Shown here: positions 1-64,000 of the stretch, piece by piece | How the letters are laid out: every line of letters starts with the position of its first letter | Numbering within the stretch: position 1 is the first letter of the stretch | Assembly: GCA_963808125.1 (NCBI GenBank) | Contig: CAWEEP010000074.1 | Span: forward strand, 116-64,115 | DNA length: 64,000 bases | From: Candidatus Dormiibacterota bacterium | GTDB taxonomy: Bacteria; Chloroflexota; Dormibacteria; Aeolococcales; Aeolococcaceae | Direction of reading: 5' to 3' | The notes under the pieces: generated by a model | Databases searched by the model: none | What the model was told of the DNA's origin: nothing | What the model saw: the letters and a program-made list of their open reading frames with translations, nothing else | Made by a program: the position numbers and the translations under genes

Positions 1-440
1 CGAAGGTGGAGAGAACGCCTTGCAGACGCTGGGGTATCCATTCGGTGAGCATGAGCACACCACCCACCGAGATGGGCGCGGCCAGAACAGATGGCGATCA
101 CCGAGGTGGTCAGCGTTCCGACGATAAAGACGAGCGCCCCGTACGAGGCGTCCTGCGGCGCCGACACGCCGTTGTGCGTGGTGAGGGTGTTGGCGTAGAG
201 GTGGCCGAGGGTGAAGGTGGTGCCGGTGAAGAAGGTGGTGCCGCTGTAGATGATCGCGGGGATGGCCTGCAGCACCATGACCACGATGATCAGCCCCAGC
301 GCGGCGACGGGGATCACCGCCGCCACGCCGGCCAGCCACTGGAAGACCCTGTCGCCGGCGCTGAACTCAGTGTTCCGAGCCCGGGAGGCCCGGGCCGGAC
401 CGGTGGGCGACCCACCGGCCCGGCGACGGACAAGGATCAT
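1..440 (-). CDS. pstC: phosphate ABC transporter permease PstC, N-terminal part only (runs off the window); one apparent frameshift near 85-100
   Basis: My own minus-strand translation from the ATG at 440 gives MILVRRRAGG...DRVFQWLAGVAAVIPVAALGLIIVVMVLQAIP...GALVFIVGTLTTSVIAI. After a 1-nt shift it continues LAAPISVGGVLMLTEWIPQRLQGVLSTF, which is typical PstC. The ATGA overlaps the pstS stop. The ORF is absent from the ORF track because it has no stop inside the window. Confidence 0.6.
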   Translation of the reverse strand, partial: MILVRRRAGGSPTGPARASRARNTEFSAGDRVFQWLAGVAAVIPVAALGLIIVVMVLQAIPAIIYSGTTFFTGTTFTLGHLYANTLTTHNGVSAPQDASYGALVFIVGTLTTSVIAICSGRAHLGGWCAHAHRMDTPASARRSLHL

Positions 441-1558
441 GGGGTCGTCAGGGCACGTAGATGGAGTGGATCGAACGTGACGTTGGGGATGACGCTGGTG
501 GGCAGCGCCACGAAGTTCTCCTTGGTCAGGTTGGCCGCGGTCGCGCCTCCGGTGGAGCTGATCGCCCAGGTGAGGAAGGTGCGCATGGCCAGAGCCGTCG
601 GCAGCGACGACTGGGCCTTGTGCAGCACCAGGTACTCGAAGTTGACGATGGGGTAGGAGTCGGCGCCGCTCTCGTAAATGAGCGACTGGCGCAGATCCTT
701 GGGCACGTCGGTGGCGCCGGCGGCCACCGCGGCGTTGATGTTGGTCGCCGTCGGGACTCGAAGTTGCGCCTGGTTCTGCAGGTTGGCTCTCCGAGACCGT
801 CAGTGATGGCCGTCGGCCTCGACGCTGATGCCGATGTAGGCGATGCAGCCCGCGGTGCTCTGGCAGGTGGTCACCATGGCGGGGTTGCCGCTGGCTGTCT
901 GCTCATTGCTCACCGACGGCCAGCTGACCGTCGTGCCGAAGTTCGGGCCGCTGACAACGTGGAGTTCGGCGCTGAGGAACGAGGTGAAGATGAAGGGTCC
1001 CGAGGTCCAAACGGCGCACCGGGACGATGGTCGTCGAGGGCAGGGTGAGCCGGGTTGAGGGCGGAGATCGCGAGTCGTTCCACTTGGTGATGCTGCCCTG
1101 GTAGATCTGGGCGATGATGTTGCCGCTCAGCTTGAGGTTGCTGATGCCCGGCAGGTTGTAGTGAACCGCCTGCGCGGAGACGGCGATGGGGGATGTGCAG
1201 GATGCCGGATACTTCGGTCTCGGCACCATTGCTCAGGTAGGCGTCGGAGCCGCCCATGTTGACGGCGCCCGTCTCGGCGTCACCTGACCCTTGCCCGAAC
1301 CGCCGGCGGCAGGGCTCAGGGTGATGTTGGGGTATGCCGTGTTCAGCGGCGTCTCCAGCTCCTCGAGGTAGGGGAGAGGAGGCTCGATCCGTCCTCGGTG
1401 AGGGTCACCGTGCTGGTCGGGTTGCCGGTCGCCACGGGCGTGGGTGTCGTGGTGGCGGTGGCGGCGGTGGTGCTGGAGTTGGACGCGCCACAGGCGCTCA
1501 CCAGCAGCGCACCCGCAACCGCCATCGTACTGACAGCCGTGATCCGTCGAATGTTCAT
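437..1558 (-). pseudogene. pstS: phosphate-binding lipoprotein PstS, broken into many frame fragments (about ten frame changes)
   Basis: N-terminal lipoprotein signal MNIRRITAVSTMAVAGALLVSACG (1343..1558). PstS-like blocks lie in alternating frames: PYLEELETPLNTAYPNITLSPAAGGSGKGQ, NMGGSDAYLSNG, IAVSAQAVHYNLPGISNLKLSGNIIAQIYQGSITKWND, FIFTSFLSAELHVVSGPNFGTTVSWP, NINAAVAAGATDVPKDLRQSLIYESGADSYPIVNFEYLVL (437..727). Confidence 0.8.
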
Positions 1559-1616
1559 GAACCTCCCCTTCAGATGGTTGGCGTTGAGACGGGAGATGAG
1601 GGCACGCCGCGCGTGC

Positions 1617-2429
1617 TCATCCGATCCGACCGCTGACGTAGGCCCGGCTCTTGGCGTTGGCCGGGTCGTGAAAGAATGTCCTCGCCGACGTCGCCTCGAC
1701 GAGCTCTCCCGCGGTGAGGAAGACGACGTCGTCGCTGATGCGATTGGCCTGCGCGAGATTGTGGGTGACGATCAGAACCGTGATGCGTTCCGAGATCCGC
1801 TTGATCAGTTCCTCGATGCGCTCGGTGCTGTCCGGGTCGAGCGCCGAGGTGGGCTCGTCGAGGAGGAGCACGCTGGGCGACAGCGCCAGCGCCCGGGCCA
1901 GGCAGAGCAGCTGCTGCTGGCCCCCCGACAGGCCGAAGGGCGACGCATGGAGCCGGGAGGACACGGCCGCCCAGAGGCCCACCTCGGTGAGGCGCTGCTC
2001 GATCAGCTCCTGCACGTTGCGCCGGCTGACAATGCCGTGGGCGCGCGGCGCCAGGCCGACGTTCTCGCTGATGCTGCGAGGGAACGGGTTGGCGCGCTGG
2101 AAGAGCATGCCCACACGGCGCCGCACCTCCCGGACGTTGACGTCCGGGCCGTAGATGTTGACCCCCTCGACGACCACGGACCCCTTGACGCGCATGCCCT
2201 GGGTCTGGTCGTGCATCCGGTTGATGGAGCGAAGAAGGGTGGTCTTGCCGCAGCCGGTGGGGCCGACGATGGCGGTGACCCGGTTGGGGCGGAACGTCGT
2301 GGTGATGCCGGAGAGGAGGGTCTTGTCGCCGAAGCGGACCAAGAGGTCGCGGACCTCCACGCCCTCGGCCACCTCCTCCCCCGTCTGGGAGAAGGCCACG
2401 TTGGTGAGCTCCACGGACCTCGTGACCAC
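1617..2429 (-). CDS. pstB: phosphate ABC transporter ATP-binding protein PstB
   Basis: 270-aa intact ORF. Walker A GPTGCGKTT, signature LSGGQQQLLCLARAL, Walker B LLLDEPTSALD. PstB-specific C-terminus FHDPANAKSRAYVSGRIG. Confidence 0.93.
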   Translation of the reverse strand: MVTRSVELTNVAFSQTGEEVAEGVEVRDLLVRFGDKTLLSGITTTFRPNRVTAIVGPTGCGKTTLLRSINRMHDQTQGMRVKGSVVVEGVNIYGPDVNVREVRRRVGMLFQRANPFPRSISENVGLAPRAHGIVSRRNVQELIEQRLTEVGLWAAVSSRLHASPFGLSGGQQQLLCLARALALSPSVLLLDEPTSALDPDSTERIEELIKRISERITVLIVTHNLAQANRISDDVVFLTAGELVEATSARTFFHDPANAKSRAYVSGRIG

Positions 2430-2474
2430 GGATCGAGCGTAGGGGTCGCTGTTTTGTGGGCGGGTTGCCCAAAG

Positions 2475-2491
2475 GTTAACGACCCGCTAAC
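2475..2491 (-). promoter_or_regulatory. candidate Pho-box-like direct repeat (GTTAAC N5 GCTAAC, 11-nt period) upstream of pstB
   Basis: Two 6-mers differing at one base, spaced exactly 11 nt centre to centre, about 45-60 nt upstream of the pstB start. PhoB/PhoP boxes are 11-nt-periodic direct repeats. This is a pattern match only. Confidence 0.25.
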
Positions 2492-2568
2492 TCGCCCCCC
2501 CGGTTGCACGTCCGTTCGCCACCCGCTGCCCGGCCCGCGGAACGTTCGGGAGGGGTGGGGCGGACCCC

Positions 2569-4300
2569 TCAGGAGGGTGGCGGGGAGGGCGCGGCGCTGG
2601 CGGCGGCGATCGCCTCGCGGACACCGTGGTGGATGTGGTCGGCGGCGATCAGGTCGAGGACGCCGTAGCGCTGGAGGACGTCCCGGATGTCCTCGACGTG
2701 GGCGAGGTGGACGTCGATGGCGCCGTGGCCGAGGTTGTGCAGGAGCGTCAGCAGCATCTGCCCGGCGGTGTAGTCGATGTCGGCGATTGCCGAGAAGTCG
2801 AACGCCACCCAGTACACCCGGTGGGGGGCCGCCTCCACCAGGCTGAGGACCCGGCCGCGGAAGTGTTCGGCGTTGGCGAAGAACAGGGTGCTGTCGAAGC
2901 GGTAGGCGACGCCGCCGGGCATGGTCTCCAGACCGGGCCGGGCTCGGTGCGGGACGAGCTGGCCCTCGGGGTCGGCGGCGGCCGACGATCACCGTGTCAC
3001 GCGGCCGGTAGGCGCGCCGCACGAAGTCGAGGACGGAGAGGCCGACGGCCAGGATGATGCCGGCCTCCACGCCGACGAGCACCACCATCAGGCCGGTGGC
3101 GACGGCGAGGGCGAACTCGTCGCGCCGCAGATGCCAGAGCTCGACGAGGTGGCGGCGGTCGATGAGGTGGACGCCGATGACGAAGACCACGGCGGCCAGG
3201 GTCGCCTCGGGGAGGTAGTGGAGGAGGCCGGTGGCGGCGACCAGGACGGCGATGGTGATGGCGCCCGCCACGAGCTGCGAGAGTTGGGTGCGCTGCCCGG
3301 CGGCGTCGACGACCGCCGTCTTGGTCGGGCTGCCGTTGACGCAGAAGGTGCCGGTCAGCCCGGCGACGAGGTTGGCACCGGCCAGCCCCACCAGGTCACG
3401 GTTCTCGTTGAGCTCCTCGCCGTGCTTCTGGGCAAAGCTGCGGGCTGTCGCGGCGCTCTGGGCGAGGACGACGACGAAGATCGACGCCGCGACGCCGGCC
3501 AGTCCGGGAACCTGCTGCCAGGCGACCTTGGGGAAGGTGATCGGTGGCAGCCCTCCCGGCACCGCGCCGATGATGGCGACGCCGTGCCGGTCCAGACGCA
3601 ACACCGCCGTCAGCACGATGGAGGCGGCGACGACCAGGAGGGCGCCCGGGACGCGCTTGGCGAAGGTCTCGATCAGCAGCAGCGCGCCCACCCCGGCGAT
3701 TGCCAGGAGGGCGGCAGGCACGACGATCTGCCCGGAGTGCCGTGCCAGCGTCGTGAGCTGGTCGATGAGGCTGCCGCTGGCGTGGATGCCCAGCATTCCC
3801 GGCAGCTGGGTGAGCGCGACCTGGATGCCGACACCGGTGAGAAAGCCGATGAGGGCGGTGCGCGACAGGAAGTCGGCGAGGAAGCCGAGGCGCAACAGCC
3901 GCGCCACCAGCAGGTATCCCGCCGCCATCAGAGCGACGATGCCGGCGAGGGCGACGTATTCCTTGCTCGCCGGTTTGGCCATCGTGACGAGAGCCGCGAA
4001 CATGATGGCGGCGGTCGCCGAATCGGCGCCGACGACGAGGTGGCGCGACGAGCCCAGGAGGGCGAAGACGATCGCCGGCACGGCCAGTGTGTAGATACCG
4101 GTGATCACCGGCATCCCCGCGATCTTGGTGTAGCCCATCGACTCGGGAATCGCCACCGCGGCCAGGGTGGCGCCGGCGATGACGTCGGCGACGAGGGTGG
4201 CGCGGCTCGAGCCGTTCATCCCCTGAGCCAGGCCGAGGATGCGGTCGGGCATTGACCGGTTCGGAGCGACCGGGGGGGTGTTTCTCACGGCGGCGCCCAC
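2569..4300 (-). CDS. SulP-family sulfate/anion permease with C-terminal STAS domain; one frameshift near 2980
   Basis: The first ~440 aa of ORF 2003..4300 show a SulP membrane core (AIPESMGYTKIAGMPVITGIYT, GANLVAGLTGTFCVNGSPTKTAV). The STAS domain lies in ORF 2569..2922 (GGVAYRFDSTLFFANAEHF...FDFSAIADIDYTAGQML). The two frames join at RDTVI/AAADPEGQLV. Confidence 0.85.
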
Positions 4301-4376
4301 TCATCCGTGAACCCGGGTGCGCGGGGACGGAGCGCCGCCGGAGCGCTGCAGGCCGGCACCACGCGGGATGCCGCGG

Positions 4377-4748
4377 TCAGACGAGGCGGCAGGGGACGTC
4401 GGCGTCCTCGTCCAGGTGGTAGCTGGCGCAGACGCGGTGGTAGCCGTCGGCGATGGTCAGAGGGAAGTCCTTACCCAGGTCCCCGCGCACCAGCAGCACC
4501 GGGGAGAGCAACGACCCCTTCTCGACCTTGCCCAGATCCTTCTTGACGTGAGCGTTCTCGGCGGGGAGGAGGGGAAGGCCGCTGGCCCGGAGCAGATCCT
4601 TGGCCTTGCGGTGGGTGAGGGGGGCGGCCCTCAGCTTCGTCACCAGGTCGCGGGCGGCGCTCTCGTCGGTGATGAGGCTGAGGTAGTCCGTTGCGGCGGG
4701 AAAATCGTGGTCGTCCGGGGTGCTCTTCCAGTGTTCCCTGGTCGTCAT
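4377..4748 (-). CDS. hypothetical protein, possible ParB/sulfiredoxin-like fold (DGYHR motif)
   Basis: The internal start MTTREHWKST of ORF 4377..5009 has strong third-position G/C. The motif LTIADGYHRVCASY resembles the DGxHR core of ParB/Srx-fold proteins. The upstream part of the track ORF is low complexity. Confidence 0.45.
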   Translation of the reverse strand: MTTREHWKSTPDDHDFPAATDYLSLITDESAARDLVTKLRAAPLTHRKAKDLLRASGLPLLPAENAHVKKDLGKVEKGSLLSPVLLVRGDLGKDFPLTIADGYHRVCASYHLDEDADVPCRLV

Positions 4749-4842
4749 GTGGTGGCTCCCCTGCGAACTGGGCCCGGTATCAGCAACCGGATCTGGCCTC
4801 GAATGGTAGGCATTCCCGGTCCCGACCGCCGCTCTGCCGCGA

Positions 4843-6432
4843 CTAGTTCTTGACGAAGATGACGGCGAAGCCGTCGTCATAGACGCGGGTCCACTGCGGG
4901 TCCACGGTGAGCGCCATGGTGAGCGAGGAGTCGGTCCGCTCGACGACGTAGTCCACCCGGTTGCTGGCCAGGATCTGCTGCCAGTCTGGCTCCGCGTTCT
5001 CGACGTCACTGATCTCCTGCACCAGGTTGTTGCCCATCAGTGTGGCCTCGCCATAGATGAAGACGCGGCGGTCGGTCAGAGGGACGTCGCCGTTGCTGGA
5101 GGGGGAGAAGCGGTAGGCGAGGTAGCCGCCCCAGTCGTAGGCGTTGAACATCCGGGTGCCCACATCGGGGTGCGCCGCCAGCCAGCTGGCCGCCCCCTCT
5201 GGGAAGTTGGCCCGGGTGCTCGCCGCCTGACCCTGGAGGGTGTCCACGACGACGGCACCGGTCACCGCCACGGAGAGCATCAGGGCGAACGTCGCCAGGG
5301 CGGTGAGGTCCTGCCGGCGCCGGCCGGTGTAGGCGGCGAACCGCGGCTGCCAGGTGCTGGCGGCCCAGCCGGCTCCCAGTCCCCAGGCGATGACCGGGAC
5401 GACCGCGCAGACGGCGATGGCGCCGTTGCGCACTGCGGCGAGGGCGAGGACGATGCTCGCCGTGGCCACGCAGACGTCCCAGAGGCGCTGCCGCCGCGCG
5501 GCCACTGCCCAGACGGTGAAGAGGAGCATCAGCCCCAGCCCCCACTCCTCGGGCGAGTGGAAGTTGGGCGACTTCCACTCGGCGATGAAGCCCTGCTGCG
5601 CCGAGCTGAACTGGATGTGCAGGGGGATGAGATAGACGCTGATGGTGTGCGGGTTGATCAGTGCCGTCAGGAAGGAGGCGCCGAGCACCACCCACAGGCC
5701 CAGCGCGCGCCGCCGCGACTCCGCCTTCTCACCGGTGAACGCCCAGCGGGCCGATTCGGTGACGGCGGCGAGACCGACGAAGAACAGGCCGTAGACGAAC
5801 CCACCGTGCAGGTTCGCCCAGATCACCATCACGGCCGGCAGCCAGAAGAGGCGGTGGCTGCGATCGCGTAGGTACGCCTCGATCCAGTAGAGGGTCAGGC
5901 CGAGGAGGGCGAAGCTGATCATCTGCGACCGCGGCCCCCAGACTGCGACGCCCGCCGCCGCTCCGACCAAGAGGCAGACGGCGGCGATGACCGGCGGCGT
6001 GCGCTCCAGGGCGATACGCCGCCAGATCAGCCACATGCCGGTCCAGATCACCGCCGTGTAGACGAGGCTGACGGCGAGGAAGCTGCCGGCGCGGAAGACG
6101 AGGGCGAGGAGGATCTCGCTGCCCCACTCCTGGTCGGCCCACGAGTGGCCGCTCACCGTGTAGGTGAAGAGGTCGTGGGAGGGGAGTGCCCCGTGGCTGA
6201 GCATCCACTGCCCGGTCGCCAGGTGCCAGTAGAAGTCGGGGTCGCCGACCCTTCGGCAGATCACCACCAGCACCCCGATCAACGCCGCAGCGACGATGAG
6301 GCCGCCGATACCTGGGCGGCGGATGCGTCCCCAGAGCTTCGCCGCGGTGGGGGCGCCCTCTCGTGCGGGGGCGGCGGTGATCACGGACGGAGTGACGCCA
6401 CCCTCTGTGGCGGGCTCCTCTGCTGGCGCCAT
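4843..6432 (-). CDS. polytopic membrane protein, GT-C-type glycosyltransferase-like
   Basis: 529-aa intact ORF with many TM segments. N-terminal DPDFYWHLATGQWM, loop WANLHGGFVYG, and a soluble C-terminal domain. The architecture is typical of uncharacterised GT-C/ArnT-like enzymes. Confidence 0.6.
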   Translation of the reverse strand: MAPAEEPATEGGVTPSVITAAPAREGAPTAAKLWGRIRRPGIGGLIVAAALIGVLVVICRRVGDPDFYWHLATGQWMLSHGALPSHDLFTYTVSGHSWADQEWGSEILLALVFRAGSFLAVSLVYTAVIWTGMWLIWRRIALERTPPVIAAVCLLVGAAAGVAVWGPRSQMISFALLGLTLYWIEAYLRDRSHRLFWLPAVMVIWANLHGGFVYGLFFVGLAAVTESARWAFTGEKAESRRRALGLWVVLGASFLTALINPHTISVYLIPLHIQFSSAQQGFIAEWKSPNFHSPEEWGLGLMLLFTVWAVAARRQRLWDVCVATASIVLALAAVRNGAIAVCAVVPVIAWGLGAGWAASTWQPRFAAYTGRRRQDLTALATFALMLSVAVTGAVVVDTLQGQAASTRANFPEGAASWLAAHPDVGTRMFNAYDWGGYLAYRFSPSSNGDVPLTDRRVFIYGEATLMGNNLVQEISDVENAEPDWQQILASNRVDYVVERTDSSLTMALTVDPQWTRVYDDGFAVIFVKN

Positions 6433-6673
6433 CCCGGAGTCACCCTCCTGCGCGACATCGTGGTGGTGGGGCGAAACTCGCTCGCGCCCACCCGCGTGCT
6501 GGCCGGCCTCCCCCCAAACCGGCCGGTCCCGCCGGCCACCGGAGGAGGCCGGGCAATGATACGGTCTGCGCCCTGGGCAGCCATGGCGGTCGGCCGGGCG
6601 CTAACCGCTCCGCAGGGTTGCGCAATGATCATGCCGTTCGGCTCCTCCGGTCCCTCCTCGAGCTGAGGGCGGG

Positions 6674-8323
6674 GTGCCCGGCACGGAGGCGACGGAGGAC
6701 GCGGTGGGACTGTCCGGAAGCCCGGGCACGCACGATGCAGCCGCCCCGGGGCGCCATCCCCCCCCCACCTCCCGGGGCGAGGGTCCGGCGGCGTCTGGCG
6801 CGGGAGGCTGGTTCCGCCGATGGCTGTGGTTCATCGGGCCCACCGCGGTCTATTGCGTCCTTCGAATCCCCTCGTTCTTCGAGCCCCACTGGTACACGGA
6901 CGAGGCGGGCTACGTCGCCACTGCCCGCTCCATGCTGCAAGGGAAGACCCTCTACGCCCAGATCTGGAACAACAAGCCACCCCTGCACTTGTGGACCGTC
7001 GCCATCCTCATCAAGTTCTTCGGCACGAGCGAGGCGGCGCTCCACTCGCTGACCTTCGTCAGCGGGCTCCTCACCCTCGCCGCCGTCGCCTACGCCTGCG
7101 ACAAGGTCCTCGGACGCCGCCGCACTGCCTTCGCGCTCCTGCTCACGGCCGTGCTCCTGGGGACGCCGATCCTCGATGCGGAGCTGCTCATCCCCGAGAG
7201 CCTGCTCATCGCCCCCGTCACCTGGGCCGGGGCGATCCTCCTCCGGCGGTTCGCCGAGCCGGACGCGCGGGCCTGGCCCCGCTGGCCCGTCGCGGTGGGA
7301 GCGCTCGTGGCCGTCGCCATCGCCTACCAGCAGACCGCGCTGGCGGAGGCCTGCGCCTTCGGTTTCATCCTGCTCGTCACCTCGCGAGGCAACTGGCGGC
7401 GCTTCACCGCCTACGCCGCCACCGTGGCGGCGCTGACCGCCGCATGGCTGATCCCAACCGCGGTCTCCGTCGGGGCGTCCACCGTCGCCTACGCCCTCGC
7501 CGGGTTCTACGTCCATTTCACCCAGGGCAACTGGGACGGGCCGGTCGGCGTCCTTCTGCATCTGGTCGCCATCGTCGCCGCCTTCTGCCTGCTGGTTGTC
7601 TGCGCTTGGTTCCGCCGGCATGATCGGGACCCGGCCTGGGCACTCTGGTTCTGGTCGGGCGCCGCCCTCCTCGTCCCCTTCATCGCTCGCCAGCCCTATC
7701 CCCACTACCTGCTCCCCTCCGCGGTGCCGGTGACCATGGCCGTGTGTAGCCTCCGCTCCGTCCGCAGCTGGGGCGTCAGCCTGACCCAGAGGCTCACCGC
7801 CGCCGGGCTCCTCGCCGCGACCGCCCTGGTCATCCCGGCCGCCGCCATCACCGGGTTCAACTGGATCCCGTGGCCGGGGATCTCGACGCTGAGCCTGGCT
7901 ACCTACTACGGCGGCGCCGTCCTCGTGGCCACCGGCGCGCAATCGGACCAGTCCTGGCAGAACGAGTTCGACGCGAGGGTCCCAGAGGATCGGGCTGCCG
8001 CCTCGTGGATCACCAACCACGGGCTCGAGGGCACCTCCGCCGTCATCTGGTCGGCCGACGTCTGGCTCTACACCATCGATGACTTCAGCGTGATCATGCC
8101 GACCCCTCCCATCTACAACGATGCGGTGCTGCTGGGCAGCTGGGACGCGACGGCTCAGCGCATCGCCGCCCTCGATCCCGTGATCGTGGTCACCGAGGGG
8201 ACGACGATCTCGGCCTACCCGCAGATCCAGCCCCTTCTCACGAGCGCCTACCAGGCCTGTGAGCAGAACGGCTCCGAGATCGTGTGGGTGCGGAACGACA
8301 TCGCGCGGGCGCTGCCCGGCTGA
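6674..8323 (+). CDS. ArnT/PMT-like (GT39/GT83-type) membrane glycosyltransferase
   Basis: 549-aa ORF. It has EPHWYTDEAGYVATARSM near the first loop, an Asp/Glu-containing motif typical of GT-C enzymes, and more than 10 TM segments. The start is uncertain: a C10 tract at 6768..6777 lies between candidate starts. Confidence 0.65.
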   Translation: MPGTEATEDAVGLSGSPGTHDAAAPGRHPPPTSRGEGPAASGAGGWFRRWLWFIGPTAVYCVLRIPSFFEPHWYTDEAGYVATARSMLQGKTLYAQIWNNKPPLHLWTVAILIKFFGTSEAALHSLTFVSGLLTLAAVAYACDKVLGRRRTAFALLLTAVLLGTPILDAELLIPESLLIAPVTWAGAILLRRFAEPDARAWPRWPVAVGALVAVAIAYQQTALAEACAFGFILLVTSRGNWRRFTAYAATVAALTAAWLIPTAVSVGASTVAYALAGFYVHFTQGNWDGPVGVLLHLVAIVAAFCLLVVCAWFRRHDRDPAWALWFWSGAALLVPFIARQPYPHYLLPSAVPVTMAVCSLRSVRSWGVSLTQRLTAAGLLAATALVIPAAAITGFNWIPWPGISTLSLATYYGGAVLVATGAQSDQSWQNEFDARVPEDRAAASWITNHGLEGTSAVIWSADVWLYTIDDFSVIMPTPPIYNDAVLLGSWDATAQRIAALDPVIVVTEGTTISAYPQIQPLLTSAYQACEQNGSEIVWVRNDIARALPG

Positions 8324-8390
8324 CCCGGCGGCCGGCCCTCCGCCTCGCGGCGCAGACTCTGAGCGACGCGCACGCGCAGGGAGAACTCAG

Positions 8391-9323
8391 GTGGCCATCG
8401 ACCTGTGGATCCCCGGTGACACCGGGAGCGATCTGCGCGCGCTGCTGCCCGGCGGGGCGGCGGTCCATGAGGTCCCCATGACCGGCGAGCTCCCTCCCCG
8501 CCTCGGTCACGCCGACATCCTCGTCACCGACTTCCGCTGGCGCCGGGCGATCGAGGCCGTCCCGCGCCTCGACGGCCTGCGCGTCCTCCAGTCCCTCTCC
8601 GCCGGGGTCGACGCCATTGCCGGGCGCGTCCCACCCCACGTCACCCTCTGCGACGCCGCCGGCGTTCACGACATCCCGGTGGCGGAGTGGGTGATCGCCG
8701 CCATCCTCGCCGCCCGGCACCGGTTCCCCGAGCACGTCACCGCCCAGGCCGCCGGCCACTGGCTGGATCAGGGCCTCGACCTGACCGGAGGCGGCGCGGA
8801 CCTCGAGGGCGCCACGGCGCTGATCCTCGGTCACGGCTCCATCGGCCGCGCCGTGGAGGAGCGTCTCCGTCCCTTCGGCGTCGAATTCCTCCGCGTCGCT
8901 CGAACAGCCCGCCCCGGTGTGTTCACCGTTGCCGACCTCCCCGCGCTGGTACCGCGCGCCGACATCGTGATCGTCCTCGTGCCCCTCACGGCCGAGACCA
9001 GGGGCCTCGTCGGCCGGGAGTTCCTCGCCGCCATGCGCCGCCGCGCGCTGCTGGTCAACGCTGCCCGGGGAGCGGTCGTCGACACCGGCGCCCTGGTCGC
9101 CGCCCTTCACGCCCGCCGGATCACCGCCGCCCTGGACGTCACCGACCCTGAGCCCCTCCCCGACGGACACCCCCTCTGGTCCTGCCCTGGGCTCTTCATC
9201 ACACCTCATGTGGCCGGGGCGGTGGAGGCGCTGCCGGAGAGAGCCTGGCGCCTGGTGGGTCACCAGGTCGGGCGCTTTCTCCGCGGGGAGCCGCTACTCA
9301 ACGTGGTCGTCGACGGATACTGA
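8391..9323 (+). CDS. D-isomer-specific 2-hydroxyacid dehydrogenase family protein (NAD-binding)
   Basis: GHGSIGRAVEERL (GxGxxG), LVNAARGAVVD, ITPHVAG. The GTG at 8391 is preceded by AGGGAG. The upstream part of track ORF 8259..9323 is Arg/Pro-rich. Confidence 0.8.
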   Translation: MAIDLWIPGDTGSDLRALLPGGAAVHEVPMTGELPPRLGHADILVTDFRWRRAIEAVPRLDGLRVLQSLSAGVDAIAGRVPPHVTLCDAAGVHDIPVAEWVIAAILAARHRFPEHVTAQAAGHWLDQGLDLTGGGADLEGATALILGHGSIGRAVEERLRPFGVEFLRVARTARPGVFTVADLPALVPRADIVIVLVPLTAETRGLVGREFLAAMRRRALLVNAARGAVVDTGALVAALHARRITAALDVTDPEPLPDGHPLWSCPGLFITPHVAGAVEALPERAWRLVGHQVGRFLRGEPLLNVVVDGY

Positions 9324-9330
9324 GATCGCC

Positions 9331-10355
9331 GTGATCCACACCGCCGCCGCCGACCGCTACAGCTCCATGGTCTACCGCCGCTGCGGCCGGAGCGGGCTCC
9401 GGCTGCCTCTGATCTCCCTGGGTCTCTGGCAGAACTTCGGTCACCAGCGGCCGATCAGCGAGAGCCGCCGAATTCCTCCGCGCCTTCGACGCGGGCATCA
9501 CCCATTTCGACCTCGCCAACAACTACGGGCCCCCCTACGGTTCCGCCGAGGAGACCTTCGGGAAGATCCTCGCCTCGGGGCTGGGCCGGTACCGCGACGA
9601 GATCATCGTCTCCACGAAGGCCGGCTACGACATGTGGCCCGGGCCGTACGGGGAGTGGGGGTCGCGCAAGTACCTTCTGGCGAGCCTCGACCAGAGCCTG
9701 CGCCGCATGGGCCTCGACTATGTCGACATCTTCTACTCCCATCGTTTCGATCCAGAAACGCCGCTCGAGGAGACCATGGGAGCCCTGGACCAGGCGGTGC
9801 GCCAGGGCAAGGCCCTGTACGCCGGCATCTCCTCGTACTCGGCGGCGCACACCCGCCAGGCGGCCGAGATCCTGGGCCGGATGGGGACGCCGGTGCTCAT
9901 CCACCAGCCGTCGTACTCCATCCTCAACCGCTGGATCGAGGGCGGCCTTCTCGACGCCCTCGAGGACCTCGGGATCGGCTGCATCGCCTTCTCGCCCCTC
10001 GCCCAGGGCGTGCTCAGCGGCCGCTACCTGGGGGGTGTCCCAGAGGCGTCCAGGGCCGCCCGCGCCGGCTCCCTGACCACGGCGATGCTGACGCCGGAGA
10101 CGCTGGCCAGGGTGCGGACCCTCGACAAGCTGGCCACCGGCCGCGGGTCAGTCGCTGGCTCAGATGGCCGTCGCCTGGGTGCTCCGCGACCCCCGGGTGA
10201 CCTCGGCGCTGATCGGCGTCAGCAGCCTCTCCCAGTTGGAGGAGAACCTCGCCTGCCTCGATCGGCTGGACTTCTCCGCCCTGGAGCTGGCGGAGATCGA
10301 CAGGCTCGGGACGGACGGCGGCGTCGACATCTGGGCGGCGTCGAGCCGGGACTGA
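9331..10355 (+). CDS. aldo/keto reductase, YghZ / Kv-beta-like; two 1-nt frameshifts (about 9474 and 10148)
   Basis: AAADRYSSMVYRRCGRSGLRLPLISLGLWQNFG, then ILRAFDAGITHFDLANNYGPPYGSAEETFG...DIFYSHRFDPETPLEETMGALDQAVRQGKALYAGISSY, then LAQMAVAWVLRDPRVTSALIGVSSLSQLEENL. The pieces lie in track ORFs 9208.., 9632.. and 10164... Each junction is explained by one extra T. Confidence 0.85.
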
Positions 10356-10386
10356 GAGCGGCGGTCCGAACCCCCGTCCGGGTCCA

Positions 10387-10406
10387 GCGGCGCGTCCCCG
10401 CGCCGC
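10387..10406. terminator. GC hairpin between convergent genes (GCGGCGC-GTCCCC-GCGCCGC)
   Basis: Perfect 7-bp stem with a 6-nt loop in the 61-nt gap between the AKR stop and the citrate synthase stop. No U-tract. Confidence 0.35.
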
Positions 10407-10416
10407 GCCCAGTCGG

Positions 10417-11592
10417 TCAGGCGTAGATGAGGTTGTCGGGCAGAGTTCGCGGCGCCTGGGGGCCGACGTAGAGGGCCGAGGGGCGGATCAGCCGGTTGGC
10501 CCCCGCCTGCTCGACGATGCCGGCGGTCCATCCCACGGTCCGGCTGCAGGCGAAGGTCGGGGTGAACATGTCGCGCGGCACCCCGACCGTGTTCATCACG
10601 ACGCCGCCGTAGAACTCCACGTTCGTGTACAGGCGCCGGCCCGGCTTCAGCTCGGCCAGCACCCGCAGAGCGGTCTGCTCGATGAGCTGGGCGAACTCGG
10701 CCTGGGCGCCGCCGATCTCCCTGGCCACTTCGCGCAGCAGCAGCGACCGGGGGTCGTCCGTCTTGTAGATGCGGTGGCCGAAGCCCATCAGGCGCTGTCC
10801 ATTGGCGATCTGCTGGCGCAGGTAGTCCTCCGCCTTCTCGGGCGAGCCGATGGCGTCGAGCATCGCCAGCGCGCGGGAGGGCGCGCCGCCGTGCAGCGGG
10901 CCGGCGAGGGCGCCGATGGCGCCGGTGATGGCCGAGCCCATGTCGCTGCCCGTCGAGGTGATCACCCGCGCCGTGAAGGTGCTGGCGTTGAAGCCGTGGT
11001 CCATGGTCAGCAGCAGGTACTTCTCGAGCGCCCTGGCGTCCTTCGGATCAGGGCGCTTCCCAGTCAGCATCTGCAGGTACGCGGCGGCATAGCCGAGGTC
11101 GGGATCGGGGTCCACCGGAGGCAGGCCCTGCTGCACTCGGTACAGCCGCATGAGGAGGACCGGGACGAGCGCTGCCATGCGCAGTCCGTCGGCGCGCACC
11201 TCCTCCACCCCGATGTCGAGGCTGGGCCGGAGGTTGAGGGCGGCCGCCGTCGCGGAGACGGCGGTGCGCAGCGATCCCAGCGGCGTGTGGCCGGGGAGAC
11301 GGGCGATGACGTCGAGTGCCTCGCCGATCCCGGCAGGCAGCTGGCGCGCCTCGACGGCCTTCTCCCGGAAGGCCCGCAGCTGGGCGTCGTCCGGGAGATC
11401 GCCCATGAGCAGAAGGTGCCAGACCTGCTCGAACGAGCAGCGCCGGGTCAGCTCCGTGGCGTCATAGCCCCGGTAGTGGAAGAAGCCCTCCTCGCCCCGG
11501 ACGTCACTGATCAACGTCTCGGAAACCACCACCCCCTCGAGCCCCGGCGGAGCCAGGACAGGCGGAGCCGCGAACCTGAGCGCGTCGCTCAT
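10417..11592 (-). CDS. citrate synthase (dimeric / CitA-type)
   Basis: Intact ORF. GYDATEL, DHGFNASTFTARVITSTGSD, GPLHGGA, GFGHRIYKTDDPR, NVEFYGGV. The ATG at 11592 sits 8-11 nt after GGAGGAGG. The track start at 11610 is the alternative. Confidence 0.9.
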   Translation of the reverse strand: MSDALRFAAPPVLAPPGLEGVVVSETLISDVRGEEGFFHYRGYDATELTRRCSFEQVWHLLLMGDLPDDAQLRAFREKAVEARQLPAGIGEALDVIARLPGHTPLGSLRTAVSATAAALNLRPSLDIGVEEVRADGLRMAALVPVLLMRLYRVQQGLPPVDPDPDLGYAAAYLQMLTGKRPDPKDARALEKYLLLTMDHGFNASTFTARVITSTGSDMGSAITGAIGALAGPLHGGAPSRALAMLDAIGSPEKAEDYLRQQIANGQRLMGFGHRIYKTDDPRSLLLREVAREIGGAQAEFAQLIEQTALRVLAELKPGRRLYTNVEFYGGVVMNTVGVPRDMFTPTFACSRTVGWTAGIVEQAGANRLIRPSALYVGPQAPRTLPDNLIYA

Positions 11593-11767
11593 CGGAGTAG
11601 CCTCCTCCATTCGCAGTCAGACTCTACAGTGTCCTGTCGCGCCGCCCGCATTCCAATCCGGGGCCGCCTCGGCGCCCCGCCGATCCGGCGGAGCCATCAA
11701 CGGAGAGTGGCGGGTTCGGCGATCCTCTGCTATCCTCGGCCGGTCACCCCCGACTTGGACATCCAGC

Positions 11768-12889
11768 ATGCGTCGCACCCCCTTCGTCGGTGGCCGTCTC
11801 GGCCTGTCGATCCTCGTGATCGCTGTCCTGATGGCGTCCTCTCCTCCCCGGCTCTCGGGCCCGCTGCCACCGAGCCGGACCGCGGACGTCTACGACCAGC
11901 AGATCGCCGCTGTGCAGGCGCAGTACGACGCCATCGGCGCCCAGATCCAGTCCCTTCTCGCTGACCAGACGGCGGCCTCCACCCAGGCGGCGGCGGTCCA
12001 GGCACAGGTGACCGCCACCCAGCAGAGCATGCAGACCGTCGAGGCGCGCATGACCCAGCTCAACGCCGACCTGACCGCCACCAACGCGGACATCCAGGCT
12101 GACGCCGCCCGCCTCACCGCCCAGAAGGGCCAGCTCACCCAACTGTTGGTGGCGATGTACACGGCGGGGGGCAGCAACGCCCTGAGCGGCCTCGTCGACA
12201 GCCAGAGCATCAGCCAGTTCATGACCCGCCTCAACTTCGTCCAGACGGTTGGACAGCAGGTCCAGACACTCATCGTCGCCGTGCGCAGCGATGAGCAGAG
12301 CCTCCAGGTCCTCGGCCAGACGCAGCAGGCCGATCTGGCCGCCGCGGCCGCGTCCATGGCGCAGCTGGCGTCGTTGCAGAGTCAGCTCCAGATCCAGCAG
12401 GCCCAGCTGCAACAGGAGGTCGCGGCGCTCGGCGGCCAGGTCGCCTCTCTCCAGTCGCAGGGTCAAGCCCTGCAGAGCCAGATCGCCACCCTTCGTGTCG
12501 AGCAGGCGGCGGCGGAGGCCCACGGGTACGACGGCGTCGTCCTCCAGCCGTTCGCCTTCGGACCCATCAACGACGACTACCCCTGGGGCCAGTGCACCTG
12601 GTACGTTGCCTCGCTGCGCAACGTTCCCTGGATGGCCAACGCCAAGGACTGGCTGGAGTTCTCTCAGTGGGACGGTTTCTCCACGGGAATGACCCCCCAG
12701 CCCGGCGCCATCGTCGTCTGGGGCGCGGGCCACGGTTACAACTACCTCTACGGGCACGTCGCCTATGTCGTCGCGGTGCAGAGCTCGTACCAGTTCACTG
12801 TGAACGAGGCCAACTACTACCTCGTTCCCGGCCAGGTCGATCAGCGGCAGGTGAACACGCTCAACGACGTCGAGGGCTTCATCTACTGA
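11768..12889 (+). CDS. secreted coiled-coil protein with C-terminal CHAP-domain peptidoglycan hydrolase
   Basis: N-terminal signal/TM segment, a long Gln/Ala-rich coiled coil, then the CHAP signature YPWGQCTWYVA ... GHVAYVV. Confidence 0.8.
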   Translation: MRRTPFVGGRLGLSILVIAVLMASSPPRLSGPLPPSRTADVYDQQIAAVQAQYDAIGAQIQSLLADQTAASTQAAAVQAQVTATQQSMQTVEARMTQLNADLTATNADIQADAARLTAQKGQLTQLLVAMYTAGGSNALSGLVDSQSISQFMTRLNFVQTVGQQVQTLIVAVRSDEQSLQVLGQTQQADLAAAAASMAQLASLQSQLQIQQAQLQQEVAALGGQVASLQSQGQALQSQIATLRVEQAAAEAHGYDGVVLQPFAFGPINDDYPWGQCTWYVASLRNVPWMANAKDWLEFSQWDGFSTGMTPQPGAIVVWGAGHGYNYLYGHVAYVVAVQSSYQFTVNEANYYLVPGQVDQRQVNTLNDVEGFIY

Positions 12890-12951
12890 ACCCATCGGGG
12901 GTAGGTGGGGCGGGGGTCGAAAGCGGTGCCTCCGATGTGCTCTGATAGGCG

Positions 12952-13596
12952 ATGCCCATGAAGCAGTGGATCCACGGCGACACCGGCCACTTCGACCGCT
13001 GGTCGGCCACGTATGACCGCAGCCTTCTGCAGCGGCTTCTCTTCGACCCCGTCCACCGCCGCGTCTGCGCAGCGCTCATGGAGGGCCACCTTCCCGGCAC
13101 CGTCGTCGATGTCGGCTGTGGCACGGGGCGGCTCGTGGAGATGATACGGCACCGCCTTCCGGAGGCCGAACTGGTCGGCATCGACCCCTCCGACGGGATG
13201 GTCTCCGTCGCCCGCACCCGCTTCGCGGGCGTGCTGGGGGTTCGCATCGAAGCCGGCTCCGCCCGCGACCTGCCGCTGGAGAGTGGCAGCGCCGACGTGG
13301 TGACGACGACCCTCTCCTTCCACCATTGGGACGAGCCCGGCGACTCCCTCCGCGAGGTCGTGCGGGTGCTGCGCCCCGGAGGTCGCCTCCTCCTCGCCGA
13401 CGTGTTGGGAATTGGTTTCTTCGGCCGCCTCGCCGGCTCCCTGGGGAACCGTGACGGAAGCGCCTTCCGCGACGCCGGCGAGCTCTCCTCGCTGCTGACC
13501 AAGGCCGGCTTTGCATCCTGGCGCCGGCGCAGGATCTTCGGCCCCGGCATCCCTCTCTTCCTGGTGGAGGCGAGAGTAGGCAGGCTCGGCGGCTGA
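12952..13596 (+). CDS. class I SAM-dependent methyltransferase
   Basis: VVDVGCGTGRL (motif I), LRPGGRLLLAD, SADVVTTTLSFHHW. Confidence 0.85.
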   Translation: MPMKQWIHGDTGHFDRWSATYDRSLLQRLLFDPVHRRVCAALMEGHLPGTVVDVGCGTGRLVEMIRHRLPEAELVGIDPSDGMVSVARTRFAGVLGVRIEAGSARDLPLESGSADVVTTTLSFHHWDEPGDSLREVVRVLRPGGRLLLADVLGIGFFGRLAGSLGNRDGSAFRDAGELSSLLTKAGFASWRRRRIFGPGIPLFLVEARVGRLGG

Positions 13597-13818
13597 GCTC
13601 CTCAGGAGCGCCGCGGCCCTTTCCGGGGAGGGCCTTGGCGTCCGAGAGGCGGCTCGCCACGGCCGTCGCGTCCAGCAGGAGAGACTGCGCCCGGACGTCA
13701 GCGGCCTTGGCGCCCGGCGTGGAAGCTGACGCGAACGCCGTCGGCGCTGTCTCGAACTCACCCGCCCTCGCGGTCGTGGACGGTCCGGCCCGCCGGTTGC
13801 TACCCTTGAGCCCAACGC

Positions 13819-14514
13819 TTGCTATCAGACACCTCCACCCTGTACGCAACGCAGACCGCGTTCATTGCCTTCGGCGCCATCGCCACGCTTGGCGCTGTGC
13901 TAGTCGCACTGTTCGGGCCGATTTGGCATGAGGCCAGACGGCGTCCGCGCCTGAGCCTTGAATTCCACGCGGACACCGATGACATGGTGCTGAGCTACAC
14001 CGGGGAACCACAGGATGGGGAGTGGCTGTTCGTGCGTCTTCGGGTGGTGAACGGAAAGGGCAGGCGGACGGCTCACGATGTCGAGGTCTGGATGCTCGAC
14101 ATCGTTGGGGATGATGGCGCCCCCCACCGTGCCCCGGCCAGGACGCTGAAATGGGCTGGCCGTCCCGACCACATGCTTCCGTCGCTGCACAGTGGCATGC
14201 CGCGTCGCGTGGATCTGGCCGAGGTTCGCAGACCGCGCGAGCCCGCCGAGGCCCTGTTCCTGGCCGTGCCATACCACCCGGTTGTCGATCCGCCGGTTCT
14301 CCTCCCGGCCGGTCACTACCGCTTTCACCTGCTAGTGACCGCCGAAGACGTCGAGGCACGCAGTTACGCCTTGGACCTCACGCTCAACTCAAGCCTTGAT
14401 ATCAAAGCCTCCGACAGGCTCAAGCGCTACCTCACGGTGAAGGGCTTGCGGCAGACCAGTTCACCCACCGTTCGCGAAGCGCTCCCCGATCCGGGGGCGG
14501 TGCGGGCAAAGTGA
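13819..14514 (+). CDS. hypothetical membrane-anchored protein (orphan)
   Basis: 231-aa ORF with a TTG start and one N-terminal TM (AFIAFGAIATLGAVLVALFGPIW). Codon periodicity is present, but third-position G/C is visibly lower than in neighbouring genes. I recognise no family. Confidence 0.45.
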   Translation: MLSDTSTLYATQTAFIAFGAIATLGAVLVALFGPIWHEARRRPRLSLEFHADTDDMVLSYTGEPQDGEWLFVRLRVVNGKGRRTAHDVEVWMLDIVGDDGAPHRAPARTLKWAGRPDHMLPSLHSGMPRRVDLAEVRRPREPAEALFLAVPYHPVVDPPVLLPAGHYRFHLLVTAEDVEARSYALDLTLNSSLDIKASDRLKRYLTVKGLRQTSSPTVREALPDPGAVRAK

Positions 14515-14569
14515 TCGATCCATCCATGCCCCTCAGGCCGGGTGCGGAAGCGACGGTCGAGCCTCCCGG

Positions 14570-15141
14570 TCAACTCGCACGCTGACCGACATACGTTCGC
14601 ACAACGTCAACCCCCGCCAAGGCGAGGATGAGGGCTCGATGCGACCCGTCATCCAGGCAGTACGTCACCTTCTCTCGAAGTGTTTCATTCAGGATTCCTT
14701 CGCGCACAGCGATCAACGGGAGAGCCTCACAGAATGCGAGGGCAGCCGCCGGCGCGCGACGCCTCCAGGCCACGAGCTGCCGGAGCCGTGCCGCGTTGGT
14801 GGGGCACCCCCTTCCTCGACGAGGCGTGCTGTGTCGGTGATCGGGCCAGCCGTCCAGGTGAGCGGTAGCCCGCCCATCCCCGGCCAAGCCCCGATCGAGT
14901 CGAGGCGAATGGCGCGGAACCGCCACCGGAGTGAAGCGAAGCGCTGCCGGCGGGCGGCGTCCTGCACGCGCTCGAGCAACTGATCGAGGTCGATTCCCTC
15001 GAGCGCTGCAACGGACGCTCGTATCCTTCTCGTCACCTCACGAACGCTGCGGGTCTCGTCGATCAAGTCCAGTCCATCGGCGGCCAGAAAGGAGCGGACG
15101 ACGGGTGTCGCATCGACAAGGATCCCGTCTCGAGATTGCAT
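14570..15141 (-). other. unrecognised, probably frame-disrupted coding region (two overlapping minus-strand ORF pieces)
   Basis: ORFs 14713..15141 (MQSRDGILVDATPVVRSFLAADGLDLIDE...) and 14570..14926 (...ALPLIAVREGILNETLREKVTYCLDDGSHRALILALAGVDVV) look protein-like in parts and low-complexity elsewhere. This suggests indel damage. No family assigned. Confidence 0.3.
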
Positions 15142-15384
15142 CGTCTCGCGGGAGTATAGGTCAGCCCCGAGCGCCGTTTCCAGAGGTGACGATGCTCCAG
15201 CGAGGGATGGCGGCGCCGACCCGTCGGCAACCGCGGCGTGCGGTGCTGATCGGCGTCTCCGGAGGCGGGCACCTCTGTTCCTGGAGGCGATCAGGGGTGT
15301 TGGTCCCCCGGTCGGTTGGGGCCTGCGTCCCGCCGCTCGGCAGGCGGCTCCCTGGCCAAGTGGCCGGCAACGAAGGCTGTCGCC

Positions 15385-18300
15385 TCAGCCGAGAACGACC
15401 CGGACCTGGTGCGTTGCGCCGTCATCGGCGAGAGGGATTGCGGTGCCCCCGGAGAGCGTCGTTCCGTCCAGTTCACACGATGCCACGCCGCGGCTCACCC
15501 GCTTCGGATTCTCGACGGCGATCGTGTACGTGGCGGAGAGGTGACGGAAGACGATCTCGAAGCCCGGCCAGGCGCGGGGGATGCAGGGGTCGATCACCAG
15601 CGACGTCCCGCGCAGTCGGAATCCGAGGATCCCCTCGAGGCCAGCCTGGTACATCCAGCCCGCCGAGCCCGTGTACCAGGTCCAGCCCCCGCGGCCGACA
15701 TGTGGACTCTCCGTGTAGACGTCGGCCGCGATGACGTATGGCTCCACCTTGTAGCGGGCGACACCGTCCGGGGTGCTCGCATGATTGATGGGGTTCAGCA
15801 TGGAGAACAGACGGCCTGCCGTGTCGCCGTCGCCCAGCTGCGCGAAGGCGAGCACCGACCACATCGCCGCGTGCGTGTACTGGCCACCGTTCTCGCGGAT
15901 GCCCGGCAGATAACCCTTGACGTATCCGGGGTCGAGCGTCGGACCGGTCGAACGGCGGCGTGAGCAGCAGGAGCACTCCATCGTCGGGGCGGACGAGGTG
16001 CTCCTCGACAGCGGCCATGGCCCGCTTCGCGTGGTCGACACCGGCGGCACCGGACAGCACGCTCCACGACTGGGGGATCGAGTCGATCTGGCACTCAGTG
16101 TTCACCGCGGAGCCGAGCGGGGTGCCGTCGTCGAAGAAGGCTCGGCGGTACCAGTCGCCGTCCCAGCCGTCGCGCTCCAGCGGCCGCGAGGAGCCGGGTC
16201 GCGTTGCTCGCCAGCGCTTCGCACGACCGCTCTCGCCCCGCGCCTCGGCGATCGGCGCGAACGCGCACAGAACCGTGTGGATGAACCAGCCCAGCCAGAC
16301 GCACTCGCCCCGGCCCGCGCTGGCCGACGCGGTTCATCCCGTCGTTCCAGTCGCCCGTCCCATCAGCGGCAGTCCGTGCGTCCCGACGGCGAGGCTGCGG
16401 TCGAGGGCACGTCGCGCAGTGCTCGTAGAGTGCCGCCGGCTCGGCGGGGGGCTCCGGGTGCAGGTACGCGTCGTCCTGGCCCGGCCGCGAGTGCCGGGCC
16501 CACAAGGAAGGGGATGGTCTCGTCGAGGACGGACGTGTCGCCCGTCGCCGCGATGTACGGGCGACGAGTAGGGAAGCCAGAGGTGAGTCGTCCGAAATCC
16601 GCGTGCGCAGCCCGCGGCCCGATGGCGGATGCCACCAGTGCTGCACGTCTCCCTCGACGAACTGTGGGCGGCGGCCCGCAGGAGATGCTCGCGCGCCGCG
16701 CCGGGCTGGCGAAGCAGCAGGGCGATGCACGTCCTGGAGCTGGTCGCGGAAGCCGTAGGCGCCGCCGGCCTGGTAGAAGGCCGATCGCGCCCAGAGCCGG
16801 CAGGCCAGGGTCTGGTAGATGAGCCAGCGGTTGAGCATGAGGTCCATCGAGCGGTCGGGGGTCCGCACCTGGACGCGGTCTGCACGGCGTCCCAGAAGCC
16901 GGTCACGGCTGCGAGCGCCGCCCCGCGGTCCATGCTGCGCCCCCGCCGGATGAGATCGGCCGCAGCCGCGGGACCGTCCGCATCGCCGAGCAGAATGAGG
17001 ATCTCGGTCCGTTCCCCATGAGCCAGTTCGAAACTGGCCTGCAGGACAGCGCAGGGATCCATGCCGGCGCCTGCGGCACCCTGAAGCCGGTGCCCGCGGT
17101 CCAGGCCGGCGGGGCGATCGGGACTCCCGTTGCGGCCGATGAACTCGGTACGGTCGGCCGTCCACGACGTCTGCCGCCCGCCCAGGTCGAGGAAGGCGAC
17201 CCGTCCAGCGAATTCGACGTTCCAGGGGTTGCGGGCGAAGAGAGCCTTGGTCTCCGGCTCCAGCGACGTGACGATGCGCGGGGCGCTGGCTCCGCGCGAC
17301 GTGCCCAGCACCCATTCGGCGTAGGCGCTCACGGACAGTCGCCTGGCGCGCCCGGAGTGGTTCTCCACGGTCAGCACCGAGACCTTCAGACGGTCGTCGA
17401 GCGGGACGAACTGGAGGAGTTCCAGGTCGATGCCGTCGTGCAGGTGCTCGAAACGGCTGTACCCGGGCCCGTGGCGGATGACGTACGTCAAGTCCTCGCA
17501 GCGCGCCGGCCCGGCTGTCGGCCCCCACAGCTCTCCGGTGTCGTCATCTCGGACGTAGATGGTCTCGCCCGGCGGATCGGACACCGGGTCGTTGGACCAT
17601 GGAGTGAGCTGGTTCTCGCGGCTATTGCCCGACCATGTGTACCCCGACCCGGCCTCGGAAACCTGGAACCCGAACGACGCATTGGCGATGATGTTCAACC
17701 AGGGCGTCGGTGTCGTTCGTCCTGGGTCAAGAACGGTGACGTACTCGCGTCCGCCGTCAGCGAAGCCGCCCGTCCCGTTGAAGCACTCGAGCAGCGGCGT
17801 CGAGGCCGCGGCACCGGTCGCAGCCCGGCTCATCGGGGGCGGCACCGGGGGAGCGGCGATCACCTCGGGACGCTCGAGTCGGATCACCTGGTCGGCGAGG
17901 CTGCCCGCGCGGCTCGGCAGCACCGCTCGCGCGGCCGTCTGGAGGAGGATGCGGTCCTCGGCGGAGAGCTGATCGCCACGCAGGATGTGCACGCTTCCGC
18001 GACCGGGGTGGGCGCCATCGACCGGGAGGGAGTGGGCCGACCGGACCAGGGTCTCGAGTGCATCGCGGAGGCCCTGGGAGTAGGTGGCGCCATGCTCATT
18101 GAGGATCACCAGGTCGACGTCGAGAAGCTTCAGGCGCCAGTACTCGTGCGCGCGGAGCAGCTGCCGCACAATGTCGAGTTCCTCGGCTTCGTCGATCCGC
18201 ACCAGAACGATGGGCAGATCGCCGGAGATGCCGTGGGCCCAGAGGCCGGGTGCCCCTCGCTCGTTGCGGGCCAGCAGGCTTGCGGCCGGGCGAAGCGACG

Positions 18301-21300
18301 GATCCGAGTAGAGGATCCGATTGGCGAGGCGCTGGAAGAGGTGCGCCTCGGCTGGCTCAATCCCCAGGTGTGCGAGCTGGACCTGCGCCTGGGTCGATGC
18401 CAGGGTCGTCGCCCGTTCGAAGGTGCCCGATTCGCGGTACTTGTCGGCCAGATCCACGACCTCGTCCCGTGATTCGGCGACGACCGTGCTGAAGATGGCG
18501 TGAGCGGTCGCCCCGGGCGCGAGCCGGACCTGACCCCGGAGGCTGAAGATCGGATCCAGCACCGGGCCCACCGTGTTCGAGAGTGGCCGCCCGTCGATGA
18601 CCGAGACCGGGGAGCGAGCCGTCCGGCCGCGGCCGAGGAAGCGCGCGCGATCCGTCTCGTATTGGATGTCTCCGCCCGTCTGCCCCTCGATGGCCGCGAC
18701 ATGTGCCGCCCAGAGCCGGGGCTCGACGCCAGATCGTGGACGGCGGGTCGCCAACAGGGTGCTGGTGTCGGGGATGAACTCGGTCTCGACGAACAGGTTC
18801 TGGAAGGCCGGGTGGGCGATGTCGTCCGCCTGCGGCGCGAGAACGATCTCCGCGTACGACGTCAGCTCGATGTCTCGAGACTGTGACCCGAGATTGGTCA
18901 ACGACACGCGGCGGATCTCCGCATCGTGCTCCGCCGACACGACGATTGTCATCCGCGTGGCGATCGAGCCGTCGCGACGGGTGAACTCGGCGTGATCCTC
19001 GGAGTAGACGACCTCGTAGCTGTCGGCCTCAACGCCGCTGGGCTGGTGCCCTGCGGACCACACGGCGTTGGTCTTGATGTCGCGCAGGAAGAGGTAACTC
19101 CCCCACTGGTCGCGGGTCACGTCCTCGCGCCAGCGGGTCACCGCCACGTCGCGCCAGCGGCTGTAGCCGGACCCCGCCGCGGTGACCATCACCGCGTATC
19201 GTCCATTCGACAGCAGGTGCGTTCGCGGGATTGGATCGTGGGGCGAGGTGAAGCGACGGAGCACCGGCGGTACGAGATCGCGCACGTCCGCCACGCTCTT
19301 CACCTCCTCGGAGCGAGGCCTTGCCACAAGCACGTCCCGCGGCACTCGCTCCTGGAGCAGCAGCTCCGTGGCCTCGACGATCGGGTCCGCGTGGAAGCGC
19401 TCCACCATCGCGTGGTCGTTGACGACGTTGCCGAGGGCCACCAGGGCCATTCCCTGGTGATGTGCCATGTAGCTCTCCACGATGGCGACCGACGCACCTT
19501 CCGGGAGCCGACGCGCCGTGTAGTCGAGCGCCTCCCGGAAGCCGTACCGTCCGCACGCTCCGGCCTTGCTCAGCCGGGTGAAGTTCTTCGCCGCCGCCCC
19601 GGGCCGGATCATGGCTCCGAGCGCCGTCGCGTACGGGGAGACGACGAGGTCCTCGCTGAGACCCCGCTTGAGGCCCAGGCCTGGCACGCCGAAGCTCGAA
19701 TATTGGTAGTTCTGCTCGAGATCCCGCGCGTTGAAGGCCAACTCGGAGATGCCCCAGGGGACGCCGAGCTCGGAGGCGTAGCTCATCTGGCGGGCCACCA
19801 CCAGACGGTATGTCTGGCCGATCAGGCTGAGGGCCGGAGCGCGCATGACCAGTGCGGGCATCAGGTACTCGAACATGGACCCCGACCAGGAGATGAGCGC
19901 GGAGCCCCGACCGACGGGCGTCAGCGTGCGCCCGAGCCGGAACCAGTGGCGAGTCGGGACGTCCCCTTTGGCGATCGCGAGGAAGCTGGCGAGGCGGGCC
20001 TCGGAGGCGAGGAGGTCGTAGTAGCTGGGATCCAGTGTTCCGTCCTGGACGCGGAAGCCGATGGAGAGGAGCTCGCGTGTCGAATCGAACACGAGGCTGA
20101 AGTCCGTCTCCTCGAAGAGCTGCTGAGCCCGGTGGGCGATGCCCTGGAGCCGTCGAACCAGCGCCGCCGCGGCGGGCGATCCGTCCACGCCTGTGGGAAC
20201 GACCGGATCGGACAGCTCCGCGATGGTCGGGAAGGTGGACCACGGCTGTGAGGGTTGCATCAGCGCGAGGTCTCGACTGTGACTGGCCACGGCCAGCCGA
20301 GCCGCCTCGGCCCAGATCGCCACGTCACCCTCCGAACTCTCGCGACGCTCGGCGGTGAGGACCGCGACCGCCTCCATCAGGGCCTGGGCGCGAGCCGAGA
20401 GCTCGCCGAGACGCGCGGTCCACAGTTCGGGCGTCGCCGGGACGGTGGAGATGCCCGCCCTGAGGGGTGCCATGGCCTCGTCGAGGTGGCGCCGCGAGAG
20501 CGGCTTGGTTCTCCGGTCGCCGCTCATCCCGCCCGCGGCCTCGCGGGTCAACGCGATCGCGTCACCGATCCCGGCCAGCGCAGCCGCAACGGGGAGCGGC
20601 TGATCGATCATCTGGCGGCAGGCATTGGACAGGGCGAGCAGGTGCCCGGCGAGATTGCCGCTGTCCACCGAAGAGATGTACTCGGGTTGGAGCGGGCGCA
20701 GGTCGCGGGTGTCGTACCAGTTGTACAGGTGGCCGCGGAAACGCTTGAGGCTGCCGACCGTTGCCAGGGTCGCCTCCAGTCGCTCGACCATCTCCAGGGT
20801 CCCGATCCAACCGAAGTCGCGGGCCGTCACGGTGGCGAGCAGGTACATCCCAATGTTCGTCGGCGAGGTGCGGTGCGCGACGACCGGCTGGGGATCCTCC
20901 TGGAAGTTGTCGGGGGGTAGCCCGTGGTCCTCCGGTCCGACGAAGGCCTCGAAGAAGCGCCATGTCCGGCGCGCGGTCAGGCGCAGCGCCGCGACATCGG
21001 CGAGTGAGAGCTGAGCCGCATCGGATTCGCTGGGCGGGAGGCTGACCCAGCGGGCGACGGCGGGCGAGAGCAGCCACAGGGCGACGAAGGGCCCGGCGAT
21101 CCAGCCGGCGCCGGGTTTCAGCGTGAGAACGAGTGCCGCGGCGGCGGCCGCGATCACGACGGCCCCCCCCATGTGCCGGTAGAACCCCCCCAGGCCAAGG
21201 TCGTGGCTGGCCTTGGCCTCCGCGGCGGTGGTCCATTCGAGCAGCTTCCGCCGCGTTGCATAGAGACGCGTCAGGGTTCGCACGATGGCGTCGGCCATCA

Positions 21301-24040
21301 GCCACGCCTGATGTGCGAGGAAGGTGATGCCGAGTGCCACCTGGGCCGCCGCCAGGGCGATGTCCCGGTTCACGGCTCGAAGGTGGCTGCGCTTGGAGAT
21401 GCCCTGCCGTTGCCGTCGCAGACCACCCGGGATGGGCACTGCCGCCGGGAGGATCACCGTGATGAGGACGAAGGCGGTCCACAGGCCGGCCGAGACCCCG
21501 GGCAGGGTCCAGGCCGCGACCAGCGTGGCCAGTGTGAGCGGCGCCAGCGCCGTCCGCCGGAGGTTGTCCACCATCTTCCACCGGGAGATGGCGGGGATCG
21601 AGCCCACGCTTCGCCGGCCGGCGGCGTCGCGGGCCCGGCCGACGATCCAGGGCAGGAGTTGCCAGTCACCCCTCGCCCATCGGTGCTGGCGGGCGGCTGA
21701 GACCAGGTAGTTCGAAGGGAATTCGTCGAAGAGCTCGACATCGGTGACGAGCCCGGCCCGCGCGAATGCCCCCTCGAACAGGTCATGGCTCAGCAATGCG
21801 TTCTCGGGGACCCGACCCGCCATGGCCGCCCCGAAGGCGTCGAGATCGTAGATGCCCTTGCCGGTGAAGCTGCCTTCCCGGAAGAGGTCCTGGTACACGT
21901 CGGAGACCGCGGAGGCGTACGGGTCGATCCCGGCCGACCCGGAGAAGCTGCTTCTGAAGATCGAGGTTTCGCGCTCCGACGGGAGCGTCGGGGTGATGCG
22001 CGGCTGGAGGAGACCGTAGCCCTCGGTCACCCGGCCGAGCCGCGCATCGAAGGTCGGCCGGTTGAGGGGGTGGGCGATGGTCCCGACAAGGCGTCCCACC
22101 GCGCCCCGGGGCAGCCGGGTGTCGGCGTCGAGCACGACCACGTAGCGCACCCCTTGAGGCGGCGTCGACGACGCCCGCCCGGTGGTCAGGATGCCGGTGG
22201 TGGCCGAGCCGTGGAGGAGGGCGTTCAGTTCGTGCAGCTTCCCGCGCTTGCGCTCCCAGCCCATCCAGCAGCCTTCGGACGCGTTCCAACTCCGCTTCCT
22301 GTGGAAGAGCAGGAAGCGTGCCCCTCCCCCTGGGATCTCGCCATGGCGCTCGTTGAGCCGGTCGATTGCCGCCGCCGCGGTCGAGAGGAGGTCATCGTCG
22401 CCGGGGACATCCTGGGTCGGCGAGTCGAGCCAGTCGGACAGCAGAGCGAACCGGACGTCGCCCTCACCGTTGCCCAGGTAGTGGACCTCGAGGCGGCCGA
22501 CCTGCGCCTCGATGTCCGCGTCACTGGTGAGAAGCGTCGGCACGACGACGAGCGTGCGCAGCTGGGACGGCACGCCCTCGTCGAGATCGAGCCGGGGCAG
22601 TGCTGTTGGGCCGATGACCTTGGTGAGCGCCCAGTTGACGAGGGCGATGGCGAGGTCGGCGGCCGGGGCGACGGCCAGGATGGCGAGGACGACGATGCCG
22701 GCAACGGAGGGGCCTCGATTCCTGGACAGGAGGATTGGCACGGCGAGGATGAGCGCCGTGACGAGGGCGAAGGTTCCGAGGTAACCACGCGTGGCCGCCC
22801 GGATGTAGGCACGCCGCACTCGATCCGCTGCCGGCACCCGAACACGCAGGGAACGCTCGAATGCGGGGCGGCCGTCGGAGATCAGGTAGTAGGTGGGATC
22901 CCGCAGCCGAACGGCGTGCGACGGGGCGGCACCGTCGTCAGACGGCGCTTCGTCCGCCATCGCCACGGCCAAGCGGCCGACCTCGACCTCGCCGCGGCCC
23001 GAACCTCGCGCCAGTTCCTCCACAGCGTGCCGGCAGCGATCTCTGGTCGCGAAATCCATCTCCGCGAAGGAATCGCGGGCGCTCAGCACGTCGTCGACCA
23101 GGCTGACGCCCTCGACGAACTGAGCCCAGTCGAACCAGGAGATGAGGCGCATGCTCGTGATCACGTTCCGGACGGTCACGTTCATGGTCGCCTGGCGCTG
23201 ATGCTCCAGTCGGACCATCTCCTCGGCGGTGGTCCCCTCGGCGGCCAGAACCTCCTCCTGCCAGCGGAGGGTGGGGGAGACTGCCGGATCCTGATCGCGC
23301 AGGCGCTGGAAGAGCTGAACCCGGGCCTCCTTCGGGAGCGCCGCCGGGGAGAGACGGCGGAGAGCTGCGCTGGCGACCTCTGGTTTGTCCTTGCCCACGC
23401 CGAGGAGGCTGTCGGCGAGCTCGTCGACGGCCTGCCGCACCGCCCGGCTGCGGACGATCTGGTCGGCGACCCGGCGGAGATTGTCGACGAGGAGGATGCG
23501 GAGGCTGATCGCGATCGCCCAGAGCTCGCCGATGGTGAGCGGTGTGACCTCCTGGTACGCGCGCACCATGCGCCGCAGGCTCTCCGGGTCGAAGCGGCTG
23601 TCCGTGTGCGCGATGTAGGCCCAGGCGAGCCCCATGACCCTGGGGTAGCCGGCGAGATGACCCTCACCGAGCTTGGGGAGCACGCGGTAGTAGTCCGGGG
23701 GCAGGTCGTCGCGGATCTCGCGGAGCTGCTCGTCGACGATGGGGAAGTTGTCGACCAGCCATTCGGCGGCCGGCGTGATCGAACGCTCGTCCTTTATAGC
23801 CCTGGCCAGGATGCGGTACGACTCCAGCAGAACGCGGCCGTTGTCGGCCGTGCGGGGCCAAGCGGCGTGCCCCCGGCGTGGCGCGTCGGTGACCGTTTGC
23901 GCCAACGCAAGGGTCCGGGCGTGCTCCTCGAGCCGCTCCACGCTGAAGAGTTCCGCGAGGATCGTCTCCTCGATCGGCGGCTGCGGGCGAGCCCGTCGGC
24001 GATCACCGGACAGCTCTCGCAAGGGCTGCGTCGATCTCAC
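15385..24040 (-). pseudogene. ndvB: cyclic beta-1,2-glucan synthase (NdvB/Cgs type: GT84 glycosyltransferase + GH94 phosphorylase); about a dozen frame changes confined to 15940..16880
   Basis: ORF 16334..24040 is intact for about 2390 codons and has an NdvB-like N-terminus (AEWLVDNFPIVDEQLREIRDDLPPDYY), a TM-embedded GT domain and a large central region. GH94 blocks continue in alternating frames: [148 protein letters not shown] ... WTWYTGSAGWMY, down to the stop at 15385. Confidence 0.88.
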
Positions 24041-24306
24041 CCTCGCATTGCTCGCTGATTGTCGAAACGTGACGTTGCAGAGGTGGGCGTGAACTCTTGC
24101 CGGTCGGACCGCTGCAGGTGGAGCCGCAAAGTGGTCAGTTGGAGCCCAATGGAACTCGCCTTGCGTCCGGACCGTCGCTCGAATCGGCGCGCCCGTGGAT
24201 GCCCGGGATCACGATGAGGTCGGCGGGGGATGCCGCGACGCCCCTCCGGGGGTGCAACGCGAAGGCGACGACGACGACGCCCACGCCGCCGGTGCGCCCT
24301 AGTCGG

Positions 24307-24324
24307 GGCGACGATGACGTCGCC
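24307..24324 (-). terminator. hairpin GGCGACG-ATGA-CGTCGCC abutting the stop codon of the putative toxin gene
   Basis: Perfect 7-bp stem with a 4-nt loop directly 3' of the ORF 24325..24816 stop. No U-tract. Confidence 0.35.
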
Positions 24325-24816
24325 TCACGCCACGGGAACTCGCGCCTGCCACTCGGCGCAGGGCTCGCACAGGGTGCGAACTCCGATCGGGCTGCGTTCC
24401 GTCCCGGCGGAGTCGGCCTCTGGGCTCACGAAGCCGAAGCCGATGTCTCCCTCGCCGCAGCTACGGCAGTGCACCGAATTGGGGAGGGTGTTGAAGCAGA
24501 ATCGGTCGCCCTGGATGACCAGCTCCCGGCGCGGATGCGGGTTGAAGCTGGCGGCGGAGATGAGGTGGCGCTTCGATCCGGGAGGCGCCTCCGGCCCCGG
24601 CCAGTCGGCGGTGGGATGGAAGCCGCAGATGACCTCGAGCTGGCCCGATAGGCCGTGGCGCCGCACGGCGACGACGGGGACCGGCAGGCCGTCGCCAGTG
24701 CTGTGCCCGGGGACCGGGTGGGGCAGCACCTGCCACCGATCTCCGCCGGGGTGCCCGGGGGCCTGCCCGGCCGGCGTCCTCGCGCCGCGGACGAAACGCG
24801 CCAGCCTAGAGGTCAC
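24325..24816 (-). CDS. putative toxin partner of the Phd/YefM antitoxin; unknown family with C-terminal CxxC...CxxC zinc ribbon
   Basis: 163-aa ORF with strong third-position G/C. Its start overlaps the antitoxin stop by 11 nt. The N-terminal GDRWQVLPHPVPGHSTGDGLPVPVVAV is loosely MazF/PemK-like. The C-terminus has HCRSCGEG ... LCEPCAEW. Confidence 0.5.
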   Translation of the reverse strand: MTSRLARFVRGARTPAGQAPGHPGGDRWQVLPHPVPGHSTGDGLPVPVVAVRRHGLSGQLEVICGFHPTADWPGPEAPPGSKRHLISAASFNPHPRRELVIQGDRFCFNTLPNSVHCRSCGEGDIGFGFVSPEADSAGTERSPIGVRTLCEPCAEWQARVPVA

Positions 24817-25078
24817 GGAGGCCGTTCCGCGGATGCTTCGGCACCGAGGTCACTGCATGGGGGGCGGCGCCGGCCATGAAGTCCGGCGCCTGGGTGAGGA
24901 TCCAGTCCTCGAGGGCAACCTCGTTGATCGGGATGAGGGCGACCACGGGCCTGCCATTGCGGGTCACAAGGGCGGGACGGCCGGACGATTGGACCCCCTG
25001 GATCACCGACGTGGTGTTCCGGGCGAGATCGCGAACGCTGACGGTCGGCACGAGGCCAGCATACGCCTTGTCAGACAA
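24806..25078 (-). CDS. type II antitoxin, Phd/YefM family
   Basis: VSVRDLARNTTSVIQGVQSSGRPALVTRNGRPVVALIPINE is the canonical Phd/YefM N-terminal domain. Confidence 0.8.
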   Translation of the reverse strand: MSDKAYAGLVPTVSVRDLARNTTSVIQGVQSSGRPALVTRNGRPVVALIPINEVALEDWILTQAPDFMAGAAPHAVTSVPKHPRNGLRDL

Positions 25079-25234
25079 TTGTCAGTCGTTGGACGGGCCG
25101 CCCCCGAACCGTGAGCCAGGCGATCCCGCCCGGCCCGCCGGCCTCCTGGGGCAGCCCCGACTGCCCGATCGCATCGAAGCGTCGAGGGCGGGCCGCCCCC
25201 ATCCCGATGGCATGCTCGGAGCGAATGAGGGGTT

Positions 25235-25310
25235 TGGCTGGGGAGGTAGGATTCGAACCTACGATTGGCTGATCCAGAGTCAAGCTGCCTTACCACTTGG
25301 CCACTCCCCA
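25235..25310 (-). tRNA. tRNA-Gln (anticodon CUG), CCA encoded; apparent 1-nt insertion in the anticodon stem
   Basis: Reverse complement TGGGGAGTGGCCAAGTGGTAAGGCAGCTTGACTCTGGATCAGCCAATCGTAGGTTCGAATCCTACCTCCCCAGCCA. Acceptor TGGGGAG/CTCCCCA (U1:A72), discriminator G, T-arm GTAGG-TTCGAAT-CCTAC, loop CTCTGGA. The stem GCTTGA/TCAGC becomes a perfect GCTGA/TCAGC if one T is removed. Confidence 0.9.
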
Positions 25311-25455
25311 GCGGCGCTGGCGAGTTTACCCGTCCCCCCTGCCGGGCAGGATCCCCACAAGCGCGCCGGCCCGGGCCCCGTGGGGGCCCGGCGCTCTCGC
25401 CGGCCGCCCATTAGCTCGGTTGGATGAACCGTCCCCCGGGCATATACTGGGTTTT

Positions 25456-25797
25456 ATGGACCTCGCCGAGCTGCTCAGATCGCATGCCCGCCGCTATCGC
25501 TGCGCCCAATGCGGAGGGAACATGGCGGATTGCGGCATCAACGTGATCGCCCAGCAGGGCAACCGCGCCCTGGTCCGCGTGACCTGCCCCACCTGCAACG
25601 ACGAGAACCTGCTCCAGATCATCTTCCAGACCGAGGGCGACGCCTCGGCGGGCGACGCTCGGGAGGCGTCCAGCGCCAGCCTTGACGAGGGCTACCCGGC
25701 GGTCACCGGGCCCATCACCGGGGACGAGGTCCTGGAAGTCCACGAGTTGCTGGCGGGCCACGCTGGCAGCCTCGGGGAGCTGCTCGCCCGGCGCTGA
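25456..25797 (+). CDS. hypothetical zinc-ribbon protein
   Basis: Internal ATG of track ORF 25297..25797, preceded by an AT-rich stretch. Contains CAQCGG ... CPTCND. Confidence 0.55.
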   Translation: MDLAELLRSHARRYRCAQCGGNMADCGINVIAQQGNRALVRVTCPTCNDENLLQIIFQTEGDASAGDAREASSASLDEGYPAVTGPITGDEVLEVHELLAGHAGSLGELLARR

Positions 25798-25843
25798 GGC
25801 CGGCGTCACGCTCTGACCGGCCGTCCATGAACGGCGGCCGCCG

Positions 25844-26628
25844 TCACCGACGCCGGTTGGCCGCCGCCCTCCTGTCGGGCAGCGATCGCCGGATCCGAAG
25901 GCGGAAGACGAAGAGTTCCTTGATGGCACGGGCGATGGCCGCGGTCGCGCGCCGGAGCGTCGCCCCGCGACGCGGGGGTGATGGGGGATGGGGGCCTGGG
26001 CGATCCGCCAGCCCGCGTAGCGCGCCTTGTAGTAGAGCTCGGCGTTGATCAGGGCGCTGTGCGCCTCCAGGGTCACGGAGTTGAGGACCTCGCGGCGCAT
26101 CAGCTTCAGAGCGCAGTCCACGTCCCGGTAGGGAAGCCGGTAGAGGATGGCGACCAGGGTGTTGAAGACCCAGCTGACGACCTCGCGGGCGCGTGCATCC
26201 TGGCGCTTCTCCCGCCATCCCGCCGCCAGGTCGGCGCGGTCGAGAAGCGGGGCGAGCCGCGCGATATCGGCGATCTCGAATTGCCCGTCGGCGTCGGTGA
26301 AGGCGACGAAGTCGCCGGTGGCGGCACGCAGGCCGTCCCCCACCGTGGCGCCGTAGCCGCTCTTCTGCTTGTGACGGACGATGGTGAGCCGCAAGCCCAG
26401 CTCCGCCGCCAGAGCGGTCGCGGCGGCGCCACTGCCGTCTGTGCTTCCGTCGTCCACGATGACCACGTCGTAACGGACGGCGATGGTGGGCAGCACGTCC
26501 GCGGCGTGGGGCAGCAGCCAGCGGAGGTTCTCCACCTCGTTGTGGACGGGGAGCACCAGCGTCAGGCCGCTGAGGAGCGGCCCGCTCGGTTGCCCGGCGG
26601 GCTCGCTTTCGGGTTGCGCGGCGGTCAC
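25844..26628 (-). CDS. GT2 glycosyltransferase, polyprenol-phosphate sugar synthase (DPM/DPG-synthase-like); one frameshift near 25965-25980
   Basis: LTLVLPVHNEVENL, VVIVDDGSTDGS, FTDADGQF, DVDCALKLMRREVL. The C-terminal amphipathic tail TLRRATAAIARAIKELFVFRLRIRR lies in ORF 25844..26218. The GTG start overlaps the sqdB stop (GTGA). Confidence 0.8.
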
Positions 26629-27836
26629 CCCGTGATGGCGGTGGCGAGCGGCGGAGCGGCGGGCTCCCCCGTGTAGAGGCCGCCGCCCTTGCGCCAGTCG
26701 ACCTTCGCGTCGACGGTGTTCCGCCGCACCCTGTGGATGTTCGTCTCCACCGTCTGGACGACGCTGTCGATGAGCGTGTCGCTCAGCGAGTGCGGCTCCA
26801 GGCCGAGGTCGAGGAGGTGCTGGTGCTTGGCGTTGTAGTAGTGCTCCTCCTTCTCCCGCCGCGGGTTCTCGACGTGGTGGATCGTGGTCGGCAGCCCGTG
26901 AGCGGCGCGCGCGTGGGCCACCTTCTCCGCCAGACCCAGCACCGAGAACTGCTCGGTGAACTGGTTGTAGACGCGGTACTCCCCCGCCGCCGGCGGGTTG
27001 AGGGATGCCAGTTCGATGCAGCGCACCGTGTCCCGGATGTCCAGGAAACCCCTCGTCTGCCCGCCTTTGCCGTAGACGCTGAGCGGCTCGCCGATTGCCG
27101 CTTCGACGCAGAAGCGGTTGAGCACGGTTCCCCAGATGCCGTCGTAGTCGAAGCGGGTGGTCAGGTCGGGATGCAGCGCCGTCTCGGCGGTGGTGATCCC
27201 GTACACGACCCCCTGGTTCAGGTCGGTGGCCCGCAGATCCCAGATGCGGCAGCCGAAGTCGAGGTTGTGGCTGTCGTGCACCTTGGACAGGTGGTAGACC
27301 GATCCCGGCTGCTTCGGATAGAGCATGCGATCGTGGCGCCCGTTGTGGTCGACTTCGAGGAAGCCCTCCTCGATGTCGATGTTGGGGGTGCCGTACTCGC
27401 CCATCGTGCCCAGCTTGATGAGGTGGCACTGAGGGGCGCGGTCGCGCAGGGCATAGAGCAGACGGAGAGTGCCGACGACGTTGTTGACCTGCGTCTCCAC
27501 GCCGTGCCGGGGGCTGATCATCGAGTACGGAGCGGAGCGCTGCTCGGCGAAGTGGACGACGGCGTCGGGCGGGGAGGCGCCGATGAGCTCGTCCAACGCT
27601 CCCTCGTCGCAGAGGTCGAACTCGTGCCATTCGATGGTCCGCCCGCTCACCTCGTGCCAGCGGGCAAGCCGCTCCGCCATGGAGGCGATGGCCACCAGGC
27701 TGTCGGTGCCGCACTCGACGTCCCAGTGCCGGCGGATCAGGCTATCGACGGCCACGACGTCGTGCCCACGTGCGGACAGGTGCAGGGCCGTCGGCCATCC
27801 GAGGTATCCGTCGGCACCCAGGACCACGATGCGCAT
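26625..27836 (-). CDS. sqdB: UDP-sulfoquinovose synthase (SQD1/SqdB)
   Basis: 403-aa intact ORF, near-collinear with plant and cyanobacterial SQD1 as I recall it. GADGYLGWPTALHLS, HFAEQRSAPYSMI, LGTMGEYGTPNIDIEEGF, YPKQPGSVYHLSKVHDSHN, RATDLNQGVVYG, VYGKGGQTRGFLDIRDTV, YNQFTEQFSV, EEHYYNAKH. Confidence 0.92.
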   Translation of the reverse strand: MRIVVLGADGYLGWPTALHLSARGHDVVAVDSLIRRHWDVECGTDSLVAIASMAERLARWHEVSGRTIEWHEFDLCDEGALDELIGASPPDAVVHFAEQRSAPYSMISPRHGVETQVNNVVGTLRLLYALRDRAPQCHLIKLGTMGEYGTPNIDIEEGFLEVDHNGRHDRMLYPKQPGSVYHLSKVHDSHNLDFGCRIWDLRATDLNQGVVYGITTAETALHPDLTTRFDYDGIWGTVLNRFCVEAAIGEPLSVYGKGGQTRGFLDIRDTVRCIELASLNPPAAGEYRVYNQFTEQFSVLGLAEKVAHARAAHGLPTTIHHVENPRREKEEHYYNAKHQHLLDLGLEPHSLSDTLIDSVVQTVETNIHRVRRNTVDAKVDWRKGGGLYTGEPAAPPLATAITG

Positions 27837-27838
27837 CC

Positions 27839-28792
27839 TCAGATCTCCCGGTTGGCCAGCCTTGAGGTGGCCGATGATGGCGGCTCGGCGAAGTACCGGT
27901 AGGTCTCCGCGAGGCCCTGCTCAAGTGAAGTTTGCGACTCCCAGCTGAGCCGCCGCTGAGCGCGGTCGCTGTTCAGGCAGGCCCGCGCCACCTCTCCGGG
28001 CCGCGCCGGCAGCATCTCGGGCTGGAGCGGCTGCCCCGACGCCCGGACGAGCTCGGCGACGATGTCGCGGACGTTCGTCTCCCGGCCGGTCCCCACGTTC
28101 ACTGGCCCGCTCTCAGTCGCCGTCAGCGCGGCCCGGGTGGCCCGGGCGACGTCGCGAACGTAGATGAAGTCGCGGGTCTGGAGACCGTCGCCGTAAATCA
28201 CCGGCCGCAGCCCCTGGGTCAGCCGGGTGGCCGAGATGGCCACCACACCGGCCTCACCGGTCCCGTCCTGACGGGGTCCGTAGACGTTGCCGTAGCGCAG
28301 GGCGATGGTGCGCAGGCCCCGGCGGCGGTAGGTCCAGAGGTAGGTCTCCTCGCACAGCTTCTCCGTGCCGTAAGCGGACATGGGCGCCGGCACCAGGTCC
28401 TCGGAGGCGGGGAGATGCTCCGCCTCGCCGTAGATGGCTCCGCCCGAGGAGGCGATGACGATCGCCTCGCACCCCGCCTGCGCCGCCGCCTCGAAGCAGC
28501 CGACCGAACTGGCGAGGACCCGGCGCACGTGGTCGCCGGGGTCGCGGAGGGCCCGGTTGACACCACCCTTGGCGGCGAGGTGGACCAGGGTCTCGGGTTT
28601 GAAGCGCAGGAGCGCCTCCGCCGCCTCCGGGCCGCCGGCGTCCGCCACCAGCATCTCGACGGCTCCGGGGAGGCTGACGCCGCAGGGATGGGAGAGATCG
28701 TCGATCACCAGGACGGCCAGTCCGTCCGCGGCCAGCATCTCGACGAGGTGGCTGCCGATGAACCCGGCGCCGCCGACCACGGCCACACGCAT
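27839..28792 (-). CDS. NAD-dependent sugar epimerase/dehydratase (UDP-glucose 4-epimerase-like SDR)
   Basis: MRVAVVGGAGFIGSHLV, the SAYGTEK catalytic YxxxK, RYGNVYGPRQ, RDFIYVRDV. Its ATG overlaps the upstream gene's stop (ATGA). Confidence 0.85.
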   Translation of the reverse strand: MRVAVVGGAGFIGSHLVEMLAADGLAVLVIDDLSHPCGVSLPGAVEMLVADAGGPEAAEALLRFKPETLVHLAAKGGVNRALRDPGDHVRRVLASSVGCFEAAAQAGCEAIVIASSGGAIYGEAEHLPASEDLVPAPMSAYGTEKLCEETYLWTYRRRGLRTIALRYGNVYGPRQDGTGEAGVVAISATRLTQGLRPVIYGDGLQTRDFIYVRDVARATRAALTATESGPVNVGTGRETNVRDIVAELVRASGQPLQPEMLPARPGEVARACLNSDRAQRRLSWESQTSLEQGLAETYRYFAEPPSSATSRLANREI

Positions 28793-29892
28793 CACGGCTG
28801 GTTCCCGGCGGGGAGGCTGGGACGGCCCAGGACGAGGAGGCCGATGGCGCCGGCGATGCCCAGGGGGAGTGTCGTCGCCAGGCGCAGCAGGATGGTGATG
28901 GCGGCGGCGCTGACGGCGCCCATCCCCGCCGCGGTCAGCAGGCTGATGACCACCACATCGGTGGCACCGAGGCCGAAGGGGAGGGTGGACACGCTGCCCG
29001 CTAGCTGGGACAGGCAGTAGGCGGACACGGCCACCCACAGGGCCAGGCCGGCTCCGACCCCCCAGGCGATGAGGAGGATCTGGAAGCCGCTGAGCAGGAA
29101 TACCCCGAGCGTCAGGGAGGTGAAGACGGCCGCGACGCGGAACGAGAGGCCGAGATCCTGGAGGCGGACCACGGCTCGGAGGACCCCCGCCACGATCCCC
29201 GAGCGCCCGTCCGAGTACTCGGACCGGTGAAGTCTCTGGGTCAGGATGCTCAACCACCAGGGGGCGAGGAGGACCGCGACGGCGACGGCCGAGAGGCCCG
29301 CGACGGCTGCGGCGGGGAGGAACACTGCGGCGGCGAGCCAACCACCGAGAACGCCCATCTGGAAGACGGTGACCAGCCTCTCGTAGAGGACGGAGGCGAC
29401 CCCTGAACTCACCGGCACACCATCCCAGTTGCGCCACATGTAGGGCCGCACCATGTCCCCCGCGGCGGCGGGGGTGAGCCAGCTGAGAGTCTGACCGGCG
29501 AGCTGGGCCCCGGCCATGCGCAGCCAGGGCACCCGGTAGCCGAGCCGGTCAACCAGGAACTGCGAGCGCCAGGCACGCAGCGCGCTGATCGGGATGTTGA
29601 GGGCGATCGCCAGCCACACGCGCGACCAAGCCACGTGCCCCGACTTCTGGATGACCAGGGCGGGATTGACCTTCTGGAACAAAGCCACGATCACCCCAGC
29701 GCTGATCAGCAGGACGATGAACTGAAAGACGGCGAGGAGGAGGCGGCGCCGGGTCAGCCACTGCCGGGGCATTGGGGAGGTCGGGGCGGCGATCGAGGTG
29801 GCGGTCGCGGCAACGGCACGTTCGCTCGTCCGCCCGTCGCCGGAGCTGCCCTGGCGGCGCAAGGTGGCGTCGCACGAAGCCTTGGTGGCCAA
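28792..29892 (-). CDS. flippase-like / lysyl-PG-synthase-TM-like (UPF0104) membrane protein
   Basis: Eight or so TM segments. RRRLLLAVFQFIVLLISAGVIV, LSWLTPAAAGDMVRP. This family commonly accompanies GT2 polyprenol-P glycosyltransferases. The start is uncertain (TTG at 29892 or ATG at 29772). Confidence 0.6.
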   Translation of the reverse strand: MATKASCDATLRRQGSSGDGRTSERAVAATATSIAAPTSPMPRQWLTRRRLLLAVFQFIVLLISAGVIVALFQKVNPALVIQKSGHVAWSRVWLAIALNIPISALRAWRSQFLVDRLGYRVPWLRMAGAQLAGQTLSWLTPAAAGDMVRPYMWRNWDGVPVSSGVASVLYERLVTVFQMGVLGGWLAAAVFLPAAAVAGLSAVAVAVLLAPWWLSILTQRLHRSEYSDGRSGIVAGVLRAVVRLQDLGLSFRVAAVFTSLTLGVFLLSGFQILLIAWGVGAGLALWVAVSAYCLSQLAGSVSTLPFGLGATDVVVISLLTAAGMGAVSAAAITILLRLATTLPLGIAGAIGLLVLGRPSLPAGNQP

Positions 29893-30255
29893 GAAGATCC
29901 TCTCCCCGTGTGGGCAGATCCTGCCCTGGGCAACCTTACAGGATGCTTACCGGAACCCCGGGCGTCTCCGGGACGCCCTGGCGGCGCTCCGCGGGCGGCG
30001 GTCATGGATCCGAAAGGTCGACGCCCTACGGTTTCCGGCAGCGGAGTGATCGCGGAGCGCAGACATGGACTTCCTCGGCGCCACGATGATCCTGGTCTCC
30101 CCCGTCCAGGCGCCCGGTGGCCAGGGGCGACCCGCGCGACGGAATTCCTGGCGGCTCGCCACCGGCGCCGTCTTGCGCGGCATCGGGCGTTGTGATCCTC
30201 CCGGCACCCCGTTTTCGTGCCCCTCGTCGCGGAGAGGGCCGATGATGTGCCCGTG

Positions 30256-30414
30256 ATGCGCTTCCTCCGCCGCAGGCCTCCCGACAAACCGCGGCGCCCC
30301 GTGCGCCTCCGGCCCGTTTGCCCGATCTGCGAGCGGCCCATGGAGAGGCGCGCCTCCACGGTCTGGATGTGCCCCGACTTCCCCCGCTGCCCGGGAAGCA
30401 TCGCGGCGGACTGA
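30256..30414 (+). CDS. small topoisomerase-type C4 zinc-finger protein
   Basis: CPICERPMERRASTVWMCPDFPRCPGS matches the zf-C4_Topoisom pattern. Strong third-position G/C. The alternative start is the track start at 30217. Confidence 0.55.
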   Translation: MRFLRRRPPDKPRRPVRLRPVCPICERPMERRASTVWMCPDFPRCPGSIAAD

Positions 30415-30489
30415 TCGGCGCGGCGGATCGGTGCCGGTCGGGTGCGGCCGTGCCTTCCCCTCGAGCGGCGACGTGGCTATGCTCGGGGC

Positions 30490-31515
30490 GTGGACCTGCG
30501 TGTGCTCGGCCGGACGGGCGTCAGGGTGAGCAAGCTCTGCCTCGGCGCGATGATGTTCGGCTCCTGGGGGAACCCGGATCGCGGCGAGTCGATCCGGATC
30601 ATCCACCGCGCTCTGGACGGCGGCATCAACTTCGTCGACACCGCCGACGTCTACTCCCAGGGCGAGTCGGAGGAGATCGTCGGCGAGGCGCTCGCCGGCG
30701 GCCGCCGGGACCAGGTCGTGCTGGCGACGAAGGTGCACATGCCGATGGGCGACGACCCCAACGCCCGGGGGAACTCCAGGCGCTGGCTCATCCGGGAGTG
30801 CGAGAACAGCCTCCGGCGGCTGCGCACGGACTGGATCGACCTCTACCAGATCCATCGCCCCGATCCCGGCTGCGACATCGACGAGACGCTGGGAGCGCTG
30901 GCCGAGCTGGTCAGGGCGGGCAAGGTGCGTTCCATCGGCAGCTCGACCTTCCCCGCGTCGCAGATCGTCGAGGCGCAGTGGGTCGCGGAGCGCCGTGGAA
31001 GGGAGCGCTTCGTCTGCGAGCAGCCCCCCTACTCCATCCTTGTCCGCGGCATCGAGGCCGAGGTGCTCCCCGTGTGCCAGGCGTACGGAATGGGGGTGAT
31101 CACCTGGAGCCCGCTGGCGGGCGGGTTCCTCTCGGGCCGGTACGGGGGGAAGGGGAAGGCGCCCGCCAGCTCCCGGGCCGGGCGCCTGCCCCACCGCTAT
31201 GACCTGGCGCTGCCCGCCAACCGGCGCAAGCTCGAGGCGGTCGATGCCCTGACGCAGCTCGCCGCCGACGCCGGCATCAGCCTCATCCACCTCGCCATCG
31301 CCTTCGCCGTCCAGCACCCGGCGGTGACCGCGGCGATCATCGGCCCCCGCACCATGGAGCACCTGGAGAGCCAGCTGGGCGCCGCTGAGGTGACCCTCGA
31401 CGAGGCGACCCTCGACCGCATCGACGAGATCGTCCCTCCCGGGGTGTCGCTCAACCCGGCCGACACCGGCTGGCTGCCCCCCTCCCTGGTCGAGACGGGG
31501 CTGCGCCGGCGCTGA
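30490..31515 (+). CDS. aldo/keto reductase
   Basis: VLGRTGVRVSKLCLGAMMFG, INFVDTADVYSQGESEEIVGEAL, DLYQIHRPD, GSSTF, PPYSIL. GTG at 30490; the track start at 30442 is the alternative. Confidence 0.88.
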   Translation: MDLRVLGRTGVRVSKLCLGAMMFGSWGNPDRGESIRIIHRALDGGINFVDTADVYSQGESEEIVGEALAGGRRDQVVLATKVHMPMGDDPNARGNSRRWLIRECENSLRRLRTDWIDLYQIHRPDPGCDIDETLGALAELVRAGKVRSIGSSTFPASQIVEAQWVAERRGRERFVCEQPPYSILVRGIEAEVLPVCQAYGMGVITWSPLAGGFLSGRYGGKGKAPASSRAGRLPHRYDLALPANRRKLEAVDALTQLAADAGISLIHLAIAFAVQHPAVTAAIIGPRTMEHLESQLGAAEVTLDEATLDRIDEIVPPGVSLNPADTGWLPPSLVETGLRRR

Positions 31516-31554
31516 GACGGTCCGGCCGCCGCCGGCCGGTGCCGCCAGGCGCCC

Positions 31555-32001
31555 TTACCTGTCCCGGGGCGCGGCGGGCTCGTGGCCCTCAGCCGGTGCG
31601 GAGAACCCCTGCATCAGCTGCCGTGCCGCCATGCTCCCGCCAGCCGCTGCGGCCGCGGCTGCGGCGCGAAGCGCCAGGGACCGCCAGAGGGGGCCCTTCT
31701 CTCCGCGGCGCTTGGCCAGTTCCTTCCTGATCTCGCGGAGCTGCTCGGCCACGTCGTCCAGCGAGGCCACCGCGACGTCGGGGTCGCCGTCCTGCGACCT
31801 GCCTCTCCGGCGGGCGATCACGGCGGCGGCAACGACGACGATGACGGCACCGGCGATCGCGTAACGGGCGCCGTCCCGGCGGAGCTTGGCCTTCCAGTCG
31901 AGCTCCTCGCGAACCCGCCCTTGCAGGGTCCCGATCCGGGCTTCGAGAGCCTGCTTGCTCAGCTCCCGTTCGCGCTGCGCCGCGGCAACTGCTTCAGCCA
32001 C
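31555..32001 (-). CDS. DUF3618-like coiled-coil / single-TM protein
   Basis: 148-aa ORF with an N-terminal coiled coil, a central TM (YAIAGAVIVVVAAAVIA) and an Ala-rich tail. Last gene of the MerR-led trio. Confidence 0.5.
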   Translation of the reverse strand: MAEAVAAAQRERELSKQALEARIGTLQGRVREELDWKAKLRRDGARYAIAGAVIVVVAAAVIARRRGRSQDGDPDVAVASLDDVAEQLREIRKELAKRRGEKGPLWRSLALRAAAAAAAAGGSMAARQLMQGFSAPAEGHEPAAPRDR

Positions 32002-32399
32002 TCGAGATCCTCCTTGACCGTGGTGCCGACCTGCTTGGCCTCGTCGAGGGCCTTCCTCATCTGGAGGTACCCGCTCAATGCCAGGGCCCCGGCGGTGGCG
32101 AGAAGGGCGCCGGCCATGATGAGCCAGCCCAGCCAGGGGTGGCCGAGCGCACCGCCGATCGCGGCGGCCGCGGCCCCCAGCAGGAAGACGAAGACCAGGA
32201 ACACGAATACGCCACCGGCGATGAGGAGGCCGGCCGCGACCCCGCCGCGCTTCGCGGTGGCCGTGCCCTGCGCCTTGACGAGCTCGAGCTCGGCGCGGGC
32301 GAAACGGAGGGCGTCGGCGAGGAGGTCGCGAAGCGAGCCAACCAGCGTCTCCCTCTCCGAGACGGGCGGCGGAGCGCCCGATGCTGACATGTCCTTCAC
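31959..32399 (-). CDS. phage-holin-family (actinobacterial Holin-X-like) membrane protein
   Basis: FARAELELVKAQ followed by two TM helices (GVAAGLLIAGGVFVFLVFVFLLGAAAAAIGG, WLGWLIMAGALLATAGALALSGY). Confidence 0.5.
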   Translation of the reverse strand: MKDMSASGAPPPVSERETLVGSLRDLLADALRFARAELELVKAQGTATAKRGGVAAGLLIAGGVFVFLVFVFLLGAAAAAIGGALGHPWLGWLIMAGALLATAGALALSGYLQMRKALDEAKQVGTTVKEDLEWLKQLPRRSANGS

Positions 32400-32400
32400 C

Positions 32401-32757
32401 TCAGATGCTCAGTGCCGAGACGTCGATGTGCTGCAGCGGCTCGGGGGCGGGCACGCCATTGTCCTGCAGCGTCTTCAGGAGCAGGAGCACGTAGCGCACC
32501 CCGGCCAGGTTCACGCCGTGCGAGCGGGTGAGGTCCTGGATGGTCTGCAGCTTGAGAATGTCGCGCTGCGAAAAGCGCCGGCGGTTGGTCGGCGTCCGCT
32601 GGGGCACGACGAGCCCGACGCTCTCGTAGGCCATGAGGGTGCGGGGGTGGGTCTCCAGGATCTCGGCGGCAACGCTGATCGTGTAGATCGGCTTGTCCAG
32701 CCCCGGCGCGCCGGGAACCGTGCTGACGCTGCGTCCGCGGGTGGCCGCGCCCGTCAC
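32401..32757 (-). CDS. hspR: MerR-family transcriptional regulator, HspR-like
   Basis: YTISVAAEILETHPRTLMAYESVGLVVPQRTPTNRRRFSQRDILKLQTIQDL is a MerR/HspR helix-turn-helix. The GTG at 32757 is preceded by GGGGAGGG. Confidence 0.75.
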   Translation of the reverse strand: MTGAATRGRSVSTVPGAPGLDKPIYTISVAAEILETHPRTLMAYESVGLVVPQRTPTNRRRFSQRDILKLQTIQDLTRSHGVNLAGVRYVLLLLKTLQDNGVPAPEPLQHIDVSALSI

Positions 32758-32929
32758 CGGCCCCTGCCCTCCCCGAGGCTCGCGGCGGCGCCGCCGAGGA
32801 TGACGACCGCGATCTCCGGCAGCCCGTTCACCTTCGCCTCCGCTCTCGCCCTCTGCTCCTGGCGCCCGACGGGGCGCGGATGCTCCCCGGCAGTATAGCG
32901 GCACCATACCCCACATCCTCACTGGCACA

Positions 32930-32946
32930 TCTTCGGACACCGAAGA
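32930..32946. promoter_or_regulatory. perfect palindrome TCTTCGG-ACA-CCGAAGA upstream of the MerR/HspR-like gene
   Basis: 7-bp inverted repeat about 175 nt upstream of the regulator start. A TATACT hexamer (minus strand, about 32890..32895) lies between it and the gene. It does not match the HAIR consensus. Confidence 0.25.
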
Positions 32947-33079
32947 AGGGGTCTCGGCGCTGCCGCCGTCGCTGCGCGATGCCCCGGGTCGGCCTCAGGC
33001 CGCACCGTCACGGGCTCCGCCCCTCCGATCTTCCCAGCCTCCGTAACCCTTCGCGGCGCCGCTCCGTTACACGCAGGCG

Positions 33080-33274
33080 ATGATCCAGTCGACCACGCGC
33101 CCGAACCCGATCCCGAGCGGTCTCGACGATCTGGACGTTCGCCGGCGCTGGCTGAGGCGGCGGCGTGCCCTCGATCGCCCCGAGCGGCCCACCGGACGGA
33201 TCGCCATGTGGGTCACCGCCGGCGCGCTCGTCTCCTGGCTGTTCGTTGCCGGGTTCGCAGGCCTGGGACACTGA
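33080..33274 (+). CDS. possible small membrane protein (64 aa)
   Basis: High third-position G/C and a C-terminal TM (MWVTAGALVSWLFVAGFAGLG). No recognisable family. Confidence 0.3.
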   Translation: MIQSTTRPNPIPSGLDDLDVRRRWLRRRRALDRPERPTGRIAMWVTAGALVSWLFVAGFAGLGH

Positions 33275-33311
33275 CCCGGACGAGTTCGCACAGCGTCGCA
33301 CGGTGTGGCGG

Positions 33312-34868
33312 CTACTCGATCAGCTCGCGCAGGTCCTGCAGTTGGTTGCCGATCCAGCGGGCGACATCGTTGGTGCGGATCGTGTCGCGCAGCTTGTCTG
33401 CCCGGGCGGCCCGCTGGCGGTCGTCCATGGTCAGTCCCACGTAGAGCGCCTCGGCTGTCTCGTCCACGTCGAAGGGGTTGACGGTGAGAGCGAAGTCGCC
33501 GAGCTCCTCGTGCGCCCCGGCGTTCTCGCTGAGGACAAGGACGCCGTTCCGCGAGTTGCAGAGCGCACCCTCCTTGGCCACCAGGTTCATGCCGTCGTAG
33601 ATGGGGTTGACGAGGAGGACGTCGAAGCTCTTGTAGGCGGCGATCGCCTTGTGCATGTTCTCCTCGATCTCCACGCGGATCGGCGACCAGCCGCCGCCCG
33701 AGAAGCGGCGGTTGATCCGCGCGGCGACGGAGAGGACGCTGCCCAGGTAGGAGCGGTAGTCGTTGATGTCCTGGCGGCTCGGCTGCAGGTAGGCCCAGAA
33801 CTGCACGTGCCGGTGCAGGCCGCGATGCACCTCCAGCATCCGTTCGTAGGCGAGGAAGCCGCGCACGATGTTCTTGCTCAGGTCCGTTCGGTCGACCCGG
33901 AGGATCAGCTTCTCCGGACGCCAGGCGGCGATCCTTCGCTCCTCCTCGAGCACCTCGGGCAAGAGGGTCTGCTCGGTGAAGCGGGCCACGTCGATGCTGA
34001 TCGGGTAGTTGCGCACCCAGACGGCGCGTCCCTCGTAGTACACGGTCCGCTCGCGGAGATCCACGCCGAGGCCGAGGTTCTCCTCGCAGGTGAGCAGGAA
34101 GTTGCGGACGTCGCGCCGCGTCTGGAAACCCACGATGTCGTTGCCGAGGATGCCGTGGACGATGTCGTCGCGGATCGGCTTGGGCAGGATGGTCCAGTAC
34201 TGCGGCGTCGGCCAGGGGATGTGGACGAAGTGCTGAAGGCGCACGTTGGGGAGCTTCTCGCGGACCATGCGTGCCACCAGGTAGAGCTGGTAGTCCTGGA
34301 TTAGCACCAGGGCTGGGCGATCGCTGGCGGCAGCCTCGCGGACGACGCGGTCGGCAAACATGCGGTTGACGGCGACGTAGCCCTCGGTCCATGCCTGCCG
34401 GATCGAGTTGTCGAGACGGGCTCCCGCGCCAGATCCCACAGGTAGTGCTGGATGAACCAGAGCAGCGGGTTGCTGATGACGTTGTAGTAGAGGTCGTACG
34501 CCGCCGGAGGCGGTTGGATGAATGCGACCCGGTAGTCGGTGCCGTCCTCGGTGCGCAGCGTGGCGGGATCGCCGCGCTGGGCGAGCCGGCGGTCCGGCTC
34601 GTCCCGTGCCGCCGCCACCCACAGCGCCCGCGTCGCCGTGGCTAGCGAGGCCAGCGCTGTGACCAGGCCGCCCGACCCCTTCACCAGGCGCTCAGCGCCT
34701 CCCCGGGAGGGGTCGGCGGGCTCCAGAACCAGGGGGGCTCGGTTGGCGACGATGATGGGCTGAACGTGGCGGAGCAGCCGTCTCGCGTAGGGCTCGATCG
34801 AGGGCAGGGCGTGACCTCCAGGAACGGCGCCGCCGAGATGCCCGATCCTAGCAGGGAGGCTTCGGCAT
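33312..34868 (-). CDS. otsA: alpha,alpha-trehalose-phosphate synthase OtsA (GT20); frameshift near 34415-34430, start uncertain
   Basis: QPIIVANRAPL ... YYNVISNPLLWFIQHYLWD (frame of ORF 34301..35320), then LDNSIRQAWTEGYVAVNRMFA, IQDYQLYLV, HIPWP, ILRVDRTDLSKN, NPIYDGMNLVAKE (ORF 33312..34622). The candidate ATG at 34868 has a GGAG...GAAGG SD but would need one more indel to be in frame. Confidence 0.82.
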
Positions 34869-34955
34869 GTCCTTCGCTCTCCGCCCCCTCGACGGGGAGC
34901 CTCCTTGGGGGAAGGGCTCCCTCGTTCGCGACCTCGGCCCCAGTACACTCGTGTC

Positions 34956-35246
34956 ATGTCCTGGCGTGGCCGGCTCTTCGGTTCGAGCCCACCGCTGCAC
35001 CCCAACAGCGTGGTCATCGCCGACGACGTGGTGGCGGCGCTGACCGCCTCGGGGGTTCCACTCGGCGAGGCCGTCGATGCGACCCTGCGGAGCCACCTGG
35101 AGGCGGCGCGGCGGGCTGGCGAGGCACAGGCCCGAGGCGAGAAGATCCCCTTCTGGTTGGGCCGGGAGGAGGGCGCCTCCGGCGAGATCGAGGATACCCT
35201 GCGCGACCGCATCAGCCAGCGCCGGGCCAGCGAGGAAGACCACTGA
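34956..35246 (+). CDS. hypothetical small protein
   Basis: Internal ATG of track ORF 34905..35246. Strong third-position G/C. SVVIADDVVAALTASGVPLGEAVDATLRSHLE may be RHH-like. Divergent from otsA. Confidence 0.45.
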   Translation: MSWRGRLFGSSPPLHPNSVVIADDVVAALTASGVPLGEAVDATLRSHLEAARRAGEAQARGEKIPFWLGREEGASGEIEDTLRDRISQRRASEEDH

Positions 35247-35271
35247 TCTCGTGCCCGGACCGCCGTCGCCG

Positions 35272-36292
35272 ATGACCTCACCGGAGCTGGGCCGCCTGCT
35301 CCGGCGCTTGGGGGCAGCACTGGCCGGGCTTGTCGTGCTGCTGGCCTACGGCACGGCCGGTTACGCCCTGGTCGAGCGCTACAGCCCCCTCCAGGCCCTC
35401 TTCATGACGGTGATCACCATCAGCACCGTTGGCTACCAGGAGGTACGCCCGCTGCACCCCGGCGGCGAGGTGCTGACCATGACCGTCATCGCCTTCGGGG
35501 TGATCGATTTCCTTTACACCTTTGGCATCCTCGTCGAGCTAATGTCGAGCGGCGAGTGGCAGCGCTACTGGAGGACGCGTCGAGTGGAGCGCCGTCTGTC
35601 GGATATGGCCGACCACGTCATCGTCTGCGGCTACGGCCGCACCGGCCGCCAGGTGGTCAGCGAGCTGATCCAGTCAAAGGAGCCCTTCGTCGTCGTCGAG
35701 TGGCACCAGGATGGGCTCGCCAACGTCGAGCAGGACCAAGTTCTCCATGTCATCGGTGACGCCGCCGACAACTCCGTCCTGGAGCGCGCCGGCATCCGGC
35801 GCGCCCGGGCGCTGGTCAGCGCCGTGGACTCCGACGAGAGCAACGTGTACATCGTGCTCACCGCGCGATCAATCAATCCCCGGCTCTACATCGTCGCCCG
35901 GTCGTCGCATCCCGAACTCGCTGGAGAAGATGCGGCGGGCCGGCGCTGACCGGGTGGTCAGCCCCTACACCCTGAGCGGGCGCCGGATGGCGGCCCTGGC
36001 CATGCAGCCGGCGGTGGTGGACACCTTCGACCTCCTCACCGGGGGGACCGACACGCCGATGCGGGTCGAGGAGCTCGTCGTCAGCGCCGAGGGCGCGCCG
36101 GGGCTCACCGCCCGCGACCTGCGCCACTCCGGCGCCGTCCTGCTGGCGCTCCGCTCCAGCGACGGGGTGCTGCGCGTCGGCCCCGGCGACGACGAGAGGC
36201 TCGCCGTCGACGACATCCTCGTGGCCATGGGCACCAGCGAGCAACTCGCCAGGCTGGCGGTGGCGATGCGGCCCGCCGCGACACACCCCTGA
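35272..36292 (+). CDS. two-TM potassium-channel-family protein with RCK (TrkA-N/TrkA-C) domain; frameshift near 35915; pore signature reads TVGYQE
   Basis: Pore region FMTVITISTVGYQE; Rossmann motif VIVCGYGRTGRQV; then, after a 1-nt shift (ORF 35711..36292), NSLEKMRRAGADRVVSPY and a TrkA-C-like end. Confidence 0.8.
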
Positions 36293-36326
36293 GGACGACC
36301 GGCCCGGCGGGCGGGCGCCCAGGATG

Positions 36327-37487
36327 TCAGTGGATGAGCTGCTCCATCTCGGCCAGCGCCGCGGCCCGCTCCGGATCGTCGAAGGCGTGCCGCGCCGGCT
36401 CCAGCCGGTCGATGAGCCGGTCGGCCAGCGCCGTCTTGGCGTCCATGGGGTGGAGGGCTCCCGAGGCGTAGGCCTGGCGAACCTCGTCGATGGCGTGGAA
36501 GGTGACCGGGCCGCCGTTCTCCGCCGTGCGCCCCACGTGGAGCTCCGCATCCCCGAGGCCGAAGCAGAGCTTGGCGATCCAGTCGATGATCGGGTTGAGC
36601 TCCACCTCTCCCGGAGGGCAGAAGGCGCCGCGCACCTTGCGGCGGATCTCGTCGGGGAAGTCGTGGAGGAAGACCGCCGACTTCGGATTCGACTTGCTCA
36701 TCTTCATGGCCGCGAGCGCGTCGGCGCGCTCCTCTGGAGGAACCGGCCAGCGGTCCGGCTTGAGTAGCCCGGTGAGCAGTGGGCTGTGCGCCGCCAGCGG
36801 CTTGATGGCGGTGCCGGCGGCGTCGCGCAGAGTGTTGACCCTGATCTTGGTGGCCACGTCGCGCGCGACCACGTGGGCCTTGCGCTGGTCCATCCCGGCG
36901 TGGGCGATGTGGACCCCGAGGGCGAAGATGTCGGCCGCCTGCATCGCCGGGTAGATGAGCTTGGCGAAGTCGTGCTGCTCCCCCTCCTTGCGGCCGAGGA
37001 TGGTGATGCTCCGCTGCATCCGGGCCAGCGAGGTGTGCTTGGCGACATCGATCACCGTGGCCCAGTAGTCGCGCGCGGGGTCGGCATAGACATCCGAGGC
37101 GAGGATGAGGCGAAGCGCCCCCGGGTCGCCGCCGACGCAGAGCAGCGAGGCCTTCATCGCCTCGCCGTAGTAGGAGACGGCGAGCCGCCGGATTCGATCG
37201 CGATCACCGCCCAGCTTGTCGTTGATCCAGGTGTGCCAGTCGGCGAGGAGGACGCTGCAGTCGACGCCCGCCTCCTGGAAGTCGCGGACCTTGGCCATCA
37301 ACACCAGTCCGCCGCCCAGGTGGACCCGTCCGGAGATCTCGTAGCCGATGTAGTGGCGGATGGGCCCGCCGCCCGCCAGCAGGGCCAGGAGCTCCTCGTG
37401 GGTGAGCAGCTCGGCCAGATTGCGCTCGATCAGCGCCGCCCGTCGGGCGGTGGAATCGGCGGCGGGGGAGGGGGGGAGTGGGGTCAT
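36327..37487 (-). CDS. tyrS: tyrosyl-tRNA synthetase, archaeal/eukaryal type
   Basis: 386 aa from the ATG at 37487; the track start at 37559 lies inside the tRNA gene. Collinear with M. jannaschii TyrRS as I recall it. IERNLAELLTHEELLALL, HYIGYEISGRVHLGG (Tyr32 equivalent and HIGH region), LLADWH, YPAMQAADI (Gln/Asp tyrosine-binding pair), GMDQRK, KMSKS, AFCPPGEVELNPIIDWIAKL, GALHPMDAKTALADRLIDRLEPAR. There is no bacterial S4-like C-terminal domain. Confidence 0.85.
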   Translation of the reverse strand: MTPLPPSPAADSTARRAALIERNLAELLTHEELLALLAGGGPIRHYIGYEISGRVHLGGGLVLMAKVRDFQEAGVDCSVLLADWHTWINDKLGGDRDRIRRLAVSYYGEAMKASLLCVGGDPGALRLILASDVYADPARDYWATVIDVAKHTSLARMQRSITILGRKEGEQHDFAKLIYPAMQAADIFALGVHIAHAGMDQRKAHVVARDVATKIRVNTLRDAAGTAIKPLAAHSPLLTGLLKPDRWPVPPEERADALAAMKMSKSNPKSAVFLHDFPDEIRRKVRGAFCPPGEVELNPIIDWIAKLCFGLGDAELHVGRTAENGGPVTFHAIDEVRQAYASGALHPMDAKTALADRLIDRLEPARHAFDDPERAAALAEMEQLIH

Positions 37488-37496
37488 GGGTGGGGA

Positions 37497-37518
37497 CCGG
37501 GCGGTCGGGACCGCCCGG
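37497..37518 (-). terminator. strong GC hairpin (CCGGGCGGTC-GG-GACCGCCCGG) in the 45-nt spacer between tRNA-Tyr and tyrS; terminator, attenuator or processing signal
   Basis: Perfect 10-nt inverted repeat (effectively 9 bp plus a 4-nt loop). No U-tract. Confidence 0.35.
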
Positions 37519-37532
37519 GCGGGAAGTCGGCC

Positions 37533-37608
37533 TGGTCCCAGGGGGTGGACTCGAACCACCGATACACGGTTTTACAGACCGCTGCCTTGGCCACTTGGCT
37601 ACCCTGGG
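37533..37608 (-). tRNA. tRNA-Tyr (anticodon GUA), class I architecture (5-nt variable loop), C1:G72, A73, CCA encoded
   Basis: Reverse complement CCCAGGGTAGCCAAGTGGCCAAGGCAGCGGTCTGTAAAACCGTGTATCGGTGGTTCGAGTCCACCCCCTGGGACCA. Acceptor CCCAGGG/CCCTGGG, D-arm GCC(A)-AGTGGCCA-(A)GGC, anticodon arm GCGGT-CTGTAAA-ACCGT, variable GTATC, T-arm GGTGG-TTCGAGT-CCACC. Confidence 0.9.
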
Positions 37609-37756
37609 ATGCCCTGCGCAGCATAAAGGCTCGGCGAACGGGCAAGCGGCCGCCGGCCGGCCCGTCTCCGGCGCTGGTGAGTGGCCCCGCCCGGCGATCC
37701 GCGGGCCCCCGACCCGTTGGCCGCCGACCCGGGCGGTGGGGTTTGCCACCCGGTCC

Positions 37757-37785
37757 TTGCATCCGGCCAACGTATAACGTATCCT
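37757..37785 (+). promoter_or_regulatory. candidate sigma-70-type promoter TTGCAT-N17-TATCCT for the arsR-ino1 operon, overlapping a tandem heptamer AACGTAT AACGTAT (37769..37782)
   Basis: The hexamers and 17-nt spacing were read directly. The site lies about 18 nt upstream of the ArsR ATG in the only AT-rich stretch of this intergenic region. Confidence 0.35.
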
Positions 37786-37802
37786 TTATTCAAGGCATCT
37801 TT

Positions 37803-38219
37803 ATGAAAGAGTCCGTTATGCGTCCCCATTCGCCGCGGCGGGCCGTCCCCGGGGCCATTGCCGCCGGGGCTTTCGACCTCTCCGTGCACTTCGAAGGGCT
37901 GGCCAACCCGACGCGCCTCGCGGTCGTCGAGGTGCTCGCCAGAGGCGGTGAGGTGAGGGTCTCCGAGCTCGCTGAGCTCTGCAAGGTCAGCCAGCCGCGG
38001 ATGAGCTGGCACCTGCGCATCCTCCGCCACGCCCAGGTGGTCTCCACCCGGCCGGAGGGGCGCGAGGTCTTCTGCCGGCTCGACCGCGAATCCATCGCCC
38101 GCCACCTGCAGAGCTTCGTCCAGATCCTCGGCCGCGACACCGGCGACACCGGTGGCTTTGCCGAGCTGAACCGGTCCATAGAGGCGTCGCTGACGCCCAT
38201 CAGTGAGGGAATGCCGTGA
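37803..38219 (+). CDS. ArsR/SmtB-family transcriptional regulator
   Basis: [62 protein letters not shown] is an ArsR wHTH. Its stop overlaps the ino1 GTG (GTGA). Confidence 0.85.
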
Positions 38220-39376
38220 GCGACAAGGTCCGTGTGGCCATCATCGGGGTGGGCAACTGCGCCTCATCCCTGGTCCAGGGTGTCGAGTATTACAAGGACG
38301 CGGACCCGGAGACCATGGTCCCCGGGCTGATGCACGTCAATCTCGGCGGCTACCACATCTCCGATATCGAGTTCTCCGCCGCCGTCGACATCGACGTCGA
38401 GAAGGTGGGCAAGGACCTCAGCGAGGCCATCTTCAGCGGTCAGAACAACACGGTGAAGTTCTCCGACGTGCCCACCAAGGGGATCAAGGTGGTCCGCGGC
38501 ATGACCCATGACGGCCTCGGCAAGTACCTGAAGGAGGTCATCGTCAAGGCGCCCGGTCCCACCGCCGACATCGTCGGCATCCTCAAGGACACCGGCACCG
38601 ACGTCGTCGTCAACTACCTCCCCGTGGGCAGCGAGGAGGCCACCAAGTGGTACACCGAGCAGATTCTCGCCGCCGGCTGCGCGATGGTCAACTGCATGCC
38701 CGTCTTCATCGCTCGTGAGGACTACTGGCAGGAGCGCTTCCGCAAGGCCGGCGTCCCCGTCATCGGCGACGACATCAAGTCACAGGTGGGCGCCACCATC
38801 GTGCACCGCGTTCTCACCCGGCTCTTCCGCGACCGCGGCGTCGAGATCGAGCGGATGTACCAGCTCAACTTCGGCGGCAACACGGACTTTCTCAACATGC
38901 TGGAGCGCGAGCGTCTGGTCAGCAAGAAGATCAGCAAGACCAACAGCGTCCGCTCCCAGCTCAACCAGCCGCTCGCCGACCGCAACATCCACATCGGCCC
39001 CTCCGACTACGTGCCCTGGCTCAACGACCGCAAGTGGTGCTACATCCGCATGGAAGGCAAGTCCTTCGGCGACGTGCCCATCAATGTCGAACTGAAACTC
39101 GAGGTCCACAACTCGCCCAACAGCGCGGGCATCGTCATCGACGCCGTCCGCTGCTGCAAGCTGGGCCTGGATCGCGGCCTCTCGGGCACGCTGGAAGGAC
39201 CCGCCTCCTACTTCATGAAGTCGCCACCCAAGCAGTACTCCGACAGCGTCGCCCGCGACCTGACCGAGGCCTTCATCGCCGGGGGACCGTCCACGGTGGG
39301 CAACGGCCACTCCCGGGCGGCGGCCCGCCAGTCGGCCTCGCCGAAGACGGCCACATCCGACCCAACAGTCGGCTAA
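38216..39376 (+). CDS. ino1: myo-inositol-1-phosphate synthase
   Basis: [93 protein letters not shown]. Confidence 0.92.
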
Positions 39377-39481
39377 CCTCCTCACCGTGTCCAGTGCCCT
39401 GCGCCGGCCGCCCGGCGGCGGATCGAGGTTCCGGGCGCCCGGGCGGGCGCCCGGAACTCGTCGCCGCATCCCGGAGCCGGC

Positions 39482-40477
39482 GTGACGGGGGGCCCCACCC
39501 CCGGCCGGAGCGGGCCCCCGGTGCCGCTAGTCGTCGCCACCCACGGCGACGACGGTTCGATGCTGCCCTACTACGGCTACCGTGTCGCCGAGGCCCTGGT
39601 CAGGGTCCTGCACCGCCGCGCCGCCTACGTTCTGGGGGTGGCCTGCGCCGACACGGTGCGCCTGGTCCGCCCAGGCTCGGTGCGGGCGCTGCGCTGGAAT
39701 CTCTCGCACGTGCTCCCCGGCGCCAGCCCCCGCGAGTTGCGCAGGGTGGTCCGCAAGAATCTGCGCGACCAGGCGCGCTTCTGGGTCGACGTCATCAGCA
39801 TGCGCTTCGAGGGCGAGGGCATCCGCGGGGGGCTCACCGTCGGGGAAGGCGGGCGGGAGCGATACCAGGCGGCGCTGGCAACCGGGAGAGGCGTCGCCGT
39901 CATCTCCCTGCACCTCGGCAGCTGGGAGCGGGGGCTCGCCGCCGGCAACAATCTCGGCTACCCGCTGGCCCTGCTCGCCGAGTACATGAGGCCGCGCAAG
40001 CTCTTCGACCGGGTGGTGGGCGCTCGAGTGGCGCAGGGCGTCCACGTCGTCCCCATCGACATCGCCGGCATCCGCATTGCCGACGAGGCCACCGCCCGGC
40101 GGCTCGGCGCGGCGGCCATGCGGGACGTGTTCCGCATCCTCAAGAGCGGCGGTGCCATCGCCCTGGCCATGGACCGCGACCTCATCGGCAACGGCGAGCT
40201 CTATCCGTTCTTCGGCGCCCCGGCACCCATTCCGGTCGGGGTCGTCGACGCTGCCATGCGGGCGGGATCGATCGTCATGCCTGTCTTCCTTCCCCGCATC
40301 CCGGGTGGGGTGGAGGTCCACATCGGCCCGGAGATCCCCTATGACGCCGCCGCCCCCCACGCCGACGAGGTCCACCGCGTGGTGATGGAGATCCTCGCCG
40401 TCTTCGAGAAGGTGATCGGCGACCATCCCGAGCAGTGGCACGTCCTCGATCCCATCTGGGAGATGCCGGAAGGATGA
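39482..40477 (+). CDS. lysophospholipid/lauroyl acyltransferase family protein (PIM acyltransferase PatA-like by context)
   Basis: VISLHLGSWERG (HX4D-type region; here H..E), AMDRD, and the position between ino1 and pimA. The start is uncertain (GTG at 39482 or ATG at 39560). Confidence 0.65.
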   Translation: MTGGPTPGRSGPPVPLVVATHGDDGSMLPYYGYRVAEALVRVLHRRAAYVLGVACADTVRLVRPGSVRALRWNLSHVLPGASPRELRRVVRKNLRDQARFWVDVISMRFEGEGIRGGLTVGEGGRERYQAALATGRGVAVISLHLGSWERGLAAGNNLGYPLALLAEYMRPRKLFDRVVGARVAQGVHVVPIDIAGIRIADEATARRLGAAAMRDVFRILKSGGAIALAMDRDLIGNGELYPFFGAPAPIPVGVVDAAMRAGSIVMPVFLPRIPGGVEVHIGPEIPYDAAAPHADEVHRVVMEILAVFEKVIGDHPEQWHVLDPIWEMPEG

Positions 40478-41626
40478 GGATCTGCCTCGTCTCCCCTTAC
40501 GACTTCGTCCACCCGGGCGGGGTCACCGAGCACGTCCGCCACCTCGCCGACGAGCTCCGCCGCCGCGGCCACGAGGTCACCATCCTGGCGCCATCGTCGA
40601 GCGTCCCCGACGATCACGGCATCCCCGGCTACGTCCGCATCGGCCGCAGCGTCCCGGTGCGCAGCAACGGTTCGGTGGCCCGCCTCGCCCTCTCCTTCCA
40701 CCTGGTGCGGAGGGTGCGCTCGCTGCTCAGCAAGTCGGACTTCGACGTCGTCCACTACCACGAGCCGCTGGTGCCCGGGTTGCCCCTCACCACCCTGCGC
40801 TTCCATCGCGGCGTCAACGTCGCCACCTTCCACGCCAGCGCCCGGCGCAACCTCGGCTACTACTACGGCCGCCCCGTGCTGCGCCGCTACTTCAATCGCC
40901 TACACGCCTGCATCTGTGTCAGCGAGGCGGCGCGTGAGTTCATCGCCCAGTACTTCGACGGGGACTTCACCATCGTTCCCAACGGCATCGACGGGACGCG
41001 CTTCCACCCCGACCTCCCCATCGTCCCAGAGCTGCGCACCGAGGGCAAGGCCACCATCCTCTTCGTCGGCCGCATGGAGCACCGCAAGGGGCTCCCCGTC
41101 CTTCTCGACGCCTACGCCCGGCTCCGCCGCGAGCGGGCCGACTGCCGGCTGGTCATCGTCGGCGACGGTCCGATGCGCTGGGCGTACGAGCAGCAGTGCG
41201 AGGCCAAGGGCGTCCCCGACGTCGCCTTCCTAGGCCACGTGTCCGCCGCCATGCTGCCCCGCATCTACGCCAGCTCGGACATCTTCTGCACCCCGGCGTC
41301 GGGAGGGGAGAGCTTCGGCATCGTCCTCCTCGAGGCGATGGCCAGCGGCGTGCCGGTGCTGGCCTCGGCCATCCCGGGTTTCGCCCAGGTGGTGGAGTCG
41401 GGCAGCGACGGCAGGCTCGTCCCACCCCGCCAGCCCGAGGCCTGGTCGCGCGAGATCGCCGCCCTTCTCGACGACCCCGAGCTGCGGCGGAGCATGGGTC
41501 GCAACGGCATCGCCAAGGCGCGGCGCTACGACTGGAGCGTCGTTGTCGAACTCCATCCTCGACGTGTACGACCTGGCGCAGCAGCGGTCGCAGGCCCACC
41601 TGGTCGCGGCGAGCACCGCGACGTGA
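40474..41626 (+). CDS. pimA: GT4 glycosyltransferase, phosphatidylinositol alpha-mannosyltransferase PimA-like; 1-nt insertion near 41545
   Basis: MRICLVSPYDFVHPGGVTEHV, FVGRMEHRKGL, ESFGIVLLEAMASGVPVLAS. The C-terminus YDWSVV|SNSILDVYDLA is recovered by removing one G. The ATG overlaps the preceding stop (ATGA). The alternative end is 41637 in the track frame. Confidence 0.85.
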
Positions 41627-41636
41627 GCGGCGCCTG

Positions 41637-42240
41637 ATGTTCACCCAGCGCATCCAGGACTGGGTGCGGGCCCGTGCCCGTGGGCTCGTCACCTTCCTCC
41701 ATCTGCGGCGCGTCTCCCCCAACACCCTCACCATGACGGGTCTCGTCGTCACCGTCGGCGCGGCCGTCCTCATCGGCGTCGGATGGCTCATCGCGGGCGG
41801 CGTCGTCCTGCTCTTGGCCGGGCTCTTCGACATCCTCGACGGCGCCGTCGCCCGCGTCACCCACCGCGTGCAGAAGTACGGCGCGTTCCTCGAACTCGAC
41901 GACCGACCGCTACAGCGAGGCCGTCACCTACATCGCCCTCCTCTATCACTTCGTCTCCCGGGCGGGCAACCAGGTGCCGGCGATGCTCGTCATCGTCGCC
42001 CTCAGCGGATCGCTGCTCGTCTCCTACGTCCGGGCGCGCGCTCAGTCACTGGGTTTCGTCTGTGACGGCGGCGTGCTGGCCCGGCCCGAGCGCGTCGTCA
42101 TCACCGTCGCCGGCTTGATCGTCCCCGTGCTGCTCGTCCCCGCCCTCTGGGTGCTGGCGGTGCTCACCAACGTCACCGCCCTGCAGCGCATCTGGTTCGT
42201 CTGGCGCCAAGCGCGCCACGCCGCCCCGGCCGACGTCTGA
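41637..42240 (+). CDS. pgsA: CDP-alcohol phosphatidyltransferase (phosphatidylinositol-phosphate synthase-like); 1-nt insertion near 41893
   Basis: PNTLTMTGL, the DILDGAVAR ... GAFLD|STTDRYSEAV signature (DG-x2-AR...G-x3-D-x3-D), restored by removing one A. The C-terminal TMs lie in ORF 41974..42240. Confidence 0.82.
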
Positions 42241-42272
42241 GCCGGGCCCGGGTCGTGGGCGCCGGTGCCCCC

Positions 42273-43034
42273 TCACACGATCTGGATGACGTTCACCAGG
42301 TTGAAACACGCGTGGACGCCCATCCCGGGCAGCAGCGAGCCCGAGTACTCATAGAGGAGTGCCAGGACCACCCCCAGCAGGGCGAGGGGGAGGAAGAGGA
42401 GCAGCTCGCTCTGCGTCCCGTAGGAGACGTGAGCGGCGGCGAAGACGCAGCCCGACAGGGCTGCCGCCGCCGGCACGCCGAGGCGCCGCCGCATCCAGCC
42501 GTAGACGAAACCGCGGAAGAACGTCTCCTCGGCCATGGGGGCCACCACGGACACGGCGAGGATGGCCAACGCCAGGTCGTGCCCGTATTCCTGCTGGATC
42601 GCGCCGACCTGGGCGTTCTGGATCTGCGTCAGCGACTGGAGGGCGTCGAAGAGGGCGCCGAGGAACAGCAGGGAGAGCACCGCCGCCACCACGGCGACCG
42701 GGAGCCAGCGCAGCCGTGGGAGCCGCCAGCCCAGCGTCCCCAGGCCGGCATGGCGTCGGCCCATCACCAGGACCAAGACGGCCCCCACCCCGACCAGGTA
42801 GGTCACCGTCTGCAAGAGGAGGCTGCCGGCGGCCGTCTGCGACTGGGGGCTCAGGCTCCGCACCAGGCTCCGGCCAAAGGCCTCGACCGGAGAGGCCAGG
42901 AGGATCGTGCCGGCGACGGCGAGGCCGGCGAAGAAGAGAAGAAAGAAGAGGAGGATGTCGCTCCGATCCCAGGGCGTCCGGGTGAGTGGCCGGCCGTCCC
43001 CTGTCGCGTCGGGATGGGACGGGGCTGCGCTCAT
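42273..43034 (-). CDS. CPBP-family intramembrane metalloprotease (CAAX protease-like)
   Basis: APMAEETFFRGFVYG (EExxxR), FAAAHV, GVHACFNLV. Starts at the ATG of MSAAPSHPD. Confidence 0.8.
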   Translation of the reverse strand: MSAAPSHPDATGDGRPLTRTPWDRSDILLFFLLFFAGLAVAGTILLASPVEAFGRSLVRSLSPQSQTAAGSLLLQTVTYLVGVGAVLVLVMGRRHAGLGTLGWRLPRLRWLPVAVVAAVLSLLFLGALFDALQSLTQIQNAQVGAIQQEYGHDLALAILAVSVVAPMAEETFFRGFVYGWMRRRLGVPAAAALSGCVFAAAHVSYGTQSELLLFLPLALLGVVLALLYEYSGSLLPGMGVHACFNLVNVIQIV

Positions 43035-43103
43035 CGCGCCCATTCTGGCGCTCCCCTCCGGGCGCATGGGCGGCCACCACGCCGGGCACGGCGGGGTCCG
43101 CGC

Positions 43104-44130
43104 GTGCCGCCGTATAGACTGCTCGCCGTGCCTCTCGGCGATCTCCTGGGCAATGCCGATTCGGTCGGCTGGATCCGCGACGCCCTGGGCGCCGGACGGC
43201 TTGGGCACGCCCTGCTCCTCACCGGTCCTGACCAGGTGGGCAAGACGACGCTGCTCCTCGCCGTCGCCGCCGAGCTGCTCCCCGCAGGCGGGTGGCCCGG
43301 CGACCCAACGACGCACCCCGACCTCTGGCTGGAGGACGGCCCCGCCGAGCGAATCGGCATCGAGAGGATGCGATCCGGGCGCGAGCCCGGCAGCCTCCAG
43401 GAGTTCCTCAGCCTGCGCGCCTACGCCGGGGGCGCCCGCGCCGCCGTCATCGCCCGCGCCGAGCGGCTCACCGAGCCCGCCGCCAACTCCCTGCTGAAGA
43501 CGATCGAGGAGCCGCCGCCGGGCAGTCACATCCTTCTCACCGCCGAGAACCCGGAACGGCTGCCCGACACCATCGTGTCGCGCTGCCAGCGGCTCAGCCT
43601 CGGGCCCGTCCCGGCCGGGGCTATCGAGGTCTGGCTCCATGACCGCCACGGCATCGCCGAGGCGACCGCGGCGGTGGCCGCCGAACTGGCCGCCGGCCGG
43701 CCGGGACGCGCGCTGCAGCTGGCCGTCGACCCGGCAGCCCTCTCCCGCCGAGCTGGCCTGCCTCGATCAGTTCCTGGCGGCGGGCGGCGGCGGCACCGTG
43801 GCGGCTCTTGCGGCGGCGGCGGAACTGGCCCCGGGTCCCGGCGCGGAGGGCCGTCGGCGGCTACTCCTGAACCTTGCCGTCTGGGCGTCCTTCGTCCGCG
43901 ATGCGGCGCTGCACGCGGCGGGCGCCCCCGAGATGGCCCGCTGGCGGAGCCGGAGCGCGGCGCTGGAGCGCTGGGCCCAGGTGCTTCCCCTGAATCGCAG
44001 CAGCCTGATCCTGGACCTCCTTCTCCAGGCGAGCTCCGATGCGGCCGCCAACGCCCACCCGCGGCTCCTCCTGGAGGCGCTCTTCCTCGACATCTTCGGC
44101 GGCATCCCCGCCCCGCCCCGGGTCCCCTGA
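43104..44130 (+). CDS. holB: DNA polymerase III subunit delta prime; frameshift near 43745
   Basis: GHALLLTGPDQVGKTTL, AANSLLKTIEEPP, TIVSRCQ. The C-terminal domain lies in ORF 43639..44130. The start is uncertain (GTG at 43104 or 43128). Confidence 0.82.
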
Positions 44131-44363
44131 CGCCCGCCGGAGTTGCGAGATGCGCGCCAGCGGCCGGGGCTGGTGACGGCGCGGTCACGGAGTGGTCGCG
44201 GACCGTGAGGGGACGTCATCCTCTGTCGGCAAACGTCAATCCCCGTCACCCAGCCTCCGCATCGTGCAGCGGCGCTGTCACAGGCGCGGAGAGATGATGC
44301 GGCCGATGTAGCCCGGCCAGCGTGCGTGGCCTGGCGGTGGCCTGGGTGCACAGAAAGGGCGTC

Positions 44364-46347
44364 GTGGACATCCTCCGGGGGGCACAATCGCGCTTCGAGC
44401 GGCTTCGCGGCCGCTACTTCACCCGGTTCCTGGGCGGGATCCTCATCGTCTGCGTCCCCGTCATGGGGGCGATGGTCCTGGTGCTCACCAGCGTCTCGGG
44501 CGGCAGCCTCGCCTCCGCGACCTCGGTCGGGGTCCAGGGGGTCGCCCAGCAGGTGGCCAGCAAGGTGGAACTCCTGGGTGCAGGACCGCGAGCGCGAACT
44601 GACCCAGCTCGCCGCGGTCATCAACAGCTCCAACGCCCCCAGCGCCCAGGCCGCCATCCCGCTGCTGGCCAAGGCCAGCTTCAACGATCCCTTCGTGGTC
44701 CTGGAGCTCGTCGGTTCCGACGGCAGCCTCGAGGCCGCCAACAGCGTGTCCAACGAGGTCGACGTCAACGGCCAATCGTGGGTCAGCGCCACGGTGGAGT
44801 CCGGGCAGCCGTACGTCGGCGACATCACCATGAACGCCTCGAGCACCGACCTGCAGTGGCTCATGGCGGTTCCCGCGAACACCAGCAACTTCAGCTTCAA
44901 GGGCCTTCTCGTCGGCGCCATCGGCCTGCAGACCTGGGTCGGGGCCGGCGGCGGCAGCAATCAGCTCGCCGCCCTCCTCTCCGGTGTCAAGACCGCCACC
45001 GGCGTCTCCAACACCGTCACCGCCGTGGACCAGTCGCACCTCCTGGTCTACAGCTCGACGATGGGCAACCCCTCAGATACCCAGATGATCAAGGACGGCG
45101 CTCTGAAGACGCGCGTCGACAATCCCGCCGTCACCGCGGGACTGACCGGGAGCGTTGGCGCCGCGCGCTTGAGCGTCGACGGTCGCGACACCATCACCGG
45201 ATTCAGCGAGGCCTCCTCCGTCGGCTGGGCGATCACCGTCAACGAGCAGGCCAGCCAGGCGCTGTCAGGCGTCACCGCGCTGACGAACGCCGGTCTCCTC
45301 ACCCTCGGTGTCGGCGTGATCATCCTCATCGCCTTCGCCTACGCGATGGCGCGCCTTGAGGTCCGGCCGATCCTCGCCCTCTCCCGAGCCGCCCGCCGCG
45401 TGTCTGGGGGAGACCTGACCGCCCGGGTCACACCCGCCGGTGCCGTCGAGGTGTCCACCCTCGGTGAGGCCTTCAACCGCATGGTCGAGCGCCTCGAGGG
45501 GCTGGTCAGCCGCGTCCAGGGGACGAGCAGCGACCTCTCCGACTCGGCGACCCGGCTCTCGGCCGCGTCGAACCAACTCGCCGCCACCACGGCCCGGCAG
45601 AGCTCGAGCGCGACGGAGACCTCGGCGAGCATGGAGGAACTCGCCCGGACCTCGGCGCAGATCGCCGAGACGGTGGAGCGCGTGGCCTCTCAGGCGGCCG
45701 ACACCAGAGACAAGCTGGAGCAGGCCCGCGAGGAGATCCTCGCCTCGACGGAGCGGACGCTCAACCTCACCGATCGCGTCCGCGACATCACCAAGATCCT
45801 CTCTCTCATCAATGAGCTCGCCGACCAGACCAACCTGCTGGCCCTCAACGCCGCCATCGAGGCGGCCCGCGCCGGGGAGGCCGGCCGTGGTTTCGCCGTC
45901 GTGGCCGACGAGGTGAGGCGGCTGGCCGATCGCTCCAAGACGCTCGCTTCCGACATCTCCAAGATCACCGAGAGCGTCCAGTCCGAGACCAACGCCACCG
46001 TGATGGCGATGGACAAGGGGGCTGAGCAGCTCAAGGTCGGCCTCTCGCTGATGGAGCACGTCGCCGAGGCCAGCTCGGGCATCCGCCTGGCGACCCAGCA
46101 GCAGCAGTCGGCCACTGAGCAGGTCGTCGAGGCCATGGAGCAGGTGAGGATCGCCAGCGAGCAGGTGTCGACGACGGCCCAGGAGCTCGCCGTGGCCTCG
46201 GGCAGCCAGGCGAGCATGGCCGGCGACCTGAAGCGGGCCTCGACCTACACCGTCGCCGAGGCCCCCGGCGCCAACGGGCACAAGCCGGCGGCGGACGCCG
46301 CCGCGGCCGCTGAAGCGGCCTCGGAAACGGCCGCTCCGCTCAACTAG
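44364..46347 (+). CDS. methyl-accepting chemotaxis protein (periplasmic Cache-like sensor, HAMP, MA domain); frameshift near 44570
   Basis: N-terminal TM in the frame of ORF 44322 ([20 protein letters not shown]), the sensor domain, a second TM, HAMP ([21 protein letters not shown]), and the signalling hairpin [40 protein letters not shown]. Confidence 0.88.
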
Positions 46348-46357
46348 AGGTCGACGT

Positions 46358-46375
46358 ATCACCCATTGGGGTGAT
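46358..46375 (+). terminator. hairpin ATCACCC-ATTG-GGGTGAT 10 nt after the MCP stop
   Basis: Perfect 7-bp stem with a 4-nt loop. A weak T-containing tail (TGAC) follows. Confidence 0.35.
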
Positions 46376-46519
46376 TGACAGTCCCTCGCGAGCCTCCCTA
46401 AAGTTCGGCCCCGGCGAGTTGCGCGACTGCGCCGTCCGCCGATCGGAGGAGAGCATGGGCCGGCAGCAGGAGACAGCGTTGAAGATGGTGAGCCTGCTCG
46501 CCGGTGAGACCGCCTAACC

Positions 46520-47503
46520 GTGCGGGTCATCATCCGCCGGCTTGGCTTCTACCTCCTGACCGCCTGGGTCGCCATCACCGTCAACTTCGCTCTGCCCCGT
46601 CTCGTGCCCGGCAATCCCGTCGCCGGCATGATCGGCCGGCTGACCGAGGGCCACCTCTGCAACGACGCGTGCGTCCTGGCCCTCCAGGAGCAGTTCGGCG
46701 TCGGACTGAACGCCAGCTGGCTGTCCCAGTACGCCAGCTACTGGGGCGACATCTTCCACGGCAACCTCGGCTACTCCTACTTCGAGAGCGCCTCGGTCGG
46801 CTCCCTGATCGGTGCCGCGCTGCCCTGGACGATCGGCTTGCTCGGGCTGGCCACCGTCCTGAGCTTCATTCTCGGCACCCTCATCGGCATCGTCCTGGGC
46901 TGGTTCCGCGGCTCTGCCCTGGACTGGGTGCTGCCCGGGACCACCTTCTTCCAGGGCATCCCCTACTTCTTCCTCGCTCTGGTCCTGCTGATGCTCTTCG
47001 GCACGGTGCTCAAGTGGTTTCCCATCGCCCAGGGCTACGACATCATCAACACCACCCCCGGGTGGAACATGGCCTACATCGGCGGGGTCCTCGACCACGG
47101 GTTCCTGCCCGCACTCACCATCGTCCTTGCCTCCATCGCCGGCTGGATCATGGGCATGCGCAACATGATGGTCATCACCATGGACGAGGACTTCGTCCTG
47201 GTGGCTCGGGCCAAGGGGCTACCCTCGCGGAGGGTCGTCTGGTACGCGGCCCGCAACGCTCTCCTCCCCAGCGTCGCCAACTTCGCGCTCTCCATCAGCC
47301 TGATCGTCGCCGGGCAGCTCCTCGTCGAGATCGTGTTCAGCTACCCGGGCATTGGCAAGCTGCTGTTCGACGCCGTCACCCAGGGCGACTACCCGCTGGT
47401 CGACGGCCTCTTCCTGGTCATCACTCTGGTGGTGCTCGTGGCCAACCTTCTCGCCGACGTGGTGTACGTGTTCATCGACCCCCGAGCCCGTCAGGAGGCC
47501 TGA
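46520..47503 (+). CDS. ABC transporter permease, Opp/Dpp family (DppB-like)
   Basis: VIIRRLGFYLLTAWVAITVNFALPRLVPGNP, DFVLVARAKGL, PGIGKLL. Confidence 0.88.
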   Translation: MRVIIRRLGFYLLTAWVAITVNFALPRLVPGNPVAGMIGRLTEGHLCNDACVLALQEQFGVGLNASWLSQYASYWGDIFHGNLGYSYFESASVGSLIGAALPWTIGLLGLATVLSFILGTLIGIVLGWFRGSALDWVLPGTTFFQGIPYFFLALVLLMLFGTVLKWFPIAQGYDIINTTPGWNMAYIGGVLDHGFLPALTIVLASIAGWIMGMRNMMVITMDEDFVLVARAKGLPSRRVVWYAARNALLPSVANFALSISLIVAGQLLVEIVFSYPGIGKLLFDAVTQGDYPLVDGLFLVITLVVLVANLLADVVYVFIDPRARQEA

Positions 47504-47508
47504 CCCGG

Positions 47509-48579
47509 ATGACCATCGCCCCCACCCTGACGGGAACGCCGGGCACGGCGCCGGCCTCGGCCCCGGCGGAGACCCGTTCCCGCGTGCTGCGCCTGCCGCG
47601 TTCGCCGAAGATCATCGTCGGGCTGGTCATCCTGGCGCTGTTCGCGCTGATGGCCATCATCGGGCCGCTGATCGCCCCCTACTCCCCCGATTACTACAGC
47701 CTCAGCTTCGTCGCCCACACGCCCATCCCCGGCAATCCCGGCCTGTACTACCCAACACCCCTCTCGCCGTCGGGCGCCCACTGGCTGGGTACCACCGAGT
47801 ACGCCCAGGACGTCTGGTCCCAGTTGCTCTGGTCAGCCCGCGCCACGCTCCTGGTCGGCTTCCTCGCCGGGCTCATCGCCACGGCGATGTCGGTGCTCGT
47901 CGGGGTGAGCGCCGGGTACTTGGGCGGCTACTCTGACGAGGGGCTGTCGCTCTTCTCCAACGTCTTCCTCGCCATCCCCGGCCTACCCCTCCTCATCGTC
48001 CTCGCCAGCTACGTGCCGTCCGCCGACACGGACCCGGTGCTGATCGCCCTCATCGTCGCAGTCACTGGCTGGGCGTACGGCGCGAGGGTCATGCGAGCGC
48101 AGACGCTGTCGCTGCGAAACCGCGACTTCGTCGAGGCGGCCAGGGTTGCCGGCGAGAGCCGGCTGCGCATCATCCTCGCCGAGGTCCTGCCCAACCTCGT
48201 CCCCATCGTCGCGGCCTCCTTCCTCTTCACCACGCTCTACGCCATCGGCGCCTACGTCTCCCTCTCCTTCCTCGGGCTGGCCGGCACCGACGTCTGGAAC
48301 TGGGGGACGATGCTCTTCCACGCGCAGGCCCAGAGCGCCGTCATCAGCGGCTGGTGGTGGTGGTGGGCTCCCCCCGGCATCTGCATCGCTCTGGTCGCCA
48401 CCGCGCTGGCGCTGGTCAACTTCGGCATCGACGAGTTCATCAACCCCCGGCTGCGCGCCTCCGGCGTCTCCAGCAAGGCGGCGCGCAAGGCGGGCGTGGG
48501 TGGCCGGCCGAAGTTCGGCTACACCCCCGTGATGCGGAAGAAGGCATCGGCCCCCGTTGCCGAAGGGAGTGCCCAATGA
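47509..48579 (+). CDS. ABC transporter permease, Opp/Dpp family (DppC-like)
   Basis: HWLGTTEYAQDVWSQLLW, FVEAARVAGESRLRII. Found in the tail of track ORF 46504..48579, starting from the ATG at 47509. Confidence 0.88.
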   Translation: MTIAPTLTGTPGTAPASAPAETRSRVLRLPRSPKIIVGLVILALFALMAIIGPLIAPYSPDYYSLSFVAHTPIPGNPGLYYPTPLSPSGAHWLGTTEYAQDVWSQLLWSARATLLVGFLAGLIATAMSVLVGVSAGYLGGYSDEGLSLFSNVFLAIPGLPLLIVLASYVPSADTDPVLIALIVAVTGWAYGARVMRAQTLSLRNRDFVEAARVAGESRLRIILAEVLPNLVPIVAASFLFTTLYAIGAYVSLSFLGLAGTDVWNWGTMLFHAQAQSAVISGWWWWWAPPGICIALVATALALVNFGIDEFINPRLRASGVSSKAARKAGVGGRPKFGYTPVMRKKASAPVAEGSAQ

Positions 48580-49739
48580 GCCCGGATACGAGCCGGGTCA
48601 CCGGCTCGGCAGGCGCGGTGGTTCCCGCCGTGGCCCCGAAGCTCGCCGAGCCGGTGCTCGAGATCAAGGGTCTCTGCGTCGATTACGGCTACGGCGAGGA
48701 CGCGGTCCACGCGGTTGTGGACTGTGACCTGACGCTGCGTCGCGGACAGGTCCTCGGGCTGGCGGGCGAGAGCGGCAGTGGCAAGTCGACCATCGCCATG
48801 GCCGCCATCCGCCTCCTGCGCGCTCCCGGGATCATCACCGGCGGGGAGGTCGTCTTCCACTCCAAGAAGACCGGCCCTGACGGGGAGAGGCTGACCATCG
48901 ACATGCTGGCCGCCAGCGAGGAGCAGTTGCGCTCGGTGCGGTGGTCCGACATCTCGGTCGTCTTCCAGAGCGCACTGAACGCGCTGAACCCGGTGAAGAG
49001 CATCGGCTACCAGTTCAACGACCTCCTGCAGGTGCACCGCCCCGATCTCTCCGGCTCGCAGAGGACAGAGCGGGCGGCCCACCTCCTCAACCTGGTGGGA
49101 ATGACCGGCGACCGGCTGCGCAGCTTCGCCCACGAGCTCTCCGGCGGCATGCGGCAGCGCGCCATGATCGCCATGGCCCTGGCTCTCGAGCCGCAGGTGA
49201 TGATCCTCGACGAGCCGACCACCGCCCTCGACGTGGTCACCCAGCGCGAGATCCTCGAGGAGCTGATGGGCCTGCGCGACCGCCTCGGTTTCGCCGCCCT
49301 CTTCATCACCCACGACCTGTCCCTGTTGGTCGAGCTGGCCGACGACATCGCGGTGATGTACGCCGGCCGCCTGGCCGAGCGCGCCGCCTCCGCCTCGCTG
49401 TTCCGGGCGCCGCGGCATCCGTACACGTACGGCCTTCTTCACTGCTTCCCCCCGATGCACGGGGAGCGGGGCTCGATGGACGGCATCCCCGGTTCGCCGC
49501 CCGATCTCAAGGCCATCCCGTCGGGATGCGCCTTCCACCCGCGCTGTCCATGGGCGATGGAGCGGTGCCGGCTGGAGGTGCCCGCCCTGACCTCGATCAA
49601 CGGCTCGAGCCGTGAGGCCGCCTGCTGGCTCCACAGCGCGGGGGCGACGGTCCCAACCGAGTTGGGCCTCCCCGATCCGGCCGCGCCGAAGCCCGTGTCG
49701 GTGCCCGCTGCCCCGCGCCCCCGGAGGGCCGATCGATGA
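48576..49739 (+). CDS. ABC transporter ATP-binding protein (DppD/OppD-like)
   Basis: GESGSGKST, LSGGMRQRAMIAMAL, LILDEPTTALD, and the oligopeptide-type C-terminal motif HPYTYGLL ... GCAFHPRCP. The ATG overlaps the previous stop. Confidence 0.9.
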   Translation: MSPDTSRVTGSAGAVVPAVAPKLAEPVLEIKGLCVDYGYGEDAVHAVVDCDLTLRRGQVLGLAGESGSGKSTIAMAAIRLLRAPGIITGGEVVFHSKKTGPDGERLTIDMLAASEEQLRSVRWSDISVVFQSALNALNPVKSIGYQFNDLLQVHRPDLSGSQRTERAAHLLNLVGMTGDRLRSFAHELSGGMRQRAMIAMALALEPQVMILDEPTTALDVVTQREILEELMGLRDRLGFAALFITHDLSLLVELADDIAVMYAGRLAERAASASLFRAPRHPYTYGLLHCFPPMHGERGSMDGIPGSPPDLKAIPSGCAFHPRCPWAMERCRLEVPALTSINGSSREAACWLHSAGATVPTELGLPDPAAPKPVSVPAAPRPRRADR

Positions 49740-50827
49740 GCCTGGCAGCGCCGCAGACGCCGGCGGACAGCGCCACCCAGGCCCCAGTGCTGGAAGGCCG
49801 TCACCTCACCAAGTACTTCTGGGTCAAGAACAAGAGTGGAGTGTTCTCCCGCCGGGCCCGGCTCAGCGCGGTGGAGGACGTCTCCATCAGCCTCGCCGCC
49901 GGCCGGGTCACCGCCGTGGTCGGGGAGAGCGGCTCCGGGAAGACGACCGTCGCCCGGATGCTGGCCAAGATCATCAACCCCAACGTCGGCGAGGTGCTGC
50001 TCGACGGCACGCCCGTCCCGCACCGGCGGTCGCGCCAGTACGCGTCGAACGTGCAGATGGTCTTCCAGGACCCGTTCGCCTCCCTCAACCCCGTGCACCG
50101 GGTTCGCTACGACCTGATCCGGCCCCTGAAGATCCATCACGCCGCTGAAGGGAACATCGACGACGCGGTGGCCGACCTGCTTCGCCGTGTGGCTCTGGAG
50201 CCCGCCTCGCAGTTCGTGGACAAGTTCCCCCATGAGCTCTCCGGCGGACAGCGCCAGCGCGTGGCCATCGCCCGCGCCCTCGCTGTCCGCCCTCGCGTCC
50301 TGCTCGCCGATGAGCCGGTGTCGATGCTCGACGTCTCCATCCGCCTGGGCGTGCTCAACCTCCTTGCCGACCTGCGTGACCGCGAGCACCTGGCCATCCT
50401 CTACGTCACCCACGACATCGCCTCGGCGCGGTATCTCGCCGAGACCATCGTTGTCATGTACGCCGGTCAGCTCGTCGAGCAGGCTCCCAGCGGCAGCCTC
50501 ACCGACAACCCGGCGCACCCCTACACACAGCTGCTGCTCTCCGCCGCTCCCGATCCCGACCGCCAGGAACCCCCGACCCTCGCCGGCAGCGGCGCCCCGC
50601 CAAGCCTCATCGCGCCGCCCAGCGGCTGCCGTTTCCACCCGCGCTGCCCGTACGTCATGGACATCTGCTCGCAGCAGGCGCCCCCGAGCGTCGAGGTGGG
50701 AACCGGGCATTCGGCCGCCTGCTGGCTCCATGTCGAGCCGGCGAAGCGGCGCCTCGACGGCGCCGTGATCCCTGCGAACGCAACCCCGGCGAACGCAACC
50801 CTGAGTAGCACCCCGGAGGAGGACTGA
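49736..50827 (+). CDS. ABC transporter ATP-binding protein (DppF/OppF-like)
   Basis: [43 protein letters not shown] ... GCRFHPRCP. Confidence 0.9.
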
Positions 50828-51012
50828 GGAGGAGATGGCCCATGGCATAGTTCGAACCCCGCCGGCCTCCGCGAGCGGATGGAGACCGCCGCTCGGCGCG
50901 CGTCAGCGCGACGCCGGGCCTGATCGGCCTCCATAGCCGGCTCCTCCGGAAACCGGCACCCATTAGCAGAGTGCGGCTCACTCGGGCCGCGCATCACGGA
51001 GATCACGCATAG

Positions 51013-52744
51013 ATGAATCCCAGAGCACTGGTGGCGCTGGCCGCTGTTGCCGCTCTCGGAGCGGCCGCATGTGGCTCGTCGTCCACTTCGACCTCGCCTG
51101 GTACCGGCTCAGGCAAGCCCGGGCCGGCCCTGGTTGAGGAAGCGAACACAGGTGTCACGTTCACTCAGAACTTCAACCCGTTCGAACTCCTCGTCGACGG
51201 CGAAGGCGATGAACATGACGTCGCTCGTGTACGAGCCCCTGTTCGAGTTCGATGCCCTCAACCCTGCCGAGATCCATCCTTGGCTCGGCACCAAGTACAG
51301 CTTCGACAGCACCGGTCAGAACCTCACCGTCACGATTCGTAGTGGCGTGAAGTGGAACGACGGCTCGGCCCTCACGGCCAACGACGTCGCCTTCACCTTC
51401 TCGCTCATCATGAACAACTCTGCGGCGAACGACAACGGCGTTCCGACTCAGTCGTCTGCCCCGACGGTCAGCGGCGACACCGTGACGCTGCACTTCGCGA
51501 CGGCCCAGTACACGAACCTCAACTCGATCCTGGGCTCGCAGCTCATCGTTCCGCAGAAGCAGTGGACCTCCGTCTCGACCCCGGCCACGGCGACCATCGC
51601 CACCCCGGTCGGCTCGGGTCCCTTCATGCTGTCGAGCTTCTCCACCCAGGTGATCAAGTTCAAGCCCAACAAGTACTACTGGGGCGGCACTCCTCCCGAG
51701 TCCGAGGTTGACGTTCCGTACTACGCGACCAATGACGCGGCCAGCCAGGCTCTCGTCGCTGGTACCCTTGACTGGGCTGGCAACGACATCGCCAACGTCT
51801 ACGCCAACTACGTGGACCTGAACCCCTCGACCAACCACGCATGGTTTGCCCCTGGCAACACCGTGACCCTGTGGTTCAACGTCAGCGGCGCCAACGCGGT
51901 GCCCGCTCTTGAAGATGCCCAGGTTCGCCTGGCCATCAGCGCCGGCATCGACCGCACGGCTCTCGCCGAACTCGGTGAGTTGGGCTACGAGCAGCCGGCA
52001 ACGTCGTCCAGCGGTCTCGAGCTGCCGAGCCAGTCGGCCTACCTGACCGCGGCGCAGACCAATGACCTCGAGGCCGACAACGACCCCGCCAAGGTCAACA
52101 AGATCCTCACTGCCGATGGCTACACCGCCCCCGCCGCTGGCGCGGGCTCGTGCACCTCGGCCTCTGGCGCAGCACCCGCAGTGCCCGCCAACTGCTACAC
52201 CAAGGGCGGAACCCCGATCGTGTTCGCGATCGAGGACCCGGTCCCCTACTCCGACTACTGGGAAGATGACCAGCTCATCGTCTCGGAGCTGAACTCCGAG
52301 GGTATCGCCGCCTGGTCGAAGGGTGACAACCCTGACACCGGCTGGTACACCGACATGGGCGACGGCAACTTCCAGTCGATGATCCACTGGGGCAACGGTG
52401 GTGCCACCCCGTTCGTGCAGCTGCAGAACTGGCTGGATTCGTCCCAGCCTGAGTCCGCGGGCGATTACGGCAAGTACGTGAACGCAGACGCGGCAGCAGC
52501 CCTGACCACGCTCGAGGGCACCAACCCGGACAACACCGCGGCAGTGACCACGGCCGTCCAGACCCTCACGAACATCATCTCGACTAACGCTCCGGTTGTG
52601 CCTCTGCTCTACGGCGCGGACTGGAACGTTTACAGCACCGCTCACTACGTTGGCTGGCCGGATGGCGCGAATCCCTACATGGATCCCTCGCCGGACGACC
52701 CGCAGCTTCCCTACATCCTGATGCAGCTCAAGGCTGTCGGCTGA
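51013..52744 (+). CDS. ABC transporter substrate-binding lipoprotein, family 5; 1-nt insertion near 51184
   Basis: Lipobox [10 protein letters not shown] in ORF 51013..51342. After NFNPF the frame shifts to ORF 51047..52744 ([36 protein letters not shown]). Third-position G/C is visibly lower than in the neighbouring genes. Confidence 0.85.
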
Positions 52745-52758
52745 CGTATCTAATGTCT

Positions 52759-52777
52759 CTCTGACCTCGGGTCAGAG
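52759..52777 (+). terminator. hairpin CTCTGACC-TCG-GGTCAGAG 15 nt after the SBP stop
   Basis: Perfect 8-bp stem with a 3-nt loop. No U-tract. Confidence 0.35.
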
Positions 52778-53105
52778 GACGGTTCCGTGGTCGGCCCGCC
52801 CAGCGTGATGGGCGGGCCAGATCCGGCCGGCAACGTGCCGGCCGGATCCCGGGCCAGGGGTGGTGGCCCCGGCCGGCGTCCCAGTGCGGGGCGGCGGCCG
52901 AGGGCCCTCCCGCCCGGCGGCGGGACAGCGCACCGACGGGAGCCGGGCCGCACTCCTCGAGTTGCTCCGCCTCCGCCGCTCGCCCCGCTGTTGCCGGGGC
53001 CGCGGAACGCCGCAAACTCCGCCCCCGGGCGGTGGAAGACCGCCCGGCGGGCGATCAGTGGTAGTGTCCCTGCCGCCACGACAGTCAATCTCACGAGGAG
53101 AGGCC

Positions 53106-55559
53106 GTGCGCTACGGACACTTCGATGACGCGCGACGCGAGTACGTCATCTCCCGCCCCGACACCCCCCTTCCCTGGATCAACTACCTGGGCATGGAGGA
53201 GTACTTCGGCATCATCTCCAATACCGCCGGGGGCTACTCCTTCGTGCGCGACGCGAGGCTGCGGCGCCTGACCCGGTACCGGTACAACAACGCGCCGGCG
53301 GACATCGGCGGCCGCTACCTCTACCTGCGTGATGACGCGACCGGCGAGAACTGGTCCCCCTCCTGGCAACCGACGCAGACCGCTCTCGATGCCTACGAGT
53401 GCCGGCACGGGCTGGCCTACACCAGGATCGCGTCGACCTACCGCGGCATCCGCGCGGAGACCCTCTACTACGTGCCGCTGGGGGAGACCCTCGAGGTGTG
53501 GCGCCTGCGGCTCAGCAACCTGAGCGCCGAGCACCGGCAGGTATCTCTCTTCTCTTCCATCGAGTTCTGCCTCTGGGACGCGCAGGACGATGGCACGAAC
53601 TTCCAGCGCAACTTCTCCACCGGCGAGGTCGAGGTCGTCGACGGTGTCATCTATCACAAGACCGAGTACCGGGAGCGGCGCGACCATTTTGCGTACTTCG
53701 CCTGCTCGGAGCCGCTGGCGGGCTTCGACACCCAGCGCGAGGATTTCCTCGGTCCCTACCGCGGTTGGGATCGGCCCCTCACCGTCGAGCGAGGCGCCGC
53801 CTGCAACTCGATCGCACACGGGTGGGCGCCGATCGGCTCCCACCACGTCAAGCTGGAAATGGGGCCGCATGACGAGAAGGAGATCGTCTTCGTGCTCGGC
53901 TACGCGGAGAACCTCCGCGACGACAAGTTCGACCCGAAGGGCAGCCAGGTCGTCAACAAGCGGTCTGTGCGGCCCGTCATCGATCGCTGGCTGCAGCCCG
54001 CGACGGTGGAGGCGGGTCTGGCCAAACTCCGCGAGCGATGGGACTCCCTGCTCTCCGCCTACCAGGTGGAGAGCCCGGACGAGCACACCGACCGCATGGT
54101 CAACCTCTGGAACGCCTACCAGTGCATGGTCACCTTCAACTTGAGCCGCTCGACGTCTCTGTTCGAGTCGGGGATCGGCCGCGGCATGGGATTCCGGGAC
54201 TCCAACCAGGACCTGCTCGGCTTCGTCCACATGATCCCGGAGCGCGCCCGCGATCGCATCCTCGACATCGCGGCGACCCAGCTGCCCACCGGCGGCGCCT
54301 ACCACCAGTATCAGCCCCTGACCAAGCGTGGGAACAACGACATCGGCTCCGGCTTCAACGACGATCCGCTCTGGCTCGTGCTCGGCGTCGCCGCCTACCT
54401 GCGTGAGACCGGCGACACGGCGATCCTCGACTGCGCCGTCCCCTACGACAACGACGCGGCGAGCGCGACACCGCTCCTGGAGCACCTGGAGCGTAGCCTC
54501 GCCTACACGCTGGACCGGCTCGGTTCCCACGGCCTGCCGCTGATCGGCCGTGCCGACTGGAACGACTGCCTCAACCTGAACTGCTTCTCGGAGACACCGG
54601 GCGAACCATTCCAGACCACGGAGAACCGCGAGGGAGGGGTCGCCGAGTTCGTCTTCATCGCCGGCCAGTTCATCCTCGCCGCGACGGAGATGGCGACCAT
54701 CGTCCAGGAACTCGGTCACGGGGAGCAGGCGGCCGCCTACCGCGAGCAGGCGCACCGAATGGAGTTGGCTGTCGCCGAACACGGGTGGGACGGGGAGTGG
54801 TTCCGCCGCGCCTACGACCACTTCGGCAAGCCGGTGGGCTCAGCCTCGTGCGCTGAGGGCCAGATCTTCATCGAACCGCAGGGCATGTGCGTCATGGCCG
54901 GAGTGGGACTCGCCGACGGCCGGGCCCGGCAGGCCCTCGACAGCGTCGCCCAGCGGCTCGGCACCGAACACGGGCTGAACCTGCTGCAGCCGGCGTTCAC
55001 CCACTACTACGTGGAGCTCGGCGAGATCTCCTCCTACCCGCCGGGGTACAAGGAGAACGCCGGAATCTTCTGCCACACCAACCCCTGGATCATGATCGCC
55101 GAGGCGATGGTCGGCGACGGAGCGGCGGCCTTCGACTACTACCGGCGCACCAACCCCTCGGCGCGCGAGGGCATCAGCGACCTCCACCGCTGCGAGCCCT
55201 ATGTCTACGCTCAGATGATCGCCGGCAGCGACGCCCCCAGCCACGGCGAGGCGAAGAACTCGTGGCTCACCGGCTCCGCCGCCTGGAACTTCGTGGCCAT
55301 CACCCAGTGGATCCTGGGCATCCGCCCCGAGCACGCGGGACTCCGCATCGACCCCGTGATCCCGGCCGACTGGCCGGGCTTCCGCGTCATCCGCCGCTTC
55401 CGGGGCGCCACCTACCGCATCCGGGTCACCAAGCCGGTGGGGTCCACTGGGCGGGTCACGCGGCTCATCGTCGACGGCACCATGCTGGAGAGCAACCTCC
55501 TGCCTCTTGCCGCCGCCGGCAGCACCGTCGACGTGGAGGCGGTCGTCCCGGCCTCCTAG
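53106..55559 (+). CDS. GH94 cellobiose (or chitobiose) phosphorylase
   Basis: From the GTG at 53106, after GGAGAGG. RYGHFDDARREYVISRPDTPLPWINYLG, RYRYNNAPADIGGRYLY, FCLWDAQDDGTNFQRN, GIGRGMGFRDSNQDLLGF, HQYQPLTKRGNNDIGSGFNDDPLWL, GRADWNDCLNLNCFS, YPPGYKENAGIFCHTNPW, EPYVYAQMIAG, NSWLTGSAAWNF. Near-collinear with Cellvibrio gilvus CBP as I recall it. Confidence 0.92.
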   Translation: MRYGHFDDARREYVISRPDTPLPWINYLGMEEYFGIISNTAGGYSFVRDARLRRLTRYRYNNAPADIGGRYLYLRDDATGENWSPSWQPTQTALDAYECRHGLAYTRIASTYRGIRAETLYYVPLGETLEVWRLRLSNLSAEHRQVSLFSSIEFCLWDAQDDGTNFQRNFSTGEVEVVDGVIYHKTEYRERRDHFAYFACSEPLAGFDTQREDFLGPYRGWDRPLTVERGAACNSIAHGWAPIGSHHVKLEMGPHDEKEIVFVLGYAENLRDDKFDPKGSQVVNKRSVRPVIDRWLQPATVEAGLAKLRERWDSLLSAYQVESPDEHTDRMVNLWNAYQCMVTFNLSRSTSLFESGIGRGMGFRDSNQDLLGFVHMIPERARDRILDIAATQLPTGGAYHQYQPLTKRGNNDIGSGFNDDPLWLVLGVAAYLRETGDTAILDCAVPYDNDAASATPLLEHLERSLAYTLDRLGSHGLPLIGRADWNDCLNLNCFSETPGEPFQTTENREGGVAEFVFIAGQFILAATEMATIVQELGHGEQAAAYREQAHRMELAVAEHGWDGEWFRRAYDHFGKPVGSASCAEGQIFIEPQGMCVMAGVGLADGRARQALDSVAQRLGTEHGLNLLQPAFTHYYVELGEISSYPPGYKENAGIFCHTNPWIMIAEAMVGDGAAAFDYYRRTNPSAREGISDLHRCEPYVYAQMIAGSDAPSHGEAKNSWLTGSAAWNFVAITQWILGIRPEHAGLRIDPVIPADWPGFRVIRRFRGATYRIRVTKPVGSTGRVTRLIVDGTMLESNLLPLAAAGSTVDVEAVVPAS

Positions 55560-55610
55560 GCCCGTCCCGCCGACCCCGCGGTCGCCCCGCATCCCCCACA
55601 ATCTCGAGCC

Positions 55611-56675
55611 ATGTCGCGCTTCCGCCGGCCCTCGCTCGGTCCTGCCTTCGGCTACGTCCCCGGGGAGCAGCCTCCCGATGGCGAGACGTGGATCAAGCTC
55701 AACACCAACGAATCGCCCCTGCCCGCGTCATCGTCGGTGGCCCCGGCGGTCGCGGCCGCGGTGAGCAGCCTGCGCCGCTACCCGGACCCGTCCGCCGAGC
55801 CGCTGCGTTCGGCCCTCGCCGGCTACCACGGCCTGCGCCGCGAGCAGATCCTGCTGGGGAACGGCGCCGACCAGGTCTTGGAGGCGTGCTTCCGAGCCTT
55901 CTGCGAGCCGGGAGACGTCGCCGTGCTCACCCGTCCAACCTACTCGCTGCTGGCGGGGCTCGCCCGTCTCGGCGGCGTCGCCGTGGAGACCGTGCCCCTC
56001 GGCGTCGACGGCTTCGTCCCCCCCGCGCTGGCGACCACCCCCGCAGCCCTGCGGGTGCTGGTCAACCCCAACTCGCCGACGGGGACCTGGCTTCCCGCGG
56101 CGACCGTCGAGGCCGTGCTGGGTGCCGCCTCATCGGTGGTCGTCATCGACGAGGCCTACTCCGACTTCGCACCCGAATCCTGCATCCCGCTGCTCGACCG
56201 CCACGACAACTGGCTCATCGTGCGCACCTTCGCCAAGAGCCACGCACTGGCGGGACTGCGGGTCGGCTATGCGCTCGGCCACCCCGACCTGATCGGCGAT
56301 CTGGCGGGTGTCCTGGAAAGCTACCCGGTCGATCGCCTGGCCATCGCCGCCGCCGCCGCCGCCTTGGGCGATCGGCAACACCATGCCCGTCTCGTGGAGT
56401 TGGTGGTCTCCGAGCGGGAGCGCCTGGCCGCCTCCCTGCGCGATGCGGGCTGGGAGGTGACCAACTCGCGGGCCAACTTCGTCTTCGCCAGGCCTCCGGG
56501 GGGTGACGCCGCCGAGGTCGCCGCGGAGCTCCGCCGGCAGCGGATCCTGGTCCGCCGGTTCGCGGACCAGGCCGACCACCTGCGCATCACCGTCGGAGAT
56601 CCGGCCGAGAACGGCCGGCTGCTGGACGCCCTGGGAGTACCCGACAGAGGCAAGTCGGCGGCCGGGTCGCGCTGA
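55611..56675 (+). CDS. hisC: histidinol-phosphate aminotransferase-like class II aminotransferase
   Basis: KLNTNESP, YPDP, LLGNGADQVL, NPNSPTG, VIDEAYSDF, and RTFAKSHALAGLRVGY with the PLP lysine. Confidence 0.78.
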   Translation: MSRFRRPSLGPAFGYVPGEQPPDGETWIKLNTNESPLPASSSVAPAVAAAVSSLRRYPDPSAEPLRSALAGYHGLRREQILLGNGADQVLEACFRAFCEPGDVAVLTRPTYSLLAGLARLGGVAVETVPLGVDGFVPPALATTPAALRVLVNPNSPTGTWLPAATVEAVLGAASSVVVIDEAYSDFAPESCIPLLDRHDNWLIVRTFAKSHALAGLRVGYALGHPDLIGDLAGVLESYPVDRLAIAAAAAALGDRQHHARLVELVVSERERLAASLRDAGWEVTNSRANFVFARPPGGDAAEVAAELRRQRILVRRFADQADHLRITVGDPAENGRLLDALGVPDRGKSAAGSR

Positions 56676-56712
56676 TCCTCCGCTGAGCCTGTGCCGGTGA
56701 GCCGCGTCCGGC

Positions 56713-56925
56713 TCAGCGCCGCCGCAGGAGGAAGAGGACGAGGAGACCGGTCAGCAGGCTGGGAAGAATCCAGGGGCGCTCACCCAGGCTCTGCTCGAGC
56801 CGGGTGCGGCCGAAGCCGTCCTGGCGGGGAAGGACGATGGGGCGCTCGGTGACCAGCTCGACCAGGCCCGCAACGGGGGTCTGACCGGGCCGCAGGCTCG
56901 CCCGGGCCTCGGCCGTGATGTCCAT
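56713..56925 (-). CDS. small hypothetical tail-anchored protein (70 aa)
   Basis: The ATG at 56925 lies 6 nt after GGAGGA. Strong third-position G/C. The C-terminus is PWILPSLLTGLLVLFLLRRR. Confidence 0.4.
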   Translation of the reverse strand: MDITAEARASLRPGQTPVAGLVELVTERPIVLPRQDGFGRTRLEQSLGERPWILPSLLTGLLVLFLLRRR

Positions 56926-57145
56926 CCTCATCCTCCGCGTCCAGCCGCGGGACTCCCGCGGGAGGGCGCAAGAGTACTCCTGCGGGGCTGTCGCCGTCCC
57001 GGGGGGTGGAGGAGCGATTCGCCCGGGTGTCACCCCGGAACGCTGCGGGCACCGCCCGTCCCGAGGCAGGGAGGCGCCGTCCGGCAAACATGAGTAAAAT
57101 GGTCGGAATTCGGTGACAACGGCCTCGCTTTGGAGGAATGACACG

Positions 57146-58023
57146 GTGACCGACTACGCTCATCCCGAGGTTCTGGTCAACACGGAGTGGTTGGCGGGAC
57201 ACCTAGAAGACCCCGGCGTGCGCGTTCTCGAGGTCGACTGGGATCCGGCGTCGGCCTACGAGCTGGGCCACATCCCCGGAGCCGCCCTGGTGGACTGGAA
57301 GCGCGACATCAACGACACGGTGCGCCGGGACATCCTCTCCGCCGAGCAGTTCTCCGCTCTCATGCGGCGTCTGGGGGTGACCCCCACGGCGACCCTCGTC
57401 CTCTACGGCGACATGCGGAACTGGTTCGCCGCCTTCGCCTTCTGGACCTTCAAGATCTATGGGCACGAGGACGTCCGCCTTCTCAACGGCGGGCGCCGCA
57501 AGTGGTTCGAGGAGGGCGGGGCGGTCACCGAGGCGACGCCCTCCTTCATCGCCACGGAGTACCGGGTGGAGTCGGCGAACACCTCCCTGCGCCAGTTTCT
57601 GCCGGGCGTTCGCGATCTCATCGGCCGGGCCGACCACGGACTGGTCGACGTCCGCTCCCCGCCGAGTTCACGGGCCAGATCAGCGCGCCTCCCGAGTACC
57701 TCAACGAAGGCGCGCAGCGCAGTGGCCACATCCCCGGAGCCGTCAACATCCCCTGGGCGCAGACCATCCAGGAGGACGACACCTTCAAGCCGGCCGAGCA
57801 GCTCAAGGAACTCTACCACAGCCGTGGCGTGACCCCGGACAAGAGCATCGTCACCTACTGTCGGATCGGCGAGCGCTCCTCCCACACCTGGTTCGTCCTG
57901 ACGTACCTCCTGGGCTACCCCAACGTCGCCAACTACGACGGTTCGTGGAGCGAGTGGGGCAACTCGGTGGGCGTCCCCGTGGACAAGGCGCAGGCGGAGG
58001 TGCCACAGGCGCTCTCCGCCTGA
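57146..58023 (+). CDS. thiosulfate/3-mercaptopyruvate sulfurtransferase (tandem rhodanese); frameshift near 57660
   Basis: [17 protein letters not shown], then, after the shift (ORF 57187..58023), EFTGQ ... [11 protein letters not shown] and the active-site loop [10 protein letters not shown]. The GTG at 57146 lies 9 nt after GGAGGA. Confidence 0.85.
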
Positions 58024-58053
58024 GACCGGCGTCCCCGTAGACTTTCGGAACGA

Positions 58054-58293
58054 ATGGGGCTCCGCAACCTCGATCTGGCGACCGCCGAGGAGGGGTGCGG
58101 TGACAGCGCGCTCGGCCGCGTGCGTCGCGCCTACGAGACCCTCACCGCCGGCGAGCTTCTGGAGGTCCTCACGACCGTCTCGGAGCAGGCATTCGCGGTC
58201 CGGGTCTGGACGCGGCGGGCCGGCGGCGAGGTCGTCGAGGAGAGCCGGGAACAGGGGCGAACGCGCATCGTCCTGCGCCGCCTGGACCGGTGA
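58054..58293 (+). CDS. small TusA/SirA-like (or DUF2249-like) sulfur-carrier-fold protein
   Basis: 79 aa. LDLATAEEGCGDSALGRVRRAYETLTAGELLEV follows the TusA layout (Cys-containing loop, then GE.L.V). Sits immediately after the rhodanese gene. Confidence 0.5.
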   Translation: MGLRNLDLATAEEGCGDSALGRVRRAYETLTAGELLEVLTTVSEQAFAVRVWTRRAGGEVVEESREQGRTRIVLRRLDR

Positions 58294-59726
58294 GCGGTCC
58301 CGGCACCCCCCTGGCGGGGCTCGGCGCGCCCACGCCCATCCCCGAGGGCTTCCTCCTGGGGACGGCCAGCGCCGCGCACCAGGTCGAGGGCGACTCTGGA
58401 ACGACTGGATGCGGATGGAGCGCCGGGAGCCCTGGCGCATCAAGGACGGCGGCTCGGCGGTCGCCGGCATCGACCACCTCCACCGCTATCGCGAGGACCT
58501 GGAGATGCTCGCCGGGATGGGACAGAACGCCCAGCGCTTCTCCATCGAGTGGTCCCGGGTCGAGCCGGAGCCGGGCCGGTTCGACGCGGCGGCGCTGCGC
58601 CACTACGCCGACGTCGTGGCCACATGCCGCCGGCTGGGCATGGAGCCGGTGGTGACCCTCCACCATTTCACTCTGCCGGTGTGGCTGGCGGACCGCGGCG
58701 GACTCCTCGATGGGGAGGCGCCCTGGCTGTTCGCCCGATATGCCGCCGTCTGCGCCGAGTTTCTCGGCGACGCGGTGCGCTGGTGGGTCACCGTCAACGA
58801 GCCCAACGTGCTGGCCGCTGTCGCCTACGCCGCCGGCCAGTGGCCGCCGCATCGGCGTTCTCCCCTCGCCGCCATGCGTGCCCAGGCGGCCCTGCTGCGG
58901 ATGCACGTGGCCGCGACCCGGGCCCTGCGCGAGGTCGCCGGCCGCCGAGGCCACCACGTCATGGTGTCGATCGCCCATCACGAGCGCCCCTTCCGCCCCG
59001 TGCCCGGCTCGGTGGCAGCACGGCTGACGGCGCCCCTTCCCGACTACCTCTTCAACCGCTGGTTCCTCCGTTCCTGCGCGACGGGGCGGTTGCTGCCGCC
59101 GGTGGGGAGCCGGCCAGTTCGTCCCCGGACTGGCCGGCTCCCTCGACTACCTCGGGGTCAACTTCTACACCGAGGAGAGGGTGCGCTTCGATCCGCGGGC
59201 GTATGTCACCCTCTTCGTTAGCCCCGAGCCGGACCTGTCCATTCCGCGGAGCAGCGCGGGTTGGGGCATCGACCCGGACGCCTTCCGGCGCGCCCTGACC
59301 GGCCTCTGGCGGGAGTTCCACCTGCCCCTCCTGGTCACCGAGAATGGCGTCGCCGACGAGGACGACGAACTGCGCCCCGCCTACATCACCGATCACCTCC
59401 GCGCCGCCATGGAGGCCGTTCGGGAGGGCGTCGACCTCCGCGGCTACCTGTACTGGACGGGCTTCGACAACTTCGAGTGGCTGGAGGGGTACGGCCTCAG
59501 GTTCGGCCTCATCGCCGTCGATCGCGCCACACTGGAACGCCGCCCGAAGCGCAGCGCCACCGTCTATGCGGAGATCTGCCGGAGCCGCGTGATCCCGACC
59601 TGCCCGCCCGCGCCAGGCGTCGGGATCAGCCCACCAGCACCCGGAGGACGGGCTCGCCCTCGAGCTCGCGGGTCGGGGCGGCCACGGTATCCGGCCGGCC
59701 GAACAGGAAGCCCTGGCCCCGGGTGA
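58290..59726 (+). CDS. GH1 beta-glucosidase; two frameshifts (about 58390 and 59112); 3' end uncertain
   Basis: FLLGTASAAHQVEG (frame 0); RFSIEWSRVEP, VTLHHFTLPVW, and TVNEPNV with the acid/base Glu (frame of ORF 58100..59221); YLGVNFY, LLVTENGVAD (nucleophile) and YLYWTGFDNFEW (ORF 59181..59726). The GTG overlaps the TusA-like stop (GTGA). Confidence 0.85.
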
Positions 59727-61611
59727 TGCCCAGGCGGGTGAGCTCGGCGGCGACGCTGAGCTTCTCGATGCCCTCGGCCACCACCTCGGCGCCGATCTGC
59801 TCGGCGAGGGCGATGCACTCGAAGATGAGTGCCCTGGCGTCGTCGTCGTTGAACCGGTTGGAGACGCTGGCGTCGATCTTGATCACGTCAGGGCGCACTG
59901 CGTAGAGGGTGTCGACGCCGATGCCGGCGCGGCCGGCGTCGTCGATGCCGATCCTGAATCCGGCGCGCCGGTACTGGTCGATGCGGGCCGCCAGCTGGCC
60001 CAGGTTGTTGAAGCGGTCGGCGTCCGCGACCTCGAGGACGACGCTCGCCGGGTCCCGGCCCACCCACTCCAGGAGGCTGAGCATCTGCTCGACGTCCTCG
60101 GTGACGTCGGCGACCGCCGCGAGGTCGATGTTCACGTAGAGCTGGAGGTCGGTGCGGATGCCCTCGGCGCCGCGGACGACGGCGCGACGGCAGATCCAGT
60201 CCAGTTCGTTGGTGACACCGAGCCGTTGCGCCGTGGCGAAGAACTCCTCGACGCTGTCGGCCCCGTCGAGGTTGGCCGGCCGGGCGAGGCCCTCGTAGGC
60301 GACGATGTGGGCTTCGGGGAGGGTCACGATCGGCTGGTAGACAGGGTTGATCTGCTGGGAGGCGAGGACCCGGCTGAGCAGGGTGCTCCAGCCACGGCCC
60401 GGGGCGGTCGCCGGGCGGCCCGCGATGGAGCCGGCCACCCGGTTGCGTCCCTCGCGCTGGGCACGGCCGAGGGCGTCCTCGGCGCGGGCCCAGACGGCGG
60501 TCGGATCGTCGCCGGCGGCGCCCACCGCCCATCCGACGCTGACCCGGACCGGAAAGGTTCCGCTGACGAGTTCGGCGACAGCGGCGCGGATTCGCTCGGC
60601 GACACTGCCCACGATGGCGGTTGCGGCACCCGACATGAGGATGGTGAACCCGTCACCGTCGGTGCGGCAGACGACGTCGTGCTCGCGCGTGGAGGAGAGG
60701 AGCGCGTGCGCCACCGAGCGCAGCACGTCGTCCCCCGCCTCGCGGCCGAGGGCGTCGTTGAGCTGGTCGAGATGGTCGATGTCCACGGCGGTCACGGCGA
60801 ACACGTCGTGCACCTGGGCGAGCTCGTGTTCGAAGGCGGCACGCGTGCCCAGGCCCGTCAGCCAATCGGCCTGGACCGGCTCGGCCGCCACCGGCCCGGA
60901 CTCGCGGGCGAGGCTGCCGATGGCCAAGGTGGCGATGTTGGCCAGACCGTCCAGGAGCGCGATGTCGGCATCGCGGAACGGGCGGCGCGGATTCTCGGCA
61001 AGCAGCACGGCGGCAACGCCGGCGCCGTCGTGGATGGGGCTGGCCACACGATGTGGGTCGGGCCCCGGCTCGGCCAGAGTGTGGTGCCCGGTGACCGCGG
61101 CCATGATCAGGGGATCGGCGCTCAGCGGACGGCTCGCCAGGAGGGCACGGGGGGCTGTGCCACGTTCGCTGGCCAGAACCATAGCGCCGCGCTCGATCCG
61201 GAATACGCGGGCGATCACCGGGGAGTTCTTTCGGGTTGCCAGCAGGTCGACCGCAGCCCTGCTGGACGCCGTCAGCACCGACTCCGCGTCGGCTTCGGCG
61301 CTGATGCCGCTGAGGGCCTGCAGGATGCTGTCGAAGCGGCGGTCACGCCTGCCGCGGGTGCCTCTGATGAGACGCACCAGGCCGGCCAGCGCGGCGACGA
61401 GGGCGACGCCGGCCGCCACGGAGACGGCCACCGCGTTCGGGTGCGTACCACCCTCGACCAGCCAGCTGGCGGCGAGGATGCCGGCGCCGAGCGCCAGGAG
61501 TGCCAGGGTGGAGCTGGCCGCCCGGGCGCGCCCTGATCTGACTGGGCGCGCCCTGAGCGGTGAGAGGGGGGGCGGGGTGGTGGTGGTGGTGGTCTTGGTC
61601 TTGGTCGTCAC
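59626..61611 (-). CDS. membrane-anchored GAF - degenerate GGDEF - EAL signalling protein
   Basis: TM segments, then a GAF-like region. The GGDEF domain has DGDGF in place of GGDEF (RTDGDGFTIL). The EAL domain has YEGLARP, IGIDDAG, IKIDAS, AEGIE, GQGFLFGRP. Confidence 0.82.
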   Translation of the reverse strand: MTTKTKTTTTTTPPPLSPLRARPVRSGRARAASSTLALLALGAGILAASWLVEGGTHPNAVAVSVAAGVALVAALAGLVRLIRGTRGRRDRRFDSILQALSGISAEADAESVLTASSRAAVDLLATRKNSPVIARVFRIERGAMVLASERGTAPRALLASRPLSADPLIMAAVTGHHTLAEPGPDPHRVASPIHDGAGVAAVLLAENPRRPFRDADIALLDGLANIATLAIGSLARESGPVAAEPVQADWLTGLGTRAAFEHELAQVHDVFAVTAVDIDHLDQLNDALGREAGDDVLRSVAHALLSSTREHDVVCRTDGDGFTILMSGAATAIVGSVAERIRAAVAELVSGTFPVRVSVGWAVGAAGDDPTAVWARAEDALGRAQREGRNRVAGSIAGRPATAPGRGWSTLLSRVLASQQINPVYQPIVTLPEAHIVAYEGLARPANLDGADSVEEFFATAQRLGVTNELDWICRRAVVRGAEGIRTDLQLYVNIDLAAVADVTEDVEQMLSLLEWVGRDPASVVLEVADADRFNNLGQLAARIDQYRRAGFRIGIDDAGRAGIGVDTLYAVRPDVIKIDASVSNRFNDDDARALIFECIALAEQIGAEVVAEGIEKLSVAAELTRLGITRGQGFLFGRPDTVAAPTRELEGEPVLRVLVG

Positions 61612-61700
61612 GGTGGCTCTCGCGCCTTGTGGCTTGGTGGGCAGACCCCATTCTCGCCGCGCCGCCGGACTTGTCCGAGATCAACGGGCGTCAATTATGG

Positions 61701-62564
61701 TTAGTACAATTGCACTGAACGCGTCGATCTGTCACCTCCGCGTGTTGGCTCGTCACGCCGCCGCGGAGGGGACGTCGCACCGGCGCCGTCAGGCGGGAGT
61801 GGGCGGCCATCGTTCCGTCTCCTCGGCCTGCGGAAGTACCTCCCCGAGCGGGGATCGACGATGAGACCCCAGGTGATCGCCGTGGAGGAGAGCAAGAACA
61901 CCAGGCCGAGGAGGCCGATGAAGCCGGTGGCGCCGTCGGCGAAGGGGCCGTCGGTTCCTGGCGTCTGGGGCCTCCCGGCCTGGGCGGTGAGGTTGTTGGA
62001 GATGCCGATGAGGGCGACGCCGCCGATCGCCATGAGGACGTGGAGCAGCACGGTCAGGATCCGGAAGGGCCCCGGCCTGGCGAGAGAATGGCATTGCAGC
62101 CGGATGATGCCGAAGGCAACCGCGAGGGCCGCGATGCCGCCCGCGCCCGCCACGGCCGCGAACGCCAGGCTACCCAGCACGGCGCCGGCGAGGCAGTAGA
62201 GCAGGGCGATGAAGCCGGCGCCCGCCACGGTGACTGATTCGACCAGCAGCGATGCGCTGGCAAGCCTGACGCTCCAGGGAGCTCCCGGAAGGGCCGTCAC
62301 GGGTGCCGCCAGGTACCGCGCGGCGGCCGTGCGGAGACGCCGCCCCCATGAGTTGCCGCGATGCGCGCCGTCAGGTCGATGCATGCTGCTCATGCAACGG
62401 CGGCCGGTGCGCCGTCGTTCCGGAGGGCGGCCGGCCGCCGGGCCGCGCCTCACCCTGTCGAGGAACTGCAGGAAGCGGATGGCCGATCGTTGGCTTGGGC
62501 GGAACGCCCTAGGTCGGGCACGGTTGCGGCTGTCAGGCGCATGTTCAGCTCTGGACAGTGTCAT
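61701..62564 (-). CDS. hypothetical membrane protein (about 4 TM)
   Basis: The TM-rich core (VAGAGFIALLYCLAGAVLGSLAFAAVAGAGGIAALAVAFGII, ILTVLLHVLMAIGGVALIGI, FIGLLGLVFLLSSTAITWGLIV) is flanked by Arg/Pro-rich termini. The start is uncertain (62564 or ATG at 62394). Confidence 0.45.
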   Translation of the reverse strand: MTLSRAEHAPDSRNRARPRAFRPSQRSAIRFLQFLDRVRRGPAAGRPPERRRTGRRCMSSMHRPDGAHRGNSWGRRLRTAAARYLAAPVTALPGAPWSVRLASASLLVESVTVAGAGFIALLYCLAGAVLGSLAFAAVAGAGGIAALAVAFGIIRLQCHSLARPGPFRILTVLLHVLMAIGGVALIGISNNLTAQAGRPQTPGTDGPFADGATGFIGLLGLVFLLSSTAITWGLIVDPRSGRYFRRPRRRNDGRPLPPDGAGATSPPRRRDEPTRGGDRSTRSVQLY

Positions 62565-62620
62565 TGAATCCCGATATCCTCATGCGCAGCGTACGAACAG
62601 CCATTCATTCGAGGGTGTGC

Positions 62621-63961
62621 ATGTCCCCCACTTCCAGCCGGGCGGCGATCCCTGACGCCGTCGCCGCGGCCGAGGCCGCCGGCATCCGCTACCTCGACCT
62701 GCAGTTCACCGACGTCATGGGGTCGGTGAAGACGGTGACCATCCCCGCCGACCAGCTTCCCGCTGCCCTGGAGCGGGGCGTGTGGTTCGACGGCTCGTCG
62801 GTGAAGTCCCTGGCCCGGACCGCGGAGTCCGACATGTACCTGGTGCCGGACCCGTCCACCTTCGCCGTGCTCGGCTGGGCCCCGACCCCGACGGGGCGGA
62901 TGATCTGCTGGGTCACCAATCCCGAGGGCGAGGCCTTCCCCGGCGATCCCCGGGGGGCGCTGCGCCGCGCCATCGAACGCGCTGCGGGTCTCGGTTTCGA
63001 ATACGACCTTGGACCTGAGATCGAGTTCTACCTCCTCGAGCGGGATGCCAGCGGCCGACCGGTGGCGCCTTTCCACGACCGGGGCGGGTACTTCGACTTC
63101 GGCACCGATGCCGGTGTCTCCGTGCGCCAGGCGATGGCGGAGCAGTTGCGGTCGATGGGGATGACCATCAACACCCTCCACCACGAGGTGGGCGCGGGCC
63201 AGCACGAGATCGACCTCGGCACCCAGCCGGCGCTGAAGGCGGCCGACGACATCGTCACCTTCCGCTACACGCTGAAGGCGATCGCTCAGCAGCATGGACT
63301 CCTCGCCAGCTTCATGCCCAAGCCCTTCTACGGTCGCCCGGGCAGCGGCATGCACGTCCACCAGTCACTCTCCCAGCGCGCCGACTCCACCAACGCCTTC
63401 GCCGGCGACGACGACTACGGGCTCAGTGACATCGCCAAGCATTTCATCGCCGGCCAGCTCCACCACGCCGCCGGCATGTGCCTGGTGCTGGCGCCCTTGA
63501 TCAACTCGTACAAGCGCCTGGTTCGCGGTTTCGAGGCCCCTGTCTTCGTGTCCTGGGCCCGCACCAACCGGGGGGCACTGGTCCGTGTCCCGCATGTGGG
63601 GCGCCCCGAGGCGACCCGGATCGAGCTGCGCAGCCCCGATCCGTCCTGCAATCCGTACCTCGCCTTCGCTGTCATGCTCCGCTGCGGCCTGGACGGCATC
63701 GAGCGGCGTCTCGCCCTGCCGCCGCCGGTGGAGGAGTCGTTGTACGGCTTCGACGAGGTGGAGCTGGAGCGGCGCAATGTCGGTCTGCTGCCCGACAACC
63801 TGAAGGACGCCATCAGCGCCTTCGAGGCAGACGAGGTCGTGCTCGACGCCCTCGGCGACACCCTGGCGGAGCGCTTCCTCGAGGTCAAGGTCCTGGAGTG
63901 GAAGGAGTACCGCGCCCAGGTGACCCCCTGGGAGGTGGACCAGTTCCTGGAGCGCGCCTGA
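62621..63961 (+). CDS. glnA: glutamine synthetase, type I
   Basis: IRYLDLQFTDVMGSVKTVTIP, DGSS, GPEIEFYL, GYFD, LHHEVGAGQHEID, FMPKPF, GSGMHVHQSL, NSYKRLV, PVFVSWARTNRGALVRVP. ATG at 62621. Confidence 0.92.
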   Translation: MSPTSSRAAIPDAVAAAEAAGIRYLDLQFTDVMGSVKTVTIPADQLPAALERGVWFDGSSVKSLARTAESDMYLVPDPSTFAVLGWAPTPTGRMICWVTNPEGEAFPGDPRGALRRAIERAAGLGFEYDLGPEIEFYLLERDASGRPVAPFHDRGGYFDFGTDAGVSVRQAMAEQLRSMGMTINTLHHEVGAGQHEIDLGTQPALKAADDIVTFRYTLKAIAQQHGLLASFMPKPFYGRPGSGMHVHQSLSQRADSTNAFAGDDDYGLSDIAKHFIAGQLHHAAGMCLVLAPLINSYKRLVRGFEAPVFVSWARTNRGALVRVPHVGRPEATRIELRSPDPSCNPYLAFAVMLRCGLDGIERRLALPPPVEESLYGFDEVELERRNVGLLPDNLKDAISAFEADEVVLDALGDTLAERFLEVKVLEWKEYRAQVTPWEVDQFLERA

Positions 63962-64000
63962 GACCGCCGTGATCACCGTCAAGGACGTCTGGCGGAGCGC

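What the first reader, a model, noticed from the sequence alone, without database searches (positions are those of the whole stretch)
25844..29892. UDP-sulfoquinovose synthase operon with a polyprenol-phosphate-type GT2 and a flippase-like protein instead of a known SQDG synthase
Four minus-strand genes are translationally coupled. The flippase-like, epimerase and GT2 junctions overlap (ATGA, GTGA), and sqdB follows the epimerase after 2 nt. The order is flippase-like UPF0104 membrane protein, SDR epimerase, SqdB (unambiguous SQD1 motifs) and a DPM/DPG-synthase-like GT2. Established knowledge: known bacterial sulfolipid pathways pair sqdB with SqdX (GT4) or SqdD/SqdC to make sulfoquinovosyl-diacylglycerol. 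In Sulfolobus the SQD1 homologue Agl3 feeds sulfoquinovose into a lipid-linked N-glycan. Inference: the GT2 plus flippase-like partnership suggests that sulfoquinovose, or a derivative, is loaded onto a polyprenol phosphate and exported. It would then decorate an envelope glycan, protein or lipid, possibly via GT-C enzymes such as the two at 4843..8323. That would be an atypical bacterial use of UDP-SQ.
Basis: partly seen in the sequence, partly recalled or inferred. Interest (0 to 1): 0.6.

Follow-up and report, generated by a model that had tools for sequence, protein, structure and literature searches.

The report
Lipid-carrier sulfosugar glycosylation operon, Dormibacteria
An uncultured soil bacterium (class Dormibacteria) keeps the enzyme that makes the sulfur sugar sulfoquinovose in one operon with a lipid-carrier sugar-loading enzyme, a sugar epimerase and a flippase-like protein, which points to a sulfonated sugar being attached to the cell surface rather than built into the classical plant-type sulfolipid; this is predicted, not shown.

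Summary
The four minus-strand genes and their junctions are real: GTGATG overlap, a 2-nt gap, and a GTGA overlap. The same-genus genome G155 has it intact, so this is probably an assembly error.

SqdB is about 60% identical to Arabidopsis SQD1 and keeps T145/Y182/H183/K186. The GT2 has no TM helix, and its nearest solved relatives are ArnC, DPMS and GtrB.

Main new evidence:
- Homologues of this GT2 occur fused in frame to PMT_2 GT-C domains. In two metagenome contigs such a fusion follows sqdB directly.
- In 151 Dormibacteria genomes, sqdB and this GT2 lineage co-occur almost perfectly and are adjacent in 55 of 77 sqdB-positive genomes.
- The window's GT-C (6674-8323, ArnT-like fold) has its best homologue beside the sqd cluster in several relatives.
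- Other Chloroflexota pair sqdB with a GT4 instead. No SqdX-like or GT8 gene was found in this genus.

One change: the operon's epimerase is a specialised GalE paralogue that travels with the GT2, so the sugar carried may be sulfofucose, the C4 epimer.

The scan has noted the same kind of operon in about 44 other genomes. No paper describing it was found.

The parts
28792..29892 (-). Flippase-like membrane protein of 366 aa from the TTG start (UPF0104 / LPG_synthase_TM, the MprF flippase-domain family). It has no MprF synthase domain.
   Evidence: PF03706 E 6.8e-31 over residues 58-348. TIGR00374 68.6 bits; MprF equivalog only 30.7 bits against a cut-off of 600. It has multiple hydrophobic segments. 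The TTG start preceded by GGGGAGA is conserved in G155 and G290.
27839..28795 (-). GalE-type nucleotide-sugar 4-epimerase (317 aa from ATG 28792; an in-frame GTG lies at 28795). It belongs to a paralogue group (E1) that is specific to the operon.
   Evidence: PF01370 E 1e-46. Best solved relatives are UDP-hexose 4-epimerases: 4zrm 5e-59, 2p5u, 7ys8, 6wjb. The SSGG...YGTEK (S/YxxxK) motif is present and no dehydratase TDE motif is seen. A second GalE-like paralogue, 41% identical, lies on contig C51. E1 orthologues (at least 46% identity) sit next to the GT2 in relatives, whereas the 40-46% paralogue also occurs in sqdB-negative genomes.
26625..27836 (-). SqdB, UDP-sulfoquinovose synthase (403 aa).
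   Evidence: E 2e-149 against the Arabidopsis SQD1 structures 1qrr and 1i24, aligned end to end. GTMGEYG and YHLSK are identical, so T145, Y182, H183 and K186 are kept. NF041015 gives 467 bits, E 3e-140, below its cut-off of 575.
25844..26628 (-). GT2 glycosyltransferase of the DPM1/ArnC/GtrB/PpgS type (about 261 aa when intact). It has no TM helix and a basic amphipathic C-terminal helix. As assembled it is frame-shifted.
   Evidence: PF00535 E 1.7e-23. PDB sequence matches: ArnC 5e-15, DPMS 1.6e-8, GtrB 2e-5. AF2 model of the G155 orthologue: pLDDT 88; Foldseek finds ArnC 3e-16 (TM 0.71), DPMS 1.5e-14 (TM 0.72), GtrB 2e-13, then GpgS 2e-10. Conserved motifs are VDDGS.D, DADGQF, DVDCALK and HHPR..G.RSGAR. 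No TM segment was found.
25941..25946 (-). Site of a 1-nt deletion (GGG to GG) that shifts the GT2 reading frame. It is probably an assembly or sequencing error.
   Evidence: Alignment with G155, which is 92% identical in DNA here. Indel list against G155. The intact G155 ORF reads ...SGARPRAIARAIKELFVFRL.... Other single-base indels against G155 lie in tRNA-Gln (25283) and otsA (34415).
6674..8323 (+). GT-C-fold membrane glycosyltransferase (PMT_2, ArnT-like), the candidate extracytoplasmic transferase of the pathway. It lies 18 kb from the operon in this genome.
   Evidence: PF13231 33.8 bits, cut-off 26.1. AF2 pLDDT 78; Foldseek top hit is ArnT 5f15 at 2e-7 (TM 0.56), and nearly all other matches are GT-C enzymes. 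A conserved D76-E77 lies in an ...HWYTDEAGY... loop. It is the only homologue in its own genome. Its best homologue lies beside the sqd or GT2 cluster in G074, G029 and G164, and homologous PMT_2 GT-Cs flank the GT2 in G322, G262, G251, L132 and L133.
4843..6600 (-). Polytopic membrane protein of unnamed family, divergent from the GT-C gene. Whether it belongs to the system is uncertain.
   Evidence: No Pfam or NCBIfam match. About 10 hydrophobic segments. The nearest named Atlas clusters are PMT_2, Dpy19 and STT3 at 0.91-0.92 with about 140 shared features, which is a weak lead. Two tandem homologues lie next to a GT2 paralogue in another Dormibacterota genome, L098.

Best explanation
The operon encodes the cytoplasmic half of a lipid-carrier ('three-component') glycosylation route for a sulfonated sugar.

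1. SqdB makes UDP-sulfoquinovose from UDP-glucose and sulfite. This is inferred from about 60% identity to SQD1 and conserved catalytic residues.
2. The operon's own GalE paralogue may convert UDP-sulfoquinovose to its C4 epimer, UDP-sulfofucose. This step is inference, roughly even odds.
3. The TM-less GT2 docks on the membrane through its basic amphipathic C-terminal helix and transfers the sulfosugar to a polyprenyl phosphate. This is inferred from fold, family similarity and gene fusions.
4. The MprF-type flippase-like protein moves the charged lipid-linked sugar to the outer leaflet. This is inferred from operon membership and from the AglD (GT2+UPF0104) precedent.
5. An ArnT/PMT-like GT-C enzyme, here probably the gene at 6674..8323, transfers the sugar to an envelope acceptor (protein, wall glycan or lipid) that is not identified.

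The frameshift in the GT2 gene is most likely an assembly error, not a pseudogene.
For: **1. SqdB**
- E 2e-149 against SQD1, with T145, Y182, H183 and K186 conserved.

**2. GT2 class**
- PDB by sequence: ArnC, DPMS, PcManGT (6yv7) and GtrB are the best matches.
- By fold: ArnC, DPMS and GtrB take all the first 19 ranks.
- The only NCBIfam models matched over the full length are ArnC, PpgS, AglJ and a dolichyl-P hexose transferase.

**3. Rosetta-stone fusions**
- Ten protein clusters have a 36-47% identical GT2 followed by a long C-terminal extension. A PMT_2 or PMT GT-C domain is on record for nine of them (seven also carry PF02366); in the tenth (P0121) my own scan finds PMT_2 just below cut-off. 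One further cluster has GtrA fused to the GT2. The in-frame domain order was checked in P0121, P0122, P0123 and P0126.
- In contig L147 the order is sqdB (68% identical to the window's), then the GT2::PMT_2 fusion, then a convergent epimerase (51% identical).

**4. Class survey of 151 Dormibacteria genomes**
- sqdB is present in 77.
- About 60 genomes carry a GT2 at least 47% identical, and all but G261 have sqdB.
- In 12 further sqdB-positive genomes (genus g127, G254 and G296) a 41-44% identical GT2 lies next to sqdB.
- The two genes are within 3.5 kb in 55 of 77 genomes, in several different arrangements.
- In family f52 they are unlinked yet both kept in 13 of 14 genomes (677 kb apart in the single-contig G322).

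**5. GT-C linkage**
- The best homologue of the window's GT-C sits beside the sqd or GT2 cluster in G074, G029 and G164. Homologous PMT_2 GT-Cs flank the GT2 in G322, G262, G251, L132, L133 and L052.
- Its model has an ArnT-like GT-C fold.

**6. Contrast with the classical pathway**
- In other Chloroflexota, sqdB is next to a GT4.
- No such GT4 above 33% identity was found in G000, G155, G173, G029 or G191.
- No GT8 was found in G000 or G155.

**7. Flippase precedent**
- UPF0104 proteins were predicted to be glycosylation flippases. They are fused to a GT2 in archaeal AglD and neighbour PMT/STT3-like genes (PMC5898192).

**8. Frameshift**
- It is a single G missing from a G-run relative to an intact congener. 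It sits alongside other single-base indels, in a tRNA and in otsA.
Against: - There is no biochemical evidence for any step.
- All NCBIfam scores of the GT2 lie far below the cut-offs (62 against 529 for ArnC), so it is not a member of any curated equivalog.
- GpgS, a soluble-acceptor enzyme, is nearly as close in TM-score: 0.67 against 0.71.
- The known substrates of MprF-type flippase domains are diacylglycerol lipids, not polyprenyl-P-sugars (established knowledge; PMC5898192).
- In this window the GT-C is 18 kb away, behind unrelated genes.
- Some relatives keep flippase-epimerase-GT2-GT-C operons without sqdB inside (G262, G164, L133). The GT2's donor could therefore be a non-sulfonated product of the epimerase.
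- G262 and G074 also carry SqdX-like GT4 genes, so UDP-SQ can have another sink in this class.
- The genome is 81% complete, so absences are weak evidence.
- As assembled, the GT2 gene is broken.
Confidence: 0.7

Rival explanations
1. The epimerase-GT2-flippase-GT-C module carries an ordinary 4-epimerised sugar (for example Gal, GalNAc, GalA or L-Ara) on the lipid carrier. SqdB merely shares the operon and feeds UDP-SQ to another, unidentified transferase.
For: The epimerase is linked to the GT2 more constantly than sqdB is. Operons of flippase-epimerase-GT2-GT-C without sqdB exist in G262, G164, L133 and G322. L052 has the GT2 plus a GT-C with no sqdB in the flanks examined. GT2 paralogues of 35-41% identity occur in sqdB-negative genomes.
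Against: All but one of about 60 genomes with a GT2 at least 47% identical also have sqdB. sqdB is inserted between the epimerase and the GT2 with a 2-nt gap and a GTGA overlap. sqdB lies directly upstream of GT2::GT-C fusions. No other candidate UDP-SQ transferase (SqdX-like GT4 or GT8) was found in this genus. A separate housekeeping GalE paralogue exists.
Confidence: 0.13
2. The GT2 is a diacylglycerol-directed sulfolipid synthase, a GT2 analogue of SqdX in the way that cyanobacterial MgdA is a GT2 glucosyl-DAG synthase. The MprF-like protein then flips SQDG to the outer leaflet.
For: No SqdX or SqdD homologue was found. MprF-type flippase domains are known to translocate DAG-based lipids (PMC5898192). 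In G029 a PlsC-like acyltransferase sits beside the GT2.
Against: The best relatives by sequence and by fold are polyprenyl-P enzymes, and no lipid-glycosyltransferase model matched at E <= 1e-5. In-frame fusions to GT-C domains and to GtrA, and constant GT-C neighbours, make sense only if the product is a polyprenyl-P-sugar donor.
Confidence: 0.07
3. The GT2 makes a soluble sulfoquinovosyl compound, a GpgS-like transfer to phosphoglycerate or glycerol, as a compatible solute or as an SQ-glycerol precursor that is later acylated.
For: GpgS structures match the model at TM 0.63-0.67 and NF010496 matches the N-terminal half. The protein has no TM helix. An SQ-glycerol route to SQDG exists in alpha-proteobacteria (bioRxiv 10.1101/2022.08.18.504050).
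Against: The GpgS similarity is weaker (E 2e-10 against 3e-16) and covers only part of the sequence. It does not explain the flippase-like gene, the GT-C neighbours or the GT-C fusions. The basic amphipathic C-terminal helix points to work at the membrane surface.
Confidence: 0.03
4. The GT2 gene is a true pseudogene in this organism and the pathway is decaying here.
For: As assembled, the reading frame is broken about 100 nt before the stop.
Against: It is a single base in a homopolymer. Both halves are 91-93% identical in protein to the intact G155 orthologue, and the frame-shifted tail keeps its sequence. The other three genes are intact. The window shows other single-base indels against G155, one of them in a tRNA. 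The reads could not be examined.
Confidence: 0.1

Closest known systems
ArnC / ArnE-ArnF / ArnT (undecaprenyl-P-L-Ara4(F)N pathway, lipid A modification)
   Same: The GT2 is closest to ArnC by both sequence and fold. The candidate GT-C is closest to ArnT by fold. The logic is the same: a specially made UDP-sugar is loaded on a polyprenyl phosphate, flipped, and transferred outside the membrane.
   Different: This GT2 lacks ArnC's two TM helices. The flippase candidate is UPF0104/MprF-like, not the SMR-like ArnE/F. The sugar is a sulfonate (anionic), not an amino sugar. The acceptor is unknown, and no LPS is expected in this lineage (own knowledge).
GtrA/GtrB/GtrC, CsbB/GtcA/YfhO and GacI/GacJ/GacK/GacL three-component glycosylation systems (PMC8035078, PMC11127046 listed)
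   Same: The division of labour is GT2, then flippase, then GT-C. One homologue of this GT2 is fused to a GtrA domain.
   Different: There is no GtrA or Wzx-type flippase in the operon. In this genome the GT-C is not in the operon. No member of these systems is known to carry sulfoquinovose or sulfofucose.
PpgS (Rv3631) / Rv3632 / Rv3779: polyprenyl-P-GalNAc route that puts GalN on mycobacterial arabinogalactan
   Same: The GT2 is short (about 240 aa) and TM-less. NF058614 (PpgS) matches the GT2 over nearly its full length at 45-48 bits. The donor is an epimerase-derived UDP-sugar and the final transfer is by a GT-C (own knowledge of the pathway).
   Different: The score is far below the PpgS cut-off (370). 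The sugar differs, and so does the flippase family.
Haloferax AglD/AglS and the archaeal UPF0104 neighbourhoods (Makarova et al. 2015, PMC5898192)
   Same: A GT2 and a UPF0104 flippase-like domain work together (fused in AglD), next to PMT/STT3-like membrane transferases. This is the only described context in which this flippase family is tied to polyprenyl-P-sugar glycosylation.
   Different: Here the two are separate genes in a bacterium, with sqdB and an epimerase between them. The flippase activity of UPF0104 in glycosylation is itself only predicted.
SqdB-SqdX (cyanobacteria), SQD1-SQD2 (plants) and SqdB-SqdD-SqdC + SqdA (alpha-proteobacteria): SQDG synthesis
   Same: The first enzyme is the same: SqdB is about 60% identical to SQD1.
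   Different: No GT4 SqdX/SQD2-type or GT8 SqdD-type transferase was found. Other Chloroflexota do keep sqdB next to a GT4. The 2026 review of SQ cycling lists only the SqdB-SqdX route (PMC13436972).
Agl3 of Sulfolobus acidocaldarius (SQ in an N-glycan) and the 6-C-sulfofucose N-glycan of Thermoplasma acidophilum
   Same: A sulfosugar is used for surface glycosylation rather than for a membrane lipid (PMC4388408; PMC12421959).
   Different: In Sulfolobus, SQ is added to a dolichol-pyrophosphate-linked glycan on the cytoplasmic side (own knowledge), not carried as polyprenyl-P-SQ. No SFuc biosynthetic genes are known (PMC12421959).

Membership tests
UDP-sulfoquinovose synthase (SQD1/SqdB/Agl3) | Extended SDR with full-length similarity to SQD1 | tested here: met
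   E 2e-149, residues 2-385 aligned to 3-386 of 1qrr.
UDP-sulfoquinovose synthase (SQD1/SqdB/Agl3) | Catalytic Thr145, Tyr182, Lys186 and His183 (SQD1 numbering) | tested here: met
   GTMGEYG and YHLSK are identical in the printed alignment.
UDP-sulfoquinovose synthase (SQD1/SqdB/Agl3) | Score above the curated NCBIfam cut-off (NF041015) | tested here: not met
   467 bits against a cut-off of 575. In the 14 control genomes the model passes its cut-off in only one, so it appears narrow.
UDP-sulfoquinovose synthase (SQD1/SqdB/Agl3) | Sulfite-dependent conversion of UDP-Glc to UDP-SQ | not testable with these tools
   This needs an enzyme assay.
Polyprenyl-phosphate glycosyltransferases of GT2 (DPM1/DPMS, GtrB, ArnC, PpgS) | GT-A fold with a DxD(xQ) motif, closest to this subgroup | tested here: met
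   DADGQF aligns with ArnC's DADLQN. Foldseek ranks 1-19 are ArnC, DPMS and GtrB.
Polyprenyl-phosphate glycosyltransferases of GT2 (DPM1/DPMS, GtrB, ArnC, PpgS) | Membrane-interface amphipathic helix or helices after the GT-A domain | tested here: met
   A conserved basic amphipathic helix spans residues 229-247.
Polyprenyl-phosphate glycosyltransferases of GT2 (DPM1/DPMS, GtrB, ArnC, PpgS) | C-terminal TM helices (GtrB, ArnC, archaeal DPMS) | tested here: not met
   No hydrophobic segment was found. This matches the TM-less members (PpgS, eukaryotic DPM1; own knowledge).
Polyprenyl-phosphate glycosyltransferases of GT2 (DPM1/DPMS, GtrB, ArnC, PpgS) | Score above any curated equivalog cut-off | tested here: not met
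   Best is ArnC at 62 bits against 529, then PpgS at 48 against 370.
Polyprenyl-phosphate glycosyltransferases of GT2 (DPM1/DPMS, GtrB, ArnC, PpgS) | Works with a GT-C enzyme that uses its product | tested here: met
   In-frame GT2::PMT_2 fusions and constant GT-C neighbours among homologues.
Polyprenyl-phosphate glycosyltransferases of GT2 (DPM1/DPMS, GtrB, ArnC, PpgS) | Transfer to polyprenyl phosphate | not testable with these tools
   This needs an assay with C55-P or decaprenyl-P.
Three-component extracytoplasmic glycosylation system | GT2, flippase and GT-C encoded together | tested here: inconclusive
   In this window the GT2 and a flippase-like gene are together, but the GT-C is 18 kb away. 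All three are adjacent in G074, L132, G262, G164 and L133.
Three-component extracytoplasmic glycosylation system | Flippase of the GtrA, ArnE/F or Wzx type | tested here: not met
   The operon protein is PF03706/TIGR00374. The AglD precedent exists only as a prediction.
MprF (lysyl-PG synthase/flippase) | Flippase TM domain plus a C-terminal aminoacyl-PG synthase domain | tested here: not met
   The protein is 366 aa with the TM domain only. NF033480 gives 30.7 bits against 600.
SQDG synthase pathways (SqdX/SQD2 GT4; SqdD GT8) | A GT4 or GT8 partner of sqdB present in the genome | tested here: not met
   The best GT4 is 27-31% identical to the sqdB-adjacent GT4s of other Chloroflexota, and at most 33% in G155, G173, G029 and G191. 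PF01501 was not found in G000 or G155. The genome is only 81% complete. That the reference GT4s are true SqdX was not verified.
GalE-type UDP-hexose 4-epimerase | Extended SDR with Ser/Tyr-x-x-x-Lys, closest to characterised 4-epimerases | tested here: met
   4zrm 5e-59, and the top six solved relatives are all 4-epimerases. TIGR01179 gives 145 bits, below its cut-off of 262.
GT-C glycosyltransferases (ArnT/PMT-like), for 6674..8323 | Polytopic GT-C fold with an acidic motif in the first outer loop | tested here: met
   PMT_2 is above cut-off. Foldseek finds ArnT at 2e-7 and then mostly GT-C enzymes. D76-E77 is conserved.

The most novel reading that the evidence does not exclude
The operon's specialised GalE paralogue is a UDP-sulfoquinovose 4-epimerase. 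The pathway would then make UDP-sulfofucose and polyprenyl-P-sulfofucose. That would be the first biosynthetic route to sulfofucose, for which none is known (PMC12421959). It would also make Dormibacteria, abundant in soils, a source of the sulfofucose that soil sulfofucolytic bacteria consume.
Probability: 0.3. Interest if true: 0.8.

Novelty: new variant of a known kind. Interest (0 to 1): 0.62.

Why it matters
[quoted passage not shown] Its biosynthesis in bacteria is described only as a step toward the membrane lipid SQDG (review PMC13436972).

A lipid-carrier route would be a second, non-photosynthetic use of the sugar. It would put a permanently anionic sulfonate on the cell surface of a major uncultured soil lineage. 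It would also add an unrecognised source of sulfosugars to the soil sulfur cycle.

The prediction can be tested directly with four genes that can be synthesised, using the intact G155 copy of the GT2.

If the epimerase acts on UDP-SQ, the operon would also answer the open question of how sulfofucose is made.

Tried and rejected
- **Complex prediction**, GT2 with the flippase-like protein: no verdict (score 0.00). It counts neither for nor against binding.
- **Genome-contig scan with the GT2 alignment**: 80 loci were kept and none had sqdB in its flanks. This says nothing about the sqdB link. The one close hit (L052, 54%) had a GT-C next to it.
- **Apparent GT2::GT-C fusion in G262**: a 787-codon open frame. 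On translation it proved to be an empty alternative frame over the GT2 gene. It is not a fusion and I do not count it.
- **The genome search on the records behind L132 and L133**: not held, so I could not look for sqdB elsewhere on the contig carrying L133.
- **PDB sequence searches** with the GT-C and with the flippase profile: no hits. The fold search was needed for the GT-C. The flippase-like protein was not folded.
- **E1-versus-E2 epimerase comparison**: six discriminating positions were found. Most are changes to smaller residues in E1, for example I to G, A to G and PH to GT. E1 gains no basic residue. Without a structure this is a lead only.
- **Thermoplasma acidophilum sqdB neighbourhood** (NP_394533, named in PMC4388408): this would test the sulfofucose idea, but I could not reach that genome with the tools.
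- **Identity of the sqdB-adjacent GT4 genes** of other Chloroflexota: I could not verify that they are true SqdX. NCBIfam has no SqdX model, and their best matches are other lipid GT4s.

Full report
**Observation**

The window has about 70% G+C. It belongs to a 2.35-Mb, 81%-complete MAG. Its GT2 homologues are labelled Candidatus Dormibacteria by their sources, which agrees with earlier notes of this scan.

Four minus-strand genes occupy 25844-29892:
- a 366-aa LPG_synthase_TM/TIGR00374 flippase-like protein;
- a 317-aa GalE-like SDR;
- a 403-aa SqdB;
- a GT2.

- GTGATG between the flippase-like gene and the epimerase, giving a 1-nt or 4-nt overlap;
- a 2-nt gap before sqdB;
- a GTGA overlap between sqdB and the GT2.

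The TTG start of the first gene, preceded by GGGGAGA, is conserved in two other genomes. Upstream lies a divergent aldo/keto reductase (window 30442-31515, by its sequence). Downstream lie a convergent small zinc-ribbon protein and tRNA-Gln.

**The frameshift**

Its first 227 codons and last 33 codons are in different frames.

The same-genus genome G155 is 92% identical in DNA here. It has one more G in a G-run and encodes an intact protein of 261 aa ending ...HHPRVAGRRSGARPRAIARAIKELFVFRLRIRRS.... This is the only net frame-breaking indel in the four genes.

The same comparison shows single-base indels in tRNA-Gln (25283) and in otsA (34415). I therefore read the GT2 break as an assembly error (about 0.9) rather than a pseudogene. 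I could not see the reads.

**What the proteins are**

- **SqdB** aligns end to end with Arabidopsis SQD1 (E 2e-149) and keeps T145, Y182, H183 and K186.
- **The epimerase** is closest to characterised UDP-hexose 4-epimerases (4zrm, 5e-59).
- **The GT2 family** is 240-261 aa long, has no TM segment, and carries invariant DADGQF, DVDCALK and HHPR..G.RSGAR motifs plus a basic amphipathic C-terminal helix.
  - By sequence its best solved relatives are ArnC, DPMS, PcManGT and GtrB.
  - A confident model (pLDDT 88) finds the same enzymes at ranks 1-19. GpgS follows at a TM-score only slightly lower.
  - The NCBIfam models matched over the full length all use polyprenyl or dolichyl phosphate, but every score is far below cut-off.
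- **The gene at 6674-8323** is a PMT_2 protein with an ArnT-like GT-C fold and a conserved DE loop motif.
- **Its divergent neighbour at 4843-6600** remains unclassified.

**Comparative evidence**

In a sample of 201 genomes of the phylum, sqdB occurs in 28.
- Outside the class, sqdB sits next to a GT4, the family of SqdX/SQD2.
- Inside the class, it sits with this GT2 and the epimerase.

In 151 genomes of the class:
- sqdB occurs in 77;
- about 60 genomes have a GT2 at least 47% identical, and all but one (G261) have sqdB;
- in 12 further sqdB-positive genomes (genus g127, G254 and G296) a 41-44% identical GT2 lies next to sqdB;
- the two genes lie within 3.5 kb in 55 of 77 genomes, in several arrangements;
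- in family f52 they are unlinked (677 kb apart in the single-contig G322) yet both retained in 13 of 14 genomes.

These genomes are kin, so the counts overstate independence.

A PMT_2-type GT-C lies beside the GT2 in G074, G029, G164, G322, G262, G251, L132, L133 and L052. In G074, G029 and G164 that gene is the best match in the genome to the window's GT-C.

The most telling evidence is the fusions. Ten protein clusters have a 36-47% identical GT2 followed by a long C-terminal extension. A PMT_2 or PMT domain is on record for nine, and one more cluster is a GtrA-GT2 fusion. The domain order was checked in four. In two metagenome contigs the fusion gene directly follows sqdB (68% identical in L147) and faces the epimerase (51% identical).

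A GT-C enzyme uses polyprenyl-phosphate-linked sugars. A fusion of this GT2 lineage to a GT-C, next to sqdB, is therefore hard to reconcile with a diacylglycerol or soluble acceptor.

**Absence of the classical partners**

The best own-genome match to the sqdB-adjacent GT4s is a generic GT4 at window 40474-41550 (27-31% identical). G155, G173, G029 and G191 have nothing above 33%. G074 has a 39% match elsewhere. No GT8 was found in G000 or G155. G262 has extra sqdB copies next to GT4s as well as a separate flippase-epimerase-GT2-GT-C operon, so both routes can coexist in the class.

**The epimerase and the identity of the sugar**

The class has two GalE-like groups:
- E1 is at least 46% identical to the operon gene. 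It is almost always beside the GT2 and is found mainly in sqdB-positive genomes. The exceptions are G261 and three g145 genomes.
- E2 is 40-46% identical and is also present in sqdB-negative genomes. In this genome it lies on contig C51.

E1 stays with the GT2 and GT-C even where sqdB is elsewhere (G322, G262, G164). That fits an enzyme acting after SqdB better than one that supplies UDP-glucose.

The C4 epimer of sulfoquinovose is sulfofucose. It is known from Thermoplasma N-glycans and fucoid algae and has no known biosynthetic pathway. A soil bacterium that grows on it was described in 2025 (PMC12421959). Whether the carried sugar is SQ or SFuc is open; I rate it roughly even, given the lipid-carrier reading. 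E1 and E2 differ at six conserved positions, mostly toward smaller residues in E1. This is a lead only.

**Flippase-like protein**

It belongs to the MprF flippase-domain family but lacks the synthase domain. The family was predicted to flip glycosylation intermediates in archaea, where it is fused to a GT2 in AglD and neighbours PMT/STT3-like genes (PMC5898192). Its role here is an inference from operon membership only.

**Literature**

Six searches found no paper that links sulfoquinovose to a polyprenyl-phosphate carrier, a GT-C enzyme or a three-component system in bacteria. A 2026 review describes only SqdB-SqdX.

**Earlier notes of this scan**

The scan has noted the same kind of operon before, on other DNA: 46 notes in about 44 genomes, several of them Dormibacterota. 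It has also raised the sulfofucose idea. I used those notes as leads only.

**Unpublished genomes**

G173 (loci L005, L033, L155) contributes one of the syntenic loci. The class tallies include G173, G224, G242, G258, G268, G269, G279, G303, G317 and G327. No conclusion depends on them alone.

**Verdict**

Among known systems it is a new variant of three-component glycosylation, carrying a sulfosugar.

Noticed in passing
window 25283 and 34415: Besides the GT2 frameshift, the window differs from its congener G155 by single-base indels in tRNA-Gln (an extra base at 25283) and in the otsA (GT20) gene (a missing base at 34415). This fits a low rate of assembly indels in this MAG.
   Followed up: partly
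L147:1770-4037 (protein P0122); also P0121, P0124-P0130, P0123: These are natural in-frame fusions of a GT2 of this lineage to a PMT_2/PMT GT-C domain (755-832 aa), plus one GtrA-GT2 fusion (507 aa). Single-chain 'load and transfer' enzymes of this kind may deserve their own study.
   Followed up: partly
L037:12537-13367 (G029): A PlsC-like acyltransferase (PF01553) lies directly beside the GT2 in the sqd cluster of one relative. It could hint at an acylated product. It was not seen in the other loci.
   Followed up: no
L138 and L139 (G262, contig C2) and G262:C9: One Dormibacteria genome has three sqdB copies, two of them next to GT4 genes. One of those GT4s is 39% identical to the SqdX-like GT4 of other Chloroflexota. 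The same genome also has a separate flippase-epimerase-GT2-GT-C operon.
   Followed up: partly
L133:6213-8348 and L136:5203-7302: A conserved 712-aa protein without any Pfam match lies next to the GT-C in two GT2 loci (62% identical between them). Its function is unknown.
   Followed up: no
L034:11866-13356 (G074): A DUF2079 membrane protein (PF09852, E 5e-49) sits between the GT2 and the PMT_2 GT-C in the G074 sqd cluster. It may be a second outer-face transferase.
   Followed up: no
window 25273-25797 (+): A small protein with CxxC...CxxC zinc-ribbon-like motifs and no Pfam match lies convergent to the GT2. It is conserved downstream of the operon in G155 (82% identical) and G290 (68%).
   Followed up: no
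window 13812-24212 versus L032:3807-6990: The giant NdvB-like cyclic-glucan synthase gene of the window (16334-24040) has no collinear counterpart of that size in the same-genus genome G155. The syntenic gap there is about 3 kb against about 10 kb here.
   Followed up: no
L098:9768-12742: Two tandem homologues of the unclassified membrane protein 4843-6600 lie beside a GT2 paralogue in another Dormibacterota genome. This is the only contextual hint that this family also works with a lipid-linked sugar.
   Followed up: no

Follow-up and report, generated by a model that had tools for sequence, protein, structure and literature searches.

Introduction

The identity of tRNA-Tyr marks a textbook divide, in which the bacterial tRNA carries a G1:C72 first pair and a long variable arm whereas the archaeal tRNA carries C1:G72 and a short arm. 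The orthogonal pair in widest use for genetic code expansion rests on this divide. To our knowledge, the CPR bacteria represent the only published natural breach of the rule. According to Mukai, Reynolds, Crnkovic and Soll (2017, Life 7:8; PMC5370408), CPR bacteria combine an archaea/eukarya-type tyrosyl-tRNA synthetase (TyrRS), traced to DPANN archaea, with a C1:G72 tRNA-Tyr, and their tRNA-Tyr genes, some with a variable (V) arm and some lacking it, derive from either bacteria or archaea. This exception is easy to set aside in view of the reduced, episymbiotic lifestyle that these organisms lead with DPANN archaea.

Here, a pair of genes following the archaeal rule is described from a member of the Dormibacterota. 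The window analyzed is a stretch of 64,000 nucleotides from a Candidatus Dormiibacterota genome (assembly GCA_963808125.1, contig CAWEEP010000074.1), in which an initial annotation had pointed to an archaeal-type TyrRS gene and its cognate tRNA gene in a bacterial setting. Because CPR bacteria had already provided a published case of this principle in 2017 (PMC5370408), the finding is less novel than had been hoped; a search of the openly accessible literature found no publication linking Dormibacterota or Chloroflexota to an archaeal-type TyrRS. The interpretation developed below is that tyrosine charging in the lineage of the window is probably carried out by a DPANN-derived TyrRS acting on a remodelled native tRNA, with the two genes forming one transcription unit.

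The tRNA-Tyr and TyrRS genes of the window

The locus comprises the following features, in the order of transcription; residue equivalents refer to the TyrRS of Methanocaldococcus jannaschii (MjaTyrRS).

37620..37625, minus strand: putative -10 box TATGCT, 11 nt ahead of the 5' end of the tRNA, suggested by an upstream alignment of 22 loci
37533..37608, minus strand: tRNA-Tyr(GUA), class I, 76 nt including the encoded CCA (ARAGORN and Rfam)
37488..37532, minus strand: tRNA-to-ORF spacer, 45 nt, without terminator, Shine-Dalgarno-like GGAGG or known RNA family
36327..37487, minus strand: archaeal-type TyrRS (long Pyrococcus/DPANN type), 386 aa, without an S4-like C-terminal domain (NF006330, PF00579, 2cyc)
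37350..37352, minus strand: Tyr46 codon, equivalent of MjaTyrRS Tyr32 (alignment; invariant in 81/81 enzymes)
37311..37322, minus strand: HIGH-type signature HLGG, residues 56-59 (H, L and G invariant in 81/81)
37011..37013, minus strand: Arg159, equivalent of MjaTyrRS Arg132 (alignment to 1j1u; invariant in 81/81)
36930..36932, minus strand: Asp186, equivalent of MjaTyrRS Asp158 (alignment; invariant in 81/81)
36879..36884, minus strand: Arg202-Lys203, equivalents of MjaTyrRS Arg174 and Lys175 (alignment to 1j1u; invariant in 81/81)
36690..36704, minus strand: KMSKS signature, residues 262-266 (invariant in 81/81)
36441..36443, minus strand: Asp349, equivalent of MjaTyrRS Asp286 (alignment; invariant in 81/81)

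ARAGORN called a tRNA-Tyr(gta) on the minus strand at 37533..37608, and the Rfam covariance model RF00005 matched the same gene along the whole model (65.1 bits, E=2.6e-13), neither method assigning another isotype or a long arm. The tRNA, CCCAGGGTAGCCAAGTGGCCAAGGCAGCGGTCTGTAAAACCGTGTATCGGTGGTTCGAGTCCACCCCCTGGGACCA, has C1:G72, A73, an encoded CCA, a variable loop of 5 nt (GTATC), a D stem of 3 bp in which A13.A22 is unpaired, and A37. The archaeal/eukaryal identity set for tRNA-Tyr, consisting of C1:G72, A73, the GUA anticodon and a short variable loop, is thus complete in this gene. Across the whole window, Rfam reported two tRNAs only.

The TyrRS frame is open from a GTG at 37559, and its true start is placed at the ATG at 37487, with the stop codon ending at 36327, because the resulting protein of 386 aa is the same in length and sequence as the database protein P0001 and its homologues align from residue 1. 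NF006330, which we take to be the archaeal-type tyrosine--tRNA ligase model PRK08560, matched this protein over residues 14-380 with 382 bits (cutoff 220). The bacterial tyrS model TIGR00234 reached 100.3 bits, below its cutoff of 113.8, and matched the N-terminal half alone; the trpS model TIGR00233 scored 81 bits against a cutoff of 176.75, and all other TrpRS models fell far under theirs. Pfam returned PF00579 alone (residues 41-362) and no S4 domain, the RNA-binding module by which bacterial TyrRS holds the long variable arm. Among solved structures the top match was the Pyrococcus horikoshii TyrRS 2cyc (E=5.7e-114), whereas the bacterial Thermus thermophilus 1h3e matched with E=1.2e-7 at most. 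Identity is 51% to the P. horikoshii enzyme, which is of the long type, and 39% to that of M. jannaschii, which is of the short Methanocaldococcus type.

These results bear out most of what the initial annotation had read from the locus, namely a class-I tRNA-Tyr(GUA) at 37533..37608 with C1:G72, A73 and the 5-nt loop GTATC, and an archaeal-type synthetase that has no bacterial S4-like domain and contains all five of the peptide blocks quoted. Its description of the enzyme as Methanocaldococcus-type is refined here, the enzyme being archaeal in type and of the long Pyrococcus/DPANN subtype instead of the short one. In profile models, structure matches and the tree alike, the enzyme groups with neither TrpRS nor bacterial TyrS/TyrZ.

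Residue equivalences were drawn from an alignment of 81 enzymes to the verified 1j1u sequence. Asp286 of MjaTyrRS, here Asp349, is presumably the reader of anticodon position G34, and Asp186 together with Tyr46 (Asp158 and Tyr32 of MjaTyrRS) is taken to bind the tyrosine hydroxyl. In MjaTyrRS, Arg132 makes a water-mediated contact with C1, Arg174 reads C1 and Lys175 reads G72 (PMC1934993). The equivalents of R132, R174, K175, D286, H283, K288, Y32, D158, Q155 and Q173 are invariant in 81 of the 81 enzymes, and include the tyrosine-binding Y46, Q183, D186 and Q201 (Y32, Q155, D158 and Q173 of MjaTyrRS). In the same alignment the G34-stacking F261 of M. jannaschii is replaced by Asn in the enzymes of the bacterial clade.

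Gene context and contig integrity

An archaeal gene in a metagenome-assembled genome (MAG) raises the question of whether an archaeal fragment was mis-assembled or mis-binned into a bacterial contig. Beyond the unusual type of gene, nothing speaks for such an artefact. The GC content is about 70% throughout the contig region, and the GC3 of the TyrRS gene (0.93) falls with that of its neighbors (0.86-0.93) as opposed to that of its DPANN relatives (0.21-0.31). Bacterial genes flank the tRNA-TyrRS pair on both sides, and the order GT4-AcylT-MIPS-ArsR / tRNA-TyrRS / TrkA / GT20 recurs with identical flanks in about 20 independent MAGs. The TyrRS gene is also found on closed chromosomes, and homologues carry the names Dormibacterota or Dehalococcoidia. 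Mis-assembly or contamination at this locus, which was given next to no likelihood, is thus refuted, and the bacterial surroundings proposed for the pair are confirmed by both flanks and by synteny.

The neighbors of the TyrRS gene encode an inositol-phosphate synthase, glycosyltransferases and a K+ channel, with no biosynthetic or resistance context. In 43 loci a second class-Ic synthetase ORF adjoins the TyrRS gene; considered as a possible bacterial TyrRS, it proved to be a bacterial TrpRS (TIGR00233, 311 bits). No second TyrRS was found within the 1.01 Mb scanned around the loci.

Distribution and phylogeny of the enzyme

Relatives of the window TyrRS are encoded in 262 species-representative genomes. 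The best 80 of these 262 relatives all belong to Dormibacterota and Chloroflexota and include closed chromosomes of 3.2-4.4 Mb. The enzyme is found throughout the Dormibacterota and in Dehalococcoidia-like Chloroflexota.

The TyrRS trees were built by neighbor joining (NJ) only. In the first of them the sister group was not resolved, as a representative library at 50% identity had merged the DPANN relatives with the query cluster; a second homologue search with a Chloroflexota enzyme as query recovered these relatives, and the tree was rebuilt. The bacterial TyrRS clade received 98% bootstrap support in this NJ analysis and the Dormibacterota within it 100%, while the branching between Chloroflexota and Dormibacterota inside the clade received 7-37%. 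The bacterial clade joins a group of Pacearchaeota, Woesearchaeota and Nanoarchaeota at 91%. The CPR enzyme sampled, a single Daviesbacteria cluster (P0124), sits elsewhere in the tree, suggesting that the transfer to the ancestor of Dormibacterota and Chloroflexota was separate from that to the CPR lineage sampled.

The DPANN TyrRS genes lie among archaeal neighbors (S6e, Cdc6, RtcB/archease, NOG1, TrmB), and no tRNA-Tyr was found within 10 kb of TyrRS at the DPANN loci L084, L086-L087 and L158. An 88-nt tRNA at the Woesearchaeota locus L086 was considered as a tRNA-Tyr and is a different, intron-containing tRNA. The transfer is read as ancient because the GC3 of the window TyrRS resembles that of its neighbors and not that of the DPANN genes. 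A plasmid or phage vehicle was also considered; the sole matches were two TyrRS genes of haloarchaeal megaplasmids (about 30% identity), with none in phages.

This distribution bears on whether the pair could be auxiliary, standing beside a normal bacterial TyrRS and class-II tRNA-Tyr and having a secondary function, for example in inhibitor resistance, stress or specialized decoding. A precedent exists in the archaeal-type TrpRS-A that coexists with a bacterial TrpRS in CPR bacteria (PMC5370408). An auxiliary role is nevertheless unlikely for an enzyme that is phylum-wide, whose tree mirrors taxonomy (Dormibacterota at 100%, Chloroflexota groups separate), whose codon usage is housekeeping-like and whose catalytic and tRNA-reading residues are strictly conserved. 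Arguing in the same direction, its neighbors suggest no specialized function, and the tRNA-Tyr genes recovered with a core of anticodon arm and variable loop are of class I only, although that search pattern itself contained the short loop.

Linkage of the tRNA and TyrRS genes

In the window, the tRNA gene precedes the TyrRS gene on the same strand with a gap of 45 nt (37532..37488), exactly as had been annotated. A tRNA-Tyr directly upstream of TyrRS on the same strand was counted at 25 loci in genomes and on 27 contigs from metagenomes; among the metagenome contigs, the 27 linked cases compare with 32 stand-alone TyrRS genes and 4 at contig ends. Spacers are typically 45-72 nt long, and 9-28 nt in the deep lineages L020, L022 and L025. 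Linked loci occur in the window clade, L022, L024/25 and L062, scattered over the Dormibacterota tree, which makes it probable that the ancestor of the phylum already had the linkage. Two further loci, L010 and L016, retain tRNA remnants upstream of TyrRS, indicating broken linkages that were formerly intact; thus, the ancestral linkage has probably been lost or broken several times. In the Chloroflexota members of the clade, tRNA-Tyr and TyrRS are unlinked.

At the distance of the putative -10 box of the window, relatives carry TATCCT, and the alignment of 22 loci shows a conserved TANNNT box 11 nt ahead of the tRNA gene. A scan of the locus found no sigma-70 consensus promoter and no intrinsic terminator. 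Co-transcription of tRNA and TyrRS is suggested by the short spacer between them, the lack of a terminator and the box conserved upstream. Two kinds of regulatory element were considered for the spacer and rejected. Its GC-rich hairpins do not exceed dinucleotide shuffles in stability (z=-1.07 for the spacer of the window; z from -1.5 to +0.8 over 8 spacers), which speaks against a structured element, and a T-box or other riboswitch is not indicated, as Rfam returned only the tRNA in 36000-38300.

Conservation and origin of the tRNA-Tyr body

The 88 tRNA-Tyr genes collected represent 22-23 distinct sequences, each of which carries C1:G72, A73 and a 5-nt V loop. Over 22 distinct variants the cloverleaf is paired in 95% of cells, with compensatory changes in 9 pairs, and 0 of 500 shuffles were equally good. 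Position 13:22 is unpaired in 21 of the 21 Dormibacterota variants, leaving a D stem of 3 bp.

The body of this tRNA resembles that of a bacterial class-II tRNA-Tyr. The best PLSDB match of the 5' half is a class-II tRNA-Tyr of the actinobacterium Nonomuraea, with which the anticodon stem-loop is identical at 17 of 17 positions; over the D arm and anticodon arm, identity is 31/35 to Nonomuraea and 21/35 to M. jannaschii, within a small set of comparators (one verified actinobacterial, one printed and engineered from M. jannaschii, and two further sequences). Archaeal descent would predict a 4-bp D stem and arms nearer to the archaeal ones, and in this small set the opposite was found on both counts. 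An archaeal tRNA-Tyr is also expected to have G37, where the window tRNA has A37. The Dormibacterota tRNA-Tyr body thus has the look of a native bacterial tRNA that has been remodelled. This account may not hold for the whole clade, as the D stem is of the ordinary 4-bp form in the one Chloroflexota tRNA-Tyr seen, that of L039.

The initial annotation had left two origins side by side, co-acquisition of enzyme and tRNA as a unit or a lineage-specific replacement of the bacterial pair. Replacement is supported by the presence of the enzyme across the phylum, its vertical pattern and its full amelioration. Under co-acquisition, tRNA and TyrRS would have come jointly from an archaeon and their present linkage would be original, in keeping with the spread of linked loci over the Dormibacterota tree and with the remnants in L010 and L016. 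Joint import is disfavored by the tRNA body, with its bacterial-like D and anticodon arms, A37 and 3-bp D stem, by the closest DPANN loci, which have no tRNA-Tyr within 10 kb, and by the unlinked genes of the Chloroflexota clade members; it is accordingly regarded as quite improbable.

Proposed route of replacement

Acquisition of the enzyme alone, followed by remodelling of the resident tRNA, could have proceeded as follows. The common ancestor of Dormibacterota and some Dehalococcoidia-like Chloroflexota may have taken a long-type TyrRS from DPANN archaea of the Pacearchaeota/Woesearchaeota kind. The class-II tRNA-Tyr of the host would then have been refitted to the new enzyme, its first pair changing to C1:G72 and its long variable arm shrinking to 5 nt, with the bacterial D arm, A37 and anticodon arm retained. 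In the resulting pair, C1:G72 would be read by Arg159, Arg202 and Lys203, A73 by the backbone near Leu237 and G34 by Asp349, and the S4 domain, which the enzyme lacks, would not be needed for tRNA recognition. In the window lineage, transcription from a promoter some 11 nt ahead of the tRNA would yield a tRNA-mRNA precursor; once RNase P and 3' processing had freed the tRNA, the remaining TyrRS mRNA would begin with a very short leader.

A more far-reaching version of this replacement is that Dormibacterota and part of the Chloroflexota have permanently switched to the archaeal tyrosine identity, with the bacterial TyrRS lost, the native class-II tRNA-Tyr converted to a class-I tRNA with C1:G72 and both genes in one transcription unit in which tRNA processing makes the 5' end of the TyrRS mRNA. 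The evidence tips slightly in favor of this full switch.

If true, a second independent, phylum-wide breach, in bacteria abundant in soil and peat, would mean that the tRNA-Tyr identity rule is not hard-wired by domain, even in ordinary genomes. A class-II body with its arm gone and its first pair flipped would also offer a natural, intermediate-free example of a change of tRNA class. High-GC Dormibacterota pairs, which would be compatible with the RNase P, modification enzymes and EF-Tu of bacteria, are candidate orthogonal TyrRS/tRNA pairs; such pairs could be orthogonal to those of E. coli while being suited from the start to the processing, EF-Tu and ribosomes of a bacterial cell.

Comparison with known systems

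As in the CPR bacteria of the 2017 report (PMC5370408), an archaeal-type TyrRS and a C1:G72 tRNA-Tyr are found here in a genuinely bacterial genome. The hosts differ, being free-living soil and peat bacteria of the Dormibacterota and the Dehalococcoidia-like Chloroflexota, with MAGs from sites such as Stordalen and SPRUCE. The enzymes differ in that the Dormibacterota clade stands apart from Daviesbacteria P0124, the single CPR cluster sampled. Unlike in the CPR case, the trait is fixed across the whole phylum. Moreover, tRNA-Tyr lies directly upstream of TyrRS in Dormibacterota, whereas the part of PMC5370408 considered here reports a CPR operon for tRNA-Trp/TrpRS-A only.

In comparison with the archaeal enzymes of known structure, the window TyrRS shares with 2cyc and 1j1u the fold family, all of the residues contacting C1:G72 and tyrosine, and the lack of an S4 domain. 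It is distinguished from them by its sequence (51% and 39% identity, respectively), an N-terminal extension of about 20 residues, Asn in place of Phe261 and a gene of 70% GC.

Engineered systems provide a further parallel. The TyrRS/tRNA-Tyr pair of E. coli has been replaced by the M. jannaschii pair in the laboratory (cited in PMC5370408), and synthetic Tyr tRNAs show that the C1:G72 and A73 set is portable onto a foreign chassis, having been installed on a bacterial one (PMC7590224). Like these cases, the Dormibacterota appear to represent bacteria that decode tyrosine by a pair following the archaeal rule, with the identity set on a non-archaeal tRNA body. Unlike them, the Dormibacterota pair is natural, ancient and phylum-wide, and its chassis is apparently the native tRNA-Tyr minus the long arm; the full switch, if true, would be a natural and independent replay of the laboratory replacement. 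Finally, the linkage of a tRNA gene to its cognate synthetase gene recalls pylT-pylS and tRNA-Trp(A73)/TrpRS-A. Whereas those pairs are accessory, the Dormibacterota pair would appear to be the primary one for a canonical amino acid.

The tRNA-Tyr gene and its relatives

Two tRNAs are called in the window by ARAGORN, one of which is tRNA-Tyr(GTA).

37533..37608, minus strand: tRNA-Tyr(GTA), called by ARAGORN and matched end to end by the Rfam tRNA model (65.1 bits, E=2.6e-13)

The gene reads CCCAGGG-TA-GCCAAGTGGCCAAGGC-A-GCGGT-CTGTAAA-ACCGT-GTATC-GGTGG-TTCGAGT-CCACC-CCCTGGG-A-CCA, with a C1:G72 pair, A73, an encoded CCA and a variable loop of 5 nt. The class-I tRNA-Tyr(GUA) described in the initial annotation is thus borne out by both the ARAGORN call and the full-length Rfam match.

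In a scan that sampled each GTDB species by a single genome, 262 genomes encode a relative of the adjacent TyrRS. The best 80 of these belong to Dormibacterota and Chloroflexota, closed chromosomes among them, and at 25 of those 80 loci a co-oriented tRNA-Tyr(GTA) immediately precedes TyrRS. A metagenome scan using the anticodon-arm and V-loop core of tRNA-Tyr as query added 63 genes (27 with TyrRS next, 32 stand-alone and 4 at contig ends), and several of the stand-alone copies still adjoin the cluster of ArsR regulator and inositol-1-phosphate synthase genes. The 88 genes in all reduce to 23 distinct sequences, every one of which has C1:G72, A73 and the 5-nt loop. Across the variants 95% of cloverleaf cells are paired and two-sided changes occur at 9 pairs (for example 3:70 C-G/U-A, 4:69 A-U/G-C and 50:64 C-G/A-U/G-C), values reached by none of 500 shuffles. 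Judged by sequence, these genes are functional, selected tRNAs.

Other tRNAs were seen at related loci. In one Chloroflexota subgroup (L046, L048, L051, L057, L063, L069 and L074) a divergent tRNA-Gln(TTG) lies ~250-450 nt upstream of the archaeal-type TyrRS. At locus L070 (370-463, minus strand) ARAGORN calls a 'tRNA-Arg(gcg)' of 94 nt, much longer than is usual for tRNA-Arg.

A TyrRS of the long archaeal type

The TyrRS reading frame is open from GTG 37559, and homologue alignments begin at ATG 37487. Starting at this ATG, the protein has 386 aa and is identical to database entry P0001; measured from it, the spacer to the tRNA keeps the 45 nt first reported. All five of the peptide blocks quoted in the initial annotation are present. 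The class-Ic catalytic domain (PF00579) is the sole domain that Pfam finds, an S4 domain being absent, in agreement with the reported lack of a bacterial S4-like C-terminal domain. The archaeal-type tyrosine--tRNA ligase model of NCBIfam, NF006330 (PRK08560), gives 382 bits (cutoff 220). Identification as bacterial tyrS (100 bits, cutoff 113.8) or as trpS (81 bits, cutoff 176.75) was rejected.

Among solved structures Pyrococcus horikoshii TyrRS (2cyc) matches best (E=5.7e-114), with 7fg6 and Aeropyrum 2cya next; matches to M. jannaschii (about 1e-43) and to bacterial T. thermophilus (only 1e-7) are weaker. Because alignment gives 51% identity to the Pyrococcus enzyme and 39% to that of M. jannaschii (reference sequence 100% identical to 1j1u_A), the window TyrRS is assigned by sequence to the long archaeal type. 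Of the Methanocaldococcus-type enzyme originally proposed, the archaeal type therefore stands (NF006330, 2cyc) and the short Methanocaldococcus type does not.

In M. jannaschii TyrRS, Arg132 and Arg174 read C1 and Lys175 reads G72 (Tsunoda et al., PMC1934993). Their aligned counterparts, Arg159, Arg202 and Lys203, are unchanged in 81/81 relatives examined, as are the tyrosine-binding Tyr, Gln, Asp and Gln, the HLG and KMSKS motifs, and Asp349. The last corresponds to M. jannaschii Asp286, which reads G34. One systematic change from M. jannaschii is found, Phe261 to Asn.

36516-36518: codon of Asn324, aligned to M. jannaschii Phe261

Asn occupies this position in 75/81 bacterial-clade enzymes and Phe in Pyrococcus. 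In M. jannaschii Phe261 stacks on G34. The Asn may point to a change in how the anticodon is handled, or the alignment may be shifted locally.

Origin of the enzyme and of the tRNA

A first NJ tree was built from 50%-identity representatives, a clustering that concealed DPANN relatives. In it the bacterial clade (Dormibacterota plus Dehalococcoidia-like Chloroflexota) was monophyletic (99%), with its sister group unresolved. A Chloroflexota enzyme as query retrieved TyrRSs 64-67% identical and named Pacearchaeota, Woesearchaeota and Nanoarchaeota. The tree, rebuilt by NJ, recovers the bacterial clade (98%), Dormibacterota (100%) and a grouping of the bacterial clade with the DPANN enzymes (91%), outside which falls a cluster with a Daviesbacteria (CPR) enzyme; branching within the bacterial clade is weakly supported. 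On the DPANN contigs the surrounding genes are archaeal (ribosomal protein S6e, Cdc6/Orc1, RtcB with archease, NOG1 and TrmB), and GC3 is 0.21-0.31, against 0.93 for the window TyrRS. The simplest reading would be that an ancestor shared by Dormibacterota and some Dehalococcoidia-like Chloroflexota received the gene once, long ago, from a DPANN-like archaeon, in a transfer separate from that of the sampled CPR lineage.

Two contigs in this comparison have features of their own. A Woesearchaeota contig (L086/L087, 15012-15099, minus strand) carries an intron-containing archaeal tRNA (54 bits with the Rfam tRNA model), its anticodon loop enlarged by an 18-nt insertion; ARAGORN gives it no isotype, and it is not a tRNA-Tyr. 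In L157, the contig of P0315, basal in the bacterial clade, positions 1-4000 are 49% GC against 67-70% in the remaining contig, which could mark an island or a join made in assembly.

The tRNA appears to have a different history. The best PLSDB match to its 5' half is the class-II tRNA-Tyr of Nonomuraea gerenzanensis (83 nt, G1:C72, 13-nt arm). The D and anticodon arms agree with it at 31/35 positions, and the anticodon stem-loop at 17/17. For M. jannaschii, whose tRNA backbone was checked against an engineered o-tRNA sequence given in PMC3675464, the two arms agree at 21/35. A 3-bp D stem with 13:22 unpaired occurs in 21/21 Dormibacterota variants; in the lone Chloroflexota tRNA examined (L039) the D stem has the normal 4 bp. 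The shorter stem with its open 13:22 and A37 are both hallmarks of bacterial class-II tRNA-Tyr. In the DPANN loci examined, no tRNA-Tyr was found up to 10 kb from TyrRS, and in Chloroflexota members of the clade it is likewise unlinked. Because its arms, D stem and A37 are bacterial-like and the DPANN loci unlinked, we infer, from a small comparator set, that a native bacterial tRNA-Tyr was remodelled rather than imported. Such remodelling is plausible since C1:G72 and A73 by themselves suffice to give an unrelated bacterial tRNA body archaeal Tyr identity (PMC7590224).

Linkage, its breakage and expression

Linked loci occur in 4/6 main Dormibacterota branches of the rebuilt tree, the most basal included, so the ancestor of the phylum probably already had the linkage, which was then lost at least twice. 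Its breakage is visible in progress at three loci (L010, L016 and L019). The L010 flanks are 90-98% identical to the window, its TyrRS only 84%, and a second, decayed copy of the 3' half of the tRNA (about 5905-5950) lies directly upstream of TyrRS, which suggests integration into the tRNA gene, possibly with allelic replacement of TyrRS. A 1.4-kb insertion in L010 (4573-6001 of CAZUDL010000017.1) begins 8 nt past the tRNA-Tyr 3' end and holds a reverse-strand 239-aa ORF, by eye putatively methyltransferase-like. Half-tRNA-Tyr fragments also lie near TyrRS in L016 (2142-2186, 3' half, 91% identity) and L019 (2834-2872, 5' half, 90%), and the gene appears to be a recurrent hotspot of rearrangement or integration.

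In the unlinked Dormibacterota groups (43 loci) the archaeal-type TyrRS is convergent with a TrpRS of bacterial type (TIGR00233, 311 bits), so that the Trp system stays bacterial. Examples are:

L028, 7129-8304, minus strand: TrpRS convergent with TyrRS
L029, 7122-8123, minus strand: TrpRS convergent with TyrRS

Some TrpRS copies have PDFGLHLG or PTFQLHLG where PSGxLHxG is usual.

Spacers of 9-28 nt (L020, L022 and L025) are too short to hold a promoter of their own, and no terminator was detected between tRNA and TyrRS. In the window's clade the tRNA is preceded, at a distance of exactly 11 nt, by a TANNNT box (TATCCT or TATGCT). Together these make it likely that tRNA and TyrRS are co-transcribed and then processed. 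Spacer hairpins were not significant.

Host genome and neighbouring genes

The MAGs that encode close homologues of the TyrRS (75-90% identity) bear the names Candidatus Dormibacteria or Dormibacterota. A chimeric or contaminated contig is excluded by the flat GC of the locus (~70%), by GC3 values that match (0.93 for TyrRS, 0.86-0.93 for neighbours), by a gene order found again in ~20 independent MAGs, and by bacterial neighbours: GT20 and GT4 glycosyltransferases, a TrkA-type K+ channel, an ArsR regulator, inositol-1-phosphate synthase, an acyltransferase and holB. The bacterial character first ascribed to the rest of the window accordingly holds for these flanking genes.

35077-36292, plus strand: TrkA-type K+ channel gene in two reading frames (35077-35949 and 35711-36292)
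37806-41637, plus strand: ArsR-family regulator, then inositol-1-phosphate synthase, lipid-A-type acyltransferase and GT4 glycosyltransferase

In L010, a close relative, the channel gene (7193..8233) is a single uninterrupted ORF of 346 aa, and in locus L001 it keeps to one frame; the split copy is either a frameshift or pseudogene, or an assembly error. The second set looks like a phosphatidylinositol-mannoside-type cluster and is kept beside the tRNA in many Dormibacterota.

Comparison with known systems

No second TyrRS was found within 1.01 Mb of sequence around the loci compared. Since the enzyme is inherited vertically across the phylum, its residues are strictly conserved and its codon usage is that of a housekeeping gene, we argue that the archaeal-type pair is probably the primary Tyr system of these bacteria. 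The literature searched does not report such a pair for Dormibacterota or Chloroflexota, and a 2026 paper still gives type II as the textbook form of bacterial tRNA-Tyr. The same principle is described by Mukai et al. 2017 (PMC5370408) for the CPR phyla OD1, OP11, WS6 and WWE3, whose enzymes are traced to DPANN archaea. Dormibacterota, a major phylum of free-living bacteria, would represent an independent transfer, in which the class-I tRNA is built on a bacterial scaffold and forms a putative operon with its synthetase.
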